Origin: Patescibacteria group bacterium
GTDB lineage: Bacteria; Patescibacteriota; Patescibacteriia; Buchananbacterales; UBA6539
Assembly: GCA_028688055.1 (NCBI GenBank)
Contig: JAQTYZ010000001.1
Coordinates: forward strand, 242,910-306,909
Direction: 5' to 3'
Length of the DNA: 64,000 nucleotides
In this document: positions 1 through 64,000 of the stretch, piece by piece
How positions within the stretch are numbered: the first letter of the stretch is position 1
Layout of the letters: the number at the start of each line of letters is the position of its first letter
Notes under the pieces: model-generated
What the model was told of the DNA's origin: nothing
Seen by the model: only the letters and a program-made list of their open reading frames with translations
The model's database searches: none
Made by a program: the position numbers and the translations under genes

Positions 1-998
1 ACCGCCTCACCTCTAATATCGAAACCGCCCAAGCCACGATTGATTTTTTCGCCAGCCTCAATAATTCTTTTAGTGATTGAAGCGACTTGAACGGTCGGAT
101 TTTGTCCATTATTAAAATTATAGTTGTTGGTGCCATTTAAGATTCTTAAAATAGTCTTGGGAATTTCCAGATGGCACAGGTGAAAGGGTTTAGTAATGAC
201 ATAGTATGGCCCTGGCCCGAGCTTAAGATATTCCAAGTAAGGTTTTTGTTCACAATCATGAGTGGCAACAATAAAGATACCAGCTGGACCGGTTGGGCAT
301 AGAACGTAGTCGCTAATTATTTTTTTCATCCCCGCCGCGATTTCCGCTAACCGATTGGCTCCGTCTTCAATATTGGCGCAGTTAATACCCGATAAATTTC
401 GGCAGGCGATGGTGGCCTTTAAGGCATTGGCGACCAGGGCCTGCTCAATCTGCAATTTTGTGCCGTCGGTAAAAGCCGTTACTTGAGTTAATGAGATACC
501 TTGTCTTTTAGACCAGTATGCCATTTCTTCAGGCGTTGGGTTGATGTTCAAAAATCTTTTAATATTGCCAAAGACTAACGGTTTAAAACCCATCGCTTTG
601 ACTTCTTCATTCAAAACCGCGAGTGATCCGGGTTGATCGCCTTCAGCTTCAACAAATTTTCCGAGACGACTTAACACTGTCCCCGAAACAATTTGTAGTT
701 CCGAGTTCATTGTCACTACCGGCAGTCCGGCTCGCAGGACTTTTTCGACTGTGGCAGTGCCATGAATGACGTCCCCGCTGCACTCAACCACTAAGTCGCT
801 ATTATCAATTACCGTTTGGATATCAGCAGTAAATTTAACGCCCCTTAATGATTCATCGCTAATCTCGTCAAACTGGCGGCGGGTTAAGACGTAGCTTACT
901 TCCAACTCGTGATAGTGGTTGAGGGCTAAAATTAAACCGCGCCCGATAAAGCCAGTTCCAATGACGCCAACTTGAAATTTTCGTCCCTGAGAATTCAT
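1..998 (-). CDS. NAD(P)-binding oxidoreductase with C-terminal SAF domain (homoserine-dehydrogenase-like, COG4091-type); 3' end runs off the window
   Basis: Hand translation of the reverse strand from ATG (rc) at 996-998: MNSQGRKFQVGVIGTGFIGRG... (Rossmann GxGxxG), C-terminal SAF-like ...GEKINRGLGGFDIRGEA. No stop before the window edge. Only 1 nt from the stop of the upstream giant GT gene, so likely operonic. Not in the ORF track because it is truncated. Confidence 0.55.
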   Translation of the reverse strand, partial: MNSQGRKFQVGVIGTGFIGRGLILALNHYHELEVSYVLTRRQFDEISDESLRGVKFTADIQTVIDNSDLVVECSGDVIHGTATVEKVLRAGLPVVTMNSELQIVSGTVLSRLGKFVEAEGDQPGSLAVLNEEVKAMGFKPLVFGNIKRFLNINPTPEEMAYWSKRQGISLTQVTAFTDGTKLQIEQALVANALKATIACRNLSGINCANIEDGANRLAEIAAGMKKIISDYVLCPTGPAGIFIVATHDCEQKPYLEYLKLGPGPYYVITKPFHLCHLEIPKTILRILNGTNNYNFNNGQNPTVQVASITKRIIEAGEKINRGLGGFDIRGEA

Positions 999-999
999 A

Positions 1000-3900
1000 T
1001 TATTTATTTATAATCGCCAGAAAATTATTGCTAGTTTTTATCCAATCAAATTTGTTGGCCCAGTCCAAGCATTGAACCATCATTGAATGGCGTAGTTTTT
1101 CGTTGATTATCAGCTCGACCATTTTATCGGCAAATTCTTGGCGGTTGCCATATTCAACTAAGTAACCGGTATGAGGATTACTAACCGAGTCACGTAAGCC
1201 CGGAACGTCAGACGCAATCACCGGCGTGGCGCAGGCGTTGGCTTCAATCGTCGTGATACCCCAGCCTTCCATAAAAGACGGATTAACTAAAACCCAAGCT
1301 TTTTGCAGGAGGCTGATTTTTTGTTGCTCATTAACTTTTCCGGTAAAAGAAACTTTGTCTGACAAATTTAAATTGGTCATCAATTTTTTAAGCTTGTAAT
1401 CTTCCTCACCGCTACCGGCAATGACTAATTTAGCATTCGGAATTTTTTCACTAACAATCTTAAACGCTTCCAGCAAAACATTAATTGATTTATATGCTTT
1501 TAACCGACCGAGATATAAAATTTCCGGGTAAACGCTTTTTTGGCCCGGTTTTAAATCATTAAGATGAACACCTGGATGGACAATCTCAATGCCTGCTTGG
1601 CCAAGACCCAATTCCATTATTTCTTCTTTGCTTGAATTAGAAACGGTGATAAACGGAATTTTTCGGTAAACCAAAGGCATTAAATCTTTTTCCAAAAAAC
1701 TGGCAATTATGGCTAACGGCTTAGCAAGCGATTGACGAAAAACTTCTTGATGAACGTGATGCATTAGGCAATATATTTTTTTTCTTGAATAGAGCGGTGT
1801 AAAAAACGGAATGCCATTTTGACAATCAATAATAACATCATAGTGGCCGCGGAAGCGCAAGCTGTAATAAATAAACGCCCAGAAATAAACAAAATAAAAT
1901 CCACCGCGGCGAATAATTTGTACTCCGTCAACCATTTCATTTCTTAGACACGTTGTATCGTTGCCGCAAAAAATGGTGACATAATGTCCTTGCTTGAGCC
2001 ATTGCTTGGCCATCTCTTGAATATAGGCCTCAGCCCCGCCAGCGAATTTATGTTTAGTATCACGCCAATTAAAAATAAGAATTTTTTTGGTATTGGCATT
2101 GTCAGCAATTGTCGGCAGATTGGCAAATACGCCGAGGAAGTCAATCAGGTTATTTTTAATTGAACCATAGAGGTATTCATAACGATTAAGCCAGGAAATT
2201 GATATTAAGCTCAGCGCGCTAGTTATAAAAATAACGCCGGTTATTTGATAAATATTTTGATGATAGATGATAATACCCAGCGACATCATTACGGAAAAAA
2301 TTAAAGACGCGCCGGCGAAGAAATAATTTTTTTTCGCCAAGTGGTATGAGACATAAACATTGCTAAGGGTAAACATGGCAATCGCCGGCAAATAGATATT
2401 TAAGTATGGCAGCACCACCAATGACTTCGCACCAAAAATAAACGGTATCACCAATCGGCCGAGGGTTAACAAACCAATTGAGCCAAAGCCGACTAAAACG
2501 GCGGTTGCAGCTAAAATAATTCTTAGTTTGTTTTCGGAGTTTTTATTTAAGCCGACGTCGCGACTAACCAGAGTTGTGATGAAAATACTCGGTAGGGCCC
2601 CAAAAAAGAAAACCATTTTTCCAATCAGTGCGAGTAGGGAATACTCGCCAGCAATTTGCGGTGATAAATAATGCTTAACCAAGATGATGTCAAAACTCAA
2701 AAAGACGATGGCGGAAATACCGGCGAACAGTGAAGCGGTATAGAATTTTACCGGGAATTCGATGATGGCGGCTGGTTCCGCTTTAAGGTTTAGTCTATTT
2801 TTGACTAAATAGACTGAGGCTGTCGCCGAAACAATGATTGAAAATGGAATTGAGATAAAGGCAAATTGCCCCAACCCAGCATAGACCAAAACAAACGCCG
2901 CTATCAATTTGCTTACGGACTCGGTCAAAATAATAAGCGCAACGGTTTTAAAATAGAGCGTTCCATTAAGGTAACCTTGGTTAGCAGCAGCAATGACACC
3001 GCCAATTAAAATTGGGGTAAATAACAACAGCGAAAGATAATTTGGCAGCTTAAAAAATATGGTTAAAGTTGGAATAGCTAAGAGCCAAGCCGCCGAGATG
3101 ACAACGGTGGCAATCGCGCCGCGCTTAATAATTTTTTTTAAAAAATTAACACTAGCTTGTTCGCCGACCGCCGTCGACAAGTAAGCGGTTCGGTAATTGA
3201 CTGTTGATGATAAAGCGCCAATAAATATTCCGGCAATAAACCACAGCGTGTTAATGAAAGTAATAAGTCCCAGATTTTCAAAAGTCAAAGCGCGCCCAAG
3301 AAAAGCGTTATATAACAAGTTTAAAACATTTGAAATCATCATCGCCGCCAAAAGTATTCCGCCGCTGGTTAAATTATCCAACTTAATTTTGTAAGGTATC
3401 TTTTCAGCGATGATATTTTGTACTAGCTTAGACGTTGAAGCAAAAAATGACAGCGGTGAACGCTTGCGTAAGTTGGGGCCATTATTATCCCAGCTCCAAT
3501 AATAATCCACCGTTGAGTATGGTAGTCGATCAGTAATCGACTGAAGATCTTGAGGGGTAGTTGATTCTGCCGGCGCTGACGGGATAATGATTTTAAAAAT
3601 TAATAAGCCAAATGATTTTGCCTTAGCTTTGGCAGCTTGGATAAATTCATAGGCCGAATGTTTTTTAATATGCAAACCGTTGTCATCCCAAGACCATTGG
3701 TAGGAACTTAGTCGGTACGAAATTGAACGATACAAATTAGTAACATTATTTTCAATTTTTTGAGTTGTCGCATTACCTTGAGGAATAAACTCGCCAAAAA
3801 ACTGCCAGGTTTTTTGAGCTGTTTGGATTAAGGGTGCCAAAAAAAATTCGCTTGGTTTTATTTTTAGGTGTAAACCGTGATGAGTTTTTTCCCAATAGTG

Positions 3901-6000
3901 AGGCTTAACAATTAATTGGTATAAGGCAAAGTATGAAGCAATACTAGTCATCAGCCAATAAAATGGCACCAAATAAATATATTTCATCAGTGACCAATGA
4001 TTTTTTCTAGCGCAACCAATCATGTAGTAATATAAAAACAAAAAGTTACCGAAGACTAAAGAAGTAGCCGCCATAAAGAAAATTAGCGGTGGAAATAATT
4101 GTTCAATCGTCGGACCAACAATCGAGTATAAAGTAAAATAGGCAATGGTGGCGAGCCATAAAAAAGGATTAATCATGGCAAAGGCAATTTTGCCGCCGAC
4201 CACCAGTTGAAAAATAATTGCATGAACCCCGTTGTAACGAAACAGTTTTAGCGGATGGCGCATATGAACCAAGTAGGTCTGCATATAACCTTTCATCCAA
4301 CGCGATCGCTGACGGAGCCAATTTTTGGCGTGACTATTGGCCTCTTCAAGTGTCGTGGAATCAATAATGGCGGTTTTATAATTTTTTCTAAACAGTCTAA
4401 TGCCTAAATCGCAATCTTCGGTGACATTAAACGGATCCCAACCTTCGAGTTCAACTAAGCTGGCCGTTTTAAAATGATTACTGGTCCCACCGAGGGGAAT
4501 GTAAGTATTTAATGATTGCAAGCCCGTTAAGGTAACATCAAACCATAATGAATATTCGGCGGTAAAAAAGCGCGTCAGTAAATTCTGATGTGGGTTGTGA
4601 TAATTTAATTTTGCCTGTAGACAAGCCACGTCGGGCGCGACTCGCTGGAAGCCAAGATACGCTTTTTTAAGTTGAAGTGGGTCGGGAATATCTTCGGCAT
4701 CATAAATAACTAAATATTCCCCGCGGGCAAAACCTAGGCCATAGTTGCAGGCTTTTGGTTTGGTCTTGGGAAAAGAGTCGGGTACCACTATGGCCCTGAC
4801 GTAGTCGGGCAAATCAAGTTTGGTCGCCATTTCGACGGTGACCTGATCGTCTTCTTCCAATAGCAGCAAAACATCTAAACGATTTTTTGGCCAATCAATT
4901 TTTTTGATAGCTGACAAAAAACTAGGCAACACCTCAGCTTCTTTATACAGCGGACATAAAATTGAATAAACCGGCAAGCTGTTATCATCAAGTAATTTAA
5001 CGTCAGAATTTTTAATTTTAATTTCGGGTGAGTTTTTTAAACTTTTTGTAACAAGATAAAAATTAAATAACACGTCAATAAAATAAACGGCACTCATCAG
5101 GGCGGTAATGATAATGGCGGTGGTCATCGGATTATTGTATAAACCAGCGCTAATCAACAAGATAACGAAAAAAATAAATATTTTTTGCCAGCGGGCAAAA
5201 GTTTGAATGGCGGAAGTTTCTTGCTTCAAAGTGGTGTGAGTAATAAATCTTTTTTTTCTGAAGGCAACCCCGGCGCCAATCATTTTTAATTCAGGAATAA
5301 TTTCAAGAATCTGATTCGGCGTCAACTTGAGTTTAAGCGCGTTAAGGCCGATCTCGTAAGCAACTTTTAAAATTTTAACTTTCGATTGTCCACTTCGGCG
5401 ATTCTCAAACATAATGTCCACTTCGGCGATGCGATAGCCGTAGTGCCTTGATTTTAAAAGAAATTCTAGGTCAAAAGTCCAGGGTGTCGGAGAAACTTTA
5501 ACTTCGTTGAGAATTTTAGTTTTAAATATTTTAAATCCGGATTGAACATCGCAACCCAAGCCGTGTAACCATTTGGCGAATAGTAAATTAAAAACACGGC
5601 TCGCGAGCCGTCGTTTAAAGGATAATTTACTTTCGTTTCGTTTGGCGACCACAATGTCAAAACCCTTTTCAATTTTTTTTAACATTTGTGGCAAGGCTTC
5701 GGGCGGATATTGCAAGTCGCCGTCGATAAAGCCAATCAGATTATATTTAGCCTTGGCAAAACCTTCAAGTAGCGATTGCGCCTTACCCCGTTTACCTTTT
5801 TTTTCATACAGTGAAATCGGAAAAAAATTAGCAAGCTCTCTAACTTTGTCTCTGGTACCATCAGTTGAATGGTCATCAATAAAAATAAGCTCATAGTCTG
5901 CCGTGCCAGTCAGAGCTTGGTCGATGCGATTGATTAACTCAGCAATATTTCCCGCTTCATTTAGAACAGGGATAATGACTGATAGTCTGTTACGATTCAT
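1000..6000 (-). CDS. 1666-aa multidomain glycan-assembly fusion protein: GT2 (DPM1-like) + GT2 processive synthase-like (QxxRW) + Wzx-like polysaccharide flippase membrane domain + GT4
   Basis: Uninterrupted 5-kb ORF in AT-rich DNA. N-terminal SVIIPVLNE...FIDDHSTDGT (GT2, dolichol-P-mannose synthase-like). Second GT2 with DAEDIP and RQRSRWMKG (QxxRW processive synthase motif). W-rich duplicated linker (SYQWSWDDNGLHIKKHS / DYYWSWDNNGPNLRKRS). About 12-TM Wzx/MOP-like region. C-terminal GT4 (EGWGITTIEANACATPVIASDVPG). Confidence 0.85.
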   Translation of the reverse strand: MNRNRLSVIIPVLNEAGNIAELINRIDQALTGTADYELIFIDDHSTDGTRDKVRELANFFPISLYEKKGKRGKAQSLLEGFAKAKYNLIGFIDGDLQYPPEALPQMLKKIEKGFDIVVAKRNESKLSFKRRLASRVFNLLFAKWLHGLGCDVQSGFKIFKTKILNEVKVSPTPWTFDLEFLLKSRHYGYRIAEVDIMFENRRSGQSKVKILKVAYEIGLNALKLKLTPNQILEIIPELKMIGAGVAFRKKRFITHTTLKQETSAIQTFARWQKIFIFFVILLISAGLYNNPMTTAIIITALMSAVYFIDVLFNFYLVTKSLKNSPEIKIKNSDVKLLDDNSLPVYSILCPLYKEAEVLPSFLSAIKKIDWPKNRLDVLLLLEEDDQVTVEMATKLDLPDYVRAIVVPDSFPKTKPKACNYGLGFARGEYLVIYDAEDIPDPLQLKKAYLGFQRVAPDVACLQAKLNYHNPHQNLLTRFFTAEYSLWFDVTLTGLQSLNTYIPLGGTSNHFKTASLVELEGWDPFNVTEDCDLGIRLFRKNYKTAIIDSTTLEEANSHAKNWLRQRSRWMKGYMQTYLVHMRHPLKLFRYNGVHAIIFQLVVGGKIAFAMINPFLWLATIAYFTLYSIVGPTIEQLFPPLIFFMAATSLVFGNFLFLYYYMIGCARKNHWSLMKYIYLVPFYWLMTSIASYFALYQLIVKPHYWEKTHHGLHLKIKPSEFFLAPLIQTAQKTWQFFGEFIPQGNATTQKIENNVTNLYRSISYRLSSYQWSWDDNGLHIKKHSAYEFIQAAKAKAKSFGLLIFKIIIPSAPAESTTPQDLQSITDRLPYSTVDYYWSWDNNGPNLRKRSPLSFFASTSKLVQNIIAEKIPYKIKLDNLTSGGILLAAMMISNVLNLLYNAFLGRALTFENLGLITFINTLWFIAGIFIGALSSTVNYRTAYLSTAVGEQASVNFLKKIIKRGAIATVVISAAWLLAIPTLTIFFKLPNYLSLLLFTPILIGGVIAAANQGYLNGTLYFKTVALIILTESVSKLIAAFVLVYAGLGQFAFISIPFSIIVSATASVYLVKNRLNLKAEPAAIIEFPVKFYTASLFAGISAIVFLSFDIILVKHYLSPQIAGEYSLLALIGKMVFFFGALPSIFITTLVSRDVGLNKNSENKLRIILAATAVLVGFGSIGLLTLGRLVIPFIFGAKSLVVLPYLNIYLPAIAMFTLSNVYVSYHLAKKNYFFAGASLIFSVMMSLGIIIYHQNIYQITGVIFITSALSLISISWLNRYEYLYGSIKNNLIDFLGVFANLPTIADNANTKKILIFNWRDTKHKFAGGAEAYIQEMAKQWLKQGHYVTIFCGNDTTCLRNEMVDGVQIIRRGGFYFVYFWAFIYYSLRFRGHYDVIIDCQNGIPFFTPLYSRKKIYCLMHHVHQEVFRQSLAKPLAIIASFLEKDLMPLVYRKIPFITVSNSSKEEIMELGLGQAGIEIVHPGVHLNDLKPGQKSVYPEILYLGRLKAYKSINVLLEAFKIVSEKIPNAKLVIAGSGEEDYKLKKLMTNLNLSDKVSFTGKVNEQQKISLLQKAWVLVNPSFMEGWGITTIEANACATPVIASDVPGLRDSVSNPHTGYLVEYGNRQEFADKMVELIINEKLRHSMMVQCLDWANKFDWIKTSNNFLAIINK

Positions 6001-6389
6001 TATTATTTAGCAAAAAAACGTATGAATAAATCTACTGATTTTAAGTAAGTAAGCCTATAATTTTTACATTAATATTGCAGTTTTGTCAAGTATTTCAATA
6101 TAACAATTTGTATGACGAAGTATGATTTATTATTAGAATAAATTTTGCTAATTTTAGCAAATTTGCAAAAAAGTGGTTTTTGTGACATTGCTGTTGAAAA
6201 TTTTCTCTCGCTATGCTAAGGTTTCAGGACGGCTAAAATTAGCCAGATCAATGCAAGGACCGCCTCTTGCGGCTCCTTTAACAATAAACTCAACCGGAAA
6301 ATATATAGGAGGGAAGTGGAAGTAAAACGCCTTTTGTCGAGTACGAAACGATGAACCGGGCGAATGCCCAAAACTAGGAGTGTCCAAAG

Positions 6390-7781
6390 ATGAGAATCGT
6401 TCGTAGTGCCACCTTGCTTGCCTTGGTTATCGGCCTGGCAGGTTGCCCGCCGGTCCACCCGATATTCATTTGGGGTGCCGGCCTCTTCGCGACCGACGGC
6501 GGTTGCGAAAACAACTTTTCCGTTTTCGTTACGAACAACAATGCGGCCGAGGCGAGTTTCCAGCTTTGGCAGCAAAACAGCCAAGGTCAGTGGCTCCCGA
6601 CTCAGGACCAGCATAAGGTCCAGTTCGGTCCGGTCGAAAACGTGACACTGTATCGTGTCGACGCGACGTACCAGGGCCAGGACGTGTTCTACTGGAATGG
6701 TGCGTACATTTATTCGCCGTATGGCTATCCTTACCATTACAAGTCAAACGACAAGGACGCCAATGGCGAGAAAGTGTTGCCGGGCTATTACCCCTGGAAT
6801 TACGTGCCTTGGGGCTGGGTGCAGTCGCACGGCGTGTACGGCCATACGACCGAGACAGTTGAAGTCTCGCACATGGATATCATCCATAGTGAAGGTTTCG
6901 ACCTCTACTCGGTTTTTCCCAATCTATCGTCCAGCCCGTACCGAGTCAAAATCACTGGCGTCGATACGGACGGCAAGGCTTTTGTGGCCGCGACCACCGA
7001 TGTTTATTCGGTGGTCGACGATTGCACCGCCAATGGTGGCCCCTGTGGAACACCGAGTCTGCGCATCGACCGTACGCCGCTGTTTGGCGATAACAACGGT
7101 GTCGTCAGCGGCACTGTCTGTCTCGAAAACCCAGTCGGTTGGACCGTGGGCGTTTATGCTCACGTTACCAACGTGTGGCCGGATCCGTACAATCTCATCG
7201 GCGTCGTGCCAATCAACGCGAGTGGTAATTGGACGCAGCAAGGCGTCCAGACTGCGGACGACAAGTTCGCGATCGAATTCTTCGCGTCACTGGCGCCAAC
7301 TGGTACCGTTTACCCCTCGACTTCGCAGGGCATTCCCCAAATTGCGGGGCAGGTTGATTCCGATGTGAAACAACGGACACCGTTTGTGGTGTTTGTCGGC
7401 AACCCCTCTGTCTCGGGTGGCGCTGAGTGCCAGACGAATTATTTCCCAGCGCTATTCGGCGCGATTGCGTACGTCCAACAGGCGAACGGTAACGTTCACC
7501 AGCAGCCGATGTACAGTCCGCCGTCCGCGAGCACGTTGGTATCATTGATACCGGATGCGGGTGGGGCTTTCTGCACCTTCCACATCGCCCTTAACCAGGT
7601 CGCCGCCGGGTCAAGCTACGACCCCGGACAAGCGGCCACGGTCAAGGTGCAGGTCATCCCTCAGGGATACAATTACGTCAAAACGGAGACGGGCATAACG
7701 GTTGACAACCTCAACCTCAACCTGACTCCAGAGGGAGTGGCCGGACGAGGAGCCGATGTCGCCGCCACCTTAGCCCCGTAG
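6390..7781 (+). CDS. Secreted lipoprotein of unknown function, encoded in a high-GC island (atypical codon usage)
   Basis: AGGAG RBS 9 nt upstream. Signal peptide with lipobox LALVIGLAG-C. Trp/Tyr/Gly-rich mature part. GC and GC3 far above flanks. The overlapping ORFs in other frames (6216-6737-, 6655-7368+ etc.) are high-GC artefacts. Confidence 0.7.
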   Translation: MRIVRSATLLALVIGLAGCPPVHPIFIWGAGLFATDGGCENNFSVFVTNNNAAEASFQLWQQNSQGQWLPTQDQHKVQFGPVENVTLYRVDATYQGQDVFYWNGAYIYSPYGYPYHYKSNDKDANGEKVLPGYYPWNYVPWGWVQSHGVYGHTTETVEVSHMDIIHSEGFDLYSVFPNLSSSPYRVKITGVDTDGKAFVAATTDVYSVVDDCTANGGPCGTPSLRIDRTPLFGDNNGVVSGTVCLENPVGWTVGVYAHVTNVWPDPYNLIGVVPINASGNWTQQGVQTADDKFAIEFFASLAPTGTVYPSTSQGIPQIAGQVDSDVKQRTPFVVFVGNPSVSGGAECQTNYFPALFGAIAYVQQANGNVHQQPMYSPPSASTLVSLIPDAGGAFCTFHIALNQVAAGSSYDPGQAATVKVQVIPQGYNYVKTETGITVDNLNLNLTPEGVAGRGADVAATLAP

Positions 7782-7906
7782 CTTTTCGGGAAGAGTAACA
7801 CCGCTCGTCGGGAGCTTTGACTGTGGTACGCTGCAGTTAGGGTTCTCGGCGAGTCTTTTTTTACTTGATTTTAATCTAAAAAAAGCATATAATATTATAG
7901 TAATAT

Positions 7907-9601
7907 TTGGTTATGAAAAAACTTTTTAAATCTAAAATTCTGTGGTCGGTGGTCCTAATTCTAATTATCGGCGGCGTTTTTGCTTATCGATACTTTAATA
8001 AGCCTAAAACGGTTGAATATGTCACCGAGGATGTTAGGCGCGGTAATCTTACCCAAACCATTGATGCAACCGGTAAAGTTAAATCAGCGACCGAAATTGA
8101 CTTAAACTTTAAAAATGCCGGTCGACTGGCAACGGTAAATGTTAAAGTTGGCGATCAAATTAAGGAAGGCCAAATTTTAGCTCAGATTAAAGCCACTGAT
8201 TTGAAAATTAATGTTAATAAAGCGCAGGCTAACTTAAATGAAGCCCTGGCCAATTTAGCCAAGGTCGAAACCGGCGCCACTAAACAAGACATTGCTGTTT
8301 ATCAGGCTGCCGTTGAAAAGGCAAGCAGTGATTTAGACAGTGCCCAATCCGATTTATCGAATATAACCGAAACCTATACTCAGGCTGTGGTTAACCAAAG
8401 GCAAAATATTTTGGTTGATATTAATTCGACTTTGACTAAGGCAAATATTTCTTTACAAACTCTTTATGACACGATTTATTATAAAGGTGATGCCAATAAT
8501 TTAGTTACTTCAAATCAATCGTTATATCAACAAACGGTTAACGGATATTCATTGTCAATTAACAAACTTGATGATGCCGAACTTAGTTATAATATTGCCA
8601 AACTTAACCCAACTGATGATAAAATTAGTGATGCGATTGCAAAAAGTTTAACGGCGCTCGGTCAGGTGTCACAAACCTTAAATGATGGGGGAGCCTTGTT
8701 GGATTATGTAATTATTACTTCATCACTAACTCAGGCCAACTTAGATAGTTTAAAGTTGAATATAAATTCCGAGCGGGTAACAACTAACACGAGTCTTAAT
8801 ACGATCGAGACCGGTAAGCAAGCGTTAAACGATGCGAGTATCACTTTGCAAACAAAAGTGGACTCGGCTAAAAATGCGGTTACCGCGGCTGAAAAAAATT
8901 TAGCTAAGGCTAATGCCGATTTGTCGCTCAAATCAGCACCGGCCAGACCGGAGGATTTGACACTTTATCAGGCCCAGGTTGCGCGCGCGCACGGCGACTT
9001 GCAATTAGCTTTGGACCAATATAGCGACACAATTATTAAAGCCCCGATTGACGGAGTGATTACCGAAGTTAATTTCAGTGTTGGTGAACAAACCAATTTG
9101 AGTCAGCCTGCCATTGTGATGTTGGCCAATGAGGCTTTTGAAATTGAAGTAAATGTTCCGGAGTCTGATATTGTTAAAATAACCAGGGGTGATAATGCTG
9201 AAATCACTTTAGACGCATTTACCGATGCCGATATTTTTGACGGCGTCATCACCACCATTGATCCGGCTCAAACCGAAATTCAAGATGTTATTTATTATAA
9301 AGTTACGGTTGGTTTTCGTCCGGAGCAACCAGCTAAGGTTAAGAATTTAGTGGAAAGAATTAAGCCGGGGATGACTGCTAATTTAACGGTGAAAACCGGT
9401 GAGATCAATGACATTTTGATTATTCCAGCGCGAGCCGTCAAGGAGGAAAATGGCCAAAAATATGTTGAAATACTTGCTAACGGCACACCACAGCGAATAA
9501 ATATTACCATCGGACTTCGTGGCGACGATGGTTTAGTTGAAGTTACGTCTGGTTTAAGTGAAGGTCAAAAAGTCATTACCTTTGTTCGCAATCAGGGTTA
9601 G
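7907..9601 (+). CDS. HlyD-family periplasmic adaptor / membrane fusion protein with long coiled coil
   Basis: N-terminal TM, extended alpha-helical coiled-coil region, C-terminal beta-barrel/lipoyl-like segment (IKAPIDGVITEVNFSVGEQ), typical of efflux/secretion MFPs. Confidence 0.6.
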   Translation: MVMKKLFKSKILWSVVLILIIGGVFAYRYFNKPKTVEYVTEDVRRGNLTQTIDATGKVKSATEIDLNFKNAGRLATVNVKVGDQIKEGQILAQIKATDLKINVNKAQANLNEALANLAKVETGATKQDIAVYQAAVEKASSDLDSAQSDLSNITETYTQAVVNQRQNILVDINSTLTKANISLQTLYDTIYYKGDANNLVTSNQSLYQQTVNGYSLSINKLDDAELSYNIAKLNPTDDKISDAIAKSLTALGQVSQTLNDGGALLDYVIITSSLTQANLDSLKLNINSERVTTNTSLNTIETGKQALNDASITLQTKVDSAKNAVTAAEKNLAKANADLSLKSAPARPEDLTLYQAQVARAHGDLQLALDQYSDTIIKAPIDGVITEVNFSVGEQTNLSQPAIVMLANEAFEIEVNVPESDIVKITRGDNAEITLDAFTDADIFDGVITTIDPAQTEIQDVIYYKVTVGFRPEQPAKVKNLVERIKPGMTANLTVKTGEINDILIIPARAVKEENGQKYVEILANGTPQRINITIGLRGDDGLVEVTSGLSEGQKVITFVRNQG

Positions 9602-9604
9602 TTT

Positions 9605-10717
9605 ATGTTTCCAAAAAAATATTTAGTTTATCTTAAGAATTTTGATTGGATCTTATTTGGATCCTTTTTTTTGCTAATTTGTTTCGGGCTGGCGGCAATT
9701 TATAGTATTACCATTAGTTCGGACCAACCAGATTTTTCTAATTTTAAAAAACAAATTACTTTTACCATTATTGGTTTAGTCATTGTTTCAATTTTAACAA
9801 TGATTGATTATCATTATTGGCATGATTTCAGCTTAGTTGTTTACGGTTTGGTTTTTGTGCCATTAATATTAGTTTTGTTTTTAGGCCGAACCATTAGCGG
9901 CACGACTGGCTGGTTTTCTTTTTTTGGCATTAATTTTCAACCGGTTGAAATTGCCAAAATTTCGTTGATCATTTGTTTGGCGTGGTTTTTTAGCCATGTT
10001 GGCGAAAACATCAAACAATTGAAAAATTTTATTATTAGTGCCATCATTGTTGGCTCATATTTTGGGCTAGTTATTTTACAGCCAGATTTTGGATCAGGAA
10101 TGATTCTAATTGGCATTTGGTTTTTGATGATTATCTTTGCCGGCGTTAATAAGCGTCACTTATTGGTGTCCGGAATATTATTGGCAATCGTCGCGGTCAT
10201 AGCTTGGTTTTTTCTTTTCCATGATTATCAACAAGCGAGAATTATGACGTTTTTTAATCCGCAAGCTGATCCTTATGGTCGCGGTTATCACGTTAGACAA
10301 GCCGTTACCGCGGTCGGTGCCGGGGGATTATTTGGTCGCGGTTTAGGCTTTGGTTCACAAAGCCAGCTCAAGTTTATACCTGCTAGCGAAACCGACTTTA
10401 TTTTTGCGGTCATCGCTGAAGAACTTGGTTTTTTTGGGGTAAGCTTAGTTTTATTTTTCTGGGCGATTATATTTTATCGGCTAATTAAAATAGCAAAACA
10501 GATGAAAGACTCCTTTGCCCTCTACTTTGTGTTAGGCGTCTCGGCGCTGTTTTTTTGTCAGCTAATGGTTAATATTGGAATGAATATCGGCTTAGTGCCA
10601 GTAACGGGAATTTCGTTGCCCTTTTTGAGCTACGGCGGAAGTTTTTTGGTGGTCAGTATGGCGGCAATTGGTATGGTTGAAGGAATGATCGTAAAAAATC
10701 GCCTAGCCAGTAGTTAA
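9605..10717 (+). CDS. SEDS-family peptidoglycan polymerase FtsW/RodA
   Basis: Polytopic membrane protein with SEDS hallmarks QPDFGS... and ISLPFLSYGGS. Confidence 0.85.
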   Translation: MFPKKYLVYLKNFDWILFGSFFLLICFGLAAIYSITISSDQPDFSNFKKQITFTIIGLVIVSILTMIDYHYWHDFSLVVYGLVFVPLILVLFLGRTISGTTGWFSFFGINFQPVEIAKISLIICLAWFFSHVGENIKQLKNFIISAIIVGSYFGLVILQPDFGSGMILIGIWFLMIIFAGVNKRHLLVSGILLAIVAVIAWFFLFHDYQQARIMTFFNPQADPYGRGYHVRQAVTAVGAGGLFGRGLGFGSQSQLKFIPASETDFIFAVIAEELGFFGVSLVLFFWAIIFYRLIKIAKQMKDSFALYFVLGVSALFFCQLMVNIGMNIGLVPVTGISLPFLSYGGSFLVVSMAAIGMVEGMIVKNRLASS

Positions 10718-10766
10718 GATATTACTTGACTTATTCTAGAGTTTTAGCTATATTATTTAGGTATTT

Positions 10767-11102
10767 ATGGAGGATAAACTTTTTAATTTCTTAAGCGACA
10801 GCACAACGCTGATAACTCACTGTCCGGTGTGTAATTTGCGCTATGATCCGCTTGCGGCCAGGATTCTTGAAGAATCAAGTGCTAATCACTTGGTTCACAT
10901 TACTTGCCGATATTGCCAAGCGTCGGTCTTAGCTTTAATTATTACGAGCCAAATGGGCGTTAGCTCAATTGGGTTAATTACTGACCTAAACAGCGATGAG
11001 GTAGCAGACTTTAGAAAGAGCGGCAATATTACAACTGATGATGTCATTGAGATCCATCAGTTTTTAAACCGACAGCGCGCTCTGATAGATTATCTGAACT
11101 AG
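10767..11102 (+). CDS. Hypothetical small protein with CxxC...CxxC zinc-ribbon
   Basis: HCPVCN...CRYCQ motifs; no recognisable family. Confidence 0.4.
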   Translation: MEDKLFNFLSDSTTLITHCPVCNLRYDPLAARILEESSANHLVHITCRYCQASVLALIITSQMGVSSIGLITDLNSDEVADFRKSGNITTDDVIEIHQFLNRQRALIDYLN

Positions 11103-11131
11103 CGTTAGTTGTAGCATTAAACAATAAAAAT

Positions 11132-11806
11132 ATGACAAGCCAAGCATTGCAATTAACAGCCTCACTTCGGGAATTAACTAAAAAGAAGTCTGGTCAATTA
11201 CGTGAAGCCGGGAAAATTCCGGCGGTTTTATACGGTCATAAACTCGAATCCAAAAATTTGACTTTAGATTATATTGCTTTTGAAAAAGTATTAAAGGGTG
11301 CTGGTGAAAGCACTTTGGTTGACTTGGCTGTTGATACGACCGCCCCGGTCAAGGTTCTGATTCAAGATTATCAACAGGATCCGCGAAGCGGTAAAATTCT
11401 TCACGTTGATTTTTATCAAGTCAGAATGGACGAAAAATTAACCACCGAAATTACCTTAAAGTTTATCAATGAAGCACCGGCCGTCAAGGAGTTAAGTGGC
11501 AACCTATTTACCAATATGCACCATCTTGAGGTTGAATGTTTGCCTCAATATTTAGTTCACGAAATCGAAGTTGATTTATCAGTTTTGAAAACCTTCGACG
11601 ATGTTATTCACGTTAAAGATATTAAATTACCTGAAGGCCTGGAAGTTTTAAGTGTGCCAACAGATGTTGTCGTGATGGTACAGGAGCAAAGAAGTGAGCA
11701 AGAGTTAGCTGATTTAGAAGCTAAGCCGGAAGAGCAGCTACCCGCTGACGTTACCGAAAGTGTTGGGGGAGAGGCTGGACAAGCGGAAACAAAAGAAAAA
11801 AAATAA
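11132..11806 (+). CDS. rplY: 50S ribosomal protein L25 / general stress protein Ctc
   Basis: KIPAVLYG motif, L25 N-domain plus acidic C-terminal extension. Confidence 0.85.
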   Translation: MTSQALQLTASLRELTKKKSGQLREAGKIPAVLYGHKLESKNLTLDYIAFEKVLKGAGESTLVDLAVDTTAPVKVLIQDYQQDPRSGKILHVDFYQVRMDEKLTTEITLKFINEAPAVKELSGNLFTNMHHLEVECLPQYLVHEIEVDLSVLKTFDDVIHVKDIKLPEGLEVLSVPTDVVVMVQEQRSEQELADLEAKPEEQLPADVTESVGGEAGQAETKEKK

Positions 11807-11816
11807 TGTTAATTCT

Positions 11817-11848
11817 AAAATCCCCCCGTTAATCGGGGGGATTTATGA
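11817..11848 (+). terminator. Rho-independent terminator after rplY
   Basis: AAAATCCCCCCG-TTAA-TCGGGGGGATTT hairpin followed by T-run. Confidence 0.6.
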
Positions 11849-12876
11849 TTGTCATGAATTACGATCAAATAAAAAAAATAAGCTATTATTATCGTTATTT
11901 AATCTTGTTATCTTTATATTCGCTGGTTGTTTTTACGATCTTATTTTATGTGGCCTTTTTTCAGCCCGCAAATTTAAATTGGGATAGTTCAGTTAATCAT
12001 CGGGTTGGTCCAACCGGTTTTAGGTTACTTGACGGCGTTGCCGTCTCGCGCGCTAAAATAGCGCTTCGACCGTTTGCCACCATTATCGAAAATCAGGTCG
12101 ACTCTCGACCGACTGCCGGACTCGAATATGCCAGCGTTGTCTATGAAACAATTGTTGAAGGGGATATTACTAGATATTTGGCGATTTTTGATGGTAGTTC
12201 CCAGGTAAAAAAAATTGGTCCTATCAGATCGGTGAGGCCCTTTTTTATCTCTTTAGCTAAACAATGGGATTCGGTGTTATTCCATGCCGGTGGCAGCGAG
12301 GAAGCCTTAAATTCCTTAAAAAATGGCGCGCTTGATCATATTAACGAAATTTCTGGTGATGGCCTATTTTTTTGGAGAGATTATTCGCGAGTTGCGCCGC
12401 ACAATTTGTTTACGTCTTCAGATTTAATTGGCCGGGCGTTTGCTGCTAAGGGTTATAATGAACAAGCTAATTTTAAGCCCTGGCTATTTAAAAATGACTC
12501 CCGACCGCCAACCACCACTAATCAGCTAATTGAGGTTAACCTTTCACCAAACCCTGATTATAATGTTTCATTTTCATACGATTTTAGGACTAATGGTTAT
12601 CTGAGGTATTTAGGAGGCAGTCTTCACAAAACCGACCGAGGAATTATTCTGGAGGCTAAAAATGTGATTATTGAACATGTCAGGCATGTTGTTATTGATG
12701 ACTATGGTCGGCTTAATATTAATGTGACCGGCGGCGGTCAAGCCGAAATTTATCAGGATGGCTCGCGAATTAATGGCAGCTGGCGGTCAGTCAATGGCCG
12801 AACAAAATATTATGATGAAAATAATAACGAAATCAGTTTAAATCGCGGTAGCACTTGGATTGAGCTGGTTTTTTAG
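11845..12876 (+). CDS. DUF3048-domain protein (YerB-like)
   Basis: N-terminal TM. ENQVDSRPTAGL motif, matching as I recall the DUF3048 ENHxDARPQSGL signature. The true start may be the ATG at 11854. Confidence 0.6.
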   Translation: MIVMNYDQIKKISYYYRYLILLSLYSLVVFTILFYVAFFQPANLNWDSSVNHRVGPTGFRLLDGVAVSRAKIALRPFATIIENQVDSRPTAGLEYASVVYETIVEGDITRYLAIFDGSSQVKKIGPIRSVRPFFISLAKQWDSVLFHAGGSEEALNSLKNGALDHINEISGDGLFFWRDYSRVAPHNLFTSSDLIGRAFAAKGYNEQANFKPWLFKNDSRPPTTTNQLIEVNLSPNPDYNVSFSYDFRTNGYLRYLGGSLHKTDRGIILEAKNVIIEHVRHVVIDDYGRLNINVTGGGQAEIYQDGSRINGSWRSVNGRTKYYDENNNEISLNRGSTWIELVF

Positions 12877-12915
12877 CTTGATTTTAAAGTCTAAATAGTC
12901 TAAAATGCTAGTGCT

Positions 12916-14484
12916 ATGACATTGGCATTATACCGAAAATATCGACCGCAATCTTTTTCCGAAGTGGTTGGACAAAACCACATTAAGACGACTATCCAAA
13001 GTGAGCTAGAAACTGATAAAGTAGCTCACGCTTATTTATTTTCCGGTCCAAGGGGTTTAGGTAAAACGACAACGGCCAGGTTGCTAGCTAAATCACTGAA
13101 CTGCCTTAATCGCCAGCCGGGCGAAAGTGAGCCCTGTAACAAATGTGATTCGTGTCTGGAAATGATCGAAGGCCGGGCGTTAGATGTGATTGAAATTGAC
13201 GCTGCTTCCCACACTGGCGTTGATAATGTCAGAGAAAATATTATAAATAATTCGCGCTTTACGCCGACGAGCCGAAAATTCAAAGCATTTATTATTGATG
13301 AAGTTCATATGCTTTCGACCTCGGCCTTCAACGCTTTGCTAAAAACGCTTGAAGAACCGCCGGCTCACGCCGTGTTTATTTTAGCCACAACGGAAATTCA
13401 CAAGGTGCCACAAACAATAATTTCTCGCTGTCAGCATTTTGATTTTAGGCGAGTCAGCGACAATGAAATATTTGAGCGACTTAAAATACTTTCAAAAAAA
13501 GAGCACAAAAAAATCGACGATAATATCCTGGAAAATATCGCTCATCATGGCCAAGGTTCCTTTCGTGATTCGGAAAGTTTGTTGGGCCAAATCCTATCGT
13601 TAGATGATAAAGAGATTACAGCCGAGCAGGCGGAATTGGTGATGCCAACATCCAAATATGATCTTGGTTTACAATTTATTGACCTGATTAATAAATCAGA
13701 TGCCAAATCGGCCATTGAGCTGGTAAACAAATTAGTGTCCGACGGGGTTGATTTAGAGCGATTTAATCTGGACACTATTTTATTGTTGAGAAAAATATTA
13801 TTATTTAAAATCAACCCAAAATTAGGACAATATGCCGTTAGTCTAAATAAGAATTTAGAATCATCAATTACAATGCTCTCGACGTCGATTACTGAAGAAA
13901 AGCTCATTATGATGATCGAAATATTTTCGCTCAAACGTTTGGAGTTCAAAATAAGCGATATTCCTCAGCTACCGCTCGAGATGGCCGTCTTACAAATTAT
14001 TGGCACCAATGATTCAAACAATGTTTCAGTTTCTAAAGATGACGACTCAGATAATCAGGCGGCAAGGGTTGAGCCAACTGTAAAAGTAACACCGGAGATT
14101 GAGTCTAAAAAAGAGGAAAAATCAAAAATGGCAAAGGTTGAATTAAATATCAATCAATTCAAGGAGAAATGGTCTGAATTTTTGGATGTTACCAAGGGCC
14201 ACAACCAAAGCCTCGCTTCAGCGATTAGAATTGGTGAACCAAGAATCAATAATGGAAACTTTGAGATTGCCTTCCCCCACCGTTTTCACCAGCAGCGGGC
14301 CAATGAAACAAAAAATCGCCAGATTTTGGAAAAAGTCATTGAACAGGTTTATGGCTTGATAATTCCAGTCCATTCCGTAGTTGACGAAAATCTGATAAAC
14401 GTTAATAATAATGAAGTTGACCCAGCAGCTAGTAATCAAATAGGTAGCATTTTGGATAATTTCGGGGGTCAGCTGATTGATTAG
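12916..14484 (+). CDS. dnaX: DNA polymerase III subunit gamma/tau
   Basis: YRPQSFSEVVGQ, GPRGLGKTT (Walker A), zinc-module CNKCDSC, SRC motif (ISRCQHF). Confidence 0.95.
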   Translation: MTLALYRKYRPQSFSEVVGQNHIKTTIQSELETDKVAHAYLFSGPRGLGKTTTARLLAKSLNCLNRQPGESEPCNKCDSCLEMIEGRALDVIEIDAASHTGVDNVRENIINNSRFTPTSRKFKAFIIDEVHMLSTSAFNALLKTLEEPPAHAVFILATTEIHKVPQTIISRCQHFDFRRVSDNEIFERLKILSKKEHKKIDDNILENIAHHGQGSFRDSESLLGQILSLDDKEITAEQAELVMPTSKYDLGLQFIDLINKSDAKSAIELVNKLVSDGVDLERFNLDTILLLRKILLFKINPKLGQYAVSLNKNLESSITMLSTSITEEKLIMMIEIFSLKRLEFKISDIPQLPLEMAVLQIIGTNDSNNVSVSKDDDSDNQAARVEPTVKVTPEIESKKEEKSKMAKVELNINQFKEKWSEFLDVTKGHNQSLASAIRIGEPRINNGNFEIAFPHRFHQQRANETKNRQILEKVIEQVYGLIIPVHSVVDENLINVNNNEVDPAASNQIGSILDNFGGQLID

Positions 14485-14487
14485 TAT

Positions 14488-14561
14488 TCGGGGGTCGTCT
14501 AAAGGTAGGACGCCAGATTCTGGCTCTGGTAATCGGGGTTCGAGTCCCTGCCCCCGAGCCA
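14488..14561 (+). tRNA. tRNA-Gln (anticodon CUG), CCA encoded
   Basis: Hand-folded cloverleaf: acceptor TCGGGGG/CCCCCGA (U1-A72, typical of Gln), anticodon stem CCAGA/TCTGG, loop TTCTGGC, T-loop TTCGAGT, 4-nt variable loop. Confidence 0.8.
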
Positions 14562-14612
14562 AGGTTATATAAAATTGTAGTCTAATGAATATACTAAGTA
14601 AAACACTAAGAT

Positions 14613-14637
14613 CAGGCTTCCGTATGCCTGTTTTTGG
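14613..14637 (+). terminator. Putative terminator after tRNA-Gln
   Basis: CAGGC-ttccgtat-GCCTG hairpin followed by TTTTTGG. Confidence 0.35.
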
Positions 14638-14728
14638 TTTAGGTGCTGACAGGGGAAGAAGGGTGCTAAATTATTAAATATCCGGATCAGTAGGTTGTTC
14701 CAGCCGCTGTTCCGTTAAACTTATAAAT

Positions 14729-14983
14729 ATGTTTGATAAATTAAAACAATTACGTGAATTAAAAGCGTTACAGGACCAGATGCGCCATAAGAAATATGAA
14801 GTATCCGAAGGTGGTATAACGGTCGTTGTAAATGGCAATCTAATTTTGGAATCGCTTGATATATCAAGCGATAGTAGTCAAAATATTTCCGGTGAAGCAA
14901 TTAAGCAGAGTGTTAATAAAGCCATAAAAAAAGCCCAACAGGGGATGGCTCAGAAGCTTCAGGGCATGAATCTTGGTCTATAA
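14729..14983 (+). CDS. ybaB: Nucleoid-associated protein YbaB/EbfC
   Basis: 84 aa, YbaB-family pattern (QMQ..., ITVTMNG-like GGITVVVNGN); conserved position after dnaX. Confidence 0.8.
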   Translation: MFDKLKQLRELKALQDQMRHKKYEVSEGGITVVVNGNLILESLDISSDSSQNISGEAIKQSVNKAIKKAQQGMAQKLQGMNLGL

Positions 14984-14984
14984 A

Positions 14985-15704
14985 ATGGAATCAAAAAAAA
15001 ATAAATTAAAGTCGGCCGACATTTTAGGTGAATTATATTATTACGCTGACCAAAAAAAAGCTGCAATTTTGCAGCGTTTTTTTAAAACCGGAAGAGGCGA
15101 ATACGGATTTGGTGATATTTTTTTAGGGGTCAATGTCCCAACCCAAAGAAAAATTGCCAAAAAATATACTACCATTGAGTTAAAAGAGGTAGTAAAACTT
15201 TTGAAAAGTAAAATTCATGAATCACGATTGGTCGGTTTAATTATTTTAACGGATAAATTTAGTAAGGCCACCGCGGCGACTGACCGCCAGGAAATTAAGG
15301 ATTTTTATAGCCATAACATCGCGCGGGTAAATAGCTGGGACTTAGTCGATCTGTCGGCACCAAAAATTCTTGGCAAATATCTGCTGGGTAAGCAAAAATT
15401 AGAACTTGCAGGGATGGCCAAGTCACCATCAGTTTGGGTCAGAAGAATAGCGATTGTTTCAACCTTTGAGTTTATAAAACATAAAAAATATTCTGAAACT
15501 ATAAAATTGTGCAATATTATGATTAATGATCAGCATGACTTAATTCATAAGGCCTGCGGCTGGGTGTTGCGAGAAGTTGGAAAAAGAGACCTAAATGTTT
15601 TACTAAAATTCTTGGCTAAAAATAAACTGAAGATGCCTAGAACAATGCTTCGGTATGCAATCGAAAAATTGCCTGAGCACCGCCGGCAAGCTTATTTGAA
15701 TTAA
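14985..15704 (+). CDS. DNA alkylation repair protein (AlkD/AlkC-like HEAT-repeat glycosylase family)
   Basis: AAILQRFFKTGRGEYGFGDIFLGVNVPTQRKIAKKY matches the family N-terminal signature. The track start at 14973 overlaps ybaB; the ATG at 14985 is preferred. Confidence 0.7.
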   Translation: MESKKNKLKSADILGELYYYADQKKAAILQRFFKTGRGEYGFGDIFLGVNVPTQRKIAKKYTTIELKEVVKLLKSKIHESRLVGLIILTDKFSKATAATDRQEIKDFYSHNIARVNSWDLVDLSAPKILGKYLLGKQKLELAGMAKSPSVWVRRIAIVSTFEFIKHKKYSETIKLCNIMINDQHDLIHKACGWVLREVGKRDLNVLLKFLAKNKLKMPRTMLRYAIEKLPEHRRQAYLN

Positions 15705-15742
15705 AATTTTGCCGTTAGATATAATGGTATATAATTAATCCT

Positions 15743-16819
15743 ATGGCCATGGCCTTGTTAGTAAAAAGTATGTTGGGTTTAGCCCTTATCTTACTGCCGC
15801 TTTTTGGTAATTTGGATTTTTTTAGTTCTACAATAGTGCTGCATAAACCCGATAAAATCGAAAATAGGGGAATATATGTGACAGCTTATACTGCAGGGTC
15901 AAAAGATAAACGAGCAGCATTGGTTAACTTAATTGAAAGAAGCGAGCTTAATTCAATTGTGATTGATCTTAAAGACTATAGTGGTCTTATTTTTTTTCAA
16001 TCAAATGTTCCACTGGTGAATAAAATTGGTGCGGCTGACATTAGAATTTCTGATTTGAAGGACTGGTTGGCTGACTTAAAAAAAAGAAATATTTATACTA
16101 TTGGTCGAATAGTGGTATTTCAGGATCCCAAGTTAGCTGAAAAAATGCCTGAAATTGCCTTAAAGTCAAAATCAGGTGGTATCTGGCGCGACTTTAAGGG
16201 TCTATCGTGGGTTGACCCTACAAACATCATTGTCTGGAAGTACAATCTGGATATTGCCAAGTCGGCCGCCAGACTTGGATTTGATGAAATAAATTTTGAC
16301 TATGTCAGATTTCCGTCAGATGGTGATATTAAGAATATTGTCTACTCTAACCTAGACAATAACGATCATAAGTCACAAATTATGGCGGCGTTTTACAAAT
16401 ATGTTGACGATAGTATGAAGTTTGAACCAGTTTTAACCTCGGCTGATTTATTTGGCATGGTTTTGTGGCGATCAGACGGATTAAATATCGGCCAAAGGTA
16501 TGAAGATGCCGCTAATCACTTTGATTATATTTGTCCAATGGTTTACCCATCACATTATCCGGCTGGTTTTCAAAATTTTAGTAATCCGGCGGTCCACCCA
16601 TATGATGTCATCTATAAGAGCCTAATTCGAGCCAAGGATTTGGTCCCTAAACCAAGGGCAGACCTTAGACCGTGGATTCAGGTCTTTAATCTTGGGGCGG
16701 TATATACTCCGGAAATGGTTAAGGCAGAAAAACAAGCTGTTTATGATTCCAATTCAAATGGCTGGCTGATGTGGAATGCCACAAATAGGTATAAAGAAGA
16801 AGATCTTACCATCGAGTAG
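15743..16819 (+). CDS. Putative glycoside-hydrolase-like TIM-barrel protein (DUF4015-like), signal peptide/TM at N-terminus
   Basis: N-terminal hydrophobic segment; conserved RGIYVT, DYVRFP-like motifs reminiscent of DUF4015; assignment tentative. Confidence 0.45.
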   Translation: MAMALLVKSMLGLALILLPLFGNLDFFSSTIVLHKPDKIENRGIYVTAYTAGSKDKRAALVNLIERSELNSIVIDLKDYSGLIFFQSNVPLVNKIGAADIRISDLKDWLADLKKRNIYTIGRIVVFQDPKLAEKMPEIALKSKSGGIWRDFKGLSWVDPTNIIVWKYNLDIAKSAARLGFDEINFDYVRFPSDGDIKNIVYSNLDNNDHKSQIMAAFYKYVDDSMKFEPVLTSADLFGMVLWRSDGLNIGQRYEDAANHFDYICPMVYPSHYPAGFQNFSNPAVHPYDVIYKSLIRAKDLVPKPRADLRPWIQVFNLGAVYTPEMVKAEKQAVYDSNSNGWLMWNATNRYKEEDLTIE

Positions 16820-16878
16820 GTTGACATTAGTTAAATAAAATATTGTAATCAAACTGTGACTAAATGGCAAAATTTATC

Positions 16879-16907
16879 TTGACAGTAGTTGTTAAGTTGT
16901 GATAATT
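16879..16907 (+). promoter_or_regulatory. Sigma70-like promoter candidate upstream of the giant surface-protein gene
   Basis: TTGACA - 17 nt - ATAATT. Confidence 0.35.
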
Positions 16908-17074
16908 TTAAATAACTAATTGCCGCACTTCTAAATTAAAAAGAATAGCGGCACCCATTTGAAACAAAAACCAATAAGTTTGACCTTAAAGTTTCCGCGT
17001 GGAACATTTCAGCAGTTTGAGTAGGAGGTTAAATATTGGTTTATTTTTTTTGAAAAATAATAAATAACAACATT

Positions 17075-20000
17075 ATGGTTAATAAAAAGTTGGTTAAACC
17101 GGCTTGGAATTTCTTTAGCTGGTTTATGATTGTGATGACGGTGGTTCCGTTTTCAGCAATCAGTATATCCCCAAGGGCGGCGCAAGCTAGCACTGGGGTT
17201 GTTTTATTCCAAGATGATTTTGAGTCTGGCTTAGCGAGTTGGACTTCAGACTCAGGCACCGTTGGTACCGACGACTCATCAAGTTATCGACGAAGTTGTC
17301 CTGGTGATTTTAGTAGTTGCGGCGTTGATGCCCAAAATGACTATTTATACTTTCAAAACGATGCTGAAATAATCAAAACGATTAATACAACCGGGTATAC
17401 TGACGCAACTTTTAGCTACTGGCGCCGGGGTGTTGGTTTATCCTCAAATGACCGATTTGAAACGGCCTGGAGGATTGGAACTTCAGGTAGCTGGACACCA
17501 TTAGAATCAGACAAAGATTCTACTTGGACTAAAAAAACGTTTGTGCTTTCGGGCTCAGCTGACCAGACGGCAATTCAGATAAGACTGCGTTTAACAAATG
17601 CCGAATCTTCAGATAAGGCTCTTTTTGATGATATTCAGACAGTGGCTGACGACTTAACCCAGCCGGGAATTCAAATTACAACAATAAATAACGGCCAACC
17701 GGATGATTTCTCTTGTCCAAATAACCCGCCGTCAAATCCGATAACACTCAGTGGTTCTGGCGCCGGTAGTACGCCGCCAGGTCTTATTGAACAGTATAAG
17801 GTTCAGGTTGACTGGGGCGATGGTAATGTTGAAAATGATTTAGGAGTTTTTACTCCAAGCAGTGGTCACGGTAATTTTACTTTTACTTTTACCGCCTCAG
17901 CTCATAGTTATACCAGTAGTGGCACCTATACCGTTAAAGCTCGTCTTTATCATCAAGCCGCACCAGGAAATGATGGTGATGCCGACGCTGTTACCACATT
18001 TGAAACGTGTGCCACGGTTATTTCCTGCGGCGACGGTATAAAAAATGGCAGTGAAGAATGTGATGGTACTGATGGCATTGGGACTCACCAAAGCTGTTCT
18101 CAAGACTGTACTTTAGTTAGCGAGCCATATTGCGGCGATAGTATTGTTAATGGCACTGAACAGTGCGATGCTGGTCCAAATGGATCTGATACCTGCTCAA
18201 CCGATTGTACTACTATTGATCAACAGCCAGTTGCCGTTTGCGGCAATGGCGCTATTGAAGACGGAGAACAGTGTGATGACAGCAATACTACTAATGGCGA
18301 CGGCTGTAGCAATGTCTGCCAGCTGGAAGTTTTACAGTGTGAAGAAATTACCAGCCAAGAAAATGGTTGGTTTGGTCAATATTACAATTATTTTGCGACT
18401 GACTTTGGCATGAATGTTCAGAGCATTTACTGGCCTGATAGTAACCACGGTGATCCATTGAGCGTTAACCAAGCTTTTGATGCCGATTGGTATCAATCTA
18501 ATCATTTCCGTTTCTCAAGGGTTGATAGTTCTATTGATTTTGGTGATAACTTTTTCCCGTTTGACATTGCCCCGGAATCGGCCACTCCCGATGATATCGA
18601 AAATGGTCACGATTTCCACTTTGGGGTTCACTGGAGCGGTATTGTTCATGTTGATAACCCAGGAGAATATATCTACACTGTTCGATCAGATGATGATTCA
18701 TGGATCTATGTTGACGGTGTCCTGATTAATAACGATTTACAGGGTATTCACGCCCCAACTGCCACCAGCGGATCAATGCTTTTGACTGGCGACAATGTTG
18801 TTGATATTTATTTTGCGGAACGACATCGATCAGAATCGGCATTTTCCTTCAATTTTGACAGCGAAGGTGTCAGTATCAAACCATATTCTAAAGATTGTCC
18901 GGAGTGCGGTAATTATGTAACCGACGGGCAGGAGGAATGTGACGCTGGTCCAAACGGTTCAGCTACTTGCTCCGTTGAATGTACAATTTCGATTTGTGGT
19001 AACGGTCGTGTTGAATATGGTGAACAGTGTGATGATAATAATACTGTTAATGGCGACGGCTGTAGCAATGTCTGCCAGCTGGAAGTTTTACAGTGTGAGG
19101 ACATACCAGGCGATAATAATGGTTGGTTCGGTCAATACTATAATTACTTTGCAACTTTATTTGGTATGAATGTTCAGGACATTTACTGGCCTGATAGTAA
19201 TCACGGTGATCCATTGAGCGTTAACCAAGCTTTTGATGCCGATTGGTACACCGCACCATATTTCAGATTTTCGAGAATTGACAGCTCAATTAATTTTGGT
19301 GATAACTTTTTCCCATTTGACATTGCTCCGGAATCGGCCGATTCTGACGACATCGAAAATGGCCACGATTTCCACTTTGGGGTTCACTGGCAGGCTACTG
19401 CTCATGTCAATACGCCTGGAGAATATAGCTATACCATGCGTTCAGACGATGATTCATGGGTATACCTAAATGGTGCTTTAGTTAATGACGACTTAAATGG
19501 TATCCACGCCCCGTCCGCTACCAGTGGAACAATGTATCTCGATGGTTCTGATAACATTGATATTTTCTTTGCGGAACGACATCGTTCACAATCAGCATTT
19601 TCATTTAACTTCGATGGCGAGGATGTGACCTTAACCCCGGTTAACAATCAGTGTGTCGAGAATCCGGTTTGTGGTAATGGTGCTGTTGAACAAGGTGAAC
19701 AATGTGATGACGGAAATACCACTTCCGGCGACGGTTGCAGTGATTTATGTCAACTTGAAAGTATAACGACAAATATTTGTGGCTTTAAATGGAATGATTC
19801 AGATGGCAATCAGTCGTTTGATGAAGGTGAGTCAAAATTAGCCAATTGGACCATTGATTTACTTAAGTTTGGTATTTGTCAGGCAGACGATGAATGGGCT
19901 GATGATATTATCAGCTATACGCCTGGAACCAGAAAGAACGGAACACCAGTGACAGTTGAGCGATCAGATGCTAGCAATGCCTTGGGCGTAGCAGAAAATA

Positions 20001-22057
20001 ATTACACTCTTAATTTTGTGTCGTTAGGATTTGGCGGTGAACTGGTCCTTCATTTTAACAATTTAATTGTTAATGGTGCCGGCGACGACCTGCAATTAGT
20101 TGAATCATCATATAAGCTAGTTGGCTCAGTCTATAGTAGCCCTGACTGTAGTAGCTACCCGGAGCAGGCTCAGGTTTTTGCTTCACAGGACGGCTCAAAT
20201 TGGGTTGAATTGGGTACTAAATGTTTAGATAGTACCTTTGATCTCGCTTCATTACCGTGGGCTAGTTATGTTAAAATTGTTGATGCCTCTAATAAAAATT
20301 CAACATATTTCCCAGCCGATGCTGATGGTTTTGATGTTGACGGCATCAAGGCGCTAAATTGTTCATCAGGTTATGAGACTATTTCAACCCAGGTAACTGA
20401 TGAAGATGGTAACTATTGTTTCAGCGATATTAACCCTGGCGATTATCGCGTCCAGGAAGAAATGCAAAACGGCTGGGTTAATTCGACTCCATTTTATCAA
20501 GATGTAACCGCCGGCCGAGGCGATAGTCTGGAAGTTAACTTTGGCAATAAGACAAGTCAGCCAGTCCAACCAGGTAGTATTTGTGGGTATAAATTCGAAG
20601 ATAATAATCAGAATGGCTTATTTGATGGCAGCGAATTCGGCATTCCAGGCTGGCGAATATTTGCCACCTCAACTGACTTATTTACTGACACAATAACTAA
20701 CGATGATGGTTATTACTGCTTTAATGGTTTAAGTAATGGCATCTTTGATGTTTTTGAGGAAATTGTGTCAGGTTGGGCAACAACAACCGCTGCCACTAGC
20801 ACCATCAACCTTATTGATGTTGGTGTTAATAATATCAATTTTGGAAATTTCCGGTGTGTGGATAATGATGATGATGGATATTATATCGGTGGTGGTAATT
20901 GCGGACCGATTGACTGCAATGATGATAATTCAAACATTAACCCAGGTGCCGCTGAGGTATGTGACGAACTTGATAATAATTGCAACGCCCAGATTGATGA
21001 AGGTGGCGTCTGCGAAGAGCCGACAACCGAATGTACTTCGGGCGCTGTCCAATCATGTGGTTCAAGTGAAGTTGGCGAATGTCAATTAGGAACAAAAACT
21101 TGTGACGAAACCGGACACTGGGGATCATGCGTTGGTTCTGTTGAGCCAACCTCGGAAATCTGCGACGAAAAAGATAATAATTGTAACGGCCAAACTGATG
21201 AAGACAATATCTGCCAAGGTCCAAGCGTAACTACCACCGGAACCGGTGGTGGCGGCGGTGGTGGAATTTCCACCCTGTATATCCATAATGAAGCGCTTCA
21301 GGATGGAACCACAAATTCAATAACCATTACCTGGTTTACCAACATACCGGCCGATAGTCGAATTGTTTATGACACTGTTTCTCACCCCATACTTGGTTTT
21401 GCACCAAACTATGATTATCAGTGGTCGACAAATACGTATGATGATTCATCACTTGTTACCTTCCATACGGTTATTATCACCGGTCTCAATTCAGGCACAA
21501 CCTATTACTTCCGGCCTTTGTCAGCTGATTCTTCAAATCACGCCAACGGTATTGAATTAAGTTATTTCACCTCTAACGGCAATGACGAAAATCAGCCAGA
21601 AGGCAATCCTCCAACAAACACTAACAGTAATACTAATGCCAACACCAATACTAACCAGGGGATAGTTCTTGGAGTATCAACCGAAAATAACAGCGCCGGA
21701 AATGGCACGGTTGCTGGTGAAGAATATGTGGAGCCAACTTCATCATCAACGCCAACTACGACGCCTGAAGTTATTGAAACAGGCAAAACTGAAGAAACTC
21801 CCCAGAATTGCTCACTATACATATTAATTCTGCTACTACTTAACATTATCACGGCGGCCTTTGCTGGCTATCGTTCAAGGGATAACAAGAATAATGTTAT
21901 TAAAAATCTCTGGTGGTTAGTTGGAATACTAGCTGTTTTGCCAGTCATTATTTGGTACCCAGCCTGTTGGCTAACTTGGTGGCTTGTTATTACTCTTATT
22001 GCCTCAATTGTGGCTGTTGCAATTGGAAACGATGGTCAACAAAATCAAAACAGTTAA
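17075..22057 (+). CDS. Giant (1660 aa) cell-surface adhesin-like protein: signal peptide, Myxococcus-type Cys-rich repeats, 2 tandem PA14 domains, Cna-B-like domains, MopE-like metal-binding motifs, Fn3-like domain, NT-rich linker, C-terminal TM anchor
   Basis: Signal peptide ...SPRAAQA. Repeats CGNGxxExGEQCDDxNTxxGDGCSxxCQLE. PA14-like modules ending IYFAERHRSESAFSFNFD (two copies). Cna-B-like GDYRVQEEMQNGW. CxDxDxDG / CDExDNNCNGQxDE motifs. C-terminal hydrophobic helices after a PTNTNSNTNANTNTNQ linker. Confidence 0.85.
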   Translation: MVNKKLVKPAWNFFSWFMIVMTVVPFSAISISPRAAQASTGVVLFQDDFESGLASWTSDSGTVGTDDSSSYRRSCPGDFSSCGVDAQNDYLYFQNDAEIIKTINTTGYTDATFSYWRRGVGLSSNDRFETAWRIGTSGSWTPLESDKDSTWTKKTFVLSGSADQTAIQIRLRLTNAESSDKALFDDIQTVADDLTQPGIQITTINNGQPDDFSCPNNPPSNPITLSGSGAGSTPPGLIEQYKVQVDWGDGNVENDLGVFTPSSGHGNFTFTFTASAHSYTSSGTYTVKARLYHQAAPGNDGDADAVTTFETCATVISCGDGIKNGSEECDGTDGIGTHQSCSQDCTLVSEPYCGDSIVNGTEQCDAGPNGSDTCSTDCTTIDQQPVAVCGNGAIEDGEQCDDSNTTNGDGCSNVCQLEVLQCEEITSQENGWFGQYYNYFATDFGMNVQSIYWPDSNHGDPLSVNQAFDADWYQSNHFRFSRVDSSIDFGDNFFPFDIAPESATPDDIENGHDFHFGVHWSGIVHVDNPGEYIYTVRSDDDSWIYVDGVLINNDLQGIHAPTATSGSMLLTGDNVVDIYFAERHRSESAFSFNFDSEGVSIKPYSKDCPECGNYVTDGQEECDAGPNGSATCSVECTISICGNGRVEYGEQCDDNNTVNGDGCSNVCQLEVLQCEDIPGDNNGWFGQYYNYFATLFGMNVQDIYWPDSNHGDPLSVNQAFDADWYTAPYFRFSRIDSSINFGDNFFPFDIAPESADSDDIENGHDFHFGVHWQATAHVNTPGEYSYTMRSDDDSWVYLNGALVNDDLNGIHAPSATSGTMYLDGSDNIDIFFAERHRSQSAFSFNFDGEDVTLTPVNNQCVENPVCGNGAVEQGEQCDDGNTTSGDGCSDLCQLESITTNICGFKWNDSDGNQSFDEGESKLANWTIDLLKFGICQADDEWADDIISYTPGTRKNGTPVTVERSDASNALGVAENNYTLNFVSLGFGGELVLHFNNLIVNGAGDDLQLVESSYKLVGSVYSSPDCSSYPEQAQVFASQDGSNWVELGTKCLDSTFDLASLPWASYVKIVDASNKNSTYFPADADGFDVDGIKALNCSSGYETISTQVTDEDGNYCFSDINPGDYRVQEEMQNGWVNSTPFYQDVTAGRGDSLEVNFGNKTSQPVQPGSICGYKFEDNNQNGLFDGSEFGIPGWRIFATSTDLFTDTITNDDGYYCFNGLSNGIFDVFEEIVSGWATTTAATSTINLIDVGVNNINFGNFRCVDNDDDGYYIGGGNCGPIDCNDDNSNINPGAAEVCDELDNNCNAQIDEGGVCEEPTTECTSGAVQSCGSSEVGECQLGTKTCDETGHWGSCVGSVEPTSEICDEKDNNCNGQTDEDNICQGPSVTTTGTGGGGGGGISTLYIHNEALQDGTTNSITITWFTNIPADSRIVYDTVSHPILGFAPNYDYQWSTNTYDDSSLVTFHTVIITGLNSGTTYYFRPLSADSSNHANGIELSYFTSNGNDENQPEGNPPTNTNSNTNANTNTNQGIVLGVSTENNSAGNGTVAGEEYVEPTSSSTPTTTPEVIETGKTEETPQNCSLYILILLLLNIITAAFAGYRSRDNKNNVIKNLWWLVGILAVLPVIIWYPACWLTWWLVITLIASIVAVAIGNDGQQNQNS
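18238..19680 (+). repeat. Tandem direct duplication (2 x ~757 bp, ~85-90% nt identity) of the Cys-rich-repeat + PA14 module inside the adhesin gene
   Basis: Runs of exact identity such as AATGGCGACGGCTGTAGCAATGTCTGCCAGCTGGAAGTTTTACAGTGTGA at 18293 and 19049, and TTTACTGGCCTGATAGTAA-CACGGTGATCCATTGAGCGTTAACCAAGCTTTTGATGCCGATTGGTA. Confidence 0.85.
21610..21660 (+). repeat. Low-complexity Asn/Thr codon repeat (PTNTNSNTNANTNTNQ linker) inside the adhesin gene
   Basis: (AAC/ACT/AAT) microsatellite-like run CCAACAAACACTAACAGTAATACTAATGCCAACACCAATACTAACCAG. Confidence 0.6.
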
Positions 22058-22083
22058 TAAATCGTTGATACTAAACTAAACCA

Positions 22084-22112
22084 AAAGCCCCCGCGTTAAC
22101 GGGGGCTTTTGA
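22084..22112 (+). terminator. Rho-independent terminator after the adhesin gene
   Basis: AAAGCCCCCG-CGTTAA-CGGGGGCTTTT. Confidence 0.7.
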
Positions 22113-22152
22113 CAAAGTAGAAATCTTATGTTATAATAAAGTAAGATAATAA

Positions 22153-23364
22153 TTGCTGAACATTATGTTTAATAAAAAAAATCAGCAGAATAAAGATACA
22201 ATCAGTTTTTGGGCTAAATTTAGCCTAATTATGATTGTCCTACAAGCAATTGGTGGGGTATTAATATTTTTAATCAATCCGAAGCGCTGGCTGCGTTTTT
22301 TTAAAAAACAAAAAAAGGAGATAAATGATCTTACGGATGGTAAAGAAGGGACAAAGGATTTTCTTCTAAATTCTAGTGTATTGCTAAAGGATTTGTTCAT
22401 TCCGCATTTAGGCAATGGTCATAAACCTAAAATTTTGAGGCCAAAGAGCCTACTGACATTTGCTGTTTCGGCAATAATTATTAAAGCGGCGGTAACTGGT
22501 TTTCTGTTTTTTACTTATCCGACGCCAGCCGAATTATCAGCCATAATGACCAGCAATATGATCGCGCTGATTAATGACGCGAGAAATGATGCCGGTGCTG
22601 AGCCGTTACGAGAAAATTTGATGTTAGATGAATACGCAAAACAAAAGGGGACAGACATGATCAGTCGAGGTTATTTTGCTCATGATACGCCGGATGGAAA
22701 AAGACCATGGGAGTGGATTGATCGAACGGATTATGATTATGTTTATGCTGGTGAAAATCTGGCGATGGACTTTATCTCGGCCGAGGTTGTTCAGGACGCT
22801 TTTATGAAAAGCCCTGGCCATCGACGTAATATCTTAAATCCTAAGTATAAAGATGTTGGAATTGCGGTTTTGAATGGTAAATTAGGTGGTCATGAAACCA
22901 CTTTATTAGTCGAGTTTTTTGGTACGGAACGAAAAGATTTGTCTTCGCTGGTGGCAGTTAATAAAGCTCCATCAGCTAAGACAACCGTTACTCAACCCAA
23001 TCCTAGTACCCCCGTCCAACCAATGGTAATTTCCAATACCAACGCCAGTAATCCAAATGTCAATAATAATTTAGTACCCGAAAATGTTCAGTCGGCAAAC
23101 ACGGAGGCTCTTATTGTCGTTGCACCCAACCAATCTTCAAATTCGGACTTAATTAATTTTGTTATTGAATACTCAAATATTTTTTTCATCGCCTTTCTTA
23201 TCTTTATGTTGATATCGCTGATACTAAATATTGTTATTAAATTTAGAATTCAGCATCCGGCGTTGATTTTACAAAGCGTGGTGGTTATCGCCCTAATGGC
23301 GGCCATGGTTTTGGTCAAGTTCCATTTTGCCGAAACAATCTCACCCCATTTGCTCATTTTATAG
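22153..23364 (+). CDS. CAP/SCP (PR-1-like) domain protein with N- and C-terminal TM segments
   Basis: CAP-domain pattern: LINDARNDAGAEPL..., YFAHDTPDG, GENLAMDF, MKSPGHRRNILNPKYKDVGIAV. Confidence 0.7.
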   Translation: MLNIMFNKKNQQNKDTISFWAKFSLIMIVLQAIGGVLIFLINPKRWLRFFKKQKKEINDLTDGKEGTKDFLLNSSVLLKDLFIPHLGNGHKPKILRPKSLLTFAVSAIIIKAAVTGFLFFTYPTPAELSAIMTSNMIALINDARNDAGAEPLRENLMLDEYAKQKGTDMISRGYFAHDTPDGKRPWEWIDRTDYDYVYAGENLAMDFISAEVVQDAFMKSPGHRRNILNPKYKDVGIAVLNGKLGGHETTLLVEFFGTERKDLSSLVAVNKAPSAKTTVTQPNPSTPVQPMVISNTNASNPNVNNNLVPENVQSANTEALIVVAPNQSSNSDLINFVIEYSNIFFIAFLIFMLISLILNIVIKFRIQHPALILQSVVVIALMAAMVLVKFHFAETISPHLLIL

Positions 23365-23377
23365 AATTTAGCAGGCC

Positions 23378-23402
23378 AAACCGGCGGTCAGCCGGTTTTT
23401 TT
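23378..23402 (+). terminator. Rho-independent terminator
   Basis: AAACCGGC-GGTCA-GCCGGTTTTTTT. Confidence 0.65.
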
Positions 23403-23430
23403 GTTTGGTTTTTTGTGATATAATGTAACC

Positions 23431-24960
23431 ATGAAAACAACGAAAACAACACCATCAGAACTGACTAATTTGGAGGAAATTAAGCGTAATTTTATCACCA
23501 TTGCCTCTCATCAACTCCGAACGCCGATTTCAGCTATTCGTTGGTCACTTGATACTTTGCTTGACGGCAAAAATGGCAAATTGACAGTCAGTCAGCGCGA
23601 AGTTATTAAAGATGCCTATCAGAATAATAATTATATGGCGCGAGTTGTGACGGAACTTCTAAAAGTGTCGCGCATTGAGCAGGATGGCGTTGAGTTGCGG
23701 CCACAGGTTGTAAACTTTGTAGCAATTGTTAAAAAAGTAATTAAACAAAATAAGGATTTAGCAAAAGCGCTTAATTGCGGCATTGAATTTTCGGTGCCAC
23801 AGAGTAACTTCAAAATTAATATTGATCCGCTTCAAATTGAATCAGTGGTAAACGCTTTACTATTCAACTCATTGTCTTATAGCCGTGGTCACGGCAAAAT
23901 TAAAATATCACTCAAAAAAGATAACGAGTTTATCATTTTTAAAATTGAGGATAATGGCATCGGAATTAGCTTATCGGAACAAGCGCGAGTTTTTACTAAA
24001 TTTTTTCGAGGTAAAAATGCCCTCAAAGTACAAACCGAAGGGCTGGGGCTTGATCTTTACCTGGCCAATAAAGTTATTAAGGCCTCCGGTGGTAAAATTA
24101 ATTTTACCACTCGGGAAAATCGGGGTACCACCTTTACGGTTTATCTGCCGCTGAAACCTAATAACTCTGAATCTAAAGTACCCGAGGAACCTCAGGATAT
24201 TTTAAAAAAAGAACGAGAATTTGTTTCTTTAACAGTTCATGAATTAAAAGCGCCACTTGGGGTCAGTCGTTGGAGCCTCGAATTGTTAAAAAGTGAAAAA
24301 CCAGGTAAGCTGACCCCCGAACAGCGCGAATTAATTGATCATATCTACCGCGGCAATGAGCGACTGCTTATCTTGGTCAATGATTTGTTGAATTTAGCTA
24401 AACTTCAGCAGGGGACATTTGAAATTGATCTGAAAAAGATCAATTTGGTTGATTTAATTAGTGAGGCGATTTCAACTTTCAAACTTCAAGCTGAAAGTAA
24501 AAACATCACGATTTCTTTAGCTGGGTCGACCACAAAATTTATCGCTAAAGCTGACCCGAACCGTATGCTTCAAGTTTTTAGTAATTTGTTATCAAACGCC
24601 ATAAAATATACCCAAGTCAACGGAAAAATAGATGTTTTGTTGACCAAAAAAACCGGTAGCGAATTGCTTAAAATTAGCAGTCGCTCAAAGACCGCCGGCA
24701 TTTCAAATGTTAATAACTCTCAAGGTTATGTCGTCGTATCGGTTAAAGATAATGGAATGGGAATTTCTGAAGCAGATCAAAAAAAGATGTTTAGCCGTTT
24801 TTTCCGAAGTCGCAATGTTTTGAAGTCAAAAATAGAGGGAACGGGTCTAGGTTTATTCATTACTAAATCAATTTTAAATTTACATCAAGGGGATATTTGG
24901 TTTGATAGTCAATTAAAAAAAGGGTCAACTTTTAATTTTAGTTTGCCGTTAGCTAAATAA
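23431..24960 (+). CDS. Cytoplasmic sensor histidine kinase with two tandem HisKA-HATPase_c cores
   Basis: Two H-boxes (IASHQLRTP and VHELKAPL), each followed by N/G1/G2 ATP-lid motifs (EDNGIGIS...GLGL; KDNGMGIS...GTGLGL). No TM or sensor domain recognised. Confidence 0.8.
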   Translation: MKTTKTTPSELTNLEEIKRNFITIASHQLRTPISAIRWSLDTLLDGKNGKLTVSQREVIKDAYQNNNYMARVVTELLKVSRIEQDGVELRPQVVNFVAIVKKVIKQNKDLAKALNCGIEFSVPQSNFKINIDPLQIESVVNALLFNSLSYSRGHGKIKISLKKDNEFIIFKIEDNGIGISLSEQARVFTKFFRGKNALKVQTEGLGLDLYLANKVIKASGGKINFTTRENRGTTFTVYLPLKPNNSESKVPEEPQDILKKEREFVSLTVHELKAPLGVSRWSLELLKSEKPGKLTPEQRELIDHIYRGNERLLILVNDLLNLAKLQQGTFEIDLKKINLVDLISEAISTFKLQAESKNITISLAGSTTKFIAKADPNRMLQVFSNLLSNAIKYTQVNGKIDVLLTKKTGSELLKISSRSKTAGISNVNNSQGYVVVSVKDNGMGISEADQKKMFSRFFRSRNVLKSKIEGTGLGLFITKSILNLHQGDIWFDSQLKKGSTFNFSLPLAK

Positions 24961-24962
24961 AT

Positions 24963-25985
24963 ATGGTGAAAAAAAATAAAAAATATTTTGACGTCATTTC
25001 AATTGGTGGGGCATCTCGTGACTACACCTTTTATACTGATAAAGGAAAAATAATTTCGACGCCCCAAAACTTAACATCACAAAAAATGTTAGCCTTTGAG
25101 TACGGCGGTAAAATTCATTCACCGGAAGCCTATGTTAATTTTGGTGGTGGTGGTGCCAATACGGCCGTCTCTTTTGCCAAGTTAGGATTAAGGACGAGCA
25201 CGCTTTTAGCGGTCGGTGATGATGATTCTGGGAAGGCCATTATTGAAAATTTGAAAAAATATAAAATTGATAGCTGGCGAGTACAAATTGATAAAAAACG
25301 CTCAACTGGTTTTTCATTTCTAATATGTGTCGATCGCAAGGATCATGATCATATCGCCTTTGTCTATAGTGGCGCCAGCAAGGGATTTTTGCTGAATCCA
25401 AAAAGCACCAACGATTTGAGTTCGAGGTGGATTTATATCGCGCCGTTATCACACGAAAATGCCTCAAAAAATTTAAAAATTATTTTTGATTCGGCAAAAA
25501 AAAATAGTATGATGGTTGCTTGGAATCCCGGAACGACCCAAATTCAAACCGGCAAAAGATTAATTGGGCCATATTTAAAATATACTGATGTCTTAATATT
25601 GAATAAGGATGAAGCTATCGAGCTGGTCTTGTCCGGTGTCCGACTTGGCAGAAAAAATCCCAATCACTTAAATCGGCCCGTTTATTTACTCAATATTTTA
25701 GGTGAATGGGGGGCTAAAATAGTTGTCATTACTGACGGTAAAAAAGGCTCTTGGGCTTATGATGGAAAAAAAATCTACCATCAGAAATCAGTCAGGTCAA
25801 AAGCCATTGATACCACGGGGGCCGGTGACGCTTTTGGTTCAGGTTTTATCGCTGGCTTGATTTTAAAAAATGGGGCGCTTCAGTCTGCACTCAAGTTAGC
25901 GGCGGTAAATAGTGCCTCAGTTGTTGGTGAAATTGGTGCTCAAAATGGTCTATTGACTATTAATAAAATTAATAATAAGTTGTAA
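24963..25985 (+). CDS. PfkB-family carbohydrate kinase (ribokinase-like)
   Basis: GGGGANTAV, DTTGAGDAF motifs. Confidence 0.8.
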   Translation: MVKKNKKYFDVISIGGASRDYTFYTDKGKIISTPQNLTSQKMLAFEYGGKIHSPEAYVNFGGGGANTAVSFAKLGLRTSTLLAVGDDDSGKAIIENLKKYKIDSWRVQIDKKRSTGFSFLICVDRKDHDHIAFVYSGASKGFLLNPKSTNDLSSRWIYIAPLSHENASKNLKIIFDSAKKNSMMVAWNPGTTQIQTGKRLIGPYLKYTDVLILNKDEAIELVLSGVRLGRKNPNHLNRPVYLLNILGEWGAKIVVITDGKKGSWAYDGKKIYHQKSVRSKAIDTTGAGDAFGSGFIAGLILKNGALQSALKLAAVNSASVVGEIGAQNGLLTINKINNKL

Positions 25986-25991
25986 TTTATT

Positions 25992-26078
25992 ATGAATGAT
26001 TATCAAATGTGGTTTGTCCTTGGAGCCGTATTCATCGGCGTCGTCGCGGCTTTGATTATAAAATCAAAACTTGAATAG
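25992..26078 (+). CDS. Possible 28-aa single-TM micro-protein
   Basis: MNDYQMWFVLGAVFIGVVAALIIKSKLE; intergenic between pfkB-like and murJ; below the ORF-track size cut-off. Confidence 0.25.
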   Translation: MNDYQMWFVLGAVFIGVVAALIIKSKLE

Positions 26079-26095
26079 ATCAGCAATAAATAAAA

Positions 26096-27703
26096 ATGTT
26101 AGGTAAATTTTTTAACCGGCAGTCTCAGACAATTACGTCGGCCGCTATTGTGTTGGGAGCGGCTTCTTTGTTGTCACGGTTATTAGGCGTGCTTCGAGAC
26201 AGAATATTGGCCGGTCAGTTTGGCGCTGGTCGAGAATTAGATATGTATTATGCGGCTTTTAGAATTCCTGATTTAATATTTAATCTCTTGGTCGTCGGTG
26301 CTTTGTCAGCCGGATTGATTCCGGTTTTAACCAAATCACTGGGCAACTCCAAAAAAACCTGGGAAATTGTCAATATTTCGTTGAATGTCTTGTGTTTTGT
26401 GCTAGTTCTATTTGGCTTACTAATATTTATTTTAGCCGATTGGGTGATGAAAATTATTACCCCTGGTTTTTCTGCGCCCGACATTCACATCGCCGCTAAT
26501 TTAACCAGAATTATGATGTTAAGTCCGATGTTTTTAGGAATGTCTGGAATATTTGGCAGTGTCCTGCAGTCTTATAAACGATTTTTTTTGTATTCGATTG
26601 CGCCAATTATGTACAATATCGGAATTATGATTGGCGCTTTATTCTTGGCGGAATATTTTGGTATTTACGGTTTAGCGCTGGGAGTTGTGCTCGGAACGGT
26701 TTTGCATATGTCAATTCAACTGCCCGCTGTTGTAGCTCTAGGTTTCAAGTATCAGCCTATTTTTGACCTGACAAACACGGAGTTTAGAAAAATTGTTAAG
26801 CTAATGGTTCCTCGAACAATGGGTCTAATAATTTCCCAAGTTAATTTTTTAGTCGTTACTATCCTAGGTTCAACTCTCGCGGCGGGTAGTATCGCGATTT
26901 TCAGTTTCGCCAACAATATTCAAAGTTTTCCGCTTGGCATATTTGCTATTTCCTTTGCCGTGGCCGTGTTTCCAACGTTATCACAGCTAGCTGAACAAAA
27001 AAAGGAATTTATTAATACGCTATCTTTGGCTGTTAGACAAATTTTATTTTTAATAATTCCATCATCAGCTTTACTTATTGTCTTAAGGGCACAAGTTGTT
27101 CGGGTGGCGCTGGGAACCGGCCGCTTTGATTGGCAGGACACTGTTTTAACTTTAGAAACCGTAGCACTATTTGCCTTTAGTTTATTTGCTCAGGCCCTAG
27201 TGGCTGTTTTTGTTCGGGCCTTTTATGCTCAAAACGACAGCCGAACTCCCTTTTTTATTGGTCTTATTTCCGAAATATTTAACTTAGGGTTGGCGGTAAT
27301 GTTAATTAAAACTTCGGGCGTGGCCGGGTTGGCACTGGCTTTTTCGCTGGCCAACATTTTGAATTTGGTTTTGCTTATTTTGGCTCTGCATTATCGTATG
27401 GGTAAATTAGATGGCCATCAGGTAACTGTTTCGGTAACCAAGATTGTCATTGCAACCAGTTTATTGGTCTTAGTGGCTCAGGCGGTTAAATATCCGATGG
27501 AACAATATTTTGGCACAGTGACACTGTTTGGCGTTTTTCTTCAGGCGACCGTCGCGACCGTCGCCGGGGGCGGTACCTATCTGTTAATTTGTTTATTACT
27601 CAAAAGTGAAGAAGCGTTATTATTTATTAACTCATTTAAACGTAAATTTTTAAAGAATTCGATATTGCCCGAAGAAATAATTGAAAATGATAAATTGGTA
27701 TGA
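26096..27703 (+). CDS. murJ: Lipid II flippase MurJ (MviN)
   Basis: N-terminal LGVLRDRILAGQFGAGRELDMYYAAFRIPD signature, 14-TM MOP family. Confidence 0.9.
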   Translation: MLGKFFNRQSQTITSAAIVLGAASLLSRLLGVLRDRILAGQFGAGRELDMYYAAFRIPDLIFNLLVVGALSAGLIPVLTKSLGNSKKTWEIVNISLNVLCFVLVLFGLLIFILADWVMKIITPGFSAPDIHIAANLTRIMMLSPMFLGMSGIFGSVLQSYKRFFLYSIAPIMYNIGIMIGALFLAEYFGIYGLALGVVLGTVLHMSIQLPAVVALGFKYQPIFDLTNTEFRKIVKLMVPRTMGLIISQVNFLVVTILGSTLAAGSIAIFSFANNIQSFPLGIFAISFAVAVFPTLSQLAEQKKEFINTLSLAVRQILFLIIPSSALLIVLRAQVVRVALGTGRFDWQDTVLTLETVALFAFSLFAQALVAVFVRAFYAQNDSRTPFFIGLISEIFNLGLAVMLIKTSGVAGLALAFSLANILNLVLLILALHYRMGKLDGHQVTVSVTKIVIATSLLVLVAQAVKYPMEQYFGTVTLFGVFLQATVATVAGGGTYLLICLLLKSEEALLFINSFKRKFLKNSILPEEIIENDKLV

Positions 27704-29475
27704 TAAAAAAACACATTAGAAATTTTTGCATCATTGCGCACATTGATCATGGCAAGTCAACTTTAGCCGATCGACTATTGGAATTTACTAATACCGTGAG
27801 TAAGCGCGAAATGAAGGAGCAACTTCTTGATCAAATGGATATTGAACGAGAAAGGGGAATCACCATCAAATTGCAACCGGCTCGAATGAGTTGGGAAAAT
27901 TATGAATTAAATTTAATTGATACTCCCGGTCATGTCGACTTTAGTTATGAGGTATCGCGATCGTTAGCGGCAGTGGAAGGAGCAATTTTATTAGTTGATG
28001 CGAGTCAGGGAGTCCAAGCCCAGACGGTTGCTAATTTATATTTAGCGATTGAACAAGGGCTGACGATCATTCCGGTGTTAAACAAAATTGATTTGCCTAA
28101 TGCCGATATTGAAAAATCCAGTCACGAAATATGCAAATTAACTGATTGCCAGCCTGAAGATGTTATTTTAGCTTCCGGCAAAACCGGTCAAGGAGTTGAG
28201 GACATTCTTAGGGCTATTATTGCCAAAGTTCCGCCACCTAAAGATTCCGGATCAGAGCCACTTCGGTCTCTCATTTTTGATTCTAACTATGATGAATTTC
28301 GAGGCATTGTCGCACAAATCAGAGTTGTCGATGGCACAATTAAAGCCGGTGATAAAGTTAAGTTTTTTTCAACTAATAAAGCCGCCGAAGTTCTGGAGGT
28401 AGGTTATTTTACTCCTAAATTAAAAAAGACTGATATCCTAGAGTCGGGTGAAATTGGCTATGTCGTCACAGGCTTAAAAGATATCCAATATTGTCGCGTT
28501 GGCGATACTATCTCGGCCACTGGGACGCAAATAAAGCCATTGGTAGGCTATCAAGAAGTTAAGCCAATGGTTTTCGCCGGCTTATTTTGCCGTGAAGGCA
28601 ATGAATTTCCTCAGTTACGAGAGGCGCTTGATAAATTAAAACTTAATGACGCGTCCTTAAGTTTTGAACCGGAAAATTCTCAGGCGCTGGGCTTTGGTTT
28701 CCGTTGTGGATTTCTTGGTTTATTGCACTTAGAAGTTGTCCAAGAACGATTAAACCGCGAATATGATTTGGACTTAGTAGTCACCGTGCCCAGTGTGGCC
28801 TACCGCGTGACTCAAACTGACGGCCAGACTTTAACAATTCACAGCCCGACCGAGTTACCGGCCAGTGAAAAAATTAGTTTGGTCGAAGAGCCGATTATGA
28901 ATGTCGATATTTTTTCGCCCAGACCGTACCTTGGGTCGTTGATGCAATTAGTGACACAAAAAAGAGGTGAGTATTTAAATACTGAATATTTGGACGAAAC
29001 CATTGCTGTTTTACATTATCGAGTGCCGTTGACATCGTTACTCGTCGATTTTTATGATAAATTAAAAAGTGTTTCAGCTGGTTACGCCTCATTAACTTAT
29101 GATTTTCACAAATATAGTTCGACTAATGTCGTCAGATTGGATATCTATGTCGCTGATGAAAAAGTTGAAGCTTTAAGTTCAATTGTCTATCGTGATGAAG
29201 CGTTTAGTGTTGGTAAAAAAATAGTTAATTCACTTAAGGATGTTTTGCCGCGCCAACAATTTGTGGTTAAAATTCAGGCGTCCATCGGCTCAAAAGTTAT
29301 TGCGGCTGAACGAATATCAGCGCTCCGTAAAGATGTCACCGCTAAGTTGTACGGCGGTGATTATTCTCGTAAGCGTAAACTGCTTGAAAAACAGAAAAAA
29401 GGTAAAAAGAAAATGATGCACCATGGCAAGGTCGATATCCCTTCGGAAGCTTTTTTGGCAGTTTTAAAAAAATAA
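27700..29475 (+). CDS. lepA: Elongation factor 4 (LepA)
   Basis: IRNFCIIAHIDHGKSTLADRLL, DTPGHVDF, NKID GTPase motifs; LepA C-terminal domain. Confidence 0.95.
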   Translation: MIKKHIRNFCIIAHIDHGKSTLADRLLEFTNTVSKREMKEQLLDQMDIERERGITIKLQPARMSWENYELNLIDTPGHVDFSYEVSRSLAAVEGAILLVDASQGVQAQTVANLYLAIEQGLTIIPVLNKIDLPNADIEKSSHEICKLTDCQPEDVILASGKTGQGVEDILRAIIAKVPPPKDSGSEPLRSLIFDSNYDEFRGIVAQIRVVDGTIKAGDKVKFFSTNKAAEVLEVGYFTPKLKKTDILESGEIGYVVTGLKDIQYCRVGDTISATGTQIKPLVGYQEVKPMVFAGLFCREGNEFPQLREALDKLKLNDASLSFEPENSQALGFGFRCGFLGLLHLEVVQERLNREYDLDLVVTVPSVAYRVTQTDGQTLTIHSPTELPASEKISLVEEPIMNVDIFSPRPYLGSLMQLVTQKRGEYLNTEYLDETIAVLHYRVPLTSLLVDFYDKLKSVSAGYASLTYDFHKYSSTNVVRLDIYVADEKVEALSSIVYRDEAFSVGKKIVNSLKDVLPRQQFVVKIQASIGSKVIAAERISALRKDVTAKLYGGDYSRKRKLLEKQKKGKKKMMHHGKVDIPSEAFLAVLKK

Positions 29476-29671
29476 CTGGCCGCTGGCTAAAGCTAGTTAT
29501 TTTTTTTAATATGCTTAATAGAAGCTCGGACCAATGGTCCAAATAATCATCATGGTTGCAACCATTAATGATACAATAATCCAAATTATTTTGCGTATTC
29601 TTTTATGGGCTTTCATACCATTAAATAGTAACACTTTATTATTTTTCCGTAAAATTGTATAATTAACCCCT

Positions 29672-31396
29672 ATGTCAAACAGTAAAAATCGGACCTGGAT
29701 TGTAAAAAATCAGCGTAGAATATTGTCACCGGATAATTCATTAAGCCCAATTATTAGTCAACTTTTAATAAATCGAGGGTTAGATACCAAGGAAAAAGTA
29801 GAAATATTTTTACAGCCAGACTATAGCCGCGATTTGCACGATCCGTTTTTGTTTAAAAATATGGCTCAGGCGGTGGCTCGAATTTTGCAAGCTGTTGAGG
29901 CTAAGGAAAAAATATTCATTTACGGCGACTATGATGCCGATGGCGTTTGTTCAACAGCAATAATGTCCGAATATTTGCGTGAAATTGGTGCTAATTTCGA
30001 TATTTACATTCCGTTTCGGGAAAAAGAAGGGTATGGCTTAAATTTAAGTGCTGCCGAAGAAATTGTCACCAAGGGGGCTAAATTAGTTATAACTGTTGAT
30101 TGTGGCATTTCTAATTCGGCGGAAGTCGATTTTTTTAACACCAAAAATGTTGATGTCATTATTAGCGATCACCACCAGCAACCATTAATAATGCCAAAAG
30201 CCTTGGCCATTATTAACCCTAATGTTGATGATGAAAATTATCCTTTTCACGGCCTCACCGGCAGTGGTGTTGCCTATAAATTAGTAACGGCCATGGTCGC
30301 TAAACAGTATAATTACAAAATCGCTCATACTATTCAGGGTTGGGAAAAGTGGTTATTAGATCTTGTAGCAATTGGCACAGTTGCTGATTTGCAACCATTG
30401 ACTGACGAGAATAGGACCATTGTAAAATATGGCTTAATGGTTTTAAATAAGGGCAAAAGGTTAGGACTGGCAAAAATGTTTTCTTTAATGTCATCAGAAA
30501 TTAAATCGGCCGACGAAAAAACTGTTGGTTGGCAAATTGCGCCCCGACTAAACGCCGCTGGTCGATTGAATCATGCCAGCGTGGCCTATAAGCTATTAAT
30601 CACAACCGATGAGGAAGAAGCCACGCGCTTAGCAATAGAATTAAATAAGACCAATAGCGAACGCCAACAGCTTACCGATAAAATTAAAATTGAAGCGCGG
30701 GCCCAAATTGGCGAAAATCCCACCGACGAGATTTTGATTGTTGTCGGCGATAACTGGCCAACCGGAGTTGTCGGTTTAGTATCGGGCCGGATTACGGATG
30801 AATTCCACCGTCCCAGTCTGGTCATTAGCCGTTTTAACGGTGAAATTATTGGTTCCGGTCGCAGTATCCCTGAATATAATATTGTCGCCGAATTAAAAAA
30901 GTGCGACCAGTACTTAAAACGCTATGGTGGCCATCCCCAGGCCTGCGGTTTTACAATTAAAGACGAAGCGTCCTTGCAGGAAATTATCAAATTAATGAAG
31001 TCCAGCGCCCAACAACAGCTGGCCAATCAGAATTTAAAACCGGAGCTCGAAATTGATTGTGAGGTAGATCTAGAAAATGTTGATTGGCCAATGTATAATT
31101 TACTGACACAATTTGCTCCGTTCGGCGAAGCTAACCCGAAACCAAAATTCGTTGCGTATAATTTGACAGTTGTCGAAGTACGGCAAGTTGGCAAAGATAA
31201 TCAGCATCTGCGACTCTTGGTTAAACATAACAGCGAACTAATTAAAAAAACGATTGCCTTTTCCTTTGGTGATTGGCATGATAAGCTTAGTGAAGGGGAT
31301 AATATTGATATTGTCTTTGAAGTGGACAAAAATGATTGGAATGGCTCAAGCGAGCTTCAATTGAGAATAATTGATATTAAAAAAAATCATGAGTAA
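29672..31396 (+). CDS. recJ: Single-stranded-DNA-specific exonuclease RecJ
   Basis: DHH motifs: IYGDYDADG, DCG, DHH; DHHA1 C-terminal region. Confidence 0.9.
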   Translation: MSNSKNRTWIVKNQRRILSPDNSLSPIISQLLINRGLDTKEKVEIFLQPDYSRDLHDPFLFKNMAQAVARILQAVEAKEKIFIYGDYDADGVCSTAIMSEYLREIGANFDIYIPFREKEGYGLNLSAAEEIVTKGAKLVITVDCGISNSAEVDFFNTKNVDVIISDHHQQPLIMPKALAIINPNVDDENYPFHGLTGSGVAYKLVTAMVAKQYNYKIAHTIQGWEKWLLDLVAIGTVADLQPLTDENRTIVKYGLMVLNKGKRLGLAKMFSLMSSEIKSADEKTVGWQIAPRLNAAGRLNHASVAYKLLITTDEEEATRLAIELNKTNSERQQLTDKIKIEARAQIGENPTDEILIVVGDNWPTGVVGLVSGRITDEFHRPSLVISRFNGEIIGSGRSIPEYNIVAELKKCDQYLKRYGGHPQACGFTIKDEASLQEIIKLMKSSAQQQLANQNLKPELEIDCEVDLENVDWPMYNLLTQFAPFGEANPKPKFVAYNLTVVEVRQVGKDNQHLRLLVKHNSELIKKTIAFSFGDWHDKLSEGDNIDIVFEVDKNDWNGSSELQLRIIDIKKNHE

Positions 31397-31793
31397 ATTT
31401 GCTGTTGTCCATACCGATGGCGGTGCCAGAGGCAATCCCGGCCCAGCCGGAATTGGCGTGGTTATTGATTTTAATGGCAAGATTATTGAATTAAAAAAAT
31501 ATCTTGGTGAAGCAACTAATAATCAAGCGGAATATCAAGCGGTAATTTTAGCGCTTGAAAAATTAGTTGAACTTGATGTTAAGGAAGCTGATTTTTATTT
31601 GGATAGTGAACTGGTTCAGCGTCAGCTGTCGGGAATATACAAAGTAAAAAATAAAGATTTGGCGCCACTCTTTGTTAAAGTTTGGAATTTAAAACAGAAG
31701 TTTGGCAAGCTTAAGTTTACTCATATTTATCGCGAAGATAATAAGCAGGCCGACCAGCTCGTTAATCAAGCGATTGACAAAGCATTAAAATAA
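31389..31793 (+). CDS. rnhA: Ribonuclease HI
   Basis: TDGGARGNPGPAG, NNQAEYQAVI, DxxD near the C-terminus; start overlaps the recJ stop (ATGAGTAA). Confidence 0.85.
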   Translation: MSKFAVVHTDGGARGNPGPAGIGVVIDFNGKIIELKKYLGEATNNQAEYQAVILALEKLVELDVKEADFYLDSELVQRQLSGIYKVKNKDLAPLFVKVWNLKQKFGKLKFTHIYREDNKQADQLVNQAIDKALK

Positions 31794-31807
31794 GCCAATT
31801 AAAAAAT

Positions 31808-31836
31808 TCACCAGCATAATATGGTGAGTTTTTTAA
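31808..31836 (+). terminator. Rho-independent terminator after rnhA
   Basis: TCACCAG-cataata-TGGTGAG followed by TTTTTT. Confidence 0.6.
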
Positions 31837-31838
31837 TA

Positions 31839-32206
31839 CCTAAGTAAACCGATAAGCCGAATTCTGTATCCCGTTGCCGGGATGATGATCATCTATCTAG
31901 GTCCAATATTGCTAATGGACTCAAGCTGCCTACCTAATTTGGCATTGCACCTGGCAGGAGTTTACCACACCGACTGTTACCAGTCAGTCATGCGTGGGCT
32001 CTTACCCCACGATTTCAACCTTACCGCTCGCAGAAGCGAGGTTGGCGGTGTATTTTCTGTTGCACTTGCCCTGAGCTTGGCAAAAAAACAGAAGTCTTAA
32101 GCACTTCTATCATTTTGTTACTCTCGGCTCCCGTTAGGAGTTGCCGTTTTGTGGTGTTCGGACTTTCCTCCCGAAATTAATCGGGCGATCATCTAGTTTA
32201 CTTAGG
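31839..32206 (-). ncRNA. rnpB: RNase P RNA, bacterial type A
   Basis: Reverse strand contains the universally conserved blocks GGAGGAAAGTCCGAAC (P4 5' strand), GTGCAACAGAAAA, GGTAAGGTTGAAATCGTGGGGTAAGAGCCCAC, GGTAACAGTCGGTG...GTAAACTCC, ACAGAATTCGGCTTATCGGTTTAC (P4 3' strand). P1 pairing is CCTAAGTAAAC / GTTTACTTAGG at the ends. Length about 368 nt. Confidence 0.9.
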
Positions 32207-32293
32207 ATAGATAAAACAATAGCACTAAATTTAAAAAATGTCAAGCTGGGGTTGATTTTAAGGCCGATTTTTGTTATTATTCTGATATAAAGT

Positions 32294-33697
32294 ATGAAAA
32301 AATCTGAACTCGCATTTGTCGCCGTTAAACCGCCCCTCGATTATTTGGCAATCGTCGCTGCCGCGCTGGTCTCTTACCTGATTCGATATTTATCAGCCAT
32401 CCAAAGTATCAGGCCGGTCGTTTTTGATTTGCCTTTTAAGACTTTTTTTAGTTTGACTTTGATTATGGCCATAATTTGGGTAGTTATTTTTGCTATTTCA
32501 GGATTGTACAATATCTCTGGCCCGCAAAAATTTTTTAAGGAACTAGCCAAAATTTTTGTCGCCTGCTCAGCAGGCCTCGCGGCGGTTTTGGCTGTAATGG
32601 TTTTTTCAAGATATTTATTCGATTCACGTTTTATTATTTTATCAGCTTGGTTTTTGTCAATTATATTTATCAGCCTCATCCGCTTAATTATCAATGTCAT
32701 TCAAAAAATATCATACCGAGCCGGCATTGGCGTTCATCGGGTAGCTATTATTGGTGATGGCGATACCGTCTCAGCGCTGACGGATGAATTTTCCGCGCGT
32801 CCGACTCTTGGCTACAAAATAATATCAACCTTTCCTTTTTTTGATCCAACGGTTGAAACCCAACTTCGACAAATGGTTAAAGACGATAAGCTCGATGAGA
32901 TTATTCAAATTAATCCAAACTTTGATCGAGACAAAACTATTAGTCTGATAAATTTTGTCAACGAGTTTCATCTAGACTATCGCTACACTGCCGATCTACT
33001 CGGTACTCAATTAACGAATATCACAGTCAACACGATTGTCGGTACACCGATTGTTGAAGTTAAAAAAACTCGACTTGATGGCTGGGGTCGTATTGCTAAA
33101 CGAATATTTGATATATTTGGTTCGATGATTTTAATTATTTTAACCTCGCCAGTAATGTTATTAGCGGTCGTTTTAATTAAACTTGATTCAAAGGGGCCGG
33201 TCCTGTTTAAATATAAAAGAATTGGTCAGTATGGAAAACCGTTTACCTATTTTAAGTTAAGATCAATGTTTTCTAACGCCCATCAGCTAAGATATGACTC
33301 CGATTTTCAAATGCAAAATAAGAATTTGCGTGAGGGTACCCCAATGATTAAATTTAAACGTGATCCTAGAATAACCAGGGTTGGCCGAGTTATCCGGCGC
33401 TTTAGCATTGATGAACTGCCAGAATTATTTATTTCTTTAATTGGCCAAATGAGTTTAGTTGGGCCAAGACCACACGAAATTGAGGAGGTTGAAAAATATC
33501 AGCGGCATCATAAAAAAGTTCTGACCATCAAACCCGGCATTACTGGTCTGTCACAAGTTTCCGGACGATCAGATTTAGATTTTGAAGATGAAGTTAAATT
33601 AGATACTTTTTATATTGAAAATTGGTCTTTAGCTAAAGATATTCAAATTATTTTAAAAACGCCATTGGCGATTATTAAAAGGAGAAAAACCGAATGA
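32294..33697 (+). CDS. Polyprenyl-phosphate sugar transferase (WbaP/bacterial sugar transferase family), initiating glycosyltransferase
   Basis: N-terminal TM bundle; C-terminal sugar-transferase domain with FKLRSM, PMIKFKRDPRITRVG, DELPQL-like DELPELF and VGPRP motifs. Confidence 0.85.
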   Translation: MKKSELAFVAVKPPLDYLAIVAAALVSYLIRYLSAIQSIRPVVFDLPFKTFFSLTLIMAIIWVVIFAISGLYNISGPQKFFKELAKIFVACSAGLAAVLAVMVFSRYLFDSRFIILSAWFLSIIFISLIRLIINVIQKISYRAGIGVHRVAIIGDGDTVSALTDEFSARPTLGYKIISTFPFFDPTVETQLRQMVKDDKLDEIIQINPNFDRDKTISLINFVNEFHLDYRYTADLLGTQLTNITVNTIVGTPIVEVKKTRLDGWGRIAKRIFDIFGSMILIILTSPVMLLAVVLIKLDSKGPVLFKYKRIGQYGKPFTYFKLRSMFSNAHQLRYDSDFQMQNKNLREGTPMIKFKRDPRITRVGRVIRRFSIDELPELFISLIGQMSLVGPRPHEIEEVEKYQRHHKKVLTIKPGITGLSQVSGRSDLDFEDEVKLDTFYIENWSLAKDIQIILKTPLAIIKRRKTE

Positions 33698-34809
33698 AAG
33701 TTGGATTAGTACATGACCATTTAATTCAAGAAGGTGGCGCCGAACGAGTCTTAGAAATTTTTCAGGAGATGTGGCCACAAGCGCCGACCTATACCTTGCT
33801 TTACGATAAAAAAAAGCTTGGGGCAATTTTTGATAAGCGCGATATCAAAACTTCATGGCTTCAGAGTCTGCCGGGCGCGCTTAATCATTATCAATGGTTC
33901 TTACCGCTGATGCCAAGTGCTACTGAAAGCTATGATTTAACGCCATATGATGTTGTGTTGTCAAGTTCATCGGCGATGGCTAAGGGTATTATTACCAGAT
34001 CAAATACCCTTCATTTTTGCTATTGCCATACGCCTACCCGCTATTTGTGGTCAGACACTCATCGTTATGTTGACGAATTAAAATATAATCGAATAATTAA
34101 GCGCTTGATTCCGCCGGTTTTAACGAGATTGAGGACGTGGGATCAGATCGCTGCTCAACGCGTTGATTATTATATTGCAAATTCTAAGGATGTGGCTGAT
34201 CGAATTAAAAAATATTATCGCCGCGACAGTATTGTCATTCATCCACCGGTGACCACCAGTCAGTTTAAAATTAGCCCCGCGCCGGAAAATTATTTTCTCA
34301 CTGGCGGTCGATTAGTTACTTATAAAAAATTTGATTTAACAATTAAAGCCTTCAATCGCTTGGGTATTAAATTAAAAATTTTTGGGCAGGGCCCCGAGGA
34401 AACCAAGCTGCGGGCATTGGCAAAATCTAATATTGAATTCCTAGGTAAAGTTAGCCAGGAACAATTAGCTGATTTGTATAGCAAGGCGATCGCTTTCATC
34501 CACCCGCAAATTGAAGATTTTGGTATCACGGCCGTTGAGTCAATGGCATCCGGCCGACCCGTTATTGCCTTTTGGGGTGGCGGGGCGAGAGAAACGGTTG
34601 TCCAAAATAAGACGGGTGTCTTTTTTGATGAGCAAAGCTGGGAATCGCTGGCTGACACGGTGGTCAGATTTAAACCGGAAAACTTTAAGTCAAGCGACAT
34701 CAAGTTATATGCCGAGCAATTTGGCGTTGACCGATTTAAACGAGAAATAAAAAACACCATTGATGCGGAGTGGCAAAAGTTACTAAGCTCACAAATTAAA
34801 TGTCTGTAG
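33694..34809 (+). CDS. Glycosyltransferase family 4 (GT-B)
   Basis: EDFGITAVESMASGRPVIA EX7E-type motif. Confidence 0.8.
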   Translation: MKVGLVHDHLIQEGGAERVLEIFQEMWPQAPTYTLLYDKKKLGAIFDKRDIKTSWLQSLPGALNHYQWFLPLMPSATESYDLTPYDVVLSSSSAMAKGIITRSNTLHFCYCHTPTRYLWSDTHRYVDELKYNRIIKRLIPPVLTRLRTWDQIAAQRVDYYIANSKDVADRIKKYYRRDSIVIHPPVTTSQFKISPAPENYFLTGGRLVTYKKFDLTIKAFNRLGIKLKIFGQGPEETKLRALAKSNIEFLGKVSQEQLADLYSKAIAFIHPQIEDFGITAVESMASGRPVIAFWGGGARETVVQNKTGVFFDEQSWESLADTVVRFKPENFKSSDIKLYAEQFGVDRFKREIKNTIDAEWQKLLSSQIKCL

Positions 34810-34810
34810 T

Positions 34811-35932
34811 ATGAAAATCGGCGTTGATATTCGTAGCCTACTGGAATCACAGTATTCGGGCATTAGCGAATATACTTATAATTTATTGGCGTACTTATTG
34901 GCAATTGACAAAAAAAATCATTATTTTTTGTTTTATAACTCCCGAAAATCATCGCCGCCGCCGGTTTTCAATCAGTCAAATGTTACCTTAAAGGGTTTTA
35001 ATTTTCCTAATCGATTTTTTAATCTTGCCATTGAATTACTCAAAGTAGCCAGTATTGATAAAATGATCGGCGGGGTTGATGTTTTTTTAAGTCCTCATTT
35101 TTTATTCTCCAATTTGTCAAAAGACTGTCGCAAAATAAACATTGTTCATGATCTAACATTTGAGCTATACCCAGAATTTTTTACTTTCAAGAAAAGAGTT
35201 TGGCATCATTTAATCAATCCCTCAAAAAAGTGCCACGACGCGGACAAAATTATTGCGATTTCTCAAAGCACCAAAAATGATATTGTCAAAATATATAATA
35301 TACCACCTGAAAAAATTACCGTTATTTACAATGGTATTAATGATAAGTACTTTCAGCCTATCACTGATGAGCAGAAAAACTTGGTAATTAGTAAATACAA
35401 CCTGACTTTGCCATATATTTTGTATTTAGGTAATTTAGAGCCTCGAAAAAATGTTGAGTCACTTGTTAAAGCTTTCGGTAGGCTTGACGATCCAAATGTT
35501 CATTTGGTTATTGCCGGCAGTCAAGCGTGGAAATATAAGCCCATTTATCAGCAGTGGTCAAAATCTCAAGCTAAGGACCGAATTAAATTCCTTGGTTATG
35601 TTGATAATAATGATAAGGCTGGCCTCTATGCGGCCGCTAAAATTTTTGCTTACCCTTCCATTTATGAGGGGTTTGGCTTACCGCCGCTTGAAGCGATGGC
35701 TTGTGGTGCGCCGGTTATTGCTGGTGCAAATTCAGCGCTTATTGAATCAGTGGCTGATGCCGGAATTTTAGTTAATCCTTACAATATTAGTGAAATTACT
35801 GAGGCGATCAAGCTTATCTTAACTGATGACGTACTGTATAATCGCTTAAAGGAAAAAGGCATAAAGCAAAGTCAAAAATTCAGATGGGAAAATACCGCTA
35901 ATAAAATTTTGAATATCCTGGATTCCAATTAA
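34811..35932 (+). CDS. Glycosyltransferase family 4 (GT-B)
   Basis: EGFGLPPLEAMACGAPVIAG. Confidence 0.8.
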   Translation: MKIGVDIRSLLESQYSGISEYTYNLLAYLLAIDKKNHYFLFYNSRKSSPPPVFNQSNVTLKGFNFPNRFFNLAIELLKVASIDKMIGGVDVFLSPHFLFSNLSKDCRKINIVHDLTFELYPEFFTFKKRVWHHLINPSKKCHDADKIIAISQSTKNDIVKIYNIPPEKITVIYNGINDKYFQPITDEQKNLVISKYNLTLPYILYLGNLEPRKNVESLVKAFGRLDDPNVHLVIAGSQAWKYKPIYQQWSKSQAKDRIKFLGYVDNNDKAGLYAAAKIFAYPSIYEGFGLPPLEAMACGAPVIAGANSALIESVADAGILVNPYNISEITEAIKLILTDDVLYNRLKEKGIKQSQKFRWENTANKILNILDSN

Positions 35933-35934
35933 TT

Positions 35935-37050
35935 ATGAAAATTGCCATCGACGCAAGAATGTTTGGCCCCGAAGTAGCAACTGGCATTGGCCTCTATATC
36001 AAAAAGATTATTGAGGGTTTAGTTATGAGTGATAGCAAAAATAGCTATGATCTACTGGTAACTCAGGAAATGTATGATAAAATTGGCAACCTCGGACCAA
36101 AATTTAGAAAAATTGTTGTAAAGTCTAAGTGGTATTCAATTTTTGAACAGTTGGAACTGCCATTTATTTTATACAAAAATCGGTATGATTTGGTCCACTT
36201 TCCTCAATTTAACGTCCCTGTCTTATACCGAAAAAAATTCGTTGTAACAATTCATGATCTAACGCAATATTTTTACCCAGGTCCAAGTTCTAAAAAAAAT
36301 TTCTTAAGACGACTGGCCTACCGTGCCATTCTAAAAAATGCTATTTTGTCCAGTGCGAAAATTATTACCGTCTCACAGCACACTAAATCAAATATCATTA
36401 AATATTTTTTGGCTGACCCGGAAAAAATAATTGTTACTTATTTGGGAGTTGATAAAATATTTGGAATGCCAATTGATGAGCTGGAAACAAAAAAAGTATT
36501 AAGTAACTATCATATTATTGGTGACTATGTTTTATATGTTGGAGTTTTTAGGGACCACAAAAATATTGTTGGCCTAATCAAAGCGTTTAACATATTTAAA
36601 AAAGATAATACTAAGGCAAAATTGGTGCTTGTTGGCGAACTTGATCCCAGATATCCGGAAGTCGAAACCGAAATAAGTTTGAGCCAATACAGCAACGATA
36701 TTATTGTTACCGGATTTATCAATGAAAACCACTTAGCCCATATATTTGGCGGCGCAAAAATATTTATCCTACCTTCATTTTGTGAAGGTTTTGGCCTCGT
36801 CGCTATTGAGGCAGCCATCAGCGGGGTACCGGTGTTATCATCTAAAACAAATAGTATTCCCGAAATTTTAGGTGCCACCGCCGCTTATTTTGATCCAAAT
36901 AATATCAAGCAAATTGCCGAACTAATGGCTAAATATTGGAACGATGATAATTTAAGGAATAGTTTGAGTTCTCAGGCGTTGTTAATGGTTAAGAAATATG
37001 ATTGGCACACAACAGTGAGTGAAACAATCGCTGTATACGAACATAGTTGA
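35935..37050 (+). CDS. Glycosyltransferase family 4 (GT-B)
   Basis: EGFGLVAIEAAISGVPVLSS. Confidence 0.8.
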   Translation: MKIAIDARMFGPEVATGIGLYIKKIIEGLVMSDSKNSYDLLVTQEMYDKIGNLGPKFRKIVVKSKWYSIFEQLELPFILYKNRYDLVHFPQFNVPVLYRKKFVVTIHDLTQYFYPGPSSKKNFLRRLAYRAILKNAILSSAKIITVSQHTKSNIIKYFLADPEKIIVTYLGVDKIFGMPIDELETKKVLSNYHIIGDYVLYVGVFRDHKNIVGLIKAFNIFKKDNTKAKLVLVGELDPRYPEVETEISLSQYSNDIIVTGFINENHLAHIFGGAKIFILPSFCEGFGLVAIEAAISGVPVLSSKTNSIPEILGATAAYFDPNNIKQIAELMAKYWNDDNLRNSLSSQALLMVKKYDWHTTVSETIAVYEHS

Positions 37051-37085
37051 TTTGTGTTATAATAAAATCAATTTGAATTATAAAA

Positions 37086-39506
37086 ATGACAGCCAAAATA
37101 AAAACAAATAAGGGAAAAAAGCAAACCACTAGAACTAATTCTTCCACGACAAAACCGACCCAAATCAAGATAAGAGATCAGGCGGTTAAATCACCTCATC
37201 TGATTAACCTGAAGAATCCTTTTAGCGGCTCATTTGAACAACCCAAAAATTTATCAACCAAATTTGGGTCTCAGCAGCCAAAGTTTTTTGGTTCAGCAAA
37301 TCAATCTGTCCCCAGACCGCCCCGGCCGCCAAAAAATGGTAAAAAAAGCGGTGTTGATTTTATGTCAGGTGCAAGTTTCGGTCGTAATCTTAGGCCAGTC
37401 AATTCGAGGCTCCCTAATTTTTTTAAAAAAAATCAGCCCGCAGTGGTGCAAAATTTTTCAACTGGTTTAGATTTAGATGAACATAATAATGATGAAATTG
37501 AAGATATTTTTGCCCCGGCGACAACCTATAATTTTTCAAAATTTAAAATTCAAAAAAATTGGTACCGGCAATTTTCTTTTTTTATTATTTTAGCATTGCT
37601 AGCGGTTTTGCCACTCGAGGTCTTTAGCTATTTTAATAATTTGGCTGGGACCAAAAATCAGATTATGCAAAAAACTTCAATGGCGATTGATAATCTAAAG
37701 GCTGGTGAGGACGCCATAACAAAATTTGACTTAGCTGAGGCCGGGGATAAATTTGGTTTAGCCAAAAAGGATTTTACTTCGGCCAATGATCAAATTAGTC
37801 AACTAAACCAACTAACAACTGACCTAATTAATATGGTCCCTGGTCAGAGTGGTAAATTCCAATCAGGAATAATATTACTTAATGCCGGTCAAGTTATTTC
37901 AAATTTGGGAGAAACCCTAGCTAGCGACGGTAAAAATCTTTTAGCAAGCAATAACATTAAAGAATACTATCGAGCGCTTGAAAAGTTTAATGATGACCTG
38001 AAGATTTCTATCTCCCAGTTTGAGCAGGTTCAGTTCAAGATGGAACAAATTAACTTAGCCGATTTGCCTGAGTCAAACCGATCGTCATTCGGTAATATTT
38101 TGTCGTATTTGCCAAAAATTGACAATGGTCTCAAGAGTGTTTACAAGTTTAATTCGGCCTTGCTAAAAATACTCGGCCAACAGCAGTGGCAAAGATATCT
38201 TGTTATTTTCTTAAACAACAACGAAATGCGGGCGACCGGCGGTTTTATGGGAAGTTTTGCGATTGTTGATGTTGATCGTGGCCAAATTAAAAATATTAAT
38301 ATCCCTGGCGGTGGAACTTACGACATCCAGGGGCAACTCGCGCCAAAAGTAATTTCGCCCCAACCGCTACATCTCATAAATTCGCGATGGGAATTTCAAG
38401 ATGCTAATTGGTGGCCTGACTTTCCAACCAGTGCTAAAAAAATTGAATGGTTTTATCAGAATGCCGGTGGACCAAGCGTCGATGGTGTCGTAACAATAAC
38501 CTCAACAGTTATGGAAAAATTACTCAAAATTTTTGGCCCGATTGCTATGCCTGATTATCAGCGAGTCATAACCGCTGAAAACTTTGTTACTGAAACTCAG
38601 AAAATAGTTGAGCTGGAGTATGATAAAACAATCAACAAACCAAAACAATTTTTAGCGGATCTTCAACCAAAGTTGCTTGAAAAAATATTTAATGCCGATT
38701 CGTCGCAATTAGTTGAACTCACGGAAATCCTAAAACAATCACTCAATGAAAGGCAAATACAGCTATATTTTAATGATTCCGATCTTGAGGCCCTGATTGG
38801 TGATGTCGGCTGGGCTGGGCGGCAAGCGAAAACCAAGGGTGATTTTTTATCGGTCATTAATACGAATTTAGCGGGCGGAAAGACTGACGGGATTATTGAT
38901 CAAACTATTACGCATCGAGTCAGTATCGGTTTGGATGGTAGTCTTATTGATACTGTTAAATTAACTAAGCATCACAATGGAATTAAGGGTAAAAATATTT
39001 TTACGGGCGTTCAAAATAATAGTTACATCAGATTCTATGTACCGCAGGGGAGTAATCTGATGAGCGCGACTGGTTTTGAGGCCCCGCCGGCCAAGTTGTT
39101 TGAAAAGTCGACTTTAGCTTTGGGCCCAGATTTAGATTTATTAAGTTATGAAGGTAACCATACCGTCGATACTCTAAGCGGTACGGACATCTATAATGAA
39201 AATGGCTTTACGGTTTTCGGCAATTGGCTAATGATCAAGCCGGGCGAAACAAAAACCGTTGAAATAACGTATAAATTACCCGACATCATCCAGTCTTCAG
39301 GTTTAGGCAGTTATTTTTATACCCTCTTAATTCAAAAACAGTCAGGCAGTAATAACGTTAAATTTGTCGCGCATTTGGATGCCGGGATAAATTATGATAT
39401 CTTATCAAAGTATCCGCCCCAAGCTATAACTAATACTAGTAGCCTTGATTATTCTGGTATATTGCAAACCGATTTGATCTACGGTGCAATATTAAATAAA
39501 AAATAG
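37086..39506 (+). CDS. DUF4012-domain membrane protein (cell-wall polysaccharide cluster associated), basic disordered N-terminus
   Basis: Hallmark NNNEMRATGGFMGSFA motif after a single TM; Lys/Pro-rich N-terminal tail. Confidence 0.7.
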   Translation: MTAKIKTNKGKKQTTRTNSSTTKPTQIKIRDQAVKSPHLINLKNPFSGSFEQPKNLSTKFGSQQPKFFGSANQSVPRPPRPPKNGKKSGVDFMSGASFGRNLRPVNSRLPNFFKKNQPAVVQNFSTGLDLDEHNNDEIEDIFAPATTYNFSKFKIQKNWYRQFSFFIILALLAVLPLEVFSYFNNLAGTKNQIMQKTSMAIDNLKAGEDAITKFDLAEAGDKFGLAKKDFTSANDQISQLNQLTTDLINMVPGQSGKFQSGIILLNAGQVISNLGETLASDGKNLLASNNIKEYYRALEKFNDDLKISISQFEQVQFKMEQINLADLPESNRSSFGNILSYLPKIDNGLKSVYKFNSALLKILGQQQWQRYLVIFLNNNEMRATGGFMGSFAIVDVDRGQIKNINIPGGGTYDIQGQLAPKVISPQPLHLINSRWEFQDANWWPDFPTSAKKIEWFYQNAGGPSVDGVVTITSTVMEKLLKIFGPIAMPDYQRVITAENFVTETQKIVELEYDKTINKPKQFLADLQPKLLEKIFNADSSQLVELTEILKQSLNERQIQLYFNDSDLEALIGDVGWAGRQAKTKGDFLSVINTNLAGGKTDGIIDQTITHRVSIGLDGSLIDTVKLTKHHNGIKGKNIFTGVQNNSYIRFYVPQGSNLMSATGFEAPPAKLFEKSTLALGPDLDLLSYEGNHTVDTLSGTDIYNENGFTVFGNWLMIKPGETKTVEITYKLPDIIQSSGLGSYFYTLLIQKQSGSNNVKFVAHLDAGINYDILSKYPPQAITNTSSLDYSGILQTDLIYGAILNKK

Positions 39507-39507
39507 T

Positions 39508-41418
39508 ATGAAAAAAGACCGATTTAACGAAGTAAAAAATAAAATTAACCAAAATAATCAGTCCGTCCAAAAAGGTTTACTTAAAATATATAGTAATTCC
39601 GACGGCTCCCTGCCAGATATTTCTCATTTAGAAATTAACCGCCAACCCAAATGGAAGCTCTTACTCTTCTTGTCTACCGCGTTGATTTTAATTGCTTCAG
39701 CCACGGCGTGGGCCGGGTTTATTTTTTTTAATTCTAATGGAGCTTTAGGAAATAATCATAGTGTCCGTCTCGACATCACTAGCCAGCAAAGTATCGCATC
39801 TGGTGATGAAGTTGATTATGTCATTAGTTATAAAAATATTGATAAAGTAAATTTAAATAATGTTGAAATTATTGTCCGCTATCCAGATGGCTTTACTTTT
39901 ACGTCGGCCGATCCGGCACCGAGCAATGAATTCAATACATCATGGAAAATTGGCATTTTATCGAAGGATCAAGCGGGCCGAATTGAGATTAAAGGAAAAA
40001 TTATCGGCGAAGTTGGATCAATCAAAACAATTTCCGTAACCGCTTCATTCACACCTGAGAATTTCAGCTCAACTTTCAAGGAAGACCAGTCATATAGTAG
40101 CCAAATTACTTCATCCATTTTAGCTATTAATATTGATGGTCCAACTCAGGCCTTGCCAGAGAAAAAAGTTACCTACAAAATTCAATACCAAAATAACTCT
40201 GATCAAGATTTAAATAATATAAAAATTGAGGTTGATTATCCGGCTAATTTTATCTACCAAGATTCTGTTCCTAAGCCCTATAGCCGACCCGATGATGCCA
40301 GAAATCTAAATAATCAATGGGTTATTGATTCACTCGGTAAAGGTGAACAGGGTGAAATTGACATTACTGGGGGCTATGTAGCGGACGATAATATTACCGC
40401 CGCCAATTTTACGGCGCGCATTGGCTTTTTTGATCCCAAGTCAGACCAGTTGTCCATTCAGCAGGATAAAACCGTGGTAACGCAACTAATAAGTCCTAAT
40501 TTAAGCCTTAATTTAATTGTTAATGGATCTAATACGGACCAGCCCATTAGTTTTGGTAGTACCCTTCATTATTCATTGGTCTACAAAAATATGGGCCAAA
40601 AAGATTTAAATGGAGTTTCTTTTACCGTCACGCTTGACTCAGATATTCTCGATTGGTCGTCACTGGATGATAAACACAACGGGGTTGTTAAAGGAAATCA
40701 AATCACTTGGGGTAAAGATCAAATATCTGAGTTGGACGTTGTCCGGGCACTTTCTGAGGGTACCATTGACTTTGCAATTAACGTTAAAGATCCGGACAAA
40801 ATAAACACCAATCGGGATCGACTGCAGGTCACTAGTTCAGCCCAGGCCGACATTACCAATATTGCTGATTTGCCAGATCAACCCTTGACCGTTAAAAGCC
40901 CGGAAATAAAAAATAATATTACTACCGACCTTCAGTTAAAAGTTCAAGGACGATATTTTGACGATGACAATATCGCCGTTGGTACCGGACCATTACCACC
41001 AGTAGTCGGCCAGACCACCAGTTTTAGAATATACTGGTCAGTGGCTAATAGTTTGCATGACGTGACCAATGCTAAAGTGACGGCAAACTTACCGTCAGGT
41101 GTTATGTGGAGTAATAAAAAAATGACGTCATTAGGTTCAGTTGCTTATGACGCCAGCGCGCGAACAGTGACCTGGGATATCGGAAATATTAAAGCTAATA
41201 AAAATTTTAGCGATGTCAATGCTTGGTTTGATGTTTCGGTTACTCCAACCAAAGCCCAAGTTAAAAAAATATTAATTCTAACTGATCAAACCACCCTGAC
41301 CGCAATTGATAGTTCAACTAATTCAAACGTCAGCAAGGACGGTGGATCAATCACTTCAAATCTGGAAGGGGACACGGTTGGTGGTGGCAAAGGTCTCGTT
41401 ATTGATATAACTGAATAA
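39508..41418 (+). CDS. Membrane-anchored protein with at least 3 DUF11/CARDB-like repeat domains
   Basis: N-terminal TM. Repeated blocks VDYVISYKN...NVEIIVRYPDGFTFTSADP, VTYKIQYQN...NIKIEVDYPANFIYQDS and LHYSLVYKN... Confidence 0.55.
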   Translation: MKKDRFNEVKNKINQNNQSVQKGLLKIYSNSDGSLPDISHLEINRQPKWKLLLFLSTALILIASATAWAGFIFFNSNGALGNNHSVRLDITSQQSIASGDEVDYVISYKNIDKVNLNNVEIIVRYPDGFTFTSADPAPSNEFNTSWKIGILSKDQAGRIEIKGKIIGEVGSIKTISVTASFTPENFSSTFKEDQSYSSQITSSILAINIDGPTQALPEKKVTYKIQYQNNSDQDLNNIKIEVDYPANFIYQDSVPKPYSRPDDARNLNNQWVIDSLGKGEQGEIDITGGYVADDNITAANFTARIGFFDPKSDQLSIQQDKTVVTQLISPNLSLNLIVNGSNTDQPISFGSTLHYSLVYKNMGQKDLNGVSFTVTLDSDILDWSSLDDKHNGVVKGNQITWGKDQISELDVVRALSEGTIDFAINVKDPDKINTNRDRLQVTSSAQADITNIADLPDQPLTVKSPEIKNNITTDLQLKVQGRYFDDDNIAVGTGPLPPVVGQTTSFRIYWSVANSLHDVTNAKVTANLPSGVMWSNKKMTSLGSVAYDASARTVTWDIGNIKANKNFSDVNAWFDVSVTPTKAQVKKILILTDQTTLTAIDSSTNSNVSKDGGSITSNLEGDTVGGGKGLVIDITE

Positions 41419-42503
41419 TGTTAAAAATTGTCAAAAAGTCCAAGGTATCAAACGCCAGAGTGACGGAATTAAAAACGGCCCATGGAAAAATTATGGGCCC
41501 GTTTTTTATGCCTATCGCCACCAAGGCGGCGGTAAAAAACTTATCAACCGATGAAATAAAAAAAGTTGGAGCGCAAATAATATTGTCAAATACTTATCAT
41601 TTGATGATTACCCCAACCAATAAACTAATTAAAAAAGCTGGTGGCCTTCATAAATTTATGAATTGGCCCGGGCCAATTTTGACCGATTCTGGCGGCTTTC
41701 AAGTATATTCGTTGAGTAACTTAAGAAAAATTACCGAGCTGGGTGTTATTTTTAGCGATCCAATGAGTGGTAAAAAATATTCACTAACGCCGGAATTATC
41801 AATGGATATCCAGAGTGATTTGGGGGTTGATATTGCCATGGCTTTTGATGAAGTTATTGGCTATCCCGCCAGCAAGGAACTGGTAAAACAAGCCATGGAA
41901 AGAACCACCCGCTGGGCTCAACGATGCCTTAAGCACCGAGAAAAGCAGAAGCAGAAAAATATTTTATTTGGTATTGTTCAGGGAGGGATATATCAGGATC
42001 TTCGATTAAAATCGGTCAAAGCTTTGACCGATTTGCCTTTTGATGGTTACGCCATTGGCGGAATTGCGGTTGGCGAACCAAGAAATATGATGGCTAAAAT
42101 TTTGGATTGGGTGATTCCAGAATTACCAGAGCATCAGCCGCGATATTTAATGGGTTTAGGTCGACCCGATGAGATTGTCGCCGCTGTTAGGCTTGGTATC
42201 GACATGTTTGACTGTGTTATTCCGACCCGCGAAGCGCGGCATGGACGCTTGTATCTATGGCACAGCAAAAATTTAAAATCGAAAACTTTTTACAAAACAA
42301 TAAATATTACCAATGCTAAGTACGCCAAAGATTTTTCACCAATCAACAGCACAAATCTTAAACAATATTCCAAAGCCTATTTACATCATTTATTTAACAC
42401 TAAGGAGCCACTGGGAATGCGACTAGCAACCTTAAATAATCTTGATTTTTATTTAACCTTAATGTCTGAAATTCGTCAGACAATCAGGATAGGGAAGCTA
42501 TAG
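41418..42503 (+). CDS. tgt: Queuine tRNA-ribosyltransferase (tRNA-guanine transglycosylase)
   Basis: LTDSGGFQ, GLGRPDE, zinc-site region CVIPTR...H. Confidence 0.9.
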   Translation: MLKIVKKSKVSNARVTELKTAHGKIMGPFFMPIATKAAVKNLSTDEIKKVGAQIILSNTYHLMITPTNKLIKKAGGLHKFMNWPGPILTDSGGFQVYSLSNLRKITELGVIFSDPMSGKKYSLTPELSMDIQSDLGVDIAMAFDEVIGYPASKELVKQAMERTTRWAQRCLKHREKQKQKNILFGIVQGGIYQDLRLKSVKALTDLPFDGYAIGGIAVGEPRNMMAKILDWVIPELPEHQPRYLMGLGRPDEIVAAVRLGIDMFDCVIPTREARHGRLYLWHSKNLKSKTFYKTINITNAKYAKDFSPINSTNLKQYSKAYLHHLFNTKEPLGMRLATLNNLDFYLTLMSEIRQTIRIGKL

Positions 42504-42587
42504 CTTAACATAGGGCTCAAATAGCAAAAAGTATCATAGAAATATGGTATTTTTTGTTTTATTTAAGCCAAATTTTATTGATTTTTA

Positions 42588-42616
42588 TTGACAAATTTAT
42601 AATTTTATGCTATTAT
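42588..42616 (+). promoter_or_regulatory. Consensus sigma70-type promoter driving the high-GC island 2 gene
   Basis: TTGACA - 17 nt - TATTAT, about 115 nt upstream of the ATG. Confidence 0.55.
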
Positions 42617-42733
42617 ACAAATGTTGACAATGGATTAGTCTGATGGCGAGGAAGGTTAGATCTTCCAGTCCTGGTTTGTCTAGGATCGTAAGCTGTCAGG
42701 CCCAACCGTGCCTACGGGCATCGGAGAAGAAGA

Positions 42734-43285
42734 ATGCGCAAGATCTTAGCAGCAATGGCAGTTTTGTTGAGTATGTCCCTGTACAACCAGGTCGGCACCG
42801 TCAGTGCGGCGGACGGAATGACGAACTCGGCATGGGACAAGCCTCTCACGATCAACAACACGGATGTCTACTGGGTGGAACGGGACGTGAATGACGTTGT
42901 TCATTCAACCGTCACCAACGAGCCCAGGTGGTTCTCAAAGGAGTGCGGCCTCTTGGTTATTCCAACTCGGGTCGTCGAAGACCGCGTCTACTTTGCCAAG
43001 TTTGGCAAGGAGTGGTATATCCACAGGAGTGACCTGGCCGATAACCCCAGGGCGACTGTTCAGTGGCTGGAATCCTACTCGATTGGTGGTACAGCCATTC
43101 TCGGAGTTACGTCACTGTGGGACGCGATCGAAATCGCGGCCAGCAGCAGCAGCTACCCCGAAGTGACGGCGAAGATCATGAACCAGTTGGCCGCGGAACG
43201 GTTCTATGACCCCTGCAAGTACGCTGACCTCAATCGGCGGGATATCTTCAATACCCTAAAGGAAGCCCAGCTTCCCGTTCGGTGA
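42734..43285 (+). CDS. Secreted protein of unknown function encoded in high-GC island 2
   Basis: GGAGAAGAAGAATG RBS; signal peptide MRKILAAMAVLLSMSLYNQVGTVSA-AD; GC-rich codons; overlapping frames are artefacts. Confidence 0.7.
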   Translation: MRKILAAMAVLLSMSLYNQVGTVSAADGMTNSAWDKPLTINNTDVYWVERDVNDVVHSTVTNEPRWFSKECGLLVIPTRVVEDRVYFAKFGKEWYIHRSDLADNPRATVQWLESYSIGGTAILGVTSLWDAIEIAASSSSYPEVTAKIMNQLAAERFYDPCKYADLNRRDIFNTLKEAQLPVR

Positions 43286-43304
43286 AGTCCCCGCGAAGTC
43301 TTAT

Positions 43305-43352
43305 GGCCCCAGGAGTTTTGCGAAAGCGTCTCTCTGGGGCCGCTTTCTTTTT
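43305..43352 (+). terminator. Rho-independent terminator at the end of high-GC island 2
   Basis: GGCCCCAG ... CTGGGGCC stem followed by GCTTTCTTTTT. Confidence 0.6.
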
Positions 43353-43483
43353 AGATTTACTAAGTTTGGTTTAAACTTGACATATTTATAGTTCTCCTTT
43401 ACTGTTTTTAATAAAACAATAACCATCCAGTTTGTTTTTGCCTACGATCTAATTACAAAACAATAAATATTACCAACTCTATT

Positions 43484-44011
43484 ATGATTAATTTTTCAGC
43501 CGTTGCGGTTGTAACAATTGACGGTAAGATTGCGAAAAATAAAAATCATCACACGAATTGGTCTAGCCGGGCGGACAAAATTTTTTTAAAAACTCAGATT
43601 GAAAAATCCGACGTCATTGTTGTTGGGCATAACACCTACAACGTGGCAAAAAAAAATTTACCCAACCATATTTTCTTAAAAAGAAAATATATTGTGTTAA
43701 CTTCTAGGCCTAAAAAGAATGTTTTCGGCCATAATGTTTTATGGTGTGACCCTGAAAAAGTTGACCTGCTAGCGCTAGTAAAAAAATATAATTATAAAAA
43801 AATTTGTGTTTTAGGCGGAACTAAAACATACACGACTTTGATGAAACAAAATCTAATTAATGAACTATTTTTGACCATTGAGCCAATTATTTTCGGATCA
43901 GGATTAAATCTATTTGATGGTGAAAACTTCTCAGCTAAATTTAGGCTAAGGTCAATAAAAAAACTAAATAGTTTAGGCACGATTCTTTTACATTATCTTA
44001 AGCTTAACTGA
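43484..44011 (+). CDS. Dihydrofolate-reductase-like protein (RibD C-terminal / bacterial bifunctional deaminase-reductase C-terminal domain family)
   Basis: AVAVVTIDGKIAK ... VVGHNTY ... VLGGTKTY pattern of this family. Confidence 0.6.
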   Translation: MINFSAVAVVTIDGKIAKNKNHHTNWSSRADKIFLKTQIEKSDVIVVGHNTYNVAKKNLPNHIFLKRKYIVLTSRPKKNVFGHNVLWCDPEKVDLLALVKKYNYKKICVLGGTKTYTTLMKQNLINELFLTIEPIIFGSGLNLFDGENFSAKFRLRSIKKLNSLGTILLHYLKLN

Positions 44012-44130
44012 CCAAAACCGTTAGGTACACTACGATAAACCGTGTTTTCTTAGAAAACTAAAGGAGCCACCTAATAATCATGATTACCTTAAGGTGCCCC
44101 GTTGAATGCTAACAATTATGCCAGACCGTA

Positions 44131-44158
44131 AGCCGGACACGAGTCCGGCTTTTTTTTA
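44131..44158 (+). terminator. Rho-independent terminator
   Basis: AGCCGGAC-acga-GTCCGGCT followed by TTTTTTTT. Confidence 0.7.
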
Positions 44159-44190
44159 TTAACAATTTAATGTTATAATATAATCAAATA

Positions 44191-44559
44191 ATGAAGAAAG
44201 GATTGATTTACACTCCAGTAAAATATATTGCCATCGGTTTAGTTGGTGATGTTTTATATTGGCCAATTTGGTGGTATACCGTCGGGTTAGTTAAAACGCT
44301 AAAAATGTGTTTTCGTGAGATCGCGGCGCAGGAGTCGAGACTGGGTCTTTCAATTTGGGCCAAGAATATATTTACCCCGATGTTTGGACAGTATGACGTC
44401 GAGGGACGAATTATTAGTTTTTTTGCCAGACTAATCCAAATTATTTATCGCTCAGTTTTATTGCTGGTTTGGTCAATTTTTGTAATGATCATACTTATTG
44501 TTTGGATTTTTACGCCCTTTTTTGTTGTCTATCAAATATATTATCTATTTTTAAATTAA
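44191..44559 (+). CDS. Hypothetical membrane protein, translationally coupled to the downstream Clp-like ATPase gene
   Basis: TM helices at both ends; its stop TAA is directly abutted by the ATG of the next gene (TAAATG). Confidence 0.5.
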   Translation: MKKGLIYTPVKYIAIGLVGDVLYWPIWWYTVGLVKTLKMCFREIAAQESRLGLSIWAKNIFTPMFGQYDVEGRIISFFARLIQIIYRSVLLLVWSIFVMIILIVWIFTPFFVVYQIYYLFLN

Positions 44560-47325
44560 ATGAGTAATACCGGATCTAAAAAAGAAGTACAAATAATAAA
44601 GTGTGATGCTTGTAATTCTACCGGCAAGCAGGGGATTAAAAGGTGTGAAAATTGTGGGGGTATTGGTATTGCTGGCTGGACCGGGTCAGAATTATTATAC
44701 TGGGGCAAAATCATAAGTTATGCGAAAATTGCCGAGGACAGACTTTTTTATTTAGTTAATAAGACAATTAATGGAGTGCTGTATTTATTTGGTGTAATCG
44801 GCATTTCATTATTGGGTTATTCATTATTAAAAAATTGGCAATTAACCGGTGTGAATATTGCTTATCTTAATAAACCTAGTTTAATTCTGTTGGTGTTCTA
44901 TGTTTCAATTCTAACGGATACCTATTTAATTTATCGATTCAATCGAGAGCTAGAAAAAATTAGGTTTATTCCCAAAAAAAAATATGATGATGATTCGCGA
45001 GATGTTATTAATACTATCAACTGGGAAGTGATAAAAAAAATTAGTCGAAAAAAGAAAATTGATATCGCGGAATATTTTAATACTGACGCGGAAAAATCAG
45101 TAGCCGAGTCATGGAAAATAGCTAATAAATATCACGATGCCGTGGTGACGCCAATTCACTTGTTTGTTGCCCTACTAGGTAACTCACAAACGCAAATTAT
45201 TTTTAGTCGTCTAGGTATTTCATTTACGACGTTAAAAAATAAGATTAGAAACACTCTCGCGCAGCAACTTGAACTGACTGATTCTCAGGCCATTATCGGC
45301 GAAAATTTATGGGCTATTATTTTTAGCTCCTATTTGTTAGCTTATGAAAAAAGACAAAAAAAAGTCGATGTTATTGAATTATTAGAACAAATGGCCTCGC
45401 AGGAAAACGAAGTTACGACCCTACTTTATGATTTAGATGTGACAAAAAATAAAATAGTAAACGTTATTTCCTGGCTTCGGATTAGAAAACAACTCAGGGA
45501 AAACTGGCTCAAATTTAGACAACGCGCGTCCTTGAGACCAAAAAGTTCAATGAACAGGGCGATGACAGCTGTTGCGTCGCCAGTCTTGGATGTTTTCGGT
45601 CACGATATAACTTATTTAGCTCAATCAGGTTATTTATTCCCGTGTATCGGGCGCGACGACGAAATTGAAACTATTTTTCAAAATATTAAGGGCGGAAGCC
45701 GCAAAAGTACCCTCCTGATTGGAAATCCCGGAGTCGGCCGGAATACAATTATTGAAGGGGTTGCCCAAAAAATGGTGGCCGAAGCAGTGCCAAAATTTTT
45801 AGCAGACAAAAGATTAGTTAGTTTGAGCGTTGCCAAGTTAGTCAGCGGTGCTTCTCCGTCCGAAGCGCAGCAGCGCCTAATGTTAATAACTAACGAAATC
45901 CGCCGCGCCGGTAATATTATTCTGTATATTTCGGATATTCATAATATGATTGGTATAACATCCGGCCGGCAAGGTAGTATTGATCTGGCCGATGTTCTTT
46001 CTCAGTCGTTAAAAAATATTGTTTGTTTCGCCACCACGACGCCGTCGGACTATAGTCGATATATCGAAAATAAAAGCTCAATTGATAGCGTTTTTTCCAA
46101 ACTCAATATTGATGAAGTGACCGGCGATGAGGCAATCCAAATTCTTGAAGCCAAGGCCGGAACCGTCGAATATCAACAAAAAGTATTTTTTTCCTATGAT
46201 GCTATTTCAAAGATTGTCGATTTGTCTGATCGCTACTTGCATGATCGCTACTTACCCGAAAAGGCTATTGAAATTTTGCAGGAAGTGTCCACTAAAATTA
46301 GAGACAGTAAAGGAAAAAACAGCACCATTACCGGTAATGATGTTGCCATTATAATTTCGGATAAAACAAAAATTCCATTAGCTGACATAACTCAGGAGGA
46401 ATCAGAAAAACTTCTAAACTTAGAAACAAAGATTCATGAGCGGATGGTTGATCAACAAGAAGCTGTTTCAATGGTTGCTTCTAGCCTTAGGCGTGCCAGA
46501 GCTGAGATGAGAGACATCTCGCGGCCAATTGTAAATCTTCTATTTTTGGGTCCCACCGGCGTTGGTAAAACCGAACTTGCTAAAACTGTTGCCGAGGTTT
46601 ATTTTGGTGCCGCGGAAAATATGATTAGACTGGATATGTCAGAGTATCAGGAAAAAAATAGCGTTAACAGATTAATTGGCTCGCCCACTGGCTACTCTGA
46701 TTCGTCTGGCGGTGGATTTTTAAGTGACGCCGTTAGAAAAAATCCTTTCTCCTTGATTTTACTTGATGAAATTGAAAAGGCGCATCCTGACATTTTAAAT
46801 ATTTTTTTACAAGTTATGGATGACGGCCGCCTGACCGATAATAGCGGAAAAACAATTGATTTTACCAACACGATTATTATTGCAACTTCTAACGCCGGTA
46901 CGCAGTATATTCAAGACAGAATTGCGGCTGGCGATTCAGTTGAAAATATTAAAAATAGTCTTGTTGATTCTCAATTAGGGCAGTATTTTAGGCCGGAATT
47001 ACTTAACCGTTTTGATGGAATTATTGTCTTTAAGCCGCTTAGTATGGCTGATGTTGTGGCGATTGCCAAATTAATGATTAATAAAGTCGCCAAAAATTTA
47101 GAAACCAAGGGGATAGCCCTTGACGTTAGCCAGGTGGCGCTTGAGAAACTAGCCAGTGAAGGCTTTGATATAAATTTTGGCGCCAGGCCACTACGTCGAG
47201 TCATCCAGCAAAAATTGCAAGACCCAATTGCTAATTTGATTTTGGCCAGCCAGGCCACGAGACGCGACACTATCGTTTATGATGAAAATCAGAATTTGAG
47301 CCTTAAAAAAGCCCGGCCAATTTAA
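44560..47325 (+). CDS. Membrane-anchored ClpB/ClpC-like AAA+ ATPase with N-terminal DnaJ-type CxxCxGxG zinc finger; first ATPase domain degenerate
   Basis: CDACNSTGK...CENCGGIG zinc finger, 2-3 TM helices, Clp_N-like repeats. D1 Walker A is GNPGVGRNT (K->R, T->N) and D1 Walker B is ILYISDIHN (DE->SD). D2 is canonical (GPTGVGKTELAK; ILLDEIEKAHPD; sensor/Arg finger region present). Confidence 0.8.
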   Translation: MSNTGSKKEVQIIKCDACNSTGKQGIKRCENCGGIGIAGWTGSELLYWGKIISYAKIAEDRLFYLVNKTINGVLYLFGVIGISLLGYSLLKNWQLTGVNIAYLNKPSLILLVFYVSILTDTYLIYRFNRELEKIRFIPKKKYDDDSRDVINTINWEVIKKISRKKKIDIAEYFNTDAEKSVAESWKIANKYHDAVVTPIHLFVALLGNSQTQIIFSRLGISFTTLKNKIRNTLAQQLELTDSQAIIGENLWAIIFSSYLLAYEKRQKKVDVIELLEQMASQENEVTTLLYDLDVTKNKIVNVISWLRIRKQLRENWLKFRQRASLRPKSSMNRAMTAVASPVLDVFGHDITYLAQSGYLFPCIGRDDEIETIFQNIKGGSRKSTLLIGNPGVGRNTIIEGVAQKMVAEAVPKFLADKRLVSLSVAKLVSGASPSEAQQRLMLITNEIRRAGNIILYISDIHNMIGITSGRQGSIDLADVLSQSLKNIVCFATTTPSDYSRYIENKSSIDSVFSKLNIDEVTGDEAIQILEAKAGTVEYQQKVFFSYDAISKIVDLSDRYLHDRYLPEKAIEILQEVSTKIRDSKGKNSTITGNDVAIIISDKTKIPLADITQEESEKLLNLETKIHERMVDQQEAVSMVASSLRRARAEMRDISRPIVNLLFLGPTGVGKTELAKTVAEVYFGAAENMIRLDMSEYQEKNSVNRLIGSPTGYSDSSGGGFLSDAVRKNPFSLILLDEIEKAHPDILNIFLQVMDDGRLTDNSGKTIDFTNTIIIATSNAGTQYIQDRIAAGDSVENIKNSLVDSQLGQYFRPELLNRFDGIIVFKPLSMADVVAIAKLMINKVAKNLETKGIALDVSQVALEKLASEGFDINFGARPLRRVIQQKLQDPIANLILASQATRRDTIVYDENQNLSLKKARPI

Positions 47326-47396
47326 AAAATTACTCCTAATATAAAACATCAGTCGGAAGCACTATTATATTAATAACGACAAAACTGTTAATCATC

Positions 47397-48434
47397 ATGA
47401 ATTACATTTATTTGCTAACCTTGCTAATTGCCGTCTTATCGTCAATAATTTTAACTCCCATTGTTAAACAATTAGCAATAAAAAAAAATATTGTCGACTT
47501 ACCAAATCCAAGAAAAATTCATTCAAGACCAACGCCGTTATTGGGCGGTCTCGCCATTTTTGGCTCTTTTTTTATTTCAATTTATCTAATATTAACCCTA
47601 GCCGGAATTTATGATTCGAGAGTCAGTAGCTGGCAATTATTTGCCATATTTATCGGGGGGATTATTATTATGCTCGGTGGCTATTTTGATGATAAATTTA
47701 ATCTCAAGCCATCAACTCAAATAATATTTCCCGTTATTTCATCAATCATCATCGTGATGTCTGGAATCAGAATTAACTATGTTACTAACCCCGGCGGTGG
47801 TATCTACCATTTTTCGGTAATGTTTGGATCAATGATGGCTTTTATTTGGTTGTTAGGAATGAGCTACACGACCAAATTTTTAGACGGACTTGATGGGCTA
47901 CTTTCGGGGGTAACATTTATCGGTTCAATTATTATTTTTTTTGTCAGCTTACGCTGGGATTTGCCGTTGTCGCTAACGTCGATTATGTGTATGGCGCTTG
48001 CCGGTTCCACCCTTGGGTTTTTGTTTTTTAATTGGCATCCGGCCAAAATTTTTCTCGGCGAGGGCGGGAGTATCTTTTGTGGTTTTATGTTGGGTGTATT
48101 AGCGATAATATCAGGCTCGAAGATTGCCACCGCCCTCCTAATAATGGGCGTTCCAATTCTCGATGTGCTATGGGTCATCGCTCGAAGATTATTTGAAAAA
48201 AAATCACCAACCGCTAGCGATCGAAAGCATCTCCATTTTAGATTAATTGACGTTGGCCTTAGTCACCGACAAACGGTTATTTTTTTGTATTTTATTACGG
48301 CGATTTTTGGCATCACCTCATTATTCTTGCATTCAAAAGGAAAAATATATGCCTTAGCAATGCTAACTATTTTTATGGTTTTGCTGGCCCTAGTATTGGT
48401 TTGGTCTTATCGAAAAAAAAATGCGAAAATTTAA
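47397..48434 (+). CDS. Polyprenyl-phosphate N-acetylhexosamine-1-phosphate transferase (MraY/WecA/TagO family)
   Basis: RKIHSRPTPLLGGLAIF, DDKFNL, LDGLDGL, 10-11 TM. Confidence 0.75.
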   Translation: MNYIYLLTLLIAVLSSIILTPIVKQLAIKKNIVDLPNPRKIHSRPTPLLGGLAIFGSFFISIYLILTLAGIYDSRVSSWQLFAIFIGGIIIMLGGYFDDKFNLKPSTQIIFPVISSIIIVMSGIRINYVTNPGGGIYHFSVMFGSMMAFIWLLGMSYTTKFLDGLDGLLSGVTFIGSIIIFFVSLRWDLPLSLTSIMCMALAGSTLGFLFFNWHPAKIFLGEGGSIFCGFMLGVLAIISGSKIATALLIMGVPILDVLWVIARRLFEKKSPTASDRKHLHFRLIDVGLSHRQTVIFLYFITAIFGITSLFLHSKGKIYALAMLTIFMVLLALVLVWSYRKKNAKI

Positions 48435-48858
48435 TTTTGTTCTGCTCGTCGTTTTATTGTTCGTCTTAATTGTAATTGCTAAGGTCATTAATTTTAGTAG
48501 CTCAAAAGTTACCATTAATAACAGCCCATTTTACGTCACCGTCGCCCAAGATAATATTGCCCTGGCTCAAGGATTATCAGGAGCCACTAAACTCGCAGCT
48601 AACGAGGGCATGCTGTTTATTTTTTCCAACAGACAAAAACAATCTTTTTGGATGAAGGGTATGCTTTTTCCGCTCGATTTAATTTGGATCACAGATAATA
48701 AAATCGTCGGTCTGGCACCAAATTTGCCGATACCAACATCAACTGAATACACAATCTACAATTCGCCCGAACCAATAGACTACGTGTTGGAAATTAACGC
48801 TGGTACTATCAAAAAAATCAACGCTAAAATCGGTGATGAGGTAACAATAAAAAAATGA
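48421..48858 (+). CDS. DUF192-domain protein
   Basis: MLFIFSNRQKQSFWMKGMLFPLDLIWI matches the DUF192 core; signal/TM at the N-terminus. Confidence 0.6.
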   Translation: MRKFNFVLLVVLLFVLIVIAKVINFSSSKVTINNSPFYVTVAQDNIALAQGLSGATKLAANEGMLFIFSNRQKQSFWMKGMLFPLDLIWITDNKIVGLAPNLPIPTSTEYTIYNSPEPIDYVLEINAGTIKKINAKIGDEVTIKK

Positions 48859-50342
48859 TCGATTTAAGAAAAAAAATCGGCCCTTTAGAAATAATGATAT
48901 TTATTTCCGGTGCTGTAATCATGATCTTAGAACTAATTGGCTCACGTATTCTAGCGCCGTACCTGGGGACTTCCATCTTTGTTTGGTCGTCTTTAATTGG
49001 TGTCATCTTGGGCGCTTTAAGTCTTGGCTATTATCTTGGTGGTCGTTTATCGGTCGCCAAAGCAGATCTGAAGACTTTAGCATTAATACTGTTTATTGCT
49101 GGAGTATCAATTGCTTTCATCGGGATATTCAAAGACACCATTCTCTATCAGTCAGCTAAACTGGGAGTTAAGCTTGGATCAGTTGTTGCGACAATTTTAT
49201 TATTTTCAACTACCAGTGTCATCTTAGGAATGGTCTCCCCATATGCAATTAAACTAAAAGTTAAGGATTTGCAAAATTCGGGCAATGTCGCCGGCCGGCT
49301 TTATGCCCTATCGACACTTGGCAGTATCTTTGGCACGTTCACGGCTGGTTTTTTACTGATACCTAATTTTGGCAGTACCAATATAGTTTACGGCCTAAGT
49401 ATAATTTTGATTTTGACTTCGCTGCTTGGTGGGATTAATACTTTTAAAATTTTATTATTATTTTTAATTTCATCCATTTGGCTAAACACTTTTATCCTTC
49501 CGAGTAAATTTAAATATGAAACTGATTCGGCTTACAGCCATATTAAAGTTGAGGATGTTATGACAAAAGACGGCCAGCCAGCCAGACTGCTTATTCTGGC
49601 GACTGAAGTAAATTCAATAATATATTTGGACAGTGATAAACTTTTAACCGATTATGTTAAATATTACCGTTTGGACACGTTATTTAATCCAGGTATAAAA
49701 AATAGTTTAACTTTAGGCGGGGGAGCTTACACCTCGCCTCAAGATTATCAAAGGCGATTTCCCGACAATAATATGGATGTGGTTGAAATCGACCCTAAAG
49801 TAACCCAAACGGCCAGAACCTATTTTGGCCTTAAGGATAATCCAAAATTAAATATTATTCACGAAGACGGCAGAATTTTTTTGAACAATAACACTAAAAA
49901 ATATGATTCAATCTACGGCGACGCATTTTCGTCTTATTATTCCATCCCATTTCAATTAACAACGAGCGAGGCCATAAAAAAAATCTACGATTCCTTAAAT
50001 GAAGACGGTTTATACGCGTTGAATTTTATTGGGGCAATTTCTGGGTCAAAGTCAATTTTTTTTCAAGCCGAAATAAAAACCCTAGCTAAATTTTTCCCGC
50101 AGCTTTATATCTTTCCAAACATTGATCAAAATTTAAATTCAACCTTGGTTCAAAATATTGTCATTTTCGCCTCAAAAAAAACAACCCGAATAGCTAAAGG
50201 CGAATTAGTCGCAACGGCGACTCCGGAACTCAAAAGTTTAGCCAATAATTTAACTGCCATAAATATCAATACCAACTCTATAACCTTGTCTGATAACTAT
50301 GCACCAGTTGATAATTATGTCGCTAGCTATTTAAGTAATTAA
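48855..50342 (+). CDS. Fused membrane domain + spermidine/spermine synthase-like (aminopropyltransferase fold) protein
   Basis: About 7 N-terminal TM helices, then a PABS-like methyltransferase-fold region (LTLGGGAY..., DVVEIDP, IHEDGR, GDAFS). Confidence 0.55.
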   Translation: MIDLRKKIGPLEIMIFISGAVIMILELIGSRILAPYLGTSIFVWSSLIGVILGALSLGYYLGGRLSVAKADLKTLALILFIAGVSIAFIGIFKDTILYQSAKLGVKLGSVVATILLFSTTSVILGMVSPYAIKLKVKDLQNSGNVAGRLYALSTLGSIFGTFTAGFLLIPNFGSTNIVYGLSIILILTSLLGGINTFKILLLFLISSIWLNTFILPSKFKYETDSAYSHIKVEDVMTKDGQPARLLILATEVNSIIYLDSDKLLTDYVKYYRLDTLFNPGIKNSLTLGGGAYTSPQDYQRRFPDNNMDVVEIDPKVTQTARTYFGLKDNPKLNIIHEDGRIFLNNNTKKYDSIYGDAFSSYYSIPFQLTTSEAIKKIYDSLNEDGLYALNFIGAISGSKSIFFQAEIKTLAKFFPQLYIFPNIDQNLNSTLVQNIVIFASKKTTRIAKGELVATATPELKSLANNLTAININTNSITLSDNYAPVDNYVASYLSN

Positions 50343-50451
50343 TTTTGGCAACAACTAGCAGCAAAAGGTTAGTATTTGTCGTCTTTTTATATCCTTGACT
50401 TTTTCCCTAAATAAATATAAACTATAAGGGTTAATAATTAAGATTTTTCTT

Positions 50452-50760
50452 ATGTCTTTGGCAGTAATCAAAACTGGCGGTAAGCAATATCTCGTGAAAG
50501 AAGGGGATAAAATTAGTGTGGAAAAACTTAAGGGCGAGGCTGGCGATGCTATTTCTTTTGATACACTTTTAATTACCGATGATATTGGTGCTAAAATCGA
50601 AGTCGGCCAACCATTATTAAAAACCAAAGTTGAAGGCAAAATTGTGAAGCAGGCCGTTGGTGATAAAATTACCGTTGTAAAATATAAGGCAAAAACTAGA
50701 TATAATAAATTTGTTGGTCATCGACAACTCAGCACAACCGTTGAAATAGTCAAAATTTAA
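50452..50760 (+). CDS. rplU: 50S ribosomal protein L21
   Basis: AVIKTGGKQYLV... canonical L21 N-terminus. Confidence 0.9.
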   Translation: MSLAVIKTGGKQYLVKEGDKISVEKLKGEAGDAISFDTLLITDDIGAKIEVGQPLLKTKVEGKIVKQAVGDKITVVKYKAKTRYNKFVGHRQLSTTVEIVKI

Positions 50761-50776
50761 AATACTCAATTTAAGA

Positions 50777-50809
50777 AAACGCCTCGGATCAATAATCCGA
50801 GGCGTTTTT
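50777..50809. terminator. Bidirectional Rho-independent terminator between convergent rplU and recR
   Basis: AAAACGCCTCGG-atcaataat-CCGAGGCGTTTTT (A-run 5', T-run 3'). Confidence 0.7.
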
Positions 50810-50847
50810 AGTTAGATTTTGACATCAATAACTTGTATTTTACTAAG

Positions 50848-51450
50848 CTAAAGTTCCCGACGACCCCTTAAGGCATTACTTAAGGTTACCTGATCAACAT
50901 ATTCCAAGTCGCTGCCAATCGGCAGACCTTGAGCCAAGCGGGTGATTTTAACGTCTTTAAACTGTTTAAGAAGTTTTGTTAAATATAATATGGTCGTCTC
51001 GCCGGACATATCGGAGTTTAAAGCTAAAATAATTTCGGTGACACGATCAAGCTTTATCCGGTTTACCAGTTCTCTTATTTTTAAATCTTCAGGAGTAATG
51101 CCTTCAATCGGATCAATAACACCACCTAAGACATGATAAACCCCAACGTATTCGCTGGTTTTTTCTAAGGCAAACAAATCTTGGGGTTTAGCTACAATAC
51201 AAATAAGCTGGCGATCGCGTCGTTTATCTGAACAAATTAAACACGGATCATTCTCAGTAAAGTTTAAACAACTACGGCAGACCGTAATTTTGTCTCGTAA
51301 ATGTTCAAGCGCCATTCCAAACCTCGCTAAGTCTTCCTTCGGCTGCTTTAATAAAAAAAAGACTAACCGCTCAGCGGTCTTTGGCCCGATGCCAGGCAGT
51401 CTCGAAAATTGATCAAGTAAATTTTTTATTGAATCCGGATAATAAGCCAT
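50848..51450 (-). CDS. recR: Recombination protein RecR
   Basis: LPGIGPKTAERL HhH, C4 zinc finger CRSC...CLIC, Toprim region. Confidence 0.9.
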   Translation of the reverse strand: MAYYPDSIKNLLDQFSRLPGIGPKTAERLVFFLLKQPKEDLARFGMALEHLRDKITVCRSCLNFTENDPCLICSDKRRDRQLICIVAKPQDLFALEKTSEYVGVYHVLGGVIDPIEGITPEDLKIRELVNRIKLDRVTEIILALNSDMSGETTILYLTKLLKQFKDVKITRLAQGLPIGSDLEYVDQVTLSNALRGRREL

Positions 51451-51702
51451 TTAGCGATGAAGATTAGTCGTATACACCAAAGTAATGGCCCCGACCCAGA
51501 TCGGGGCTAAAACCGGCAAAATTACGTCAATTTTGACCCCGACAAAATGGAGTACTACGCCAATTACCAGCGCTACTAAAGTGGCAATTAACAACGCAGC
51601 CAATATTACTTTTATTTTGTGATTATTACCGGAAGGCAATTGATGATCGGGGCCGATTGGCTTTGGATGTTCTAAATGTGGTGGTAGGGGTGGATGAGGC
51701 AT
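51451..51702 (-). CDS. Small Pro/His-rich membrane protein (83 aa from the ATG right after the dnaB stop)
   Basis: MPHPPLPPHLEHPKPIGPDHQLP... then two TM helices. Sits exactly between the dnaB stop (51704-51706) and the recR start, so likely co-transcribed. The longer track ORF to 51741 overlaps dnaB. Confidence 0.4.
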   Translation of the reverse strand: MPHPPLPPHLEHPKPIGPDHQLPSGNNHKIKVILAALLIATLVALVIGVVLHFVGVKIDVILPVLAPIWVGAITLVYTTNLHR

Positions 51703-51703
51703 A

Positions 51704-53083
51704 TTAAAATGATATTTCTTCCGACGCAAATTTTTGATCAATGTTTTTAAAGGTTACATTTTTTTCGTCAAAATATAGTTTAACTTTACCAGTTGGTCCA
51801 TTGCGATGCTTGGCAATGATAATTTCGGCAATATTTTGTTTTTCATTAGGTAAATCCTGCTGGTACAACTTTTCTCGGTAGATAAATAATACTACATCAG
51901 CGTCTTGTTCAATTGATCCGGATTCGCGCAGATCGGCTAAACGGGGGACATGACTATCTCGAGATTCAACGGAACGAGAGAGTTGAGACAAGGCTAAAAC
52001 CGGCACATTTAACTCTCGGGCAATGGCCTTTAAATTTCGCGAAATCTCAGAAACCTCCTGAACACGATTTTCTTTAGAGCCACGGCCTTCCATTAATTGT
52101 AAATAATCAATCACAATCAAACCAAGTCCGTGTTCGGACTGTAAACGACGAGCTTTGGTTCTAATTTCCATCACATTAGCATTAGCCGAGTCATCAATAA
52201 AAATCTTAGCTTCAGATAGTACCCCCATGGCCCGATTTATTTTAGAAAAGTCGTCATTTTCACCTTGATCCGTTAGCTTGCCAGTTCGCATTTTCCACAA
52301 GTCAACACCGGCCTCGGAACACAGTAGGCGATCAACTAACTGCTCCTTGGACATTTCTAAGCTAAACACACCGACCGATTCTTTACCTTTGACCGCAATA
52401 TTTCTGGCGATATCAAGCGCTAACGTCGTCTTACCAACGGACGGCCGCGCCGCCAAAATTATTAAATCAGATTTTTGTAATCCAGCTAAAATATTGTCTA
52501 AATCTTTGTAATGAGTACGTACTCCCCGTAATTTGCCGGATTCCCGATGTAACTCGTCGATTCTATCAAAGGCTTCGGTTAAAACGTCATTAATAGAAAT
52601 AAAAGTCTTTTTCAAAAACTTTTGGGAAACGCTAAATAATTTTTGTTCCGCTTCATCTAAAAGGGTATCCACACTTTCTGTCTCGCGATAGCCCAGTTCG
52701 GTAATATCAGACGCCGCTGACAGCAAACGTCTTAAAGTCGCCTTATTCTGAACAACATTAGCATAGTGTACAACGTGGCTTGAGGTCGGCACCGAATTAG
52801 CCAAACCAGCTAGATAGGTGCGACCGCCAACCGTTTCAAGCTGACCTCGTTCTTCAAGTCGACTGCCTAAACTCAATAGGTCGATCGGCTCACGTTTTTC
52901 GTATAGCTCCCTAATAGCTTGGTAAATCAACCGGTGTCCATCCTTATAAAAATCATCAGGTGAGATGATATCGGCAATTTTAATAATGGCGTCGCGATCA
53001 ATCATAATTGAACCGAGCAAGGATTGTTCCATCTCAAGATTCTGTGGTGGTATTTTATCGTAATTATCGCTATTTTTAGCCAT
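51704..53083 (-). CDS. dnaB: Replicative DNA helicase DnaB
   Basis: N-terminal DnaB domain, Walker A ARPSVGKTT, H2/H3/H4 motifs (LIVIDYLQLM, SQLSR). Confidence 0.9.
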   Translation of the reverse strand: MAKNSDNYDKIPPQNLEMEQSLLGSIMIDRDAIIKIADIISPDDFYKDGHRLIYQAIRELYEKREPIDLLSLGSRLEERGQLETVGGRTYLAGLANSVPTSSHVVHYANVVQNKATLRRLLSAASDITELGYRETESVDTLLDEAEQKLFSVSQKFLKKTFISINDVLTEAFDRIDELHRESGKLRGVRTHYKDLDNILAGLQKSDLIILAARPSVGKTTLALDIARNIAVKGKESVGVFSLEMSKEQLVDRLLCSEAGVDLWKMRTGKLTDQGENDDFSKINRAMGVLSEAKIFIDDSANANVMEIRTKARRLQSEHGLGLIVIDYLQLMEGRGSKENRVQEVSEISRNLKAIARELNVPVLALSQLSRSVESRDSHVPRLADLRESGSIEQDADVVLFIYREKLYQQDLPNEKQNIAEIIIAKHRNGPTGKVKLYFDEKNVTFKNIDQKFASEEISF

Positions 53084-53250
53084 TTCTCTAAAATCTTTGT
53101 TATTAGTAGCTACTTTATACTACTACAGGCGAGTACATTTATTCAAGCCAATCTCATTAACATATTATCCACTAACTTTCACCCTGGACTTGATTTTTTG
53201 TAAAATATTTGATATTATCCTATAGTAAAATTAAAAGCCAAACATTTTAT

Positions 53251-53306
53251 GGGACGTTAGCTCAGCGCGCTAGATCCGCCAGCTGGCGGACTTTTAAGCA
53301 AATGGT
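53251..53306 (+). repeat. Pseudo-tRNA-Lys 5' fragment (direct repeat of the first 16 nt and of the anticodon-loop 16-mer of the downstream intact tRNA-Lys)
   Basis: GGGACGTTAGCTCAGC (53251-53266) and CTTTTAAGCAAATGGT (53291-53306) are identical to 53568-53583 and 53599-53614. The 24 nt between them (a perfect 16-nt palindrome TCCGCCAGCTGGCGGA) replaces the D/anticodon stems. Confidence 0.7.
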
Positions 53307-53577
53307 TATGATGACTTATGTCGTATATGTCTTAAAGTCTGAATCAACTGGAAAAATATACATTGGACAAACAAATAATATTGATGATAGATTAAAAAGA
53401 CATAATAGTTTACTATCTAATAAAAAATCTTCATACACATCTAAAAATAGAGGAACATGGACTTTAATTTATTCCGAAACATGTCAAAGTAGACAACTGG
53501 CGATCCAAAGGGAAAAACAGCTAAAAAGTTACCAAGGACGACAATTTATCAAAAATTTACAAAACATGGGACGTTAG
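53302..53577 (+). CDS. GIY-YIG nuclease family protein (about 91 aa, UPF0213/YhbQ-like)
   Basis: MVMMTYVVYVLKSESTGKIYIGQTNNIDDRLKRHN...LIYSE...REKQLK: GIY(VYV)-9aa-YIG, conserved Arg and Glu. The ATG lies inside the upstream tRNA-derived repeat and the TAG stop lies inside the 5' acceptor stem of tRNA-Lys. Confidence 0.65.
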   Translation: MVMMTYVVYVLKSESTGKIYIGQTNNIDDRLKRHNSLLSNKKSSYTSKNRGTWTLIYSETCQSRQLAIQREKQLKSYQGRQFIKNLQNMGR

Positions 53578-53643
53578 CTCAGCTGGTAGAGCAATTGCCT
53601 TTTAAGCAAATGGTCGGGGGTTCGAATCCCTCACGTCCCACCA
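53568..53643 (+). tRNA. tRNA-Lys (anticodon UUU), CCA encoded
   Basis: Acceptor GGGACGT/ACGTCCC, D-arm GCTC-AGCTGGTA-GAGC, anticodon loop CTTTTAA, T-loop TTCGAAT, discriminator A. Confidence 0.85.
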
Positions 53644-53690
53644 AAAATCCGTCTGTAATTTCCGGCGGTTTTTTGATATAATCAAGAAGT

Positions 53691-54620
53691 ATGATTAATA
53701 GTCTATTTATTTTTGTTTTGTCATTATTTTTGATTATCAAGGGTGCGACCCTGGCAACAAAATATTCGGCCAAACTAGCAAAAAATTTCCATCTGTCAAA
53801 ACATCTTATTGGCTTTATTGTGGTCGCTTTCATTTCAATTTTGCCCGAGGCGCTCATATCAATAAATTCAGCGATTGAAGGAGTCCCCGAGCTTGGGCTT
53901 GGAACTCTATTTGGATCAAATGTTGCCGACCTAACTCTAATTTTTTCTATTTTAATAATATATGCTGGCCGCGGTATAAAAATCGAAAGCAAAATATTAA
54001 AAAGTGTCCGTCTCTACCCATTTTTTCTTTTTTTGCCACTAATTTTTGGACTAAATGGCCATTATTCCCGCGTTGAAGGCATGGCTCTTATCATCTCTGG
54101 AGCGCTTTTTTACTACTTAGTTTTTAAAAATGGCTTGGGATCACCGGCCGACTTACGTAGCGAAGATGACAAATACAAAAATTCATTTTTTCTGCTTTTT
54201 GCTATGATTATCCTGCTAATCGGCTCACATTTTTTGGTGACTTCGGCAACCACCTTGGCCCACCTTCTAAAAGTTACTCCGATCCTTATTGGCATGCTTA
54301 TTGTCGGCCTAGGAACAACAATGCCTGAATTATTCTATTCTCTCAAATCAATAAAGAACAAGGATGACGGACTGGCGACTGGTGATATTTTAGGGACGGT
54401 TTTGGCTGACGCCACAATCCTGGTCGGTATCTTGGCTTTTATTAGTCCTTTTTCTTTCCCAATAAAAATAATTTACATTACGGCCGTATTTATGCTAATG
54501 GCTTCACTTATATTGTTGAAATTCATGCATTCAGGAAAAGTAATCTCAAAAAAAGAAGGCTATATACTTTTGGCCTTTTGGGTAACTTACATTTTAGTGG
54601 AATTTATAGCAAATATTTAA
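53691..54620 (+). CDS. Ca2+:cation antiporter (CaCA/YrbG-like Na+/Ca2+ exchanger family)
   Basis: Two alpha-repeat regions (GTLFGSNVADL and GDILGTVLADATIL), about 10 TM. Confidence 0.75.
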   Translation: MINSLFIFVLSLFLIIKGATLATKYSAKLAKNFHLSKHLIGFIVVAFISILPEALISINSAIEGVPELGLGTLFGSNVADLTLIFSILIIYAGRGIKIESKILKSVRLYPFFLFLPLIFGLNGHYSRVEGMALIISGALFYYLVFKNGLGSPADLRSEDDKYKNSFFLLFAMIILLIGSHFLVTSATTLAHLLKVTPILIGMLIVGLGTTMPELFYSLKSIKNKDDGLATGDILGTVLADATILVGILAFISPFSFPIKIIYITAVFMLMASLILLKFMHSGKVISKKEGYILLAFWVTYILVEFIANI

Positions 54621-54686
54621 AAAATCTAATTCCAACAATTGGCTAATATCATAAATTTGATTTCACCTATCAGTTGGTTCAAAAGA

Positions 54687-54721
54687 GTCCGAACTTCCTC
54701 CCTCATGTCCCACCAAAAAAA
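54687..54721 (+). repeat. Imperfect direct repeat of the tRNA-Lys 3' end (T-arm/acceptor/CCA/A-run)
   Basis: GTCCGAAC..TCCCTCATGTCCCACCAAAAAAA compared with tRNA GTTCGAA-TCCCTCACGTCCCACCAAAAA; lies about 1.08 kb downstream of the tRNA. Confidence 0.5.
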
Positions 54722-54813
54722 TGCCTCAATTAGAAGGTGTTTTTTGTTATATATAAAAAGGGCTATTGTATTTTGTCGCAATAATATTGTCGGTGTATAC
54801 ATAATGGTATATA

Positions 54814-56136
54814 ATGAAACCGCTTATTTCTATTAAAATTATGGATCAAAAAAAGTTTCTGTTTGTGTCTTACGATGCGCTGATCAGCGATATCGCTTGG
54901 CATGTTATTAAGGAAGGTCATCAAGCAAAATACTTTATCGAAAATAAAGATGAAAAAGAAATTGCCGACGGCTTTGTCGAAAAAACTGATAATTGGGAAA
55001 ATGAGGTTAACTGGGCTGATGTCATCGTTTTTGATGATGTATTAGGAATGGGTAAACTGGCGCAAAAAATGCGGGAAAAAGGAAAGTTAGTTGTCGGCGG
55101 AACCTCATATACGGATATGCTTGAAGATGACCGATCATTTGGTCAGGAAGAATTGAAAAAACTTGGCATCCCGATTATCCCTTATCAAACATTTGAAGCA
55201 TTTGATGATGCCATCAAATTTGTTGAGTCAAATCCGGCTAAGTATGTTATTAAACCAAGCGGCGAAGCCCAAAATGTCAAATTATATCTTTTTGTCGGCG
55301 AAGAAGATGATGGCAAAGATGTCATTCAGGTCCTGGAGGCCTATAAAAAAATCCTTGAAAAAAAACCGATGGTTTTCCAGTTACAACGAAGAGTTACGGG
55401 AGTTGAAGTGGCCGTCGGTGCCTTTTTTAACGGCCATGAGTTCGTTTATCCGATTAATGTTAATTTTGAGCACAAAAAACTTTTCCCCGGAAATATTGGG
55501 CCATCAACCGGCGAGATGGGCACCAGTATGTTTTGGAGCATGCCGACCAAGATGTTTAATGCTACTCTAAAAAAAATGGAACCAAAACTTGCTGAAGAAC
55601 ATTACGTCGGTTACATTGACTTAAATTGTATCGTTAACGGCTATGGCATTTATCCGCTTGAATTCACGGCCCGCTTCGGTTATCCGACCATTAGTATTCA
55701 ACAAGAGGGGATTCAAATGCCAATCAGCGAATTTCTTTACGGGTTGGCGACTGGCGAACTAAAAAAATTCAAGGCCAAGAGCGGTTTTCAAATTGGCGTC
55801 CGGATTGTGACGCCACCGTTTCCGTATGGGGGTGATGCCAAGATTCTTGGCAAACATTCGCGCAATGCGGCCGTGATTTTCAAAAAACCAAATCTCGAAG
55901 GTGTCCACATTGAAGACGTTAAGTTGGTTGACGGTCAATGGGTTTTAACTGGCACTTCCGGCGTCGCCCTAATTGTCGTCGGCAGCGGGGCAACTATGAA
56001 ACAAGCACATAATCAAGTCTATAACCGAATCAGCAATATCCTAATTCCTGACATGTACTATCGAACCGATATCGGCTATCGCTGGTTTGAGGACAGTGAT
56101 AAATTGCATAATTGGGGATATTTAAGAGAGGCTTAA
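54814..56136 (+). CDS. ATP-grasp enzyme, phosphoribosylamine--glycine ligase (PurD)-like
   Basis: HKKLFPGNIGPSTGEMGTSM (compare PurD [20 protein letters not shown]) and IDLNCIVNGYGIYPLEFTARFGYP (compare PurD EFNCRFGDPE). The alternative start ATG at 54841 is more likely. Confidence 0.55.
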   Translation: MKPLISIKIMDQKKFLFVSYDALISDIAWHVIKEGHQAKYFIENKDEKEIADGFVEKTDNWENEVNWADVIVFDDVLGMGKLAQKMREKGKLVVGGTSYTDMLEDDRSFGQEELKKLGIPIIPYQTFEAFDDAIKFVESNPAKYVIKPSGEAQNVKLYLFVGEEDDGKDVIQVLEAYKKILEKKPMVFQLQRRVTGVEVAVGAFFNGHEFVYPINVNFEHKKLFPGNIGPSTGEMGTSMFWSMPTKMFNATLKKMEPKLAEEHYVGYIDLNCIVNGYGIYPLEFTARFGYPTISIQQEGIQMPISEFLYGLATGELKKFKAKSGFQIGVRIVTPPFPYGGDAKILGKHSRNAAVIFKKPNLEGVHIEDVKLVDGQWVLTGTSGVALIVVGSGATMKQAHNQVYNRISNILIPDMYYRTDIGYRWFEDSDKLHNWGYLREA

Positions 56137-56198
56137 TATAATAGAATATTGGTCGGATATTAAATTGGGCTAAGGTGAGACCAAAAAAATCGCACTAA

Positions 56199-56864
56199 TT
56201 GCGATTTTTTTGTTATAATAAAAATATGTGGCTAAATAAAAGCATCCTATTTCTTAGTGCACCATTAACCATCCTATTTATCGTTTTTTATTTAATCATC
56301 TTAAATCCCATTTTTTACAATTTTAAACTCTCTAATGACAATTTTTTCGCCATTCACCCTCTTAATAAGAGGGAAATAATTAATAATATTTTTGGCTATC
56401 TTAACAATCAAGAAAATATTACCAGTAACTATTTTTCTCAAACGGAACTACACCATTTATCAGACCTAAAAAAACTTGGACAAAGGCTAAGTATTATTAC
56501 TATTGGTTTTTTCATCACCACGGTAGTTTCTTTTTTAACAATTTATACCAAACGAGGCAAAATGAAGTACCCGCTAATAATTATGGCTAAATCGCTATTT
56601 TTTTTCGGATTACTTATGCTATTGTGCCTATTATTGGTAAGCCGTAATTTTGAGTTCTTTTTTTTAACTTTCCATAAATTTAGCTTCAGCAATAATTATT
56701 GGCAACTTGACCCTAATGTTGATGTGCTAATAAATGTTTTTCCACCAAAAATTTTTTACCAGCTAATTACCAACATTTTTATTACCGTAATCCTAATTGA
56801 TTTTATAGGCAGCTCGCTAGCTTACTGGCTTTATAAAAAACAAAACCTAAATGAAAAAAAATAA
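56199..56864 (+). CDS. Integral membrane protein, DUF1461 / TIGR01906-like
   Basis: 4 TM; FSQTELHHLSDLKKL resembles the family EinHlxDVKxLF motif; tentative. Confidence 0.4.
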   Translation: MRFFCYNKNMWLNKSILFLSAPLTILFIVFYLIILNPIFYNFKLSNDNFFAIHPLNKREIINNIFGYLNNQENITSNYFSQTELHHLSDLKKLGQRLSIITIGFFITTVVSFLTIYTKRGKMKYPLIIMAKSLFFFGLLMLLCLLLVSRNFEFFFLTFHKFSFSNNYWQLDPNVDVLINVFPPKIFYQLITNIFITVILIDFIGSSLAYWLYKKQNLNEKK

Positions 56865-59535
56865 TTGGCACTCATTACCGCTGACTGAAGTCTATAAATT
56901 ACTAAATTCGGGAATAAACGGAATAAGCTTTCAGGATGCTTCAGAACGGCAAAAAAAAATGGGCCTGAATGAATTACCGACTGACTCTAAACTTAATGGA
57001 TTTAAAATATTATTTAGTCAGCTATCAAGCCCGTTAGTCTATATTTTAATTGCGGCGGCAATCATTTCCGCTTTCCTTCAGGACGGTGTTGATACCGTTG
57101 TTATTTTAATTGCGGTTCTCATTAATACGGTGGTTGGTTTTTATCAGGAATACAAGGCTAATAAAGCAATGTCTTATTTGAAAAAATTAATCGATCTTAA
57201 AGCCAAGGTGCTACGTGAAGGCAATGAGATAAAAATTAAAAGTAATCAGCTAGTGCCGGGTGACATTATTTATCTTGATCCGGGTGATAAAATTCAAGCG
57301 GACTGCCGATTAATATCAATTGATAACCTACAAATTAATGAAGCCGCCCTAACCGGTGAATCACTGCCGTCAACTAAAAGTGTTAAAAATATTGATATTG
57401 GCACCGCGCTCGCTGATCGAAAAAATATGGTTTATAGTGGCACCATTGTTTCATCGGGCAAAGGAATGGCGATAGTCTGCGAAACTGGACTTAATACGGA
57501 GCTGGGAAAAATTACGAAATTAGTTGCCGCGACCAATGAAGCAGACACGCCACTGCAAAAGCAGCTAAAAAAATTAAGTAAAACACTAAGTTACTTCGTG
57601 ATTATCATAACTGCCCTGATTATTACCATTGGTGTTTTTCAGGGTCGACCAATTTTTGCCTTTGGCGAGGCCGCTCGCGAAGGTATGCTCAGTACCGCCG
57701 CCGCCCTGGCCGTTGCTGCTATTCCTGAGGGCTTGCTAGTCTCGGTCACAACAATTCTCGCGATTGGTATGCAGGCTATTTTTAGAAAAAAATCCTTAGT
57801 CAGAAAATTAATTGCCGCGGAAACGTTGGGAAGTGTCTCAATAATTTGTACTGACAAAACTGGTACGCTAACTCAGGGTAATATGGAAGTCAATAAAATT
57901 GTCACTTTTGATCGTGAAACTTCCAAGCATCAATATGAAAACATTGAGACGCTTAAAGATCATGATTTAATCGAAAAAATATCACTCCTTTGCAACAACG
58001 CGGTGATCGAAAATCCCAATGAACCACTCGAAAATTGGAAGATGATTGGCGACTCAACAGAAAAAGCACTCTTGCTCAGTGCTATTCAGACCGGAATGCC
58101 CTACAAAAAAATTAGAGCTGATCAACCGAAATTAACAGAACTGTCCTTTAATTCCGAGCGTAAATTTATGGTGTCGTTGCATCAGTTGGATGACAAAAGC
58201 AATGTTATGTATGCTAAGGGCGCGCCAGAAAAAATTATTTCAATGGCTTCAAAAGTTAGAATCAACGGAAAAAAAGAAATACTAACTCCTGCTAAAACTA
58301 ATGAACTAAAAAAACGCTACGAAAAATTAACGGCTGAAGGCTTAAGATTACTAGCGTTTGCCTACCGACAAGTTCCCAAAAGTAAACATATTGATGATAT
58401 TGAAAAAGAATTGAACGATTTTATTTTTGTCGGTTTTGTTGCCCTTAAAGATCCGCTCCGGCCGGGCATTAAAGAAACCTTTGCCTTAGCAAAAGCGGCT
58501 GGCATCCGACCGATTATTGTCACCGGCGATCATCAATTGACGACGCGCGCTATCCTGCAAGAATTGGGAATTAAAATTGAAGCTCACAATATCATTGAGG
58601 GCGCTGAATTAGATAAGCTTAGCGACGAGGAATTATCCAAAAAAGTTAAATCAATTGATATTTATGCGCGAGTCGAACCGAGACACAAACTGAGGATTAT
58701 TCAAGCCTGGCAACAAAAAGGTGAAGTCGTGGCGATGACTGGTGATGGTATTAACGATGCACCAGCACTGAAATCCGCCGATATCGGCATCGCGCTGGGT
58801 TCCGGTACTGACGTTGCCAAAGAAACGTCGGACATGATTTTGCTGGATAATAATTTTAAAACTATCATTGCCGCTGTTGAGCAAGGTAGAGTTATCTATG
58901 ACAATATTAGAAAAGTTATTGTTTATCTTTTAGCGGACAGTTTCTCCGAAATTATTTTAGTTGGTGGCTCACTTTTACTCTATTTACCATTGCCAATTTT
59001 GCCCGCTCAAATAATATGGATAAATTTAATCGCTGATGGTTTTCCCAATTTAGCGCTAACAATGGAGGCCGGCGAAAAAGATATAATGTCGAACCCGCCC
59101 CGGAAAAAAAATGAAAAAATTCTAAATTCGGAAATGAAGGCCTTAATTTTTATCATTGGTATCTTTTCGGATTTAATTATGCTGGCACTTTTTTATATTT
59201 TGTGTCAATCTCAAATAGCCGAGCTCTCACATATTAGAACAATAATATTTGCGGCGGTTGGCTTAGACTCGTTAGTCTACGTATTTTCCTGTCGCAGTCT
59301 GCGCCATAGTATCTTAACCTCTAATCCATTTTCAAACGTATATTTAGTTGCAGCCGTTCTAATCGGATTTGCTTTGCAGATTACTGCCATTTATCAACCA
59401 GGCCTGGCAAATATTTTTGGAAATGTGCCCCTTGGCTTATACGATTGGCTATTAGTAACTTCCCTAACGCTAATTAAGATTACCGGAATTGAACTAACAA
59501 AACATCACTTTATAATTAAAAGAAAATATGCCTGA
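56851..59535 (+). CDS. P-type ATPase, Ca2+-transporting (type IIA/IIB-like)
   Basis: N-terminal cation-ATPase domain, TGES, phosphorylation site ICTDKTGTLTQ, MTGDGINDAPALK, 10 TM. Confidence 0.9.
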   Translation: MKKNNWHSLPLTEVYKLLNSGINGISFQDASERQKKMGLNELPTDSKLNGFKILFSQLSSPLVYILIAAAIISAFLQDGVDTVVILIAVLINTVVGFYQEYKANKAMSYLKKLIDLKAKVLREGNEIKIKSNQLVPGDIIYLDPGDKIQADCRLISIDNLQINEAALTGESLPSTKSVKNIDIGTALADRKNMVYSGTIVSSGKGMAIVCETGLNTELGKITKLVAATNEADTPLQKQLKKLSKTLSYFVIIITALIITIGVFQGRPIFAFGEAAREGMLSTAAALAVAAIPEGLLVSVTTILAIGMQAIFRKKSLVRKLIAAETLGSVSIICTDKTGTLTQGNMEVNKIVTFDRETSKHQYENIETLKDHDLIEKISLLCNNAVIENPNEPLENWKMIGDSTEKALLLSAIQTGMPYKKIRADQPKLTELSFNSERKFMVSLHQLDDKSNVMYAKGAPEKIISMASKVRINGKKEILTPAKTNELKKRYEKLTAEGLRLLAFAYRQVPKSKHIDDIEKELNDFIFVGFVALKDPLRPGIKETFALAKAAGIRPIIVTGDHQLTTRAILQELGIKIEAHNIIEGAELDKLSDEELSKKVKSIDIYARVEPRHKLRIIQAWQQKGEVVAMTGDGINDAPALKSADIGIALGSGTDVAKETSDMILLDNNFKTIIAAVEQGRVIYDNIRKVIVYLLADSFSEIILVGGSLLLYLPLPILPAQIIWINLIADGFPNLALTMEAGEKDIMSNPPRKKNEKILNSEMKALIFIIGIFSDLIMLALFYILCQSQIAELSHIRTIIFAAVGLDSLVYVFSCRSLRHSILTSNPFSNVYLVAAVLIGFALQITAIYQPGLANIFGNVPLGLYDWLLVTSLTLIKITGIELTKHHFIIKRKYA

Positions 59536-60157
59536 AAAAAATATTAAGCTTACGGCACCAGCAAGCGTCGGGATGATTATCCATCAATCAAAACTAATTC
59601 TGGCAAAAAAAATCGTCTGGCCGATAATCTTTATGTTAGCTGATTTTTTCTTTGCCTACCCATTACTTGTCAAGGGGGCTTTAACCACTGCTCTATTTTT
59701 AACAATATTGACCCTATCTTTTTTTTGGATTACTTCAAAAACCTATATTTGGTTTAATAAAAAATTGATTATATCAAATTTGACAATCATTGATGTGGAC
59801 CAAATAAATATTTTTAAAAAAATTGTTACCGTGGTAAAAATGGCAGAGGTTAATGAAGTAGCCGTCCACCGAGCAGGTTTTTGGCAGCGCGTTTTTCGAC
59901 TTGGTAACCTATACCTTATTTATAATGAGGGGAAAACCCGAATCGATTTTTTTAATATTACTAAACCCAAGTCAGTCCAAAAGTATCTTGCTACTTTTAT
60001 TCATAATGATTTAACGCCAGCTCCCGACCAAAAAATAGACGACCGTAAAATTATTGAATATTTAAAAGAAGTTAAAAAGAGTGTTGGGGAAAGAAAATTT
60101 CAAGAGATTATATCCAAGGTAGGTGAGTCAGATCGTGATGAATTAATTGAAGATTGA
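59528..60157 (+). CDS. Membrane protein with bacterial PH (bPH_2/YdbS-like) domain
   Basis: Two N-terminal TM helices followed by a roughly 100-aa beta-rich region; tentative. Confidence 0.35.
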   Translation: MPEKNIKLTAPASVGMIIHQSKLILAKKIVWPIIFMLADFFFAYPLLVKGALTTALFLTILTLSFFWITSKTYIWFNKKLIISNLTIIDVDQINIFKKIVTVVKMAEVNEVAVHRAGFWQRVFRLGNLYLIYNEGKTRIDFFNITKPKSVQKYLATFIHNDLTPAPDQKIDDRKIIEYLKEVKKSVGERKFQEIISKVGESDRDELIED

Positions 60158-60192
60158 ATGTAATTATGTTATAATATTGTCAGCCAATCACT

Positions 60193-60579
60193 ATGACCGT
60201 ACATTATGGCCGAACTAAATTAGGTAAAATAAAAAAATGGCTTACCTCCATTGTTCTTTTGTTAGTTTTAATGGTGGTTGTTTATAGTCTGGCTCAAAGC
60301 TGGCTGAAGAATCAAGAAGTAAACTCCGAGATCGTCGGCCTACAAACCAATATTGATAATCTTGAAAAAGAAAATGAACAATACCAACAGTTAATTGAGT
60401 ACTTGAACTCCAACGCCTACCTTGAAGAAAAGGCTAGAACCGACCTGGGACTAAAAAAACAAGGTGAAAAGGTAGTGGTTTTGCCCCAAAATTTGATTAA
60501 TAATCAAGCGACGGCAACTGACGATCAAGCATCAAGTCAATCCAATCTATCAAGTTGGATTAACTATTTTTTCAAATAA
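60193..60579 (+). CDS. Septum formation initiator family protein (FtsB/DivIC-like)
   Basis: Single TM, coiled coil (NIDNLEKENEQYQQL), then YLEEKARTDLGLKKQGEKVVVL, matching the DivIC/FtsB signature. Confidence 0.75.
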   Translation: MTVHYGRTKLGKIKKWLTSIVLLLVLMVVVYSLAQSWLKNQEVNSEIVGLQTNIDNLEKENEQYQQLIEYLNSNAYLEEKARTDLGLKKQGEKVVVLPQNLINNQATATDDQASSQSNLSSWINYFFK

Positions 60580-61686
60580 ATGATAGAAAAAACTAAAAAT
60601 AACATTGCCAGCACTGACACCGAAGAGATTAACCGACTTCGGGATGTCGTTTTGAAATGGGTTGACACTCAAAAGGCAGATAATCAACAAAAAAACAAAC
60701 CCACAAAAATCGCTAGCAAAGTAAAAACCACCGTCCCTAACCCCTCCCCGCCGCTGGTGAACCAAAGTTTAAAACAAAAGCATAAATTTCCTAAGTATCG
60801 TTTATTTTTTATTCTTCCACTGCTAACCGTTCTACTATTTTTTATTTTATTCTCTGGCTATCTTTATGCTTTTCATCCAGTCAATCAGGTAGTTATTGCT
60901 GTCACCAAAATTATTCCATACCCAATAATGTTTGTTGACTATCGAGCGGCTTATTACTACACCTGGGCTGAGCAAGTTTCATCGCTTAATAATTTTTACT
61001 CAAAACAACTATCTGATACCACCTTTAAAATACCGCCGATTTTGCAGACAGAAAAACATATTCTTGATAGAATGATAGAAGATTCACTGATCAAAAATTT
61101 AGCGAATCACTATGGATTAAAGGTCAGTCAATCGGAAATTGACTCACAAATTAAAAAACTTACAACATTTGTAGGTTCTACTAACACCTTGGCGGGACAG
61201 CTAGACAATTTATATGGTTGGAATGTGTCACAATTTAAGCAGGAATTGCTTGAGCCATTATTGCTTAAAAATAAAGTTGCCCTTGCCATCACGCTTGATG
61301 ACCGGCTTAATCAGCCAGCGCGTCAAAAAGCTCAAGAGGTCTTGCAAAAAATAAAGGTTGACGGTGAATCATTTGAAAAAATGGCTCAAGAGTATAGCCA
61401 AGATGTGACCGCGGTCCAAGGAGGCGATTTGGGATATTTCACCAAAGGCGAGATGGTTCCAGAATTTGAACAAGCGGCCTTTAGCCTGGGGCCAGGCCAA
61501 ATGAGTGATATTGTTAAAACCAGATTTGGCTACCACATCATAAAAGTAGTTGAAAAAATTAACGATGAAACCGGTAGTATTTCCCAGATTCGCGCCAGCC
61601 ATATCTTAATTAGATCAAAAGATTTAGACGCCTATCTTTCAGAGTTAAAGCATCAAATATGGGTTATGAGGCTAATTAAGGTATAA
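60580..61686 (+). CDS. Peptidyl-prolyl cis-trans isomerase, parvulin (PpiC) type, PrsA/SurA-like with N-terminal TM
   Basis: Parvulin domain HILI...GGDLGYF..GEMVPEFEQAAFSL..G..S.IVKT.FGYHIIKV. Confidence 0.8.
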   Translation: MIEKTKNNIASTDTEEINRLRDVVLKWVDTQKADNQQKNKPTKIASKVKTTVPNPSPPLVNQSLKQKHKFPKYRLFFILPLLTVLLFFILFSGYLYAFHPVNQVVIAVTKIIPYPIMFVDYRAAYYYTWAEQVSSLNNFYSKQLSDTTFKIPPILQTEKHILDRMIEDSLIKNLANHYGLKVSQSEIDSQIKKLTTFVGSTNTLAGQLDNLYGWNVSQFKQELLEPLLLKNKVALAITLDDRLNQPARQKAQEVLQKIKVDGESFEKMAQEYSQDVTAVQGGDLGYFTKGEMVPEFEQAAFSLGPGQMSDIVKTRFGYHIIKVVEKINDETGSISQIRASHILIRSKDLDAYLSELKHQIWVMRLIKV

Positions 61687-61691
61687 AAATA

Positions 61692-61764
61692 AGCCAACGG
61701 TGGGAGTCGAACCCACGACCTTTCCCTTACGAAGGGACTGCTCTACCAGCTGAGCTACGTTGGC
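61692..61764 (-). tRNA. tRNA-Thr (anticodon CGU)
   Basis: rc: GCCAACG-TA-GCTC-AGCTGGTA-GAGC-A-GTCCC-TTCGTAA-GGGAA-AGGTC-GTGGG-TTCGACT-CCCAC-CGTTGGC-T. Confidence 0.8.
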
Positions 61765-61767
61765 ACA

Positions 61768-61839
61768 AGCGGATGACGGGGATCGAACCCGCGATCTTCT
61801 GCTTGGGAAGCAGACGTTCTACCGCTGAACTACATCCGC
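61768..61839 (-). tRNA. tRNA-Gly (anticodon CCC)
   Basis: rc: GCGGATG-TA-GTTC-AGCGGTA-GAAC-G-TCTGC-TTCCCAA-GCAGA-AGATC-GCGGG-TTCGATC-CCCGT-CATCCGC-T; only 4 nt from tRNA-Thr. Confidence 0.85.
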
Positions 61840-61889
61840 GAAACATAAGCCATTATAGCAAATTATAAAAATAAGGAAAGTGAAACAAA

Positions 61890-62570
61890 ATGATAATCTT
61901 TAAAAATATTCAAAAAATTTATCCACCCGATGTTGATGCCTTAAAGGATGTTAATCTTCATATTAAGCCAAAAGAATTTGTTTCAATTGTTGGACGTAGT
62001 GGAACTGGTAAAACCACGATGATGAAAATTATGACGGCCGAAGAAAGGCCAACCAAGGGTCAAATCATTATCGGTGGCTGGGACATTACTAATATTCGTC
62101 CACGGGATATTCCCATTTTAAGAAGGCAAATCGGCGTCGTTTTTCAGGATTTTAAACTGCTGGGCAAAAAAACCGTATTTGAAAATATTCAATTCGCGCT
62201 GGAGGTTTGTGGGGTTGATGCAACCCGCAGCCGTGAAGTTATTCCACAAGTATTAAAGATTGTCGGCTTAACCGGCAAAGAGGATCGGTACCCAATTCAA
62301 TTGTCAGGTGGCGAACAGCAACGAGTAGCGATTGCCAGATCGTTGGTGCATCGACCGAAAATTTTGATCGCTGATGAACCAACCGGCAACCTCGACTCGA
62401 TTAATAGTCGTGAAATTGTCGACTTACTTCTCAAGATCAATGAATTTGGAACAACGGTTGTTTTGGTCAGTCACAATCGGGAGGTTATTAATTCGATTAG
62501 TAAGCGCGTTGTTGCCTTAGACAACGGCACAATTATCTCCGACCAAAAAGTCGGTAAATACATTTTGTAA
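61890..62570 (+). CDS. ftsE: Cell division ATP-binding protein FtsE
   Basis: GRSGTGKTT Walker [14 protein letters not shown] signature, [12 protein letters not shown] Walker B. Confidence 0.85.
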
Positions 62571-62571
62571 T

Positions 62572-63489
62572 ATGGTACTATCATCTTTTTTGAGAATATT
62601 TAAATTTGCCTGGCAAAGCTTTTGGCGAAACATTTGGCTTTCAATTGCCACCATCACGATTATTGTTTTAGCCTTTATTTCCATCAATTCCTTAATTATA
62701 ATCAAATTAGTAACCGACACTGCTATCAATGTTATTAAAGATAAAGTTGATATTAGTCTTTATTTCCGGCCAGATGTTACCGAGTCTCAGGTCCAGGAAG
62801 TACAGAGCTACTTAACTTCACTAACCCAAGTTAAGGACATTACCTATGTGTCTCAGGCTGACGCCTTAGAAAATTTTAAGCGCCTCCACCGTCAGGATTC
62901 GGTGATAATTTCATCATTAGATGAACTCGATTCAAATCCCATTGGCGCTACCCTTCAAGTTCAGGCCAAAAATATTGAGGATTATCCCGCCATTATGGAA
63001 GTGCTCAATAATTCAAAATATAGTGGTTTAATAATTGATAAAAACTTTGACGACCATCAGTTATACATCACAAAAATAAAAAACTTTTCTGACAACTTTA
63101 ATAAAATTGGGCTGATAACCTCGCTCATATTCTTATTCGTCGCGGCCTTGATTGTCTTCAATACCATTAGGGTTGCAATTTACACTCACCGTAGCGAAAT
63201 CGCAATTATGAAGTTAGTTGGGGCTTCCAACTGGTTTATTAGGAGCCCCTTCTTGATGGAAGCTATTTTTTATGGCATTATTGCTTGTTTGATATCAATT
63301 GCCGCTGTTTACCCAATTTTGAACTTCATTCAACCATATGTCAGTAATTTTTTCCTCACCGAGCAATATAGTATAACCAATCAATTCAACCAGTATTTTT
63401 GGGAAATATTTGGCCTTGAGTTAGTAGCTATTATTTTGTTAAATATTATTAGCAGTCTCATTGCTATTAGACGATACCTAAAGGTATAA
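62572..63489 (+). CDS. ftsX: Cell division permease FtsX
   Basis: TM1, large periplasmic loop, 3 C-terminal TM with MKLVGASNWFIR motif; immediately follows ftsE. Confidence 0.85.
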   Translation: MVLSSFLRIFKFAWQSFWRNIWLSIATITIIVLAFISINSLIIIKLVTDTAINVIKDKVDISLYFRPDVTESQVQEVQSYLTSLTQVKDITYVSQADALENFKRLHRQDSVIISSLDELDSNPIGATLQVQAKNIEDYPAIMEVLNNSKYSGLIIDKNFDDHQLYITKIKNFSDNFNKIGLITSLIFLFVAALIVFNTIRVAIYTHRSEIAIMKLVGASNWFIRSPFLMEAIFYGIIACLISIAAVYPILNFIQPYVSNFFLTEQYSITNQFNQYFWEIFGLELVAIILLNIISSLIAIRRYLKV

Positions 63490-63555
63490 TCGGACTTGAC
63501 TTTGAACCATTTTTCTATTAACGTATACTGTTGTTATCATATTCGGCGCCAGTGT

Positions 63556-63626
63556 TCGGAGGTCGTCTAAAGGCAGGACGACGGGCTTTGGACCCGTCTA
63601 TCCAGGTTCGAATCCTGGCCTCCGAG
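63556..63626 (+). tRNA. tRNA-Gln (anticodon UUG), CCA not encoded
   Basis: TCGGAGG-TC-GTCT-AAAGGCA-GGAC-G-ACGGG-CTTTGGA-CCCGT-CTAT-CCAGG-TTCGAAT-CCTGG-CCTCCGA-G. Confidence 0.8.
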
Positions 63627-63654
63627 CTTTGGCGCGGAATATCTAAAATAACTT

Positions 63655-64000
63655 ATGGAAATATTTACTTACTTTTGGCACTACTATCTCTTTATTCCAC
63701 TTTTTAATTTACTAATTTGGTTGTATTTAAATTATTCATCATATAATTTAGGCATTGCCATTATCCTACTGACCGTTGCTGTTAGAATAATACTGCTACC
63801 CTTTACGATTCTAACCGAACGGGGAAAAATTGTCAGCGAAAAATTAGCTGTTGAAGTAAAGGAAATCAAGCGAGACTATTCCAACGATCCGGTTAAACAA
63901 AAAATAATGATTCGCCGGCTTTTGAAAAAAAGAAGGATTAGACCTTGGTCAAAAGCTGTATCCTTGGGCTTTCAAGCTTTAATTTTAGTCTTGTTGTATC
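63655..64000 (+). CDS. yidC: Membrane protein insertase YidC/Oxa1 family (N-terminal part, runs off the window)
   Basis: LGIAIILLTVAVRIILLPFT matches the YidC core TM2 signature; ORF is still open at the window end. Confidence 0.6.
   Translation, partial: MEIFTYFWHYYLFIPLFNLLIWLYLNYSSYNLGIAIILLTVAVRIILLPFTILTERGKIVSEKLAVEVKEIKRDYSNDPVKQKIMIRRLLKKRRIRPWSKAVSLGFQALILVLLY

Follow-up and report, generated by a model that had tools for sequence, protein, structure and literature searches.

Does a single reading frame of a Patescibacteria genome encode several steps of glycan assembly, and if so, how could these steps work together in one membrane protein? This question is raised by an open reading frame of 1666 codons in the window, the term used here for the whole stretch of 64,000 nt that was analysed. 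The CPR/Patescibacteria represent a large, mostly uncultured share of bacterial diversity whose cell envelope chemistry is barely known. A preliminary description of the locus had suggested that a whole glycan-assembly pathway is fused here into one polypeptide, composed of two GT2 glycosyltransferases, a Wzx-like flippase and a GT4 glycosyltransferase. The features of the locus are given with position in the window, strand, and basis of the assignment:

1..998, (-) strand: downstream DRL-type oxidoreductase, NAD-binding, cut by the window edge (translation, Pfam)
1000..6000, (-) strand: four-module glycan-synthesis fusion ORF (ORF list and translation)
5221..6000, (-) strand: module 1 (M1), aa 1-260, polyprenyl-phosphate glycosyltransferase-type GT2, predicted (Pfam, NCBIfam, PDB sequence matches)
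3856..5220, (-) strand: module 2 (M2), aa 261-715, predicted membrane-integrated processive GT2 synthase (Pfam, motifs, AF2 and Foldseek)
3400..3855, (-) strand: variable linker, aa 716-867 (homologue gaps, pLDDT, TM scan)
3643..3723, (-) strand: linker repeat copy 1, aa 760-786, with SYQWSWDDNG (repeat alignment)
3445..3525, (-) strand: linker repeat copy 2, aa 826-852, with DYYWSWDNNG (repeat alignment)
2104..3399, (-) strand: module 3 (M3), aa 868-1299, predicted 12-helix block of the MOP superfamily, Wzx-like (homology, AF2, Foldseek)
1003..2103, (-) strand: module 4 (M4), aa 1300-1666, GT4 glycosyltransferase with GT-B fold (Pfam, conservation)

A conserved reading frame of 1666 codons

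The ORF starts with ATG, is complete and uninterrupted in the ORF list and in translation, and ends with the TAA at 1002..1000. No other long ORF is present between 1000 and 6000. Judged from stop-codon frequency, 1666 open codons at about 39% G+C are not a product of chance. An NCBI MAG protein labelled 'glycosyltransferase [Patescibacteria group bacterium]', encoded on a contig of 309 kb, has the identical sequence (100%). Within the protein, Pfam places a GT2 domain at aa 7-166, a second GT2 domain at aa 345-620 and a GT4 domain at aa 1321-1640.

An ORF of this length could also arise as an assembly or frameshift artefact that merges separate genes, and in one relative (locus L087) the modules are indeed encoded by separate genes in the same order. 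The 120 best homologues listed argue strongly against this explanation. They represent protein clusters from independent assemblies or sources, their named organisms are mostly Patescibacteria, and the assemblies carrying the fusion include the complete genome CP064974.1 (closed, 1.1 Mb). In the alignment the modules and their boundaries are free of gaps in all 120; 119 of these proteins are 1530-1730 aa long, the remaining one being a partial sequence of 1389 aa. A position was taken as family-conserved if at least 97% of the 120 best listed homologues agree in it, and 308 of the 309 such positions are kept in the query. Moreover, an 82%-identical orthologue from a separate sample also comprises 1666 aa. 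The artefact was therefore rejected, and we assign it hardly any probability. As initially described, four modules share one uninterrupted frame. The fusion is genuine and conserved in Patescibacteria, as a membrane enzyme that consists of one polypeptide and has about 18 membrane helices.

Assignment of the modules and the linker

M1 matches Pfam Glycos_transf_2 (PF00535) with 134 bits, and at least 97% of the family (120 best listed homologues) share its DxD motif, D93-G-D95. Sequence matches in the PDB comprise DPMS (5mlz, 8e-28), ArnC (9bhc, 8e-20) and GtrB (5ekp, 3e-13), the similarity to ArnC spanning aa 5-288 and reaching into the juxtamembrane/TM part. Two TM helices follow the catalytic part at aa ~270-322, as seen in a hydrophobicity scan and in the AF2 model. 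The best NCBIfam scores (73-83 bits) lie far under the equivalog cut-offs (325-529 bits) and do not indicate orthology to ArnC, PgfS or AglJ. Characterised enzymes of this class produce undecaprenyl- or dolichyl-phosphate monosaccharides, and M1, as a DPMS/ArnC/GtrB-like GT2, is predicted to transfer sugar to undecaprenyl phosphate.

M2 is composed of these two N-terminal TM helices, a GT-A domain, an interface helix bearing QRSRW at aa 564-568, and C-terminal membrane helices (aa ~592-698); directly after the last helix follows the Lys/His-rich, invariant tail KPHYWEKTHHGLHLK (aa 699-713). The Pfam matches are Glyco_tranf_2_3 and Glyco_trans_2_3. DAED is found at 434, TED at 527 and QRSRW at 564, and all three are invariant in the family. 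With 152 positions at least 97% conserved among the 120 best listed homologues, M2 is the most constrained module. Foldseek matched its AF2 model, in which TM helices stand on both sides of the GT domain, to CvHAS (7sp7, 2.2e-10), BcsA (2.4e-10) and XlHAS1 (3.4e-10) over about 520 columns. How many helices span the membrane after the catalytic domain is ambiguous in the model (three long and one short). Since the 1080-residue model has low inter-domain confidence (pTM 0.52), it allows no conclusion on the packing of the synthase against the MOP bundle. A score of 96.5 bits for TIGR03937 (PgaC_IcaA), compared to a cut-off of 422.3 bits, does not indicate orthology to PgaC/IcaA. Pfam, the motifs and the predicted fold together support the earlier assignment of a second GT2 with QxxRW, and suggest that M2 is a processive synthase of the HAS/BcsA/PgaC type, predicted to polymerise and to translocate its product.

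The linker between M2 and M3 contains no family-conserved column (120 best listed homologues), is gapped in most homologues (length range 42-221 aa), and is predicted to be largely disordered, with pLDDT mostly below 50. No segment exceeds the hydrophobicity threshold for a TM helix, and the linker alone has no Pfam match at E ≤ 10. The Trp-rich duplication noted earlier between synthase and flippase is present: SYQWSWDDNG occupies aa 766-775 and DYYWSWDNNG aa 832-841, and the two copies align with a score of 70 (z = 11 versus shuffles). Copy 2 also has a weak similarity to the synthase tail HYWEKTxHGLHLK, with z = 3.4 and short BLAST matches. It is not a feature of the family, as among the 120 best listed homologues the motif is confined to the query and the relative with 82% identity. 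By sequence comparison it is a lineage-specific duplication, and a role as conserved functional linker element was rejected.

Scanned alone, M3 has no Pfam match even at E ≤ 10 and hits no MOP family, and a PDB sequence-profile search with an 18-sequence MOP alignment gave only spurious matches to orexin receptors. Its homologous blocks reach Pfam in some cases (Polysacc_synt in 4 of 18, Polysacc_synt_3 in 2, MatE in 1). Yet M3 is 40% identical (E 1e-102) to a stand-alone protein, P0121, that passes Polysacc_synt (32.3 bits, cut-off 28.2) and Polysacc_synt_3 (43.3 bits, cut-off 23). The AF2 model of M3 (pLDDT 86) shows 12 long TM helices followed by a C-terminal amphipathic helix; Foldseek matched it to MurJ (6nc6, E 8.5e-8) and to WzxE (9g9n, TM-scores of 0.74/0.77 at an rmsd of 4.0). 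The view that this block is flippase-like thus holds by homology and fold, and M3 probably represents a Wzx-type MOP block, predicted to flip lipid-linked glycans. Of the four modules, conservation is lowest here, at 18 positions among the 120 best listed homologues. M3 lacks a match to the MurJ family of Pfam (PF03023). That it serves as lipid II flippase of the cell was rejected, because the genome has its own MurJ gene at 26096-27703 of the window (316.6 bits).

M4 matches Glycos_transf_1 (PF00534, 148.9 bits) and Glyco_transf_4 (PF13439, 52.5 bits). Both glutamates of its E-x7-E motif (E1578, E1586) are conserved, and the query keeps every one of the 92 positions in which at least 97% of the 120 best listed homologues agree. 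All four assignments of the preliminary description are therefore supported, three by Pfam (GT2, GT2, GT4) and the flippase-like block by homology and predicted fold.

Gene neighbourhood and fusion series in relatives

The gene downstream of the giant ORF had been described as an overlapping gene for a SAF-domain oxidoreductase and as a possible sugar-modifying partner. It does not overlap: its ATG (998..996) follows the TAA after a spacer of one base. The part inside the window matches Pfam DRL_cat (2e-34) and NAD_binding_3, in agreement with an oxidoreductase. A SAF domain would fall past the window edge, and SAF was found, as a weak match, only in the counterpart from homologous locus L002. 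There, a DRL_cat and SAF gene stands after RmlA, RmlB and RmlC downstream of the homologous giant gene. Because of this position a sugar-modifying role is plausible, and the protein is a candidate nucleotide-sugar reductase.

Homologous loci furthermore encode deacetylases (PIG-L, Polysacc_deac_1), rml genes, kinases, additional GT2 and GT4 genes, and a recurrent polytopic membrane protein of 525 aa with 9-11 TM helices. For the latter, Pfam gave one marginal match (DUF6080) and nothing else, and PDB profile searches with alignments of 3 and 45 sequences gave no match. No homologue of it lies within the window, the downstream part of the locus being beyond the window edge. Considering these additional functions in the loci of relatives, the term 'whole pathway' was an overstatement. 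The single protein comes without an initiating phosphoglycosyltransferase, a polymerase or ligase, and an extracytoplasmic transferase; neither an initiating phosphoglycosyltransferase nor a Wzy polymerase is found in the giant ORF or adjoining it in the window.

As the preliminary description had suggested looking for, the modules occur as separate ORFs elsewhere, in stand-alone MOP proteins such as P0121 and in L087, where three neighbouring genes encode [GT2+synthase], MOP (430 aa) and GT4 (378 aa) one by one, with the order M1-M2-M3-M4 retained. Relatives also show MOP+GT4 fusions, synthase+MOP+GT4 fusions, and a three-module form without flippase (L004), in which about 30 residues connect the synthase tail to GT4. 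Among the best 150 representatives of the MOP block, length assigns 57 to the block alone, 55 to MOP plus one domain, 11 to an intermediate class and 9 to the four-module form; for ten of the 150, Pfam scans were run and confirmed the length-based architectures. MOP+GT4 is the commonest fusion in this set. Because of this, and since one variant has no MOP block, pairing of M1 with M3 is not obligatory. Following the Rosetta-stone logic, the fusion implies that the four activities (polyprenyl-phosphate sugar transferase, HAS/BcsA-like synthase, Wzx-like flippase, GT4) cooperate. A literature search found no description of a four-module fusion, which does not prove that none exists.

Proposed mechanism and comparison with known systems

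How the catalytic sites are placed relative to the flippase had been raised as a question of topology. MOP proteins, as known from WzxE and MATE structures, cross the membrane with 12 helices, and both termini lie inside. The short connection in L004, which lacks the MOP block, puts the M2 tail and GT4 on the same side of the membrane. From this, from the linker without TM segment and from the Lys/His-rich tail behind the last synthase helix, we infer that all three catalytic domains are cytoplasmic and that the linker faces the cytoplasm as well.

In the mechanism that we propose, M1 would load undecaprenyl phosphate with a sugar, while M2 would build a beta-linked backbone from nucleotide sugar and extrude it through its own helices. 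M4 would glycosylate a lipid-linked acceptor at the cytoplasmic face, and M3 would flip the lipid-linked sugars made by M1, M4 or both. Once on the outer face, these would be joined to the polymer or the wall by a polytopic membrane protein encoded separately; the conserved 525-aa neighbour in relatives is a candidate, which could equally be a Wzy-type polymerase. The product would be an envelope glycopolymer of the CPR cell, and the fusion would provide fixed stoichiometry and co-localise steps for which relatives have neighbouring genes. That one protein couples polymerisation, translocation and decoration of a glycan, as first proposed, is a reasonable hypothesis. A four-module enzyme with this mechanism and an envelope glycopolymer as product is the best explanation as a whole, and we regard it as evenly balanced between right and wrong. 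With more reservation, we suggest as a tentative possibility that an undescribed envelope-glycan pathway specific to CPR has this protein at its centre. In it, synthase-dependent extrusion and Wzx-type flipping would merge, sugars that the same molecule loads onto undecaprenyl phosphate and flips would modify the M2 backbone outside, and the 525-aa family would complete the process.

The same modules could also be read as part of a Wzx/Wzy-type system. In this case M4 and other glycosyltransferases would build a repeat unit on undecaprenyl-PP, M3 would flip it, the 525-aa protein would be a Wzy-like polymerase or ligase, and M1 and M2 would form an independent dyad, attached for co-localisation. 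This is consistent with MOP+GT4 as the commonest fusion, with the place of M3 in the Polysacc_synt/Wzx family, and with the 525-aa protein, because a Wzy protein, too, is polytopic and as a rule matches no family. In addition, the window carries three GT4 genes and, 26 kb from the giant gene, an initiating transferase (Bac_transf), with no flippase belonging to them inside the window. However, the giant gene has no phosphoglycosyltransferase fused to it or next to it, either in the window or in the homologous loci L001, L002, L084 and L085, and M2 is the most constrained module. Fusion and split locus L087 keep the same order M1-M2-M3-M4, which argues for one pathway. We consider the Wzx/Wzy-type reading unlikely.

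A lipoglycan or glycolipid route as in mycobacterial PIM/LM assembly, where PimA and PimB are GT4 enzymes and Ppm1 supplies the polyprenyl-phosphate sugar, would assign the modules differently. M4 would glycosylate a membrane lipid at the inner face, M3 would flip it, M1 would supply polyprenyl-phosphate sugar with which it is extended outside, and M2 would make a processive glycolipid or lipid-anchored chain. A GT4, a polyprenyl-phosphate sugar GT2, a flippase and a polytopic outer transferase do fit the PimA/Ppm1/GT-C logic, and a stand-alone synthase homologue from Bradyrhizobium (L016) weakly matches Glyco_transf_21, a glycolipid-synthase family. On the other hand, the top structural matches of M2 are polymer synthases with translocation channels, the deacetylases and rml genes of homologous loci are more typical of wall polysaccharides, and a lipid acceptor cannot be inferred from sequence. 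We consider the lipoglycan route improbable.

The fusion is widespread in CPR and highly constrained, but annotated merely as 'glycosyltransferase', and it provides a concrete, testable entry point to a surface polymer of CPR bacteria. The roles of Wzx-family flippases outside the classical Wzx/Wzy pathways are a further question for which it is relevant. If the merged pathway holds true, synthase-dependent extrusion and Wzx-type flipping, normally treated as alternatives, would be united in one polypeptide, and the 525-aa protein would be a new family of transferases or polymerases. Both the fusion/fission series and the 525-aa family lend themselves to structure prediction, cryo-EM and heterologous expression. 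We can only speculate that CPR cells use the product to attach to their hosts, which would make it relevant to the episymbiotic lifestyle of CPR.

M2 shares the D, DxD, TED and QxxRW motifs and the TM helices flanking the GT-A domain with class I hyaluronan synthases, BcsA and PgaC/IcaA, but is orthologous to none of them. Compared to these synthases it lacks PilZ or any other c-di-GMP module, and is fused to a polyprenyl-phosphate sugar transferase at its N-terminal side and to flippase and GT4 at its C-terminal side. A scan of genome contigs was driven mainly by a single conserved synthase peptide, and its matches were for the most part stand-alone synthases of Alphaproteobacteria, not orthologues from CPR. 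Alphaproteobacterial GT2 synthases such as that of L016 are 41-48% identical to aa ~258-710 of the query, which is the whole synthase module including the membrane helices. They are stand-alone proteins without flippase and GT4, and have an N-terminal MshEN domain, a c-di-GMP-binding module, in the place of M1; response regulators and a GH113 hydrolase are encoded next to the L016 synthase.

M3 has the 12-helix MOP fold in common with WzxE, other Wzx proteins and MurJ. While its close stand-alone relatives pass the Polysacc_synt cut-offs, its own sequence matches no Pfam family. It is devoid of helices 13-14 of MurJ (12 TM helices and one amphipathic helix versus 14) and, unlike all of these flippases, sits between a synthase and a GT4.

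GacI/GacK/GacL and GtrB/GtrA/GtrC combine an undecaprenyl-phosphate sugar GT2 with a flippase, the two classes to which M1 and M3 belong. The Gac system sets a precedent, in that the GtrB-type GT2 works together with an outer-face transferase and a flippase that, like M3, is of the Wzx family (bioRxiv 10.1101/180810). Here, M1 and M3 are joined with a synthase and a GT4 in one polypeptide, the 525-aa protein of relatives is no more than a candidate for the outer-face GT-C partner, and many relatives have the MOP block fused to GT4 alone.

Several GT modules in one chain are likewise found in WbdA/WbbB-type polymerases and in GT4+GT2 fusions encoded beside the giant gene in relatives. WbdA/WbbB-type and similar multi-GT fusions are soluble or peripheral enzymes, whereas the giant protein includes a transporter and a channel-forming synthase, both as predicted from homology and fold.

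The reading frame and its homologues

The giant gene (1000..6000, −) is a single ORF of 1666 codons with an ATG start. The ORF list and translation confirm the uninterrupted frame proposed in the preliminary description, and the ORF list contains no competing long ORF over this region. One base separates its stop codon (TAA, 1002..1000) from the ATG of the next gene (998..996), so the genes lie next to each other without the overlap described earlier. The downstream gene, cut off by the window edge, encodes a DRL-type NAD-dependent oxidoreductase. The window is a typical segment of a small Patescibacteria genome, with genes for FtsW/RodA, L25, DnaX, MurJ, LepA, RecJ and tRNAs as housekeeping neighbours, together with RNase P RNA:

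31837-32204, − strand, bacterial class A RNase P RNA (224.9 bits)

An NCBI MAG protein from a 309-kb contig is 100% identical to the giant protein and carries the sole name 'glycosyltransferase [Patescibacteria group bacterium]'. The homology search resulted in 1415 matches at E <= 1e-10, and the best 120 of them were compared with the query. In these the modules are gap-free; 119 of them have a length of 1530-1730 aa, and the remaining one is incomplete at 1389 aa. They derive from NCBI, JGI, ENA and Logan assemblies, one of them from a closed 1.1-Mb genome, and source names that identify an organism are mostly Patescibacteria, Parcubacteria, Moranbacteria or Niyogibacteria. At 309 positions at least 97% of the 120 homologues agree; the query agrees with them at 308 and has a conservative R-to-K exchange at the remaining one. 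On these sequence comparisons, gap-free homologues from several assembly sources and the retention of conserved positions effectively exclude an assembly artefact. The suggested four-module fusion is real by the same comparisons, and its architecture is conserved in many CPR lineages.

Identity of the modules and the linker

Modules of the giant protein (amino acid positions)
1-260, M1: Pfam Glycos_transf_2, 134 bits
261-715, M2: Pfam Glyco_tranf_2_3 and Glyco_trans_2_3; sub-threshold PgaC/IcaA match at aa 298-699
868-1299, M3: 12 long helices and a C-terminal amphipathic helix in the AlphaFold2 model
1300-1666, M4: standard GT4 (Glycos_transf_1 148.9 bits, Glyco_transf_4 52.5 bits)

The best PDB sequence matches of M1 are all polyprenyl-phosphate glycosyltransferases (Pyrococcus DPMS 8e-28, ArnC 8e-20, GtrB 3e-13), and the ArnC match spans aa 5-288, reaching into the first membrane helix. 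NCBIfam matches (ArnC, PgfS, AglJ, dolichyl-phosphate hexose transferase) all fall far under the equivalog cut-offs. The DxD motif D93-G-D95 is conserved in the 120-homologue alignment.

Constraint is much the strongest in M2, where at least 97% of the 120 homologues agree at 152 positions and the DAED (434), TED (527) and QRSRW (564) motifs are invariant. In the AlphaFold2 model of aa 231-1310 (mean pLDDT 79), two N-terminal membrane helices are followed by a GT-A domain, the QRSRW interface helix and further membrane helices. The top Foldseek matches were the Chlorella-virus and Xenopus hyaluronan synthases and BcsA (E about 2e-10, about 520 columns). Many Alphaproteobacteria have M2 as a stand-alone protein, corresponding to query aa ~258-710 with 41-48% identity. 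In a Bradyrhizobium locus (L016, 5389-7401) such a synthase has an N-terminal MshEN domain in place of M1; genes for two response regulators and for a GH113 glycoside hydrolase lie nearby, which suggests a regulated exopolysaccharide synthase. In M4 the E-x7-E motif is conserved among the 120 homologues. The two GT2 assignments and the GT4 assignment made earlier are thus borne out by these matches and motifs.

The flippase-like M3 was beforehand the riskiest of the four assignments. The M3 block alone matched nothing in Pfam, even at E <= 10, and the PDB sequence-profile search returned spurious GPCR matches only. Among 18 diverse M3-homologous blocks, Pfam detected Polysacc_synt in four (best 1.4e-8), Polysacc_synt_3 in two and MatE in one. 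A stand-alone 430-aa protein, 40% identical to M3 (E 1e-102), scores above the gathering cut-offs of the two Polysacc_synt models. The M3 model (pLDDT 86, pTM 0.82) resembles MurJ (E 8.5e-8), WzxE (TM-score 0.74/0.77, rmsd 4.0 Å) and MATE transporters. The Pfam matches of relatives, the 40% identity and the predicted fold together support the earlier view that M3 is a Wzx-like MOP protein. A function as lipid II flippase was rejected, since the genome has a separate true MurJ (26096-27703, 316 bits).

Both Trp-rich motifs described in the preliminary account are present between synthase and flippase (aa 766-775 and 832-841), and the surrounding repeats (aa 760-786 and 826-852) align with z = 11 against shuffles. 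The motif had to be rejected as a functional hallmark of the family, because among the best 120 homologues the pattern is confined to the query and an 82%-identical relative. The linker (aa ~716-867) varies from 42 to 221 aa and is gapped in most homologues; the 120-homologue alignment revealed no conserved positions in it, no hydrophobic segment passes the TM threshold, and pLDDT is mostly < 50. Both copies weakly resemble the family-invariant M2 tail KPHYWEKTxHGLHLK (aa 699-713; z = 3.4), and the simplest reading of the sequences would be a lineage-specific tandem duplication of this tail.

Modules apart and together, and their genomic context

An M3 profile search against 1.84 billion representative proteins gave 706 clusters at E <= 1e-30. 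Classified by length, the best 150 include 57 proteins as long as a MOP block alone (380-530 aa, all with a Met start), 5 of 531-700 aa, 55 with the length of MOP plus one domain (701-960 aa), 11 of intermediate length (961-1450 aa) and 9 as long as the four-module protein (>1450 aa); the other 13 are fragments. Pfam scans of ten representatives revealed architectures including MOP alone, MOP+GT4, MOP+GT2, MOP+GT4+GT2, MOP+GT4+FemAB-like acetyltransferase and synthase+MOP+GT4. Relatives thus form a graded series, and in one locus (L087, 2-4198) three separate adjacent genes for [GT2+synthase], MOP (430 aa) and GT4 (378 aa) keep the order of the fusion; the [GT2+synthase] product shares 52% identity with query aa 174-712. 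Another locus (L004, 5992-9393) encodes a 1133-aa protein with M1, M2 and M4 (55% and 52% identity) that lacks the MOP block; ~30 residues link the synthase tail to GT4. The stable units appear to be two dyads, M1-M2 and M3-M4. The 1.0-Mb contig of L004 is labelled 'uncultured Gammaproteobacteria', a label that may be incorrect; its three-module gene shares 52-55% identity with the CPR protein.

In a Niyogibacteria locus, the genes downstream of the giant gene encode, in this order, RmlA, RmlB, RmlC, a DRL_cat+SAF protein, an APH-like kinase and two GT2 proteins. The position of the DRL_cat+SAF gene would be compatible with a role as 4-keto-sugar reductase. Other loci contain GT2+GT4 fusions, PIG-L or Polysacc_deac_1 deacetylases, a FemAB-like acetyltransferase, a PAP2-like protein and methyltransferases. 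A recurrent ~525-aa protein with 9-11 TM helices (31-57% identity between loci) closes the giant-gene clusters:

L085, 16906-18483
L001, 17714-19342
L084, 17156-18638
L002 (Niyogibacteria), 20361-20848

Its invariant motifs include GPLELSPERGR and WGDPWGGWAFGSRYLIP. This CPR-wide, uncharacterised family has >1300 homologues, all 'hypothetical' and some fused to GT2 or GT4; Pfam and PDB sequence searches gave no match. About 20 of its top matches lie on contigs of exactly the same size as those of the giant protein's top matches, which indicates shared contigs. No homologue is present within the 64-kb window, and the flank beyond the giant gene's downstream neighbour lies outside it. Either a GT-C transferase or a Wzy-like polymerase is conceivable for this protein.

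The window holds further genes of interest. A 463-aa ORF (6390-7781, +) without a Pfam match has a lipoprotein-type signal (…LAGC) and a G+C content of about 55%, higher than that of the flanks (about 40%). Since L086 has a 466-aa gene in the syntenic position next to the 82%-identical orthologue of the giant gene, this ORF is a real gene, although its composition is unusual. At 56199-56864 (+) lies a homologue of Lit (lipoprotein intramolecular transacylase). A second giant ORF (17075-22057, +; 1660 aa) combines DUF4215, PA14, SdrD_B, MopE-like and prealbumin-like domains and probably encodes an adhesin of the cell surface. A separate glycan cluster (32294-41418, +) encodes a Bac_transf initiating phosphoglycosyltransferase and three GT4 proteins, followed by proteins with DUF4012 (806 aa) and DUF11 (636 aa). 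Within the window this cluster shows no flippase of its own and could therefore use the giant protein's MOP module.

Putative topology and pathway

After M1 comes a hairpin of two helices (aa ~270-322). To our knowledge, the catalytic domain is cytoplasmic in all synthases of the M2 class. A Lys/His-rich segment follows the last M2 helix and runs directly into GT4 in the MOP-less L004 variant; access to nucleotide sugars requires GT4 to lie in the cytoplasm. In MOP proteins, which have 12 helices, the N and C termini are both on the inner side. From these points we infer that the linker and the three catalytic sites are all cytoplasmic and that the protein has a total of ~18 membrane helices; the model is ambiguous after the M2 domain (three long helices and one short), and it places the domains relative to each other with low confidence (pTM 0.52).

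The sequence and fold comparisons show what the four modules are and in which order they stand, that they are intact and conserved, and that relatives have them as separate neighbouring genes. In the pathway we propose, M2 would polymerise and extrude a backbone, M1 would produce undecaprenyl-P-sugar, M4 would glycosylate a lipid-linked acceptor, and M3 would flip the lipid-linked product(s) for consumption by an outer-face membrane protein. A classical Wzx/Wzy route centred on M3-M4 is a less likely rival explanation, and a PimA/Ppm1-like lipoglycan route a slightly less likely one still.

Every module belongs to a known family, multi-GT fusions are already known, and database labels for the giant protein are generic. 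In the searchable literature we found no published account of a single chain that unites a lipid-phosphate sugar transferase and a HAS/BcsA-like synthase with a Wzx-like flippase and a GT4, and this combination appears to be undescribed. The proposed cooperation of M1 with M3 has a precedent in GacI/GacK/GacL, where a GtrB-type GT2 is paired with a Wzx-family flippase, the role of GacK itself being a proposal (bioRxiv 10.1101/180810).

What the first reader, a model, noticed from the sequence alone, without database searches (positions are those of the whole stretch)
6200..7860. High-GC island 1: secreted lipoprotein gene with foreign codon usage
About 1.65 kb at roughly 58% GC encoding a 463-aa protein with a classical lipobox (LAG-C), rich in W/Y/G/N, with no recognisable domain. 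Every reading frame is open across it, which is typical of high-GC DNA and absent elsewhere in the window. Flanked by AT-rich intergenic DNA on both sides. Together with island 2 this gives two unrelated secreted proteins of apparently foreign origin inserted between housekeeping genes, possibly host-interaction factors.
Basis: partly seen in the sequence, partly recalled or inferred. Interest (0 to 1): 0.7.

Follow-up and report, generated by a model that had tools for sequence, protein, structure and literature searches.

The report
Persistently GC-rich native surface lipoprotein gene
A single surface lipoprotein gene in a GC-poor ultra-small bacterium looks like recently imported DNA, but relatives carry it at the same place with the same GC-rich make-up, so something actively keeps this gene family GC-rich.

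Summary
Bases 6200-7860 are 55.6% GC against 38.8 +/- 2.1% for other windows of that size. The 463-aa ORF (6390-7781) has GC3 0.68 against 0.36 +/- 0.03 (z = 10.7) and a lipobox, LAG|C.

"Recently inserted foreign DNA" is not supported. The source is a Patescibacteria MAG. Three independently assembled relatives carry the orthologue at the same locus, behind the same promoter. All are GC islands, with GC3 0.59-0.70. Synonymous sites are saturated even between the closest pair, and the gene tree matches the tree of the flanking gene.

Four more distant, roughly 1100-aa relatives sit at a second conserved locus. They are GC islands too, whether the host's fourfold-site GC is 0.17 or 0.58. I saw no mobility genes, att-like repeats, DGR, silent cassettes or GC skew.

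The protein models as three FN3/Ig-like beta-sandwich domains on a lipid anchor. It evolves about 1.3-2.6 times faster than its neighbours.

Best reading: a native, vertically inherited surface lipoprotein whose GC-rich composition is a maintained equilibrium. The force is unknown. I favour selection on the mRNA or on synonymous sites. The nearest precedent is the GC-rich vls locus of Borrelia, which works differently.

The parts
6194..6222 (+). Sigma-70-type promoter: -35 TTGAAA (6194-6199), 17-nt spacer with TG, -10 TAAGGT (6217-6222)
   Evidence: The motif TTGAAA-N17-TAA[GT]GT is present at the same aligned position in all four orthologous loci. Analogous TTGACA-N17-TAAGGT/TAAAGT/TAAAAT promoters precede the long-form relatives. 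Function is inferred, not shown.
6231..6244 (+). Short stem-loop (GGCTAAAATTAGCC) about 8 nt after the -10 box, at the predicted 5' end of the transcript
   Evidence: A hairpin at this position is predicted in all eight bacterial family loci although the sequence differs. Its role as an mRNA-stabilising 5' hairpin is an inference.
6229..6389 (+). Predicted 5' leader of about 160 nt, with the RBS AGGAG at 6376-6380
   Evidence: GC is 0.46, against 0.228 upstream of the promoter. The leaders are 94-167 nt in the orthologues. No Rfam family matched.
6390..7781 (+). CDS of the 463-aa lipoprotein (NCBI: hypothetical protein PHW95_01370, Patescibacteria group bacterium)
6390..6446 (+). Signal peptide with lipobox L-A-G-C; Cys19 is the predicted lipidated residue
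   Evidence: The n-region MRIVR, the hydrophobic core and LAG|C can be read from the sequence. Cys19 is the invariant column across 11 aligned homologues, and G-C-P is invariant in 8.
6462..7004 (+). N-terminal family-specific beta-sandwich domain (about aa 25-205) with a low-confidence Y/W/G/P-rich insert (aa 104-158)
   Evidence: It is shared only with P0002, P0003, P0005, P0006, P0007, P0009, P0011 and P0013. The AF2 model is.
7026..7382 (+). Middle beta-sandwich domain of about 110 aa (aa 213-331). It recurs, often in tandem, in about 40 representative proteins and is not in Pfam
7392..7778 (+). C-terminal beta-sandwich domain (aa 335-463), shared with the orthologues P0002 and P0003 and with the dockerin-bearing protein P0008. 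It is replaced by unrelated sequence in L004
7805..7862 (+). Intrinsic terminator: a long GC-rich hairpin followed by a T-run. This is the 3' edge of the GC-rich block
   Evidence: Equivalent terminators follow the orthologues.
1000..6000 (-). Divergently transcribed 1666-aa fused glycosyltransferase (GT2-GT2-membrane-GT4). It is a conserved native-GC neighbour and was used as the vertical-descent marker
7907..9601 (+). Downstream HlyD/YknX-like membrane-fusion protein, a conserved native-GC neighbour

Best explanation
The island is a native, vertically inherited, single-gene transcription unit of a Patescibacteria lineage. It encodes a lipid-anchored cell-surface protein built from three FN3/Ig-like beta-sandwich domains. 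This is most likely an abundant envelope or adhesion component, and it evolves faster than its neighbours.

Its GC-rich composition is not a residue of recent import. It is a stationary, gene-specific equilibrium that the whole family keeps (fourfold-site GC about 0.6-0.73) whatever the host genome's composition.

Shown here:
- synteny of the orthologues;
- a conserved promoter;
- a gene tree congruent with the flanking-gene tree;
- saturated synonymous sites with unchanged GC;
- the same pattern at a second conserved locus.

Inferred: the maintaining force. I think it is most likely selection on the nucleic acid itself, meaning synonymous sites or the mRNA. A heavily base-paired, A/U-poor message with a 5' hairpin, long leader, strong RBS and strong terminator would be long-lived and well expressed.

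I put about 0.75 on 'native gene with a maintained composition' and about 0.35 on the mRNA-level mechanism.
For: Same locus in relatives:
- L001, L002 and L004 come from three different sequencing runs. Each places the orthologue divergent from the giant GT. In L001 and L004 it also lies upstream of the HlyD-like gene; the L002 contig ends just after the gene.
- Protein identity, island against GT: 62/82% for L001, 45/58% for L002, 31/55% for L004.
- All are GC islands. Gene GC is 0.54-0.58 and GC3 0.59-0.70, against flanks of 0.31-0.50.
- The promoter TTGAAA-N17-TAA[GT]GT, the 5' hairpin and the terminator are conserved.

Vertical descent and turnover:
- The four-point topology ((W,L1),(L2,L4)) is the same for the island and the GT.
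- pS is 0.72-0.85 for every pair, so synonymous sites are saturated.
- Island dN is 1.3-2.6 times the GT dN.
- At fourfold sites under conserved residues, third-base identity is 0.33 against 0.26-0.29 expected from composition. This holds in both flanks and island, while island GC4 stays 0.69/0.71.

Second orthologous group:
- L005, L007, L008 and L015 carry the long form of about 1100 aa.
- It is always followed by a TSP3/CAP gene.
- Flanking proteins are 44-67% identical and the family gene 39-40%.
- Gene GC3 is 0.58-0.72, against hosts from 0.16-0.21 (L007) to about 0.45.
- L015 was tested after I had predicted it would be an island.

Uniform composition and sharp edges:
- Whole-gene base composition is nearly identical in all eight genes: A .20-.24, C .25-.29, G .28-.30, T .21-.25.
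- Fourfold composition is similarly uniform.
- Flanking genes show no GC3 gradient toward the island.

mRNA folding: island mRNA folds at about -0.41 kcal/mol per nt, against -0.24 for the neighbour. The codon-permutation z-score is -4.6 to -5.2 in four orthologues, against -1.4 to -2.7 in controls.

Lipoprotein context: a Lit lipoprotein transacylase gene lies in the window.
Against: - The sample is small: nine family loci, all metagenomic contigs, and only four per orthologous group.
- There are no expression, half-life or population data, so the force is inferred.
- Excess mRNA structure beyond what composition gives is not robust. The dinucleotide-shuffle z-score is -6.1 for the window gene, only -2.8 for L001, and -2.1 for a control.
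- The 5' leader (GC 0.39-0.46) is not clearly richer than other intergenic regions (0.27-0.48). So the block is essentially the CDS plus the terminator, and codon-level explanations remain open.
- Other presumably well-expressed genes are not GC-rich: L25 in the window and DnaK in L008. A general 'stable mRNA' benefit does not explain why only this family has the trait.
- The family has moved between genomes at least once. L011 is an archaeal contig.
- Island 2, an unrelated ORFan, has the same codon usage. A shared GC-rich donor pool would also explain that.
Confidence: 0.7

Rival explanations
1. Recent horizontal acquisition: a foreign GC-rich gene dropped between housekeeping genes and not yet ameliorated.
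For: The composition and codon usage are strongly atypical. The dinucleotide signature differs from the host: rho(GpC) is 0.90 against 1.39. Island 2 has the same codon usage. The family has a narrow, patchy distribution: only 3 full-length hits among 5.8 billion proteins.
Against: Orthologues sit at the same locus with a conserved promoter in relatives whose flanking proteins are only 55-82% identical. Synonymous sites are saturated and the trees are congruent. There is no integrase, tRNA, att-like repeat or IS. The promoter is AT-rich and native-like.
Confidence: 0.04
2. Ancient acquisition followed by repeated allelic replacement from a GC-rich gene pool, such as GC-rich Patescibacteria or their phages or plasmids. 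Each resident copy would then be young although the locus is old.
For: Composition and codon usage are uniform in all hosts. The family reached an archaeal contig. The C-terminal domain was swapped in L004, and the domains recur in other architectures. The gene diverges faster than its flanks. ORFan island 2 has the same codon dialect.
Against: The gene tree matches the flank tree in the four-taxon test. Both long-form pairs compared (L005-L007, L008-L015) are collinear over most of their length and more diverged than their flanks. The promoter and leader co-diverge with the flanks. No GC-rich-host homologue or mobile carrier was found by the profile search of 1.8 billion representatives, PHROGs, or the genome and metagenome scans.
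Confidence: 0.12
3. A local non-adaptive fixation or mutation bias. One form is GC-biased gene conversion at a recombination hot spot, because surface-antigen alleles are exchanged often. The other is a transcription-coupled repair bias.
For: The gene is a fast-evolving surface protein flanked by conserved genes that could anchor recombination. gBGC has been argued for bacteria (PMC4450053). The shift affects G- and C-ending codons alike. The G/C ratio at fourfold sites is higher than in the flanks.
Against: The step is sharp, with no GC3 gradient into the flanking genes. The promoter and downstream spacer are very AT-rich. As I recall, the recombination-associated GC3 differences reported for bacteria (PMC4450053) are small, whereas the shift here is +0.2 to +0.45. 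There is no strand skew.
Confidence: 0.1
4. A vls-like antigenic-variation expression site, where high GC serves segmental gene conversion from silent cassettes.
For: It is a surface lipoprotein gene far richer in GC than an AT-rich genome. The same holds for Borrelia vls: 49% against 28.6%, which the authors judge to be under strong selection (PMC11499132).
Against: GC skew is about 0, against 0.52 in vls. G3+ and C3+ runs are fewer than expected. No partial copy of the gene exists in the 64-kb window, by tblastn and blastn, and no repeats were found. None of the eight related loci shows cassette arrays.
Confidence: 0.03
5. Assembly or binning chimera.
For: This is a MAG-derived contig with an abrupt compositional step.
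Against: The same junctions appear in four independent assemblies from different runs. Island 2's junctions are reproduced in an independent Logan assembly. The promoter and terminator are continuous with the flanks.
Confidence: 0.01

Closest known systems
Borrelia burgdorferi s.l. vls locus (VlsE surface lipoprotein and silent cassettes)
   Same: It is a surface lipoprotein gene kept far more GC-rich than an AT-rich genome across species. The cassettes are 45-51.7% GC against about 28.6%, which the authors interpret as strong selection on composition (PMC11499132).
   Different: vls has a strong coding-strand GC skew (about 0.52), clustered G-runs and contiguous silent cassettes that feed gene conversion. 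Here skew is about 0, G and C runs are depleted, and no cassette or partial copy exists in the window or the related loci. The proteins are unrelated: alpha-helical VlsE against an all-beta model here.
Classical horizontally acquired genomic islands detected by atypical GC or codon usage
   Same: The compositional and codon-usage anomaly is the same, it is a single cargo gene for a secreted protein, and the flanks are AT-rich.
   Different: There is no mobility machinery or att sites. The gene is present and syntenic in all sampled relatives, its tree is congruent with the flanks, and there is no amelioration despite saturated synonymous sites.
Large G+C-rich (lgr) genes of Protochlamydia amoebophila
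   Same: It is a family of genes encoding large repeat proteins that are richer in GC than an AT-rich host genome (41-43% against about 35%) (PMC2216083).
   Different: The lgr excess is small, and their codon usage is reported as not distinct from the host's. The authors read them as of foreign origin with recent duplications. Here the excess is +17-27 GC points, the codon usage is distinct, and persistence across orthologues is documented.
Multi-domain bacterial surface proteins with Ig/FN3-like modules (Pfam PF16403 Bact_surface_Ig-like, HYR, CARDB)
   Same: The long-form relatives P0006, P0007 and P0009 combine this family's N-terminal and middle domains with 3-4 PF16403 modules. The window protein models as three beta-sandwiches with FN3/Ig/MG and CBM structural neighbours.
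   Different: The window protein matches no Pfam Ig/FN3 family by sequence. Its three domains are undescribed families. The anchoring is a lipobox rather than sortase, SLH or T9SS.
S-layer and other major envelope protein genes with long structured 5' leaders that stabilise the mRNA (my own knowledge: for example ompA, aprE and lactobacillar slpA leaders)
   Same: It is a monocistronic unit with a strong promoter, a hairpin at the predicted 5' end, a 90-240-nt leader, a strong RBS and a strong terminator in all eight bacterial loci. It has glycosyltransferase neighbours.
   Different: Abundance, lattice formation and mRNA half-life are untested. No known S-layer domain was found. A GC-enriched coding region is not, to my knowledge, a described feature of those genes.

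Membership tests
Recently acquired genomic island (HGT) | Composition and codon usage deviate from the host genome | tested here: met
   GC3 is 0.683 against 0.357 +/- 0.030 (z = 10.7). The codon-usage distance to the background is 1.81, against a native maximum of 1.23.
Recently acquired genomic island (HGT) | Mobility signatures: integrase or transposase, tRNA or att direct repeats at the borders | tested here: not met
   No tRNA lies within 6 kb. Only chance-level 13-15-nt repeats were found. Pfam on 43 window ORFs found no integrase or transposase.
Recently acquired genomic island (HGT) | Absent from the same locus in related genomes (patchy presence) | tested here: not met
   It is present at the same locus in L001, L002 and L004.
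Recently acquired genomic island (HGT) | Gene phylogeny conflicts with that of the flanking native genes | tested here: not met
   The four-point topology is the same for the island and the GT. With only four taxa, this test is weak.
Recently acquired genomic island (HGT) | The anomaly decays toward the host composition with divergence (amelioration) | tested here: not met
   pS is at least 0.72 in all pairs, yet GC4 is 0.59-0.73 in every orthologue. In L007 it is 0.60 against a host value of 0.17.
Bacterial lipoprotein (signal peptidase II substrate) | N-terminal signal peptide ending in a lipobox [LVI][ASTVI][GAS]C | tested here: met
   The sequence is MRIVR-SATLLALVIG-LAG|C. The Cys is invariant in 11 homologues, and G-C-P is invariant in 8.
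Bacterial lipoprotein (signal peptidase II substrate) | Lgt and LspA present in the genome; lipid modification of the Cys | not testable with these tools
   Only 64 kb of the genome was seen. A Lit lipoprotein transacylase homologue (PF07314, E = 1.3e-22) at 56199-56864 shows that lipoprotein-maturation machinery exists.
Borrelia vls-type antigenic variation locus | GC far above the genome average | tested here: met
   vls values are from PMC11499132.
Borrelia vls-type antigenic variation locus | Strong coding-strand GC skew with clustered G-runs | tested here: not met
   Skew is -0.011. There are 15 G3+ runs against 22.4 +/- 4.1 expected.
Borrelia vls-type antigenic variation locus | Array of promoter-less silent cassettes homologous to the expressed gene | tested here: not met
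   tblastn and blastn found no second copy or fragment in the window, and no repeats were found. The rest of the genome was not seen.
FN3/Ig-like beta-sandwich surface proteins | Tandem beta-sandwich fold | tested here: met
FN3/Ig-like beta-sandwich surface proteins | Sequence membership of a described Ig/FN3/Big Pfam family | tested here: not met
   There is no Pfam hit above threshold, only DUF6385 at E = 0.13. The best PDB profile match has E = 0.077.
Diversity-generating retroelement target | Nearby reverse transcriptase and a TR/VR repeat pair | tested here: not met
   There is no RT; the RVT_3 hit at 31371-31793 is an RNase H. No repeat involves the gene.
S-layer / major envelope protein gene | Very high expression and self-assembly into a lattice | not testable with these tools
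   No expression or structural data are available. The only support is circumstantial gene architecture.

The most novel reading that the evidence does not exclude
Patescibacteria, and perhaps DPANN archaea, hold a class of secreted or surface-protein genes whose nucleic acid is kept GC-rich by selection. It would include this lipoprotein family, and possibly island 2 and the other 'GCP' lipoprotein in L007. The result is a gene-specific 'GC armour': a heavily structured, A/U-poor, long-lived or RNase-resistant mRNA for a key envelope or attachment protein in otherwise AT-rich, ultra-small genomes. If so, atypical GC in these genomes marks a functional class rather than foreign DNA, and compositional HGT detection misreads such genes systematically.
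Probability: 0.3. Interest if true: 0.8.

Novelty: new variant of a known kind. Interest (0 to 1): 0.62.

Why it matters
Atypical GC and codon usage are routinely read as recent horizontal transfer. Here the same signal persists through saturating synonymous turnover. It holds in two separate orthologous groups and in hosts whose fourfold-site GC ranges from 0.17 to 0.58. So it must reflect a gene-specific equilibrium.

That makes a concrete question testable in uncultivated ultra-small bacteria: what force can hold one gene 20-45 GC3 points above its genome?

It also flags an undescribed, fast-evolving surface lipoprotein family as a candidate major envelope or attachment protein of Patescibacteria, whose cell-surface biology is largely unknown.

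Practically, it warns against calling such genes foreign, or contamination, when curating MAGs.

Tried and rejected
- **Pure translational selection.** Rejected because G-ending and C-ending codons rise equally in two-fold and four-fold families. Ribosomal protein L25 and DnaK are not GC-rich.
- **Amino-acid composition alone.** It explains part of GC1 and GC2, but not GC4 of 0.70 against 0.45.
- **A general property of surface proteins.** Rejected. The 1660-aa PA14/SdrD protein in the window has GC3 0.35, and the low-GC lipoprotein in L010 has GC3 0.25.
- **DGR.** No RT and no TR/VR pair.
- **vls-like system.** No skew and no cassettes.
- **Phage origin.** No PHROG hit.
- **Structured RNA or riboswitch in the island.** No Rfam match.
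- **Overlapping antisense gene.** The alternative-frame ORFs are what high GC produces by itself, and all those frames contain stops.
- **Searches that gave little.**
  - Genome contigs and metagenome-contig scans returned only loci already in hand. Two attempts failed for lack of a conserved stretch.
  - The third word-indexed protein search, with a family profile, found nothing new.
  - AF2 with three sequences was useless, at pLDDT 40.
  - afdb50 was not available.
  - Cluster look-ups gave little taxonomy.
  - Literature searches found no description of this phenomenon in CPR.
Full report
**Observation**

The window averages 39.2% GC. Between about 6250 and 7850 the GC content jumps to 0.52-0.60. 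The stated span 6200-7860 is 0.556 GC. All other 1661-nt windows have mean 0.388, sd 0.021 and maximum 0.453. A two-change-point likelihood places the block at 6355-7854.

The block holds one long ORF, 6390-7781 (+), of 463 aa, beginning MRIVRSATLLALVIGLAG|C. Its GC1/2/3 values are 0.582/0.448/0.683. The 41 other ORFs of the window give 0.446/0.332/0.357, so GC3 has z = 10.7.

The shift affects all codon classes. Fourfold-site GC is 0.70 against 0.45. C/(C+T) in two-fold codons is 0.64 against 0.27. G/(A+G) is 0.66 against 0.30.

The flanks are AT-rich: 0.228 upstream of the promoter and 0.148 after the terminator.

The statement that every frame is open is wrong. The five other frames carry 7-20 stops each.

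No Pfam, NCBIfam or PHROGs family and no solved-structure sequence matches the protein.

**Anatomy**

The gene is a monocistronic unit with these parts:
- A sigma-70-like promoter, TTGAAA-17 nt-TAAGGT (6194-6222).
- A short hairpin (6231-6244) about 8 nt downstream of the -10 box.
- A leader of about 160 nt ending in AGGAG (6376-6380).
- A long GC-rich terminator hairpin with a T-run (7805-7862).

There is no tRNA, integrase, transposase or att-like repeat at the borders. No Rfam element lies in the block.

The neighbours have native composition. One is a divergent 1666-aa fused glycosyltransferase (1000-6000, -). The others are a HlyD/YknX-like gene and then FtsW/RodA.

**Source and relatives**

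The protein is identical to a hypothetical protein of an NCBI MAG labelled 'Patescibacteria group bacterium' (PHW95_01370). Among 5.8 billion proteins it has only two other full-length relatives.

Both relatives, and a third found by a profile search of 1.8 billion representatives, lie on contigs from different sequencing runs. Their position is the same: divergent from the giant GT. Where the contig reaches far enough (L001 and L004), they are also upstream of the HlyD-like gene.

| Locus | Island protein identity | GT identity |
|---|---|---|
| L001 | 62% | 82% |
| L002 | 45% | 58% |
| L004 | 31% | 55% |

Every one of them is a GC island. The gene is 0.54-0.58 GC with GC3 0.59-0.70, and the flanks have GC3 0.31-0.50. 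The promoter motif, the 5' hairpin and a terminator are present in all four.

This rules out chimerism. It also shows that the gene predates the divergence of these lineages.

**Is the composition inherited passively?**

No, for three reasons.
- Nei-Gojobori pS is 0.72-0.85 for every pair, including the closest, so synonymous sites are saturated.
- At fourfold sites under conserved residues, third-base identity between the window and L001 is 0.33. Composition alone predicts 0.26-0.29. This holds in the flanks and in the island alike, while island GC4 remains 0.69/0.71.
- Synonymous sites have therefore turned over almost completely without moving toward the host value. A rough relaxation estimate from these numbers (my inference) implies that more than 80% of a neutral anomaly would be erased since the youngest split, and about 98% since the oldest.

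The distance-based four-point test gives the same topology, ((W,L1),(L2,L4)), for the island and the GT. Island dN is 1.3-2.6 times the GT dN. This is vertical descent with faster protein evolution.

**A second, independent group**

The profile search also found proteins of about 1045-1156 aa: P0006, P0007, P0009 and P0013. They carry the same lipobox, the same N-terminal domain, several copies of the middle domain and 3-4 PF16403 Ig-like modules. P0007 is annotated from Candidatus Buchananbacteria, and other relatives from Patescibacteria.

These four genes are always followed by a TSP3/CAP-domain gene. Flanking proteins are 44-67% identical and the family gene 39-40%.

All four are GC islands.

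| Locus | Gene GC3 | Neighbour GC3 |
|---|---|---|
| L005 | 0.64 | 0.38-0.50 |
| L007 | 0.60 | 0.16-0.21 |
| L008 | 0.72 | about 0.45 |
| L015 | 0.58 | 0.30-0.34 |

L015 was examined after I had predicted it would be an island.

Whole-gene base composition is nearly identical in all eight bacterial genes: A .20-.24, C .25-.29, G .28-.30, T .21-.25. Host fourfold GC ranges from 0.17 to 0.58.

Proteins that share only the middle domain show little or no contrast (P0010 and P0012).

One member, P0011, has the N-domain fused to PASTA. It lies on an archaeal contig with proteasome and beta-CASP neighbours, inside a 3.5-kb GC-elevated block. So transfer does occur in this family.

**What the protein is**

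With a 30-row alignment, AlphaFold2 gives pLDDT 74.9 and an all-beta model. It has three beta-sandwich domains (about aa 25-205, 213-331 and 335-463) after the signal peptide.

Three things point to a lipid-anchored extracellular binding or structural protein:
- The lipobox Cys is invariant.
- A Lit lipoprotein transacylase gene lies in the window.
- Glycosyltransferase neighbours are present in the short-form group and in two long-form loci, L005 and L007.

The ligand is unknown.

**What keeps it GC-rich?**

I tested several ideas.
- Simple tRNA adaptation is unlikely, because G- and C-ending codons rise together. L25 and DnaK are not GC-rich.
- It is not a general property of surface proteins.
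- There is no GC skew, no G-runs and no silent cassettes, so it is not vls-like. There is no DGR.
- Flanking genes show no GC3 gradient toward the island. This argues against conversion tracts anchored in the flanks.
- The mRNA would be far more base-paired than its neighbours: about -0.41 against -0.24 kcal/mol per nt. Structure exceeds synonymous-codon permutations in all four orthologues (z -4.6 to -5.2, controls -1.4 to -2.7).
- Against dinucleotide shuffles the excess is inconsistent: -6.1, -2.8, and -2.1 for the control.
- The GC-rich block is essentially the CDS plus the terminator.

I therefore rank selection on synonymous sites or the mRNA first, for stability and expression of a major surface protein. 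This fits the promoter, 5' hairpin, long leader, RBS and terminator found in all eight loci. I treat it as an inference.

Repeated replacement from a GC-rich pool and biased gene conversion remain possible.

Island 2 (42734-43285) encodes an unrelated ORFan secreted protein whose only database hit is itself. Its codon usage is indistinguishable from island 1. It has the same promoter, GC-rich gene and terminator layout. That fits either a shared regime or a shared donor.

**Comparison with what is known**

The nearest precedent is the vls locus of Lyme Borrelia. Its cassettes are about 49% GC in a 28.6% genome, which the authors judge to be under strong selection (PMC11499132). That system has strong skew, G-runs and cassettes, all absent here.

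The lgr genes of Protochlamydia are a much milder case, and their authors read them as foreign (PMC2216083).

Literature searches found no report of this family or of this phenomenon in CPR bacteria.

**Verdict**

- The inference of recent foreign origin is not supported.
- The gene is a conserved, fast-evolving Patescibacteria surface lipoprotein with an actively maintained GC-rich composition.
- The cause of that composition is unresolved.

**Limits**

There are only nine family loci, all metagenomic. There are no expression or population data. The phylogenetic tests use four taxa. The structural inference rests on a model of moderate confidence.

Noticed in passing
window 42590-43352 (ORF 42734-43285, +): Island 2 is a 183-aa secreted ORFan whose only database hit is itself. 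GC3 is 0.717. Its codon usage is statistically indistinguishable from island 1. It has the same layout: an AT-rich TTGACA-17-TATTAT promoter, a GC-rich gene and a terminator hairpin. An independent Logan assembly reproduces its context.
   Followed up: partly
window 17075-22057 (+) and 22153-23364 (+): A 1660-aa secreted protein (PA14, SdrD_B, DUF4215, MopE; internal 756-nt tandem repeats at 18228-19760) has native GC3 of 0.35. It sits directly upstream of a CAP-domain gene. That CAP gene is 35% identical to the TSP3/CAP gene that follows the GC-rich long-form relatives in L005 (and has TSP3/CAP counterparts in L007, L008 and L015). So the same slot holds a non-homologous occupant.
   Followed up: partly
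L011 5558-9105: This is an archaeal (DPANN-like) contig with proteasome and beta-CASP/KH neighbours. It carries a 3.5-kb GC-elevated block: four small genes plus the family N-domain fused to two PASTA domains. This is likely a transfer from bacteria to archaea.
   Followed up: partly
L007 4827-5393 (+): An unrelated 188-aa lipoprotein with a 'TGCP' lipobox is also GC-elevated, with GC3 0.45 against a 0.17-0.21 background. This hints that the phenomenon is not limited to one family.
   Followed up: no
window 56199-56864 (+): A homologue of Lit, the lipoprotein intramolecular transacylase (PF07314), which makes lyso-form lipoproteins. It is the most AT-rich gene in the window, at GC 0.284.
   Followed up: no
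window 1000-6000 (-): A 1666-aa single polypeptide fuses two GT2 domains, a multi-span membrane region and a GT4 domain. It is conserved at full length (82% identity) in L001, and in L001, L002 and L004 it is transcribed divergently from the lipoprotein gene.
   Followed up: partly
window 31837-32204 (-): Bacterial class A RNase P RNA (224.9 bits), in the 500-nt spacer after an RNase H gene.
   Followed up: no
window 53209-53643 (+): A 122-aa GIY-YIG nuclease ORF ends 10 nt inside tRNA-Lys(UUU) (53568-53643).
   Followed up: no
L004 4700-4997 and 5063-5812: In L004 the C-terminal third of the lipoprotein is replaced by unrelated sequence. A short-chain dehydrogenase gene is inserted between it and the HlyD-like gene. 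So the locus is conserved but not static.
   Followed up: no

Follow-up and report, generated by a model that had tools for sequence, protein, structure and literature searches.

Atypical genomic islets, or 'morons', which bacteria gain by horizontal transfer, are judged by the Lawrence-Ochman amelioration framework. In AT-rich genomes, structured RNAs classically show up as GC-rich islands that have a promoter and a terminator of their own, and GC-content screens for structured RNA genes in such genomes were reportedly described by Klein, Misulovin and Eddy in 2002. Among SH3b proteins, those used for comparison here were lysostaphin, endolysin binding domains, NlpC/P60 N-terminal domains and the TagH C-terminal domain. 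That an AT-rich bacterium can maintain GC richness locally has a precedent in the vls surface-protein genes of Borrelia, which have approximately 49% G+C in a genome of approximately 28.6% and for which the authors infer strong selection for high G+C; these genes also display a coding-strand GC skew of approximately 0.52, contain G-runs and include arrays of silent cassettes that lack promoters (PMC11499132).

We analyzed a window of 64,000 nt, which contains two GC-rich islands. Like the known islets, the second of these (island 2) is made up of one gene, with a promoter and a terminator of its own, inserted between housekeeping genes, encodes an orphan exported protein, has a non-genomic composition and codon usage, and occupies variable positions among relatives. 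It differs from them in that island composition outlasts synonymous randomization in homologues and in syntenic orthologues, and in that island 2 has an AT-rich, native-type promoter within a conserved unit; neither a donor lineage nor a phage context or a mobility gene was found. As in GC-rich RNA genes, the island has an AT-rich promoter at one boundary, a terminator at the other and conserved untranslated hairpins; its body, however, is clearly protein-coding and belongs to no Rfam family. Unlike Borrelia vls, the islands have a skew of only 0.00-0.10 and balanced G- and C-runs, and there are no silent copies in the window. The features of island 2 are as follows.

42552-42575, forward strand: AT-rich box TTTTGTTTTATTTAAGCCAAAT 5' of the promoter, pseudo-palindromic (TTTTG..TAA-N-TTAGCCAAAA type)
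42588-42616, forward strand: sigma-70-type promoter TTGACA-17-TATTAT with TG extension (TATGCTATTAT), 11 of 12 consensus positions
42623-42733, forward strand: predicted 5' leader, about 111 nt long with 52% GC, from an inferred transcription start
42734-43285, forward strand: gene for an exported protein of 183 aa with a signal peptide, an SH3b-like β-domain and a helical domain
43304-43352, forward strand: intrinsic terminator with the stem GGCCCCAGG...CTGGGGCC (43304-43342), then GCTTTCTTTTT

An earlier note on this DNA had described a GC-rich island in a genome of about 37% GC. When computed, GC was indeed well above the local mean, at 52.8% for the interval 42588-43352 and 55.0% for the predicted transcript (42623-43345), compared with 38.6% for the window without both island transcripts; the background figure itself needs a small correction, the entire window having 39.2% GC. 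The strong preference for G/C-ending codons was borne out, with GC1, GC2 and GC3 values of 0.52, 0.42 and 0.72 for the island 2 open reading frame (ORF). Among the remaining ORFs of 100 aa or more in the window (n = 43), mean GC3 was 0.357 (sd 0.035, maximum 0.446), which places the island gene at z = 10.4. The boundaries proved as sharp as had been claimed, with two-segment GC change-points at 42638, 15 nt 3' of the predicted transcription start, and at 43343, where the terminator stem ends. Island 2 lies between tgt and a RibD_C/DHFR gene. The GC enrichment was strand-symmetric (GC skew +0.06, with nine G-runs and 11 C-runs). Relative synonymous codon usage of the island 2 gene showed no correlation with that of host genes; island genes from different genomes were correlated with one another (r = 0.3-0.8), but not with host genes (r of approximately 0). 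Amino-acid usage in the islands was also shifted, with a K/R ratio of approximately 1 versus 2 and a reduction in FYMINK residues.

The independent Logan assembly of SRR22315507 was 100% identical to the window over 17.8 kb spanning both island 2 junctions. The junctions are not chimeric, as a second assembler gave the same sequence, and equivalent AT/GC mosaics were seen in five other samples.

By inspection, the 183-aa protein begins, as had been claimed, with a signal peptide, the length of which is approximately 25 aa (MRK, then ILAAMAVLLSMSL, ending in ..VSA before the cleavage site and followed by AD). AXA-type cleavage sites were likewise recognized by inspection in two homologues, i.e., AVA before ED in P0003 and AMA before VG in P0006. 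The protein would accordingly be Sec-exported and a substrate of signal peptidase I. No match was found in Pfam or NCBIfam, including the SH3b models SH3_3 and SH3_5, at E <= 0.1, nor in PHROGs or in PDB sequence and family-profile searches. The earlier statement that the protein has no recognizable domain thus held for these databases, but not for the predicted structure. An AlphaFold model with a pLDDT of 75 displayed a bacterial SH3-like β-domain of the cell-wall-binding type at approximately residues 40-105 and a helical domain at approximately residues 109-179. This value was obtained when two-domain homologues were split into separate rows of the input, while a 5-row alignment gave a pLDDT of 51. 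With medium confidence, the predicted structure has the SH3-like small β-barrel fold. The helical C-terminal domain of about 70 residues had no structural matches, and a search of the viral structures in BFVD with the island protein yielded nothing convincing. In contrast to known SH3b proteins, the window protein has no catalytic partner domain and carries the helical domain as an extra. Its modelled fold suggests, as the most likely function, binding to a glycopolymer of the cell wall or of a host surface. It represents a new exported SH3b-like family, restricted to Patescibacteria among the sequences searched, whose members may serve episymbiotic bacteria in binding to cell walls or host surfaces.

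When 1.84 billion representative proteins were searched with HMMER, only four relatives (P0002, P0003, P0004, P0006) came up, and none were added by a profile search covering 5.8 billion clusters. No viral contigs in IMG/VR matched either island protein, and a scan of JGI metagenomes with the conserved terminator pattern returned only the JGI copy of one relative's contig (L083). The family thus has five members, including the window gene, several of them on short contigs. All four relatives lie within islands of 52-58% GC. In three of their four contigs, the flanks have 31-46% GC; the fourth, L085, is only 2.5 kb long and too short for its background GC to be judged. GC3 in the homologues was 0.64-0.72, compared with 0.16-0.44 in neighboring genes on L082, L083 and L084. 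Protein identity between the window gene and its relatives, and for most pairs, was 25-45% (55% between two two-domain members), and synonymous sites were randomized.

Despite this protein divergence, the relatives have kept the DNA of the promoter, of the leader hairpins and of the terminator. The TTGACA-17-TATTAT promoter, correctly called in the earlier note, has an architecture that recurs 5' of P0004 in L084 (78% identity over 68 nt) and also in L082 and L085. The promoter region has 13-20% GC. The leader was present and GC-rich as reported, though nearer to 111 than to 115 nt in length. It opens with a conserved TTGACAATGG box and contains two hairpins in tandem, at 42650-42666 and at 42668-42686, as well as the Shine-Dalgarno sequence GGAG (42723-42726). 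Its minimum free energy was -40.9 kcal/mol (z = -2.1), and a 4-sequence consensus fold retained both hairpins, with compensatory changes at five of 13 pairs. The strong GC-rich terminator was confirmed: the 3' UTR with its hairpin folded at -26 kcal/mol (z = -2.6), is followed by the T-tract TTTCTTTTT, and is homologous to the GACCCCAGG..CYGGGGTCGTTT terminator of L082, L083 and L084. The whole has the makeup of a sigma-70 promoter and intrinsic terminator unit, with ends predicted from the sequence. Since the AT-rich promoter, hairpins and terminator are common to diverged members, the mosaic of AT-rich promoter and GC-rich transcript is ancestral to the family.

The conserved hairpins in the leader and 3' UTR are what one would expect if the GC-rich segment were a structured non-coding RNA, with an ORF arising as a by-product of few stop codons. 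There was, however, no Rfam match for island 2, either at the gathering threshold (whole window) or at E <= 1 (island); the sole Rfam signal at E <= 1 was a sub-threshold rimP-leader match in an AT-rich spacer. GC showed a strong period of three, the protein is conserved while synonymous sites are randomized, and the signal peptide is likewise conserved. An ORF as long as 183 aa occurred in 0.3-0.9% of island shuffles (P = 0.003-0.009). Together with the conserved homologues and a model predicted to fold, the periodicity and ORF length argue for a real gene, and we consider a non-coding RNA, or the assembly chimera addressed above, scarcely credible.

The earlier note's explanation had been that a high-GC host or neighbor recently donated the gene, the codons of which are not yet ameliorated, and both the GC3 of island 2, 10 sd above the genome, and its sharp boundaries are in keeping with this. 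In the nearest, though distant, reference genome (70% amino-acid identity in tgt), moreover, island 2 is missing from the tgt locus, which holds other genes of normal GC. According to a 2026 preprint (doi 10.64898/2026.06.21.733656), known hosts of Patescibacteria are GC-rich, and RNA from the host is taken up by a parasite grown in culture. On L082 there is also a separate, GC-richer block of purine genes which looks like a genuine case of horizontal transfer. The donor search pointed the other way, as no homologue in a GC-rich context was detected among the 1.84 billion representatives or the 5.8 billion clusters, the only homologues being in GC-rich islands of Patescibacteria-like contigs. 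These homologues are diverged and their synonymous sites saturated, yet they have the same GC and the same AT-rich promoter. In the neighborhood of island 2, we found no mobility genes, and neither a tRNA within 10 kb nor a convincing direct repeat on its flanks. No syntenic orthologue of island 2 was found, nor were there comparable GC-rich islands near tgt outside the clade in 80 other genomes scanned. It is conceivable that the window copy arrived fairly recently from another Patescibacterium.

The second island of the same signature, placed by the earlier note at about 6200-7860, was also recovered (island 1), with the following features.

6194-7865, forward strand: companion island 1, i.e., promoter, leader, lipoprotein gene and terminator
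6194-6222, forward strand: promoter TTGAAA-17-TAAGGT, followed by a leader of about 160 nt
6390-7781, forward strand: lipoprotein gene, 463 aa, lipobox LAGC, GC3 0.68 (z = 9.4)
7803-7865, forward strand: terminator; the 3' UTR including it folds at -39 kcal/mol

Island 1 has orthologues on two further contigs, L087 and L088, with the shared gene order GT, island, MFP. Its protein is 63% and 49% identical to those of the two relatives, and the flanking genes have identities of 82%/75% and 60% in the same relatives. The identity ranking of the island mirrors that of its flanks, as expected under vertical descent. GC3 was 0.68-0.70 in all three lineages, while four-fold sites at conserved residues matched at 33%, compared with 26-29% expected from composition. 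Under a simple resampling model, only approximately 0.3 of an initial GC excess should persist, so that the ancestor would have needed more than 100% GC4 to give today's 0.70 beside flanks of approximately 0.50. Polarization of island synonymous changes with L088, a saturated outgroup, gave 31 S>W and 14 W>S changes, a 2.2:1 excess equal to the parsimony artefact expected at 70% GC. Syntenic orthologues of the same composition are the very finding which the earlier note had named as refuting recent transfer, and, with island 1 equally GC-rich in three lineages, we regard that origin as very improbable.

The high G+C of the islands (GC3 of approximately 0.7 versus 0.36) looks like a long-standing property rather than the leftover of a recent import. 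Our main reading, to which we assign a probability of roughly 0.65, is that island 2 is a Patescibacteria-restricted, fast-evolving and relocatable cassette for an exported binding protein, the GC richness of which is actively maintained. The cassette would be old in the lineage, evolving quickly and undergoing occasional inactivation, relocation or swapping between related genomes. We infer active GC maintenance on the island transcription units: some force would keep GC high on island 2, on the unrelated lipoprotein cassette of island 1 and on a third, unrelated GC-rich gene carried by L085. Two unrelated exported-protein genes in one genome and a third gene in a related contig have kept a 35-point GC3 excess. 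The routinely applied rule that a sharp compositional island means recent horizontal transfer fails here, since the GC3 excess persists across lineages despite the turnover of their synonymous sites. Provided that selection or a biased process maintains this excess, the islands offer a natural within-genome contrast for the old question of what upholds G+C against the AT-biased mutation found across bacteria. This question is testable because islands and neighbors only 100 nt away share the same cell and the same replication and repair machinery.

The cassette may be mobile among related Patescibacteria, as judged from its distribution. The cassettes of the relatives occupy loci other than the window's, four insertion contexts being known for the family. 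Flanks of 83% and 91% identity are common to L083 and L084 but enclose unrelated middles, i.e., a swap at one locus. The L085 copy adjoins a tRNA and lies between 68-nt direct repeats. Two of the five copies are decaying, which implies turnover: one is 5'-truncated, and another, that of L084, has a nonsense codon. All of this would also suit repeated re-introduction from an unsampled GC-rich reservoir (plasmid, phage or host genomes), through which cassettes would never ameliorate, and strand-symmetric enrichment is what a GC-rich replicon should produce. A reservoir of this kind has, however, left no copy among 15 billion proteins, the IMG/VR viral contigs or the JGI metagenome terminator scan. 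The cassette carries its AT-rich promoter and upstream box along with it, and the identity ranking of island 1 matches its flanks, both of which argue against re-introduction; we consider it unlikely.

Conserved flanks around exchanged middles could alternatively reflect GC-biased gene conversion (gBGC) at a recombination hot spot, in which frequent homologous exchange, with the conserved promoter and terminator as its anchors, raises GC between them. The strand symmetry of the enrichment, and the fact that it affects UTRs besides codons, would fit such a process. The anchors in the promoter region, however, have themselves only 13-20% GC, the exchanged middles are too diverged for heteroduplex formation, and no paralogous donor copies are present in the window, in which tblastn detected no further copies. 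To our knowledge, gBGC of the strength required for a 35-point GC3 shift is unprecedented in bacteria. Gene conversion is thus a rather unlikely source of the excess.

As for the force behind the actively maintained cassette of the main reading, we propose selection on the transcript, e.g., for mRNA stability or expression level, which the hairpins at both ends would aid. Such RNA-level selection is our leading, though tentative and somewhat doubtful, candidate. On synonymous-codon shuffling, the folding energies of the islands were no more extreme than those of host genes (z = -1.1 to -5.3 versus -0.2 to -4.0). The leader was of intermediate GC in three of seven islands, and a GC3 of approximately 0.70 persists both in the L083 copy, which has no promoter, and in the L084 copy with its nonsense codon. 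Two further candidates were rejected. Translational selection was discarded as GC3 stayed at or below 0.446 in all other ORFs of 100 aa or more and the region around the gene for ribosomal protein L21 was of ordinary GC. Transcription-associated mutagenesis was discarded because the enrichment is strand-symmetric.

Another form of selection is conceivable, in which a host-like, GC-rich coding style is a functional adaptation to a parasite-host RNA economy in Patescibacteria and selection, not ancestry, keeps a few exported-protein genes at a GC3 of approximately 0.7 in a genome at approximately 0.36. We hold this to be a long shot. Possibly, the cassettes originated as captured GC-rich host transcripts behind a native promoter; the GC-rich stretch runs roughly from the transcription start to the terminator. 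It is also possible that host-like codons tie the translation of an attachment protein to contact with a GC-rich host, e.g., through imported tRNAs or RNA.

The AT-rich box upstream of the promoter marks the left limit of the DNA common to cassettes of the island 2 family. It is kept in L083, L084 and L085, and L082 has an inverted version. The box may be an operator or an UP-like element. A similar box is also found 5' of island 1 (6142-6171). As an operator common to both islands, the pseudo-palindrome was rejected, its count in the window being within chance and not significantly enriched. A third strong match to the pseudo-palindrome lies at 22208, inside a coding region.

The earlier note had described 42588-43352 (island 2) as a GC-rich island made up of a promoter, an exported-protein gene and a terminator, and both its composition and this anatomy were borne out. 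The interval is 52.8% GC and its predicted transcript (42623-43345) 55.0%, against 39.2% for the window, or 38.6% without island 2 and its GC-rich companion, island 1. The GC profile rises from ~0.30 to 0.54-0.58 across ~42640-43340 and returns to ~0.31. The 183-aa ORF (42734..43285, +) has GC1/GC2/GC3 values of 0.52/0.42/0.72, while GC3 is 0.39 in the neighbouring tgt and 0.30 in a RibD_C/DHFR-like gene. From 45 non-overlapping window ORFs of at least 100 aa, 43 were retained after leaving out both island ORFs; their GC3 is 0.357 ± 0.035 (maximum 0.446), placing island 2 at z = 10.4 and island 1 at z = 9.4. Of the two-segment change-points for island 2, one lay 15 nt downstream of the predicted transcription start and the other on the last terminator-stem base. 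The independent Logan assembly of run SRR22315507 was 100% identical over 17.8 kb, both island 2 junctions included, and an assembler-specific chimera is therefore excluded.

Expression signals of the two islands (L084 and L085 are contigs carrying relatives of island 2)
42588-42616, +: promoter TTGACA-17-TATTAT, 11 of 12 consensus positions, TG extension
42626-42635 (L084 ~1094-1103; L085 ~147-156): TTGACAATGG box, conserved at the predicted first transcript bases
42723-42726, +: Shine-Dalgarno GGAG, 7 nt upstream of the ATG
43304-43342, +: terminator hairpin followed by a T-tract; 3' UTR folding energy -26 kcal/mol
42552-42575 and 6142-6171: pseudo-palindromic AT-rich box TTTTG(C/G)YTAA-N-TTAGC(C)AAA, lying 5' of the -35 hexamer at both islands
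6194-7865: island 1, with promoter TTGAAA-17-TAAGGT, a leader of ~160 nt, a 463-aa gene and a terminator with a 24-bp stem

The TTGACAATGG box, which was found in three of four cassettes and repeats the sequence of the -35, may serve to bind a regulator or as an element of the 5' end. The AT-rich box hints at common regulation of both islands; its count within the window is at chance level, and the best further match (22208) falls in a coding region. Three starts compete for island 2, i.e., 42734 (183 aa), 42755 (GenBank, 176 aa) and 42773 (Logan, 170 aa), with the Shine-Dalgarno GGAG, the MRK n-region and the N-termini of homologues favouring the first.

The ORF is a real protein gene, as shown by its period-3 GC, signal peptide, conserved motifs and randomised synonymous sites among homologues; a 183-codon ORF arose in just 0.3-0.9% of island 2 shuffles. 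The conserved N-terminal signal peptide comprises MRK, a hydrophobic core and VSA/AD (AVA/ED and AMA/VG in homologues), and the motifs YYW, PTR, KFGKEW, DPR..T..W and PEVT are conserved in the family. No match to the protein was found in Pfam, NCBIfam, PHROGs, PDB sequences or a PDB profile search, nor was there an Rfam match inside the island. AlphaFold2 performed poorly with a five-row alignment (pLDDT 51), and reached pLDDT 75 and pTM 0.70 with seven rows, in which two-domain homologues were divided into separate rows. The protein tested negative for SH3b sequence-family membership. The family is a new, very narrowly distributed group of exported proteins with a predicted SH3b-like fold. 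By resemblance to this fold, the exported protein would bind wall or host-surface polymers.

A HMMER search of 1.84 billion representative proteins yielded P0002, P0003 and P0004 as the only true relatives, and P0006 came to light when 5.8 billion clusters were searched with a profile; none was found in viral contigs. Protein identity within the family is mostly 25-45% (55% for P0002 and P0006). All relatives lie in islands of 52-58% GC with GC3 of 0.64-0.72, compared with 0.16-0.44 for neighbouring genes in L082, L083 and L084; L085 (2.5 kb) is too short to judge background. Their genomic contexts differ.

Contexts of island-2-family members
Window: downstream of tgt
L083 and L084: downstream of a PPIase gene
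L085: downstream of a tRNA
L082: downstream of a gene read by eye as folD, which lies upstream of P0003

Common to the family islands are an AT-rich promoter ATTGACAAAAT..TATGCTATAAT (window and L084 78% identical over 68 nt), a box further upstream (TTAGCCAAAATT), two hairpins in the leader in which both sides have changed in 5 of 13 pairs, and a terminator GACCCCAGG..CYGGGGTCGTTT. As these are shared despite low protein identity, the unit of AT-rich promoter and GC-rich transcript is ancestral to the family. L083 is collinear with window 7913-10999 (66% nucleotide identity), and in it a family member holds the position of island 1, upstream of a 564-aa membrane-fusion protein. Between L083 and L084 the flanks are 83% and 91% identical and the middles unrelated: one cassette has replaced another at a single locus. 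Two of the five family copies are damaged, yet have GC3 of ~0.70: that in L084 contains an in-frame TAG (1630-1645), and that in L083 (209-290) lacks the promoter, leader and first ~36 codons. Homology of the latter begins right after the TTAGCCAAAATT box, so promoter, leader and signal peptide are deleted. Both copies look inactivated.

In L085, P0006 adjoins the tRNA 3' end, and copies of a 68-nt direct repeat (52-119 and 1479-1546, 75% identical) lie on either side of it. The repeat holds a 20-bp palindrome, AATGTTCCAYGTGGAACATT, which is perfect only in its upstream copy; this arrangement may have been left by site-specific insertion or may mark where a regulator binds. Beyond it, in convergent orientation, lies another GC-rich gene (1609-2328, -; 239 aa, GC3 0.61), which has no signal peptide and no family match. 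In L082, a purC-purE-oxidoreductase-purH-purB block (2713-9011, -) with GC3 of 0.44-0.57 lies beside genes of GC3 0.16-0.26 and looks like a separate, genuine transfer, here of purine-synthesis genes, into an AT-rich genome.

Island 1 bears on the age of such cassettes. Its protein is a lipoprotein (lipobox LAGC), and a lipobox is conserved in all three members. In L087 and L088, syntenic orthologues (63% and 49% aa identity, respectively) lie between a 1666-aa glycosyltransferase and a membrane-fusion protein. Identity of these two neighbours is 82% and 75% in L087 and 60% in L088, i.e., the flanks and the island orthologues rank alike. The leader hairpin CCGC..GCGG reads CCAC..GTGG in L087, a compensatory change. 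The earlier note had proposed recent horizontal acquisition of island 2 from a high-GC donor, and had itself set syntenic orthologues of like composition against it; such orthologues were found for island 1 (GC3 of 0.68, 0.675 and 0.70 in the window, L087 and L088; flanks 0.38-0.50), and the proposal is not supported. At conserved residues, only 33% of four-fold sites agree between window and L087, the prediction from composition being 26-29%, both for the island and for its flanks. Under a simple resampling model, this would correspond to ~1.2 relaxation times per lineage with ~0.3 of the initial GC excess left, and a GC4 of 0.70 against ~0.50 in the flanks would require an ancestor with over 100% GC at four-fold sites. 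Given near-randomised four-fold sites and an impossible ancestral GC4, the island composition is probably maintained and does not simply go back to a recent import. A long-standing GC-rich cassette of maintained composition is thus our best explanation, with a probability of about 0.65. The glycosyltransferase gene (window 1000-6000, -; 82% aa identity in L087), in divergent orientation to island 1, encodes a multi-domain fusion that combines two GT2 domains with a membrane region and a GT4 domain.

Codon usage is alike among islands of different genomes, RSCU correlating at r = 0.3-0.8, and bears no relation to that of host genes; amino-acid usage is also shifted. The enrichment is strand-symmetric (GC skew 0.00-0.10), which argues against transcription-asymmetric mutagenesis as its source and against a mechanism like that of Borrelia vls, where G+C is 49%, compared with 28.6% in the chromosome, and GC skew is ~0.52 (PMC11499132); unlike in vls, silent copies were not found here. 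Translational selection is an unlikely maintaining force, as GC3 does not exceed 0.446 in any other window ORF of at least 100 aa, and gBGC is likewise improbable, the conserved anchors being the most AT-rich parts. Under RNA-level selection, strongly expressed, stable transcripts would be protected by 5' and 3' hairpins. This fits the conserved UTR hairpins and the GC boundaries at transcript ends: GC richness stops exactly at the terminator stem in 7/7 islands examined and, in 4/7, has its onset no more than 25 nt from the predicted transcription start. However, relative to synonymous shuffles, island folding energies are no more extreme than those of host genes, and the damaged L083 and L084 copies keep their GC, so that RNA-level selection is a tentative and rather doubtful component of the maintained-cassette explanation.

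The SH3b-like family is carried on relocatable single-gene cassettes of persistent GC richness. These are "atypical-composition islets" in which, contrary to the usual reading, atypical composition does not equate to recent transfer. A 2026 preprint (doi 10.64898/2026.06.21.733656) reports uptake of host RNA by a Patescibacterium in culture, and also that known Patescibacteria hosts are GC-rich and that parasite codon usage is complementary to the host's. Such findings make host-like GC-rich genes in a Patescibacteria genome intriguing and feed speculative readings; the preprint does not show a host origin for the island cassettes.

Both island proteins are annotated in GenBank on one 309-kb MAG contig, island 1 as MDD2807157.1 (PHW95_01370; "hypothetical protein [Patescibacteria group bacterium]") and island 2 as MDD2807182.1 (PHW95_01505; later start, 176 aa, likewise "hypothetical protein"). 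The nearest species-representative genome, another Patescibacteria MAG (tgt protein identity 70%), keeps the gene order near tgt, but there two other small ordinary-GC genes separate tgt from the gene for a conserved 122-aa membrane protein.

RNA genes of the window
31837-32204, -: RNase P RNA, bacterial class A (225 bits)
14488, 53568, 61692, 61768 and 63556: five tRNA genes, with C-starting anticodons including Gln-CTG, Thr-CGT and Gly-CCC

With these C-starting anticodons, direct decoding of G-ending codons is therefore possible.
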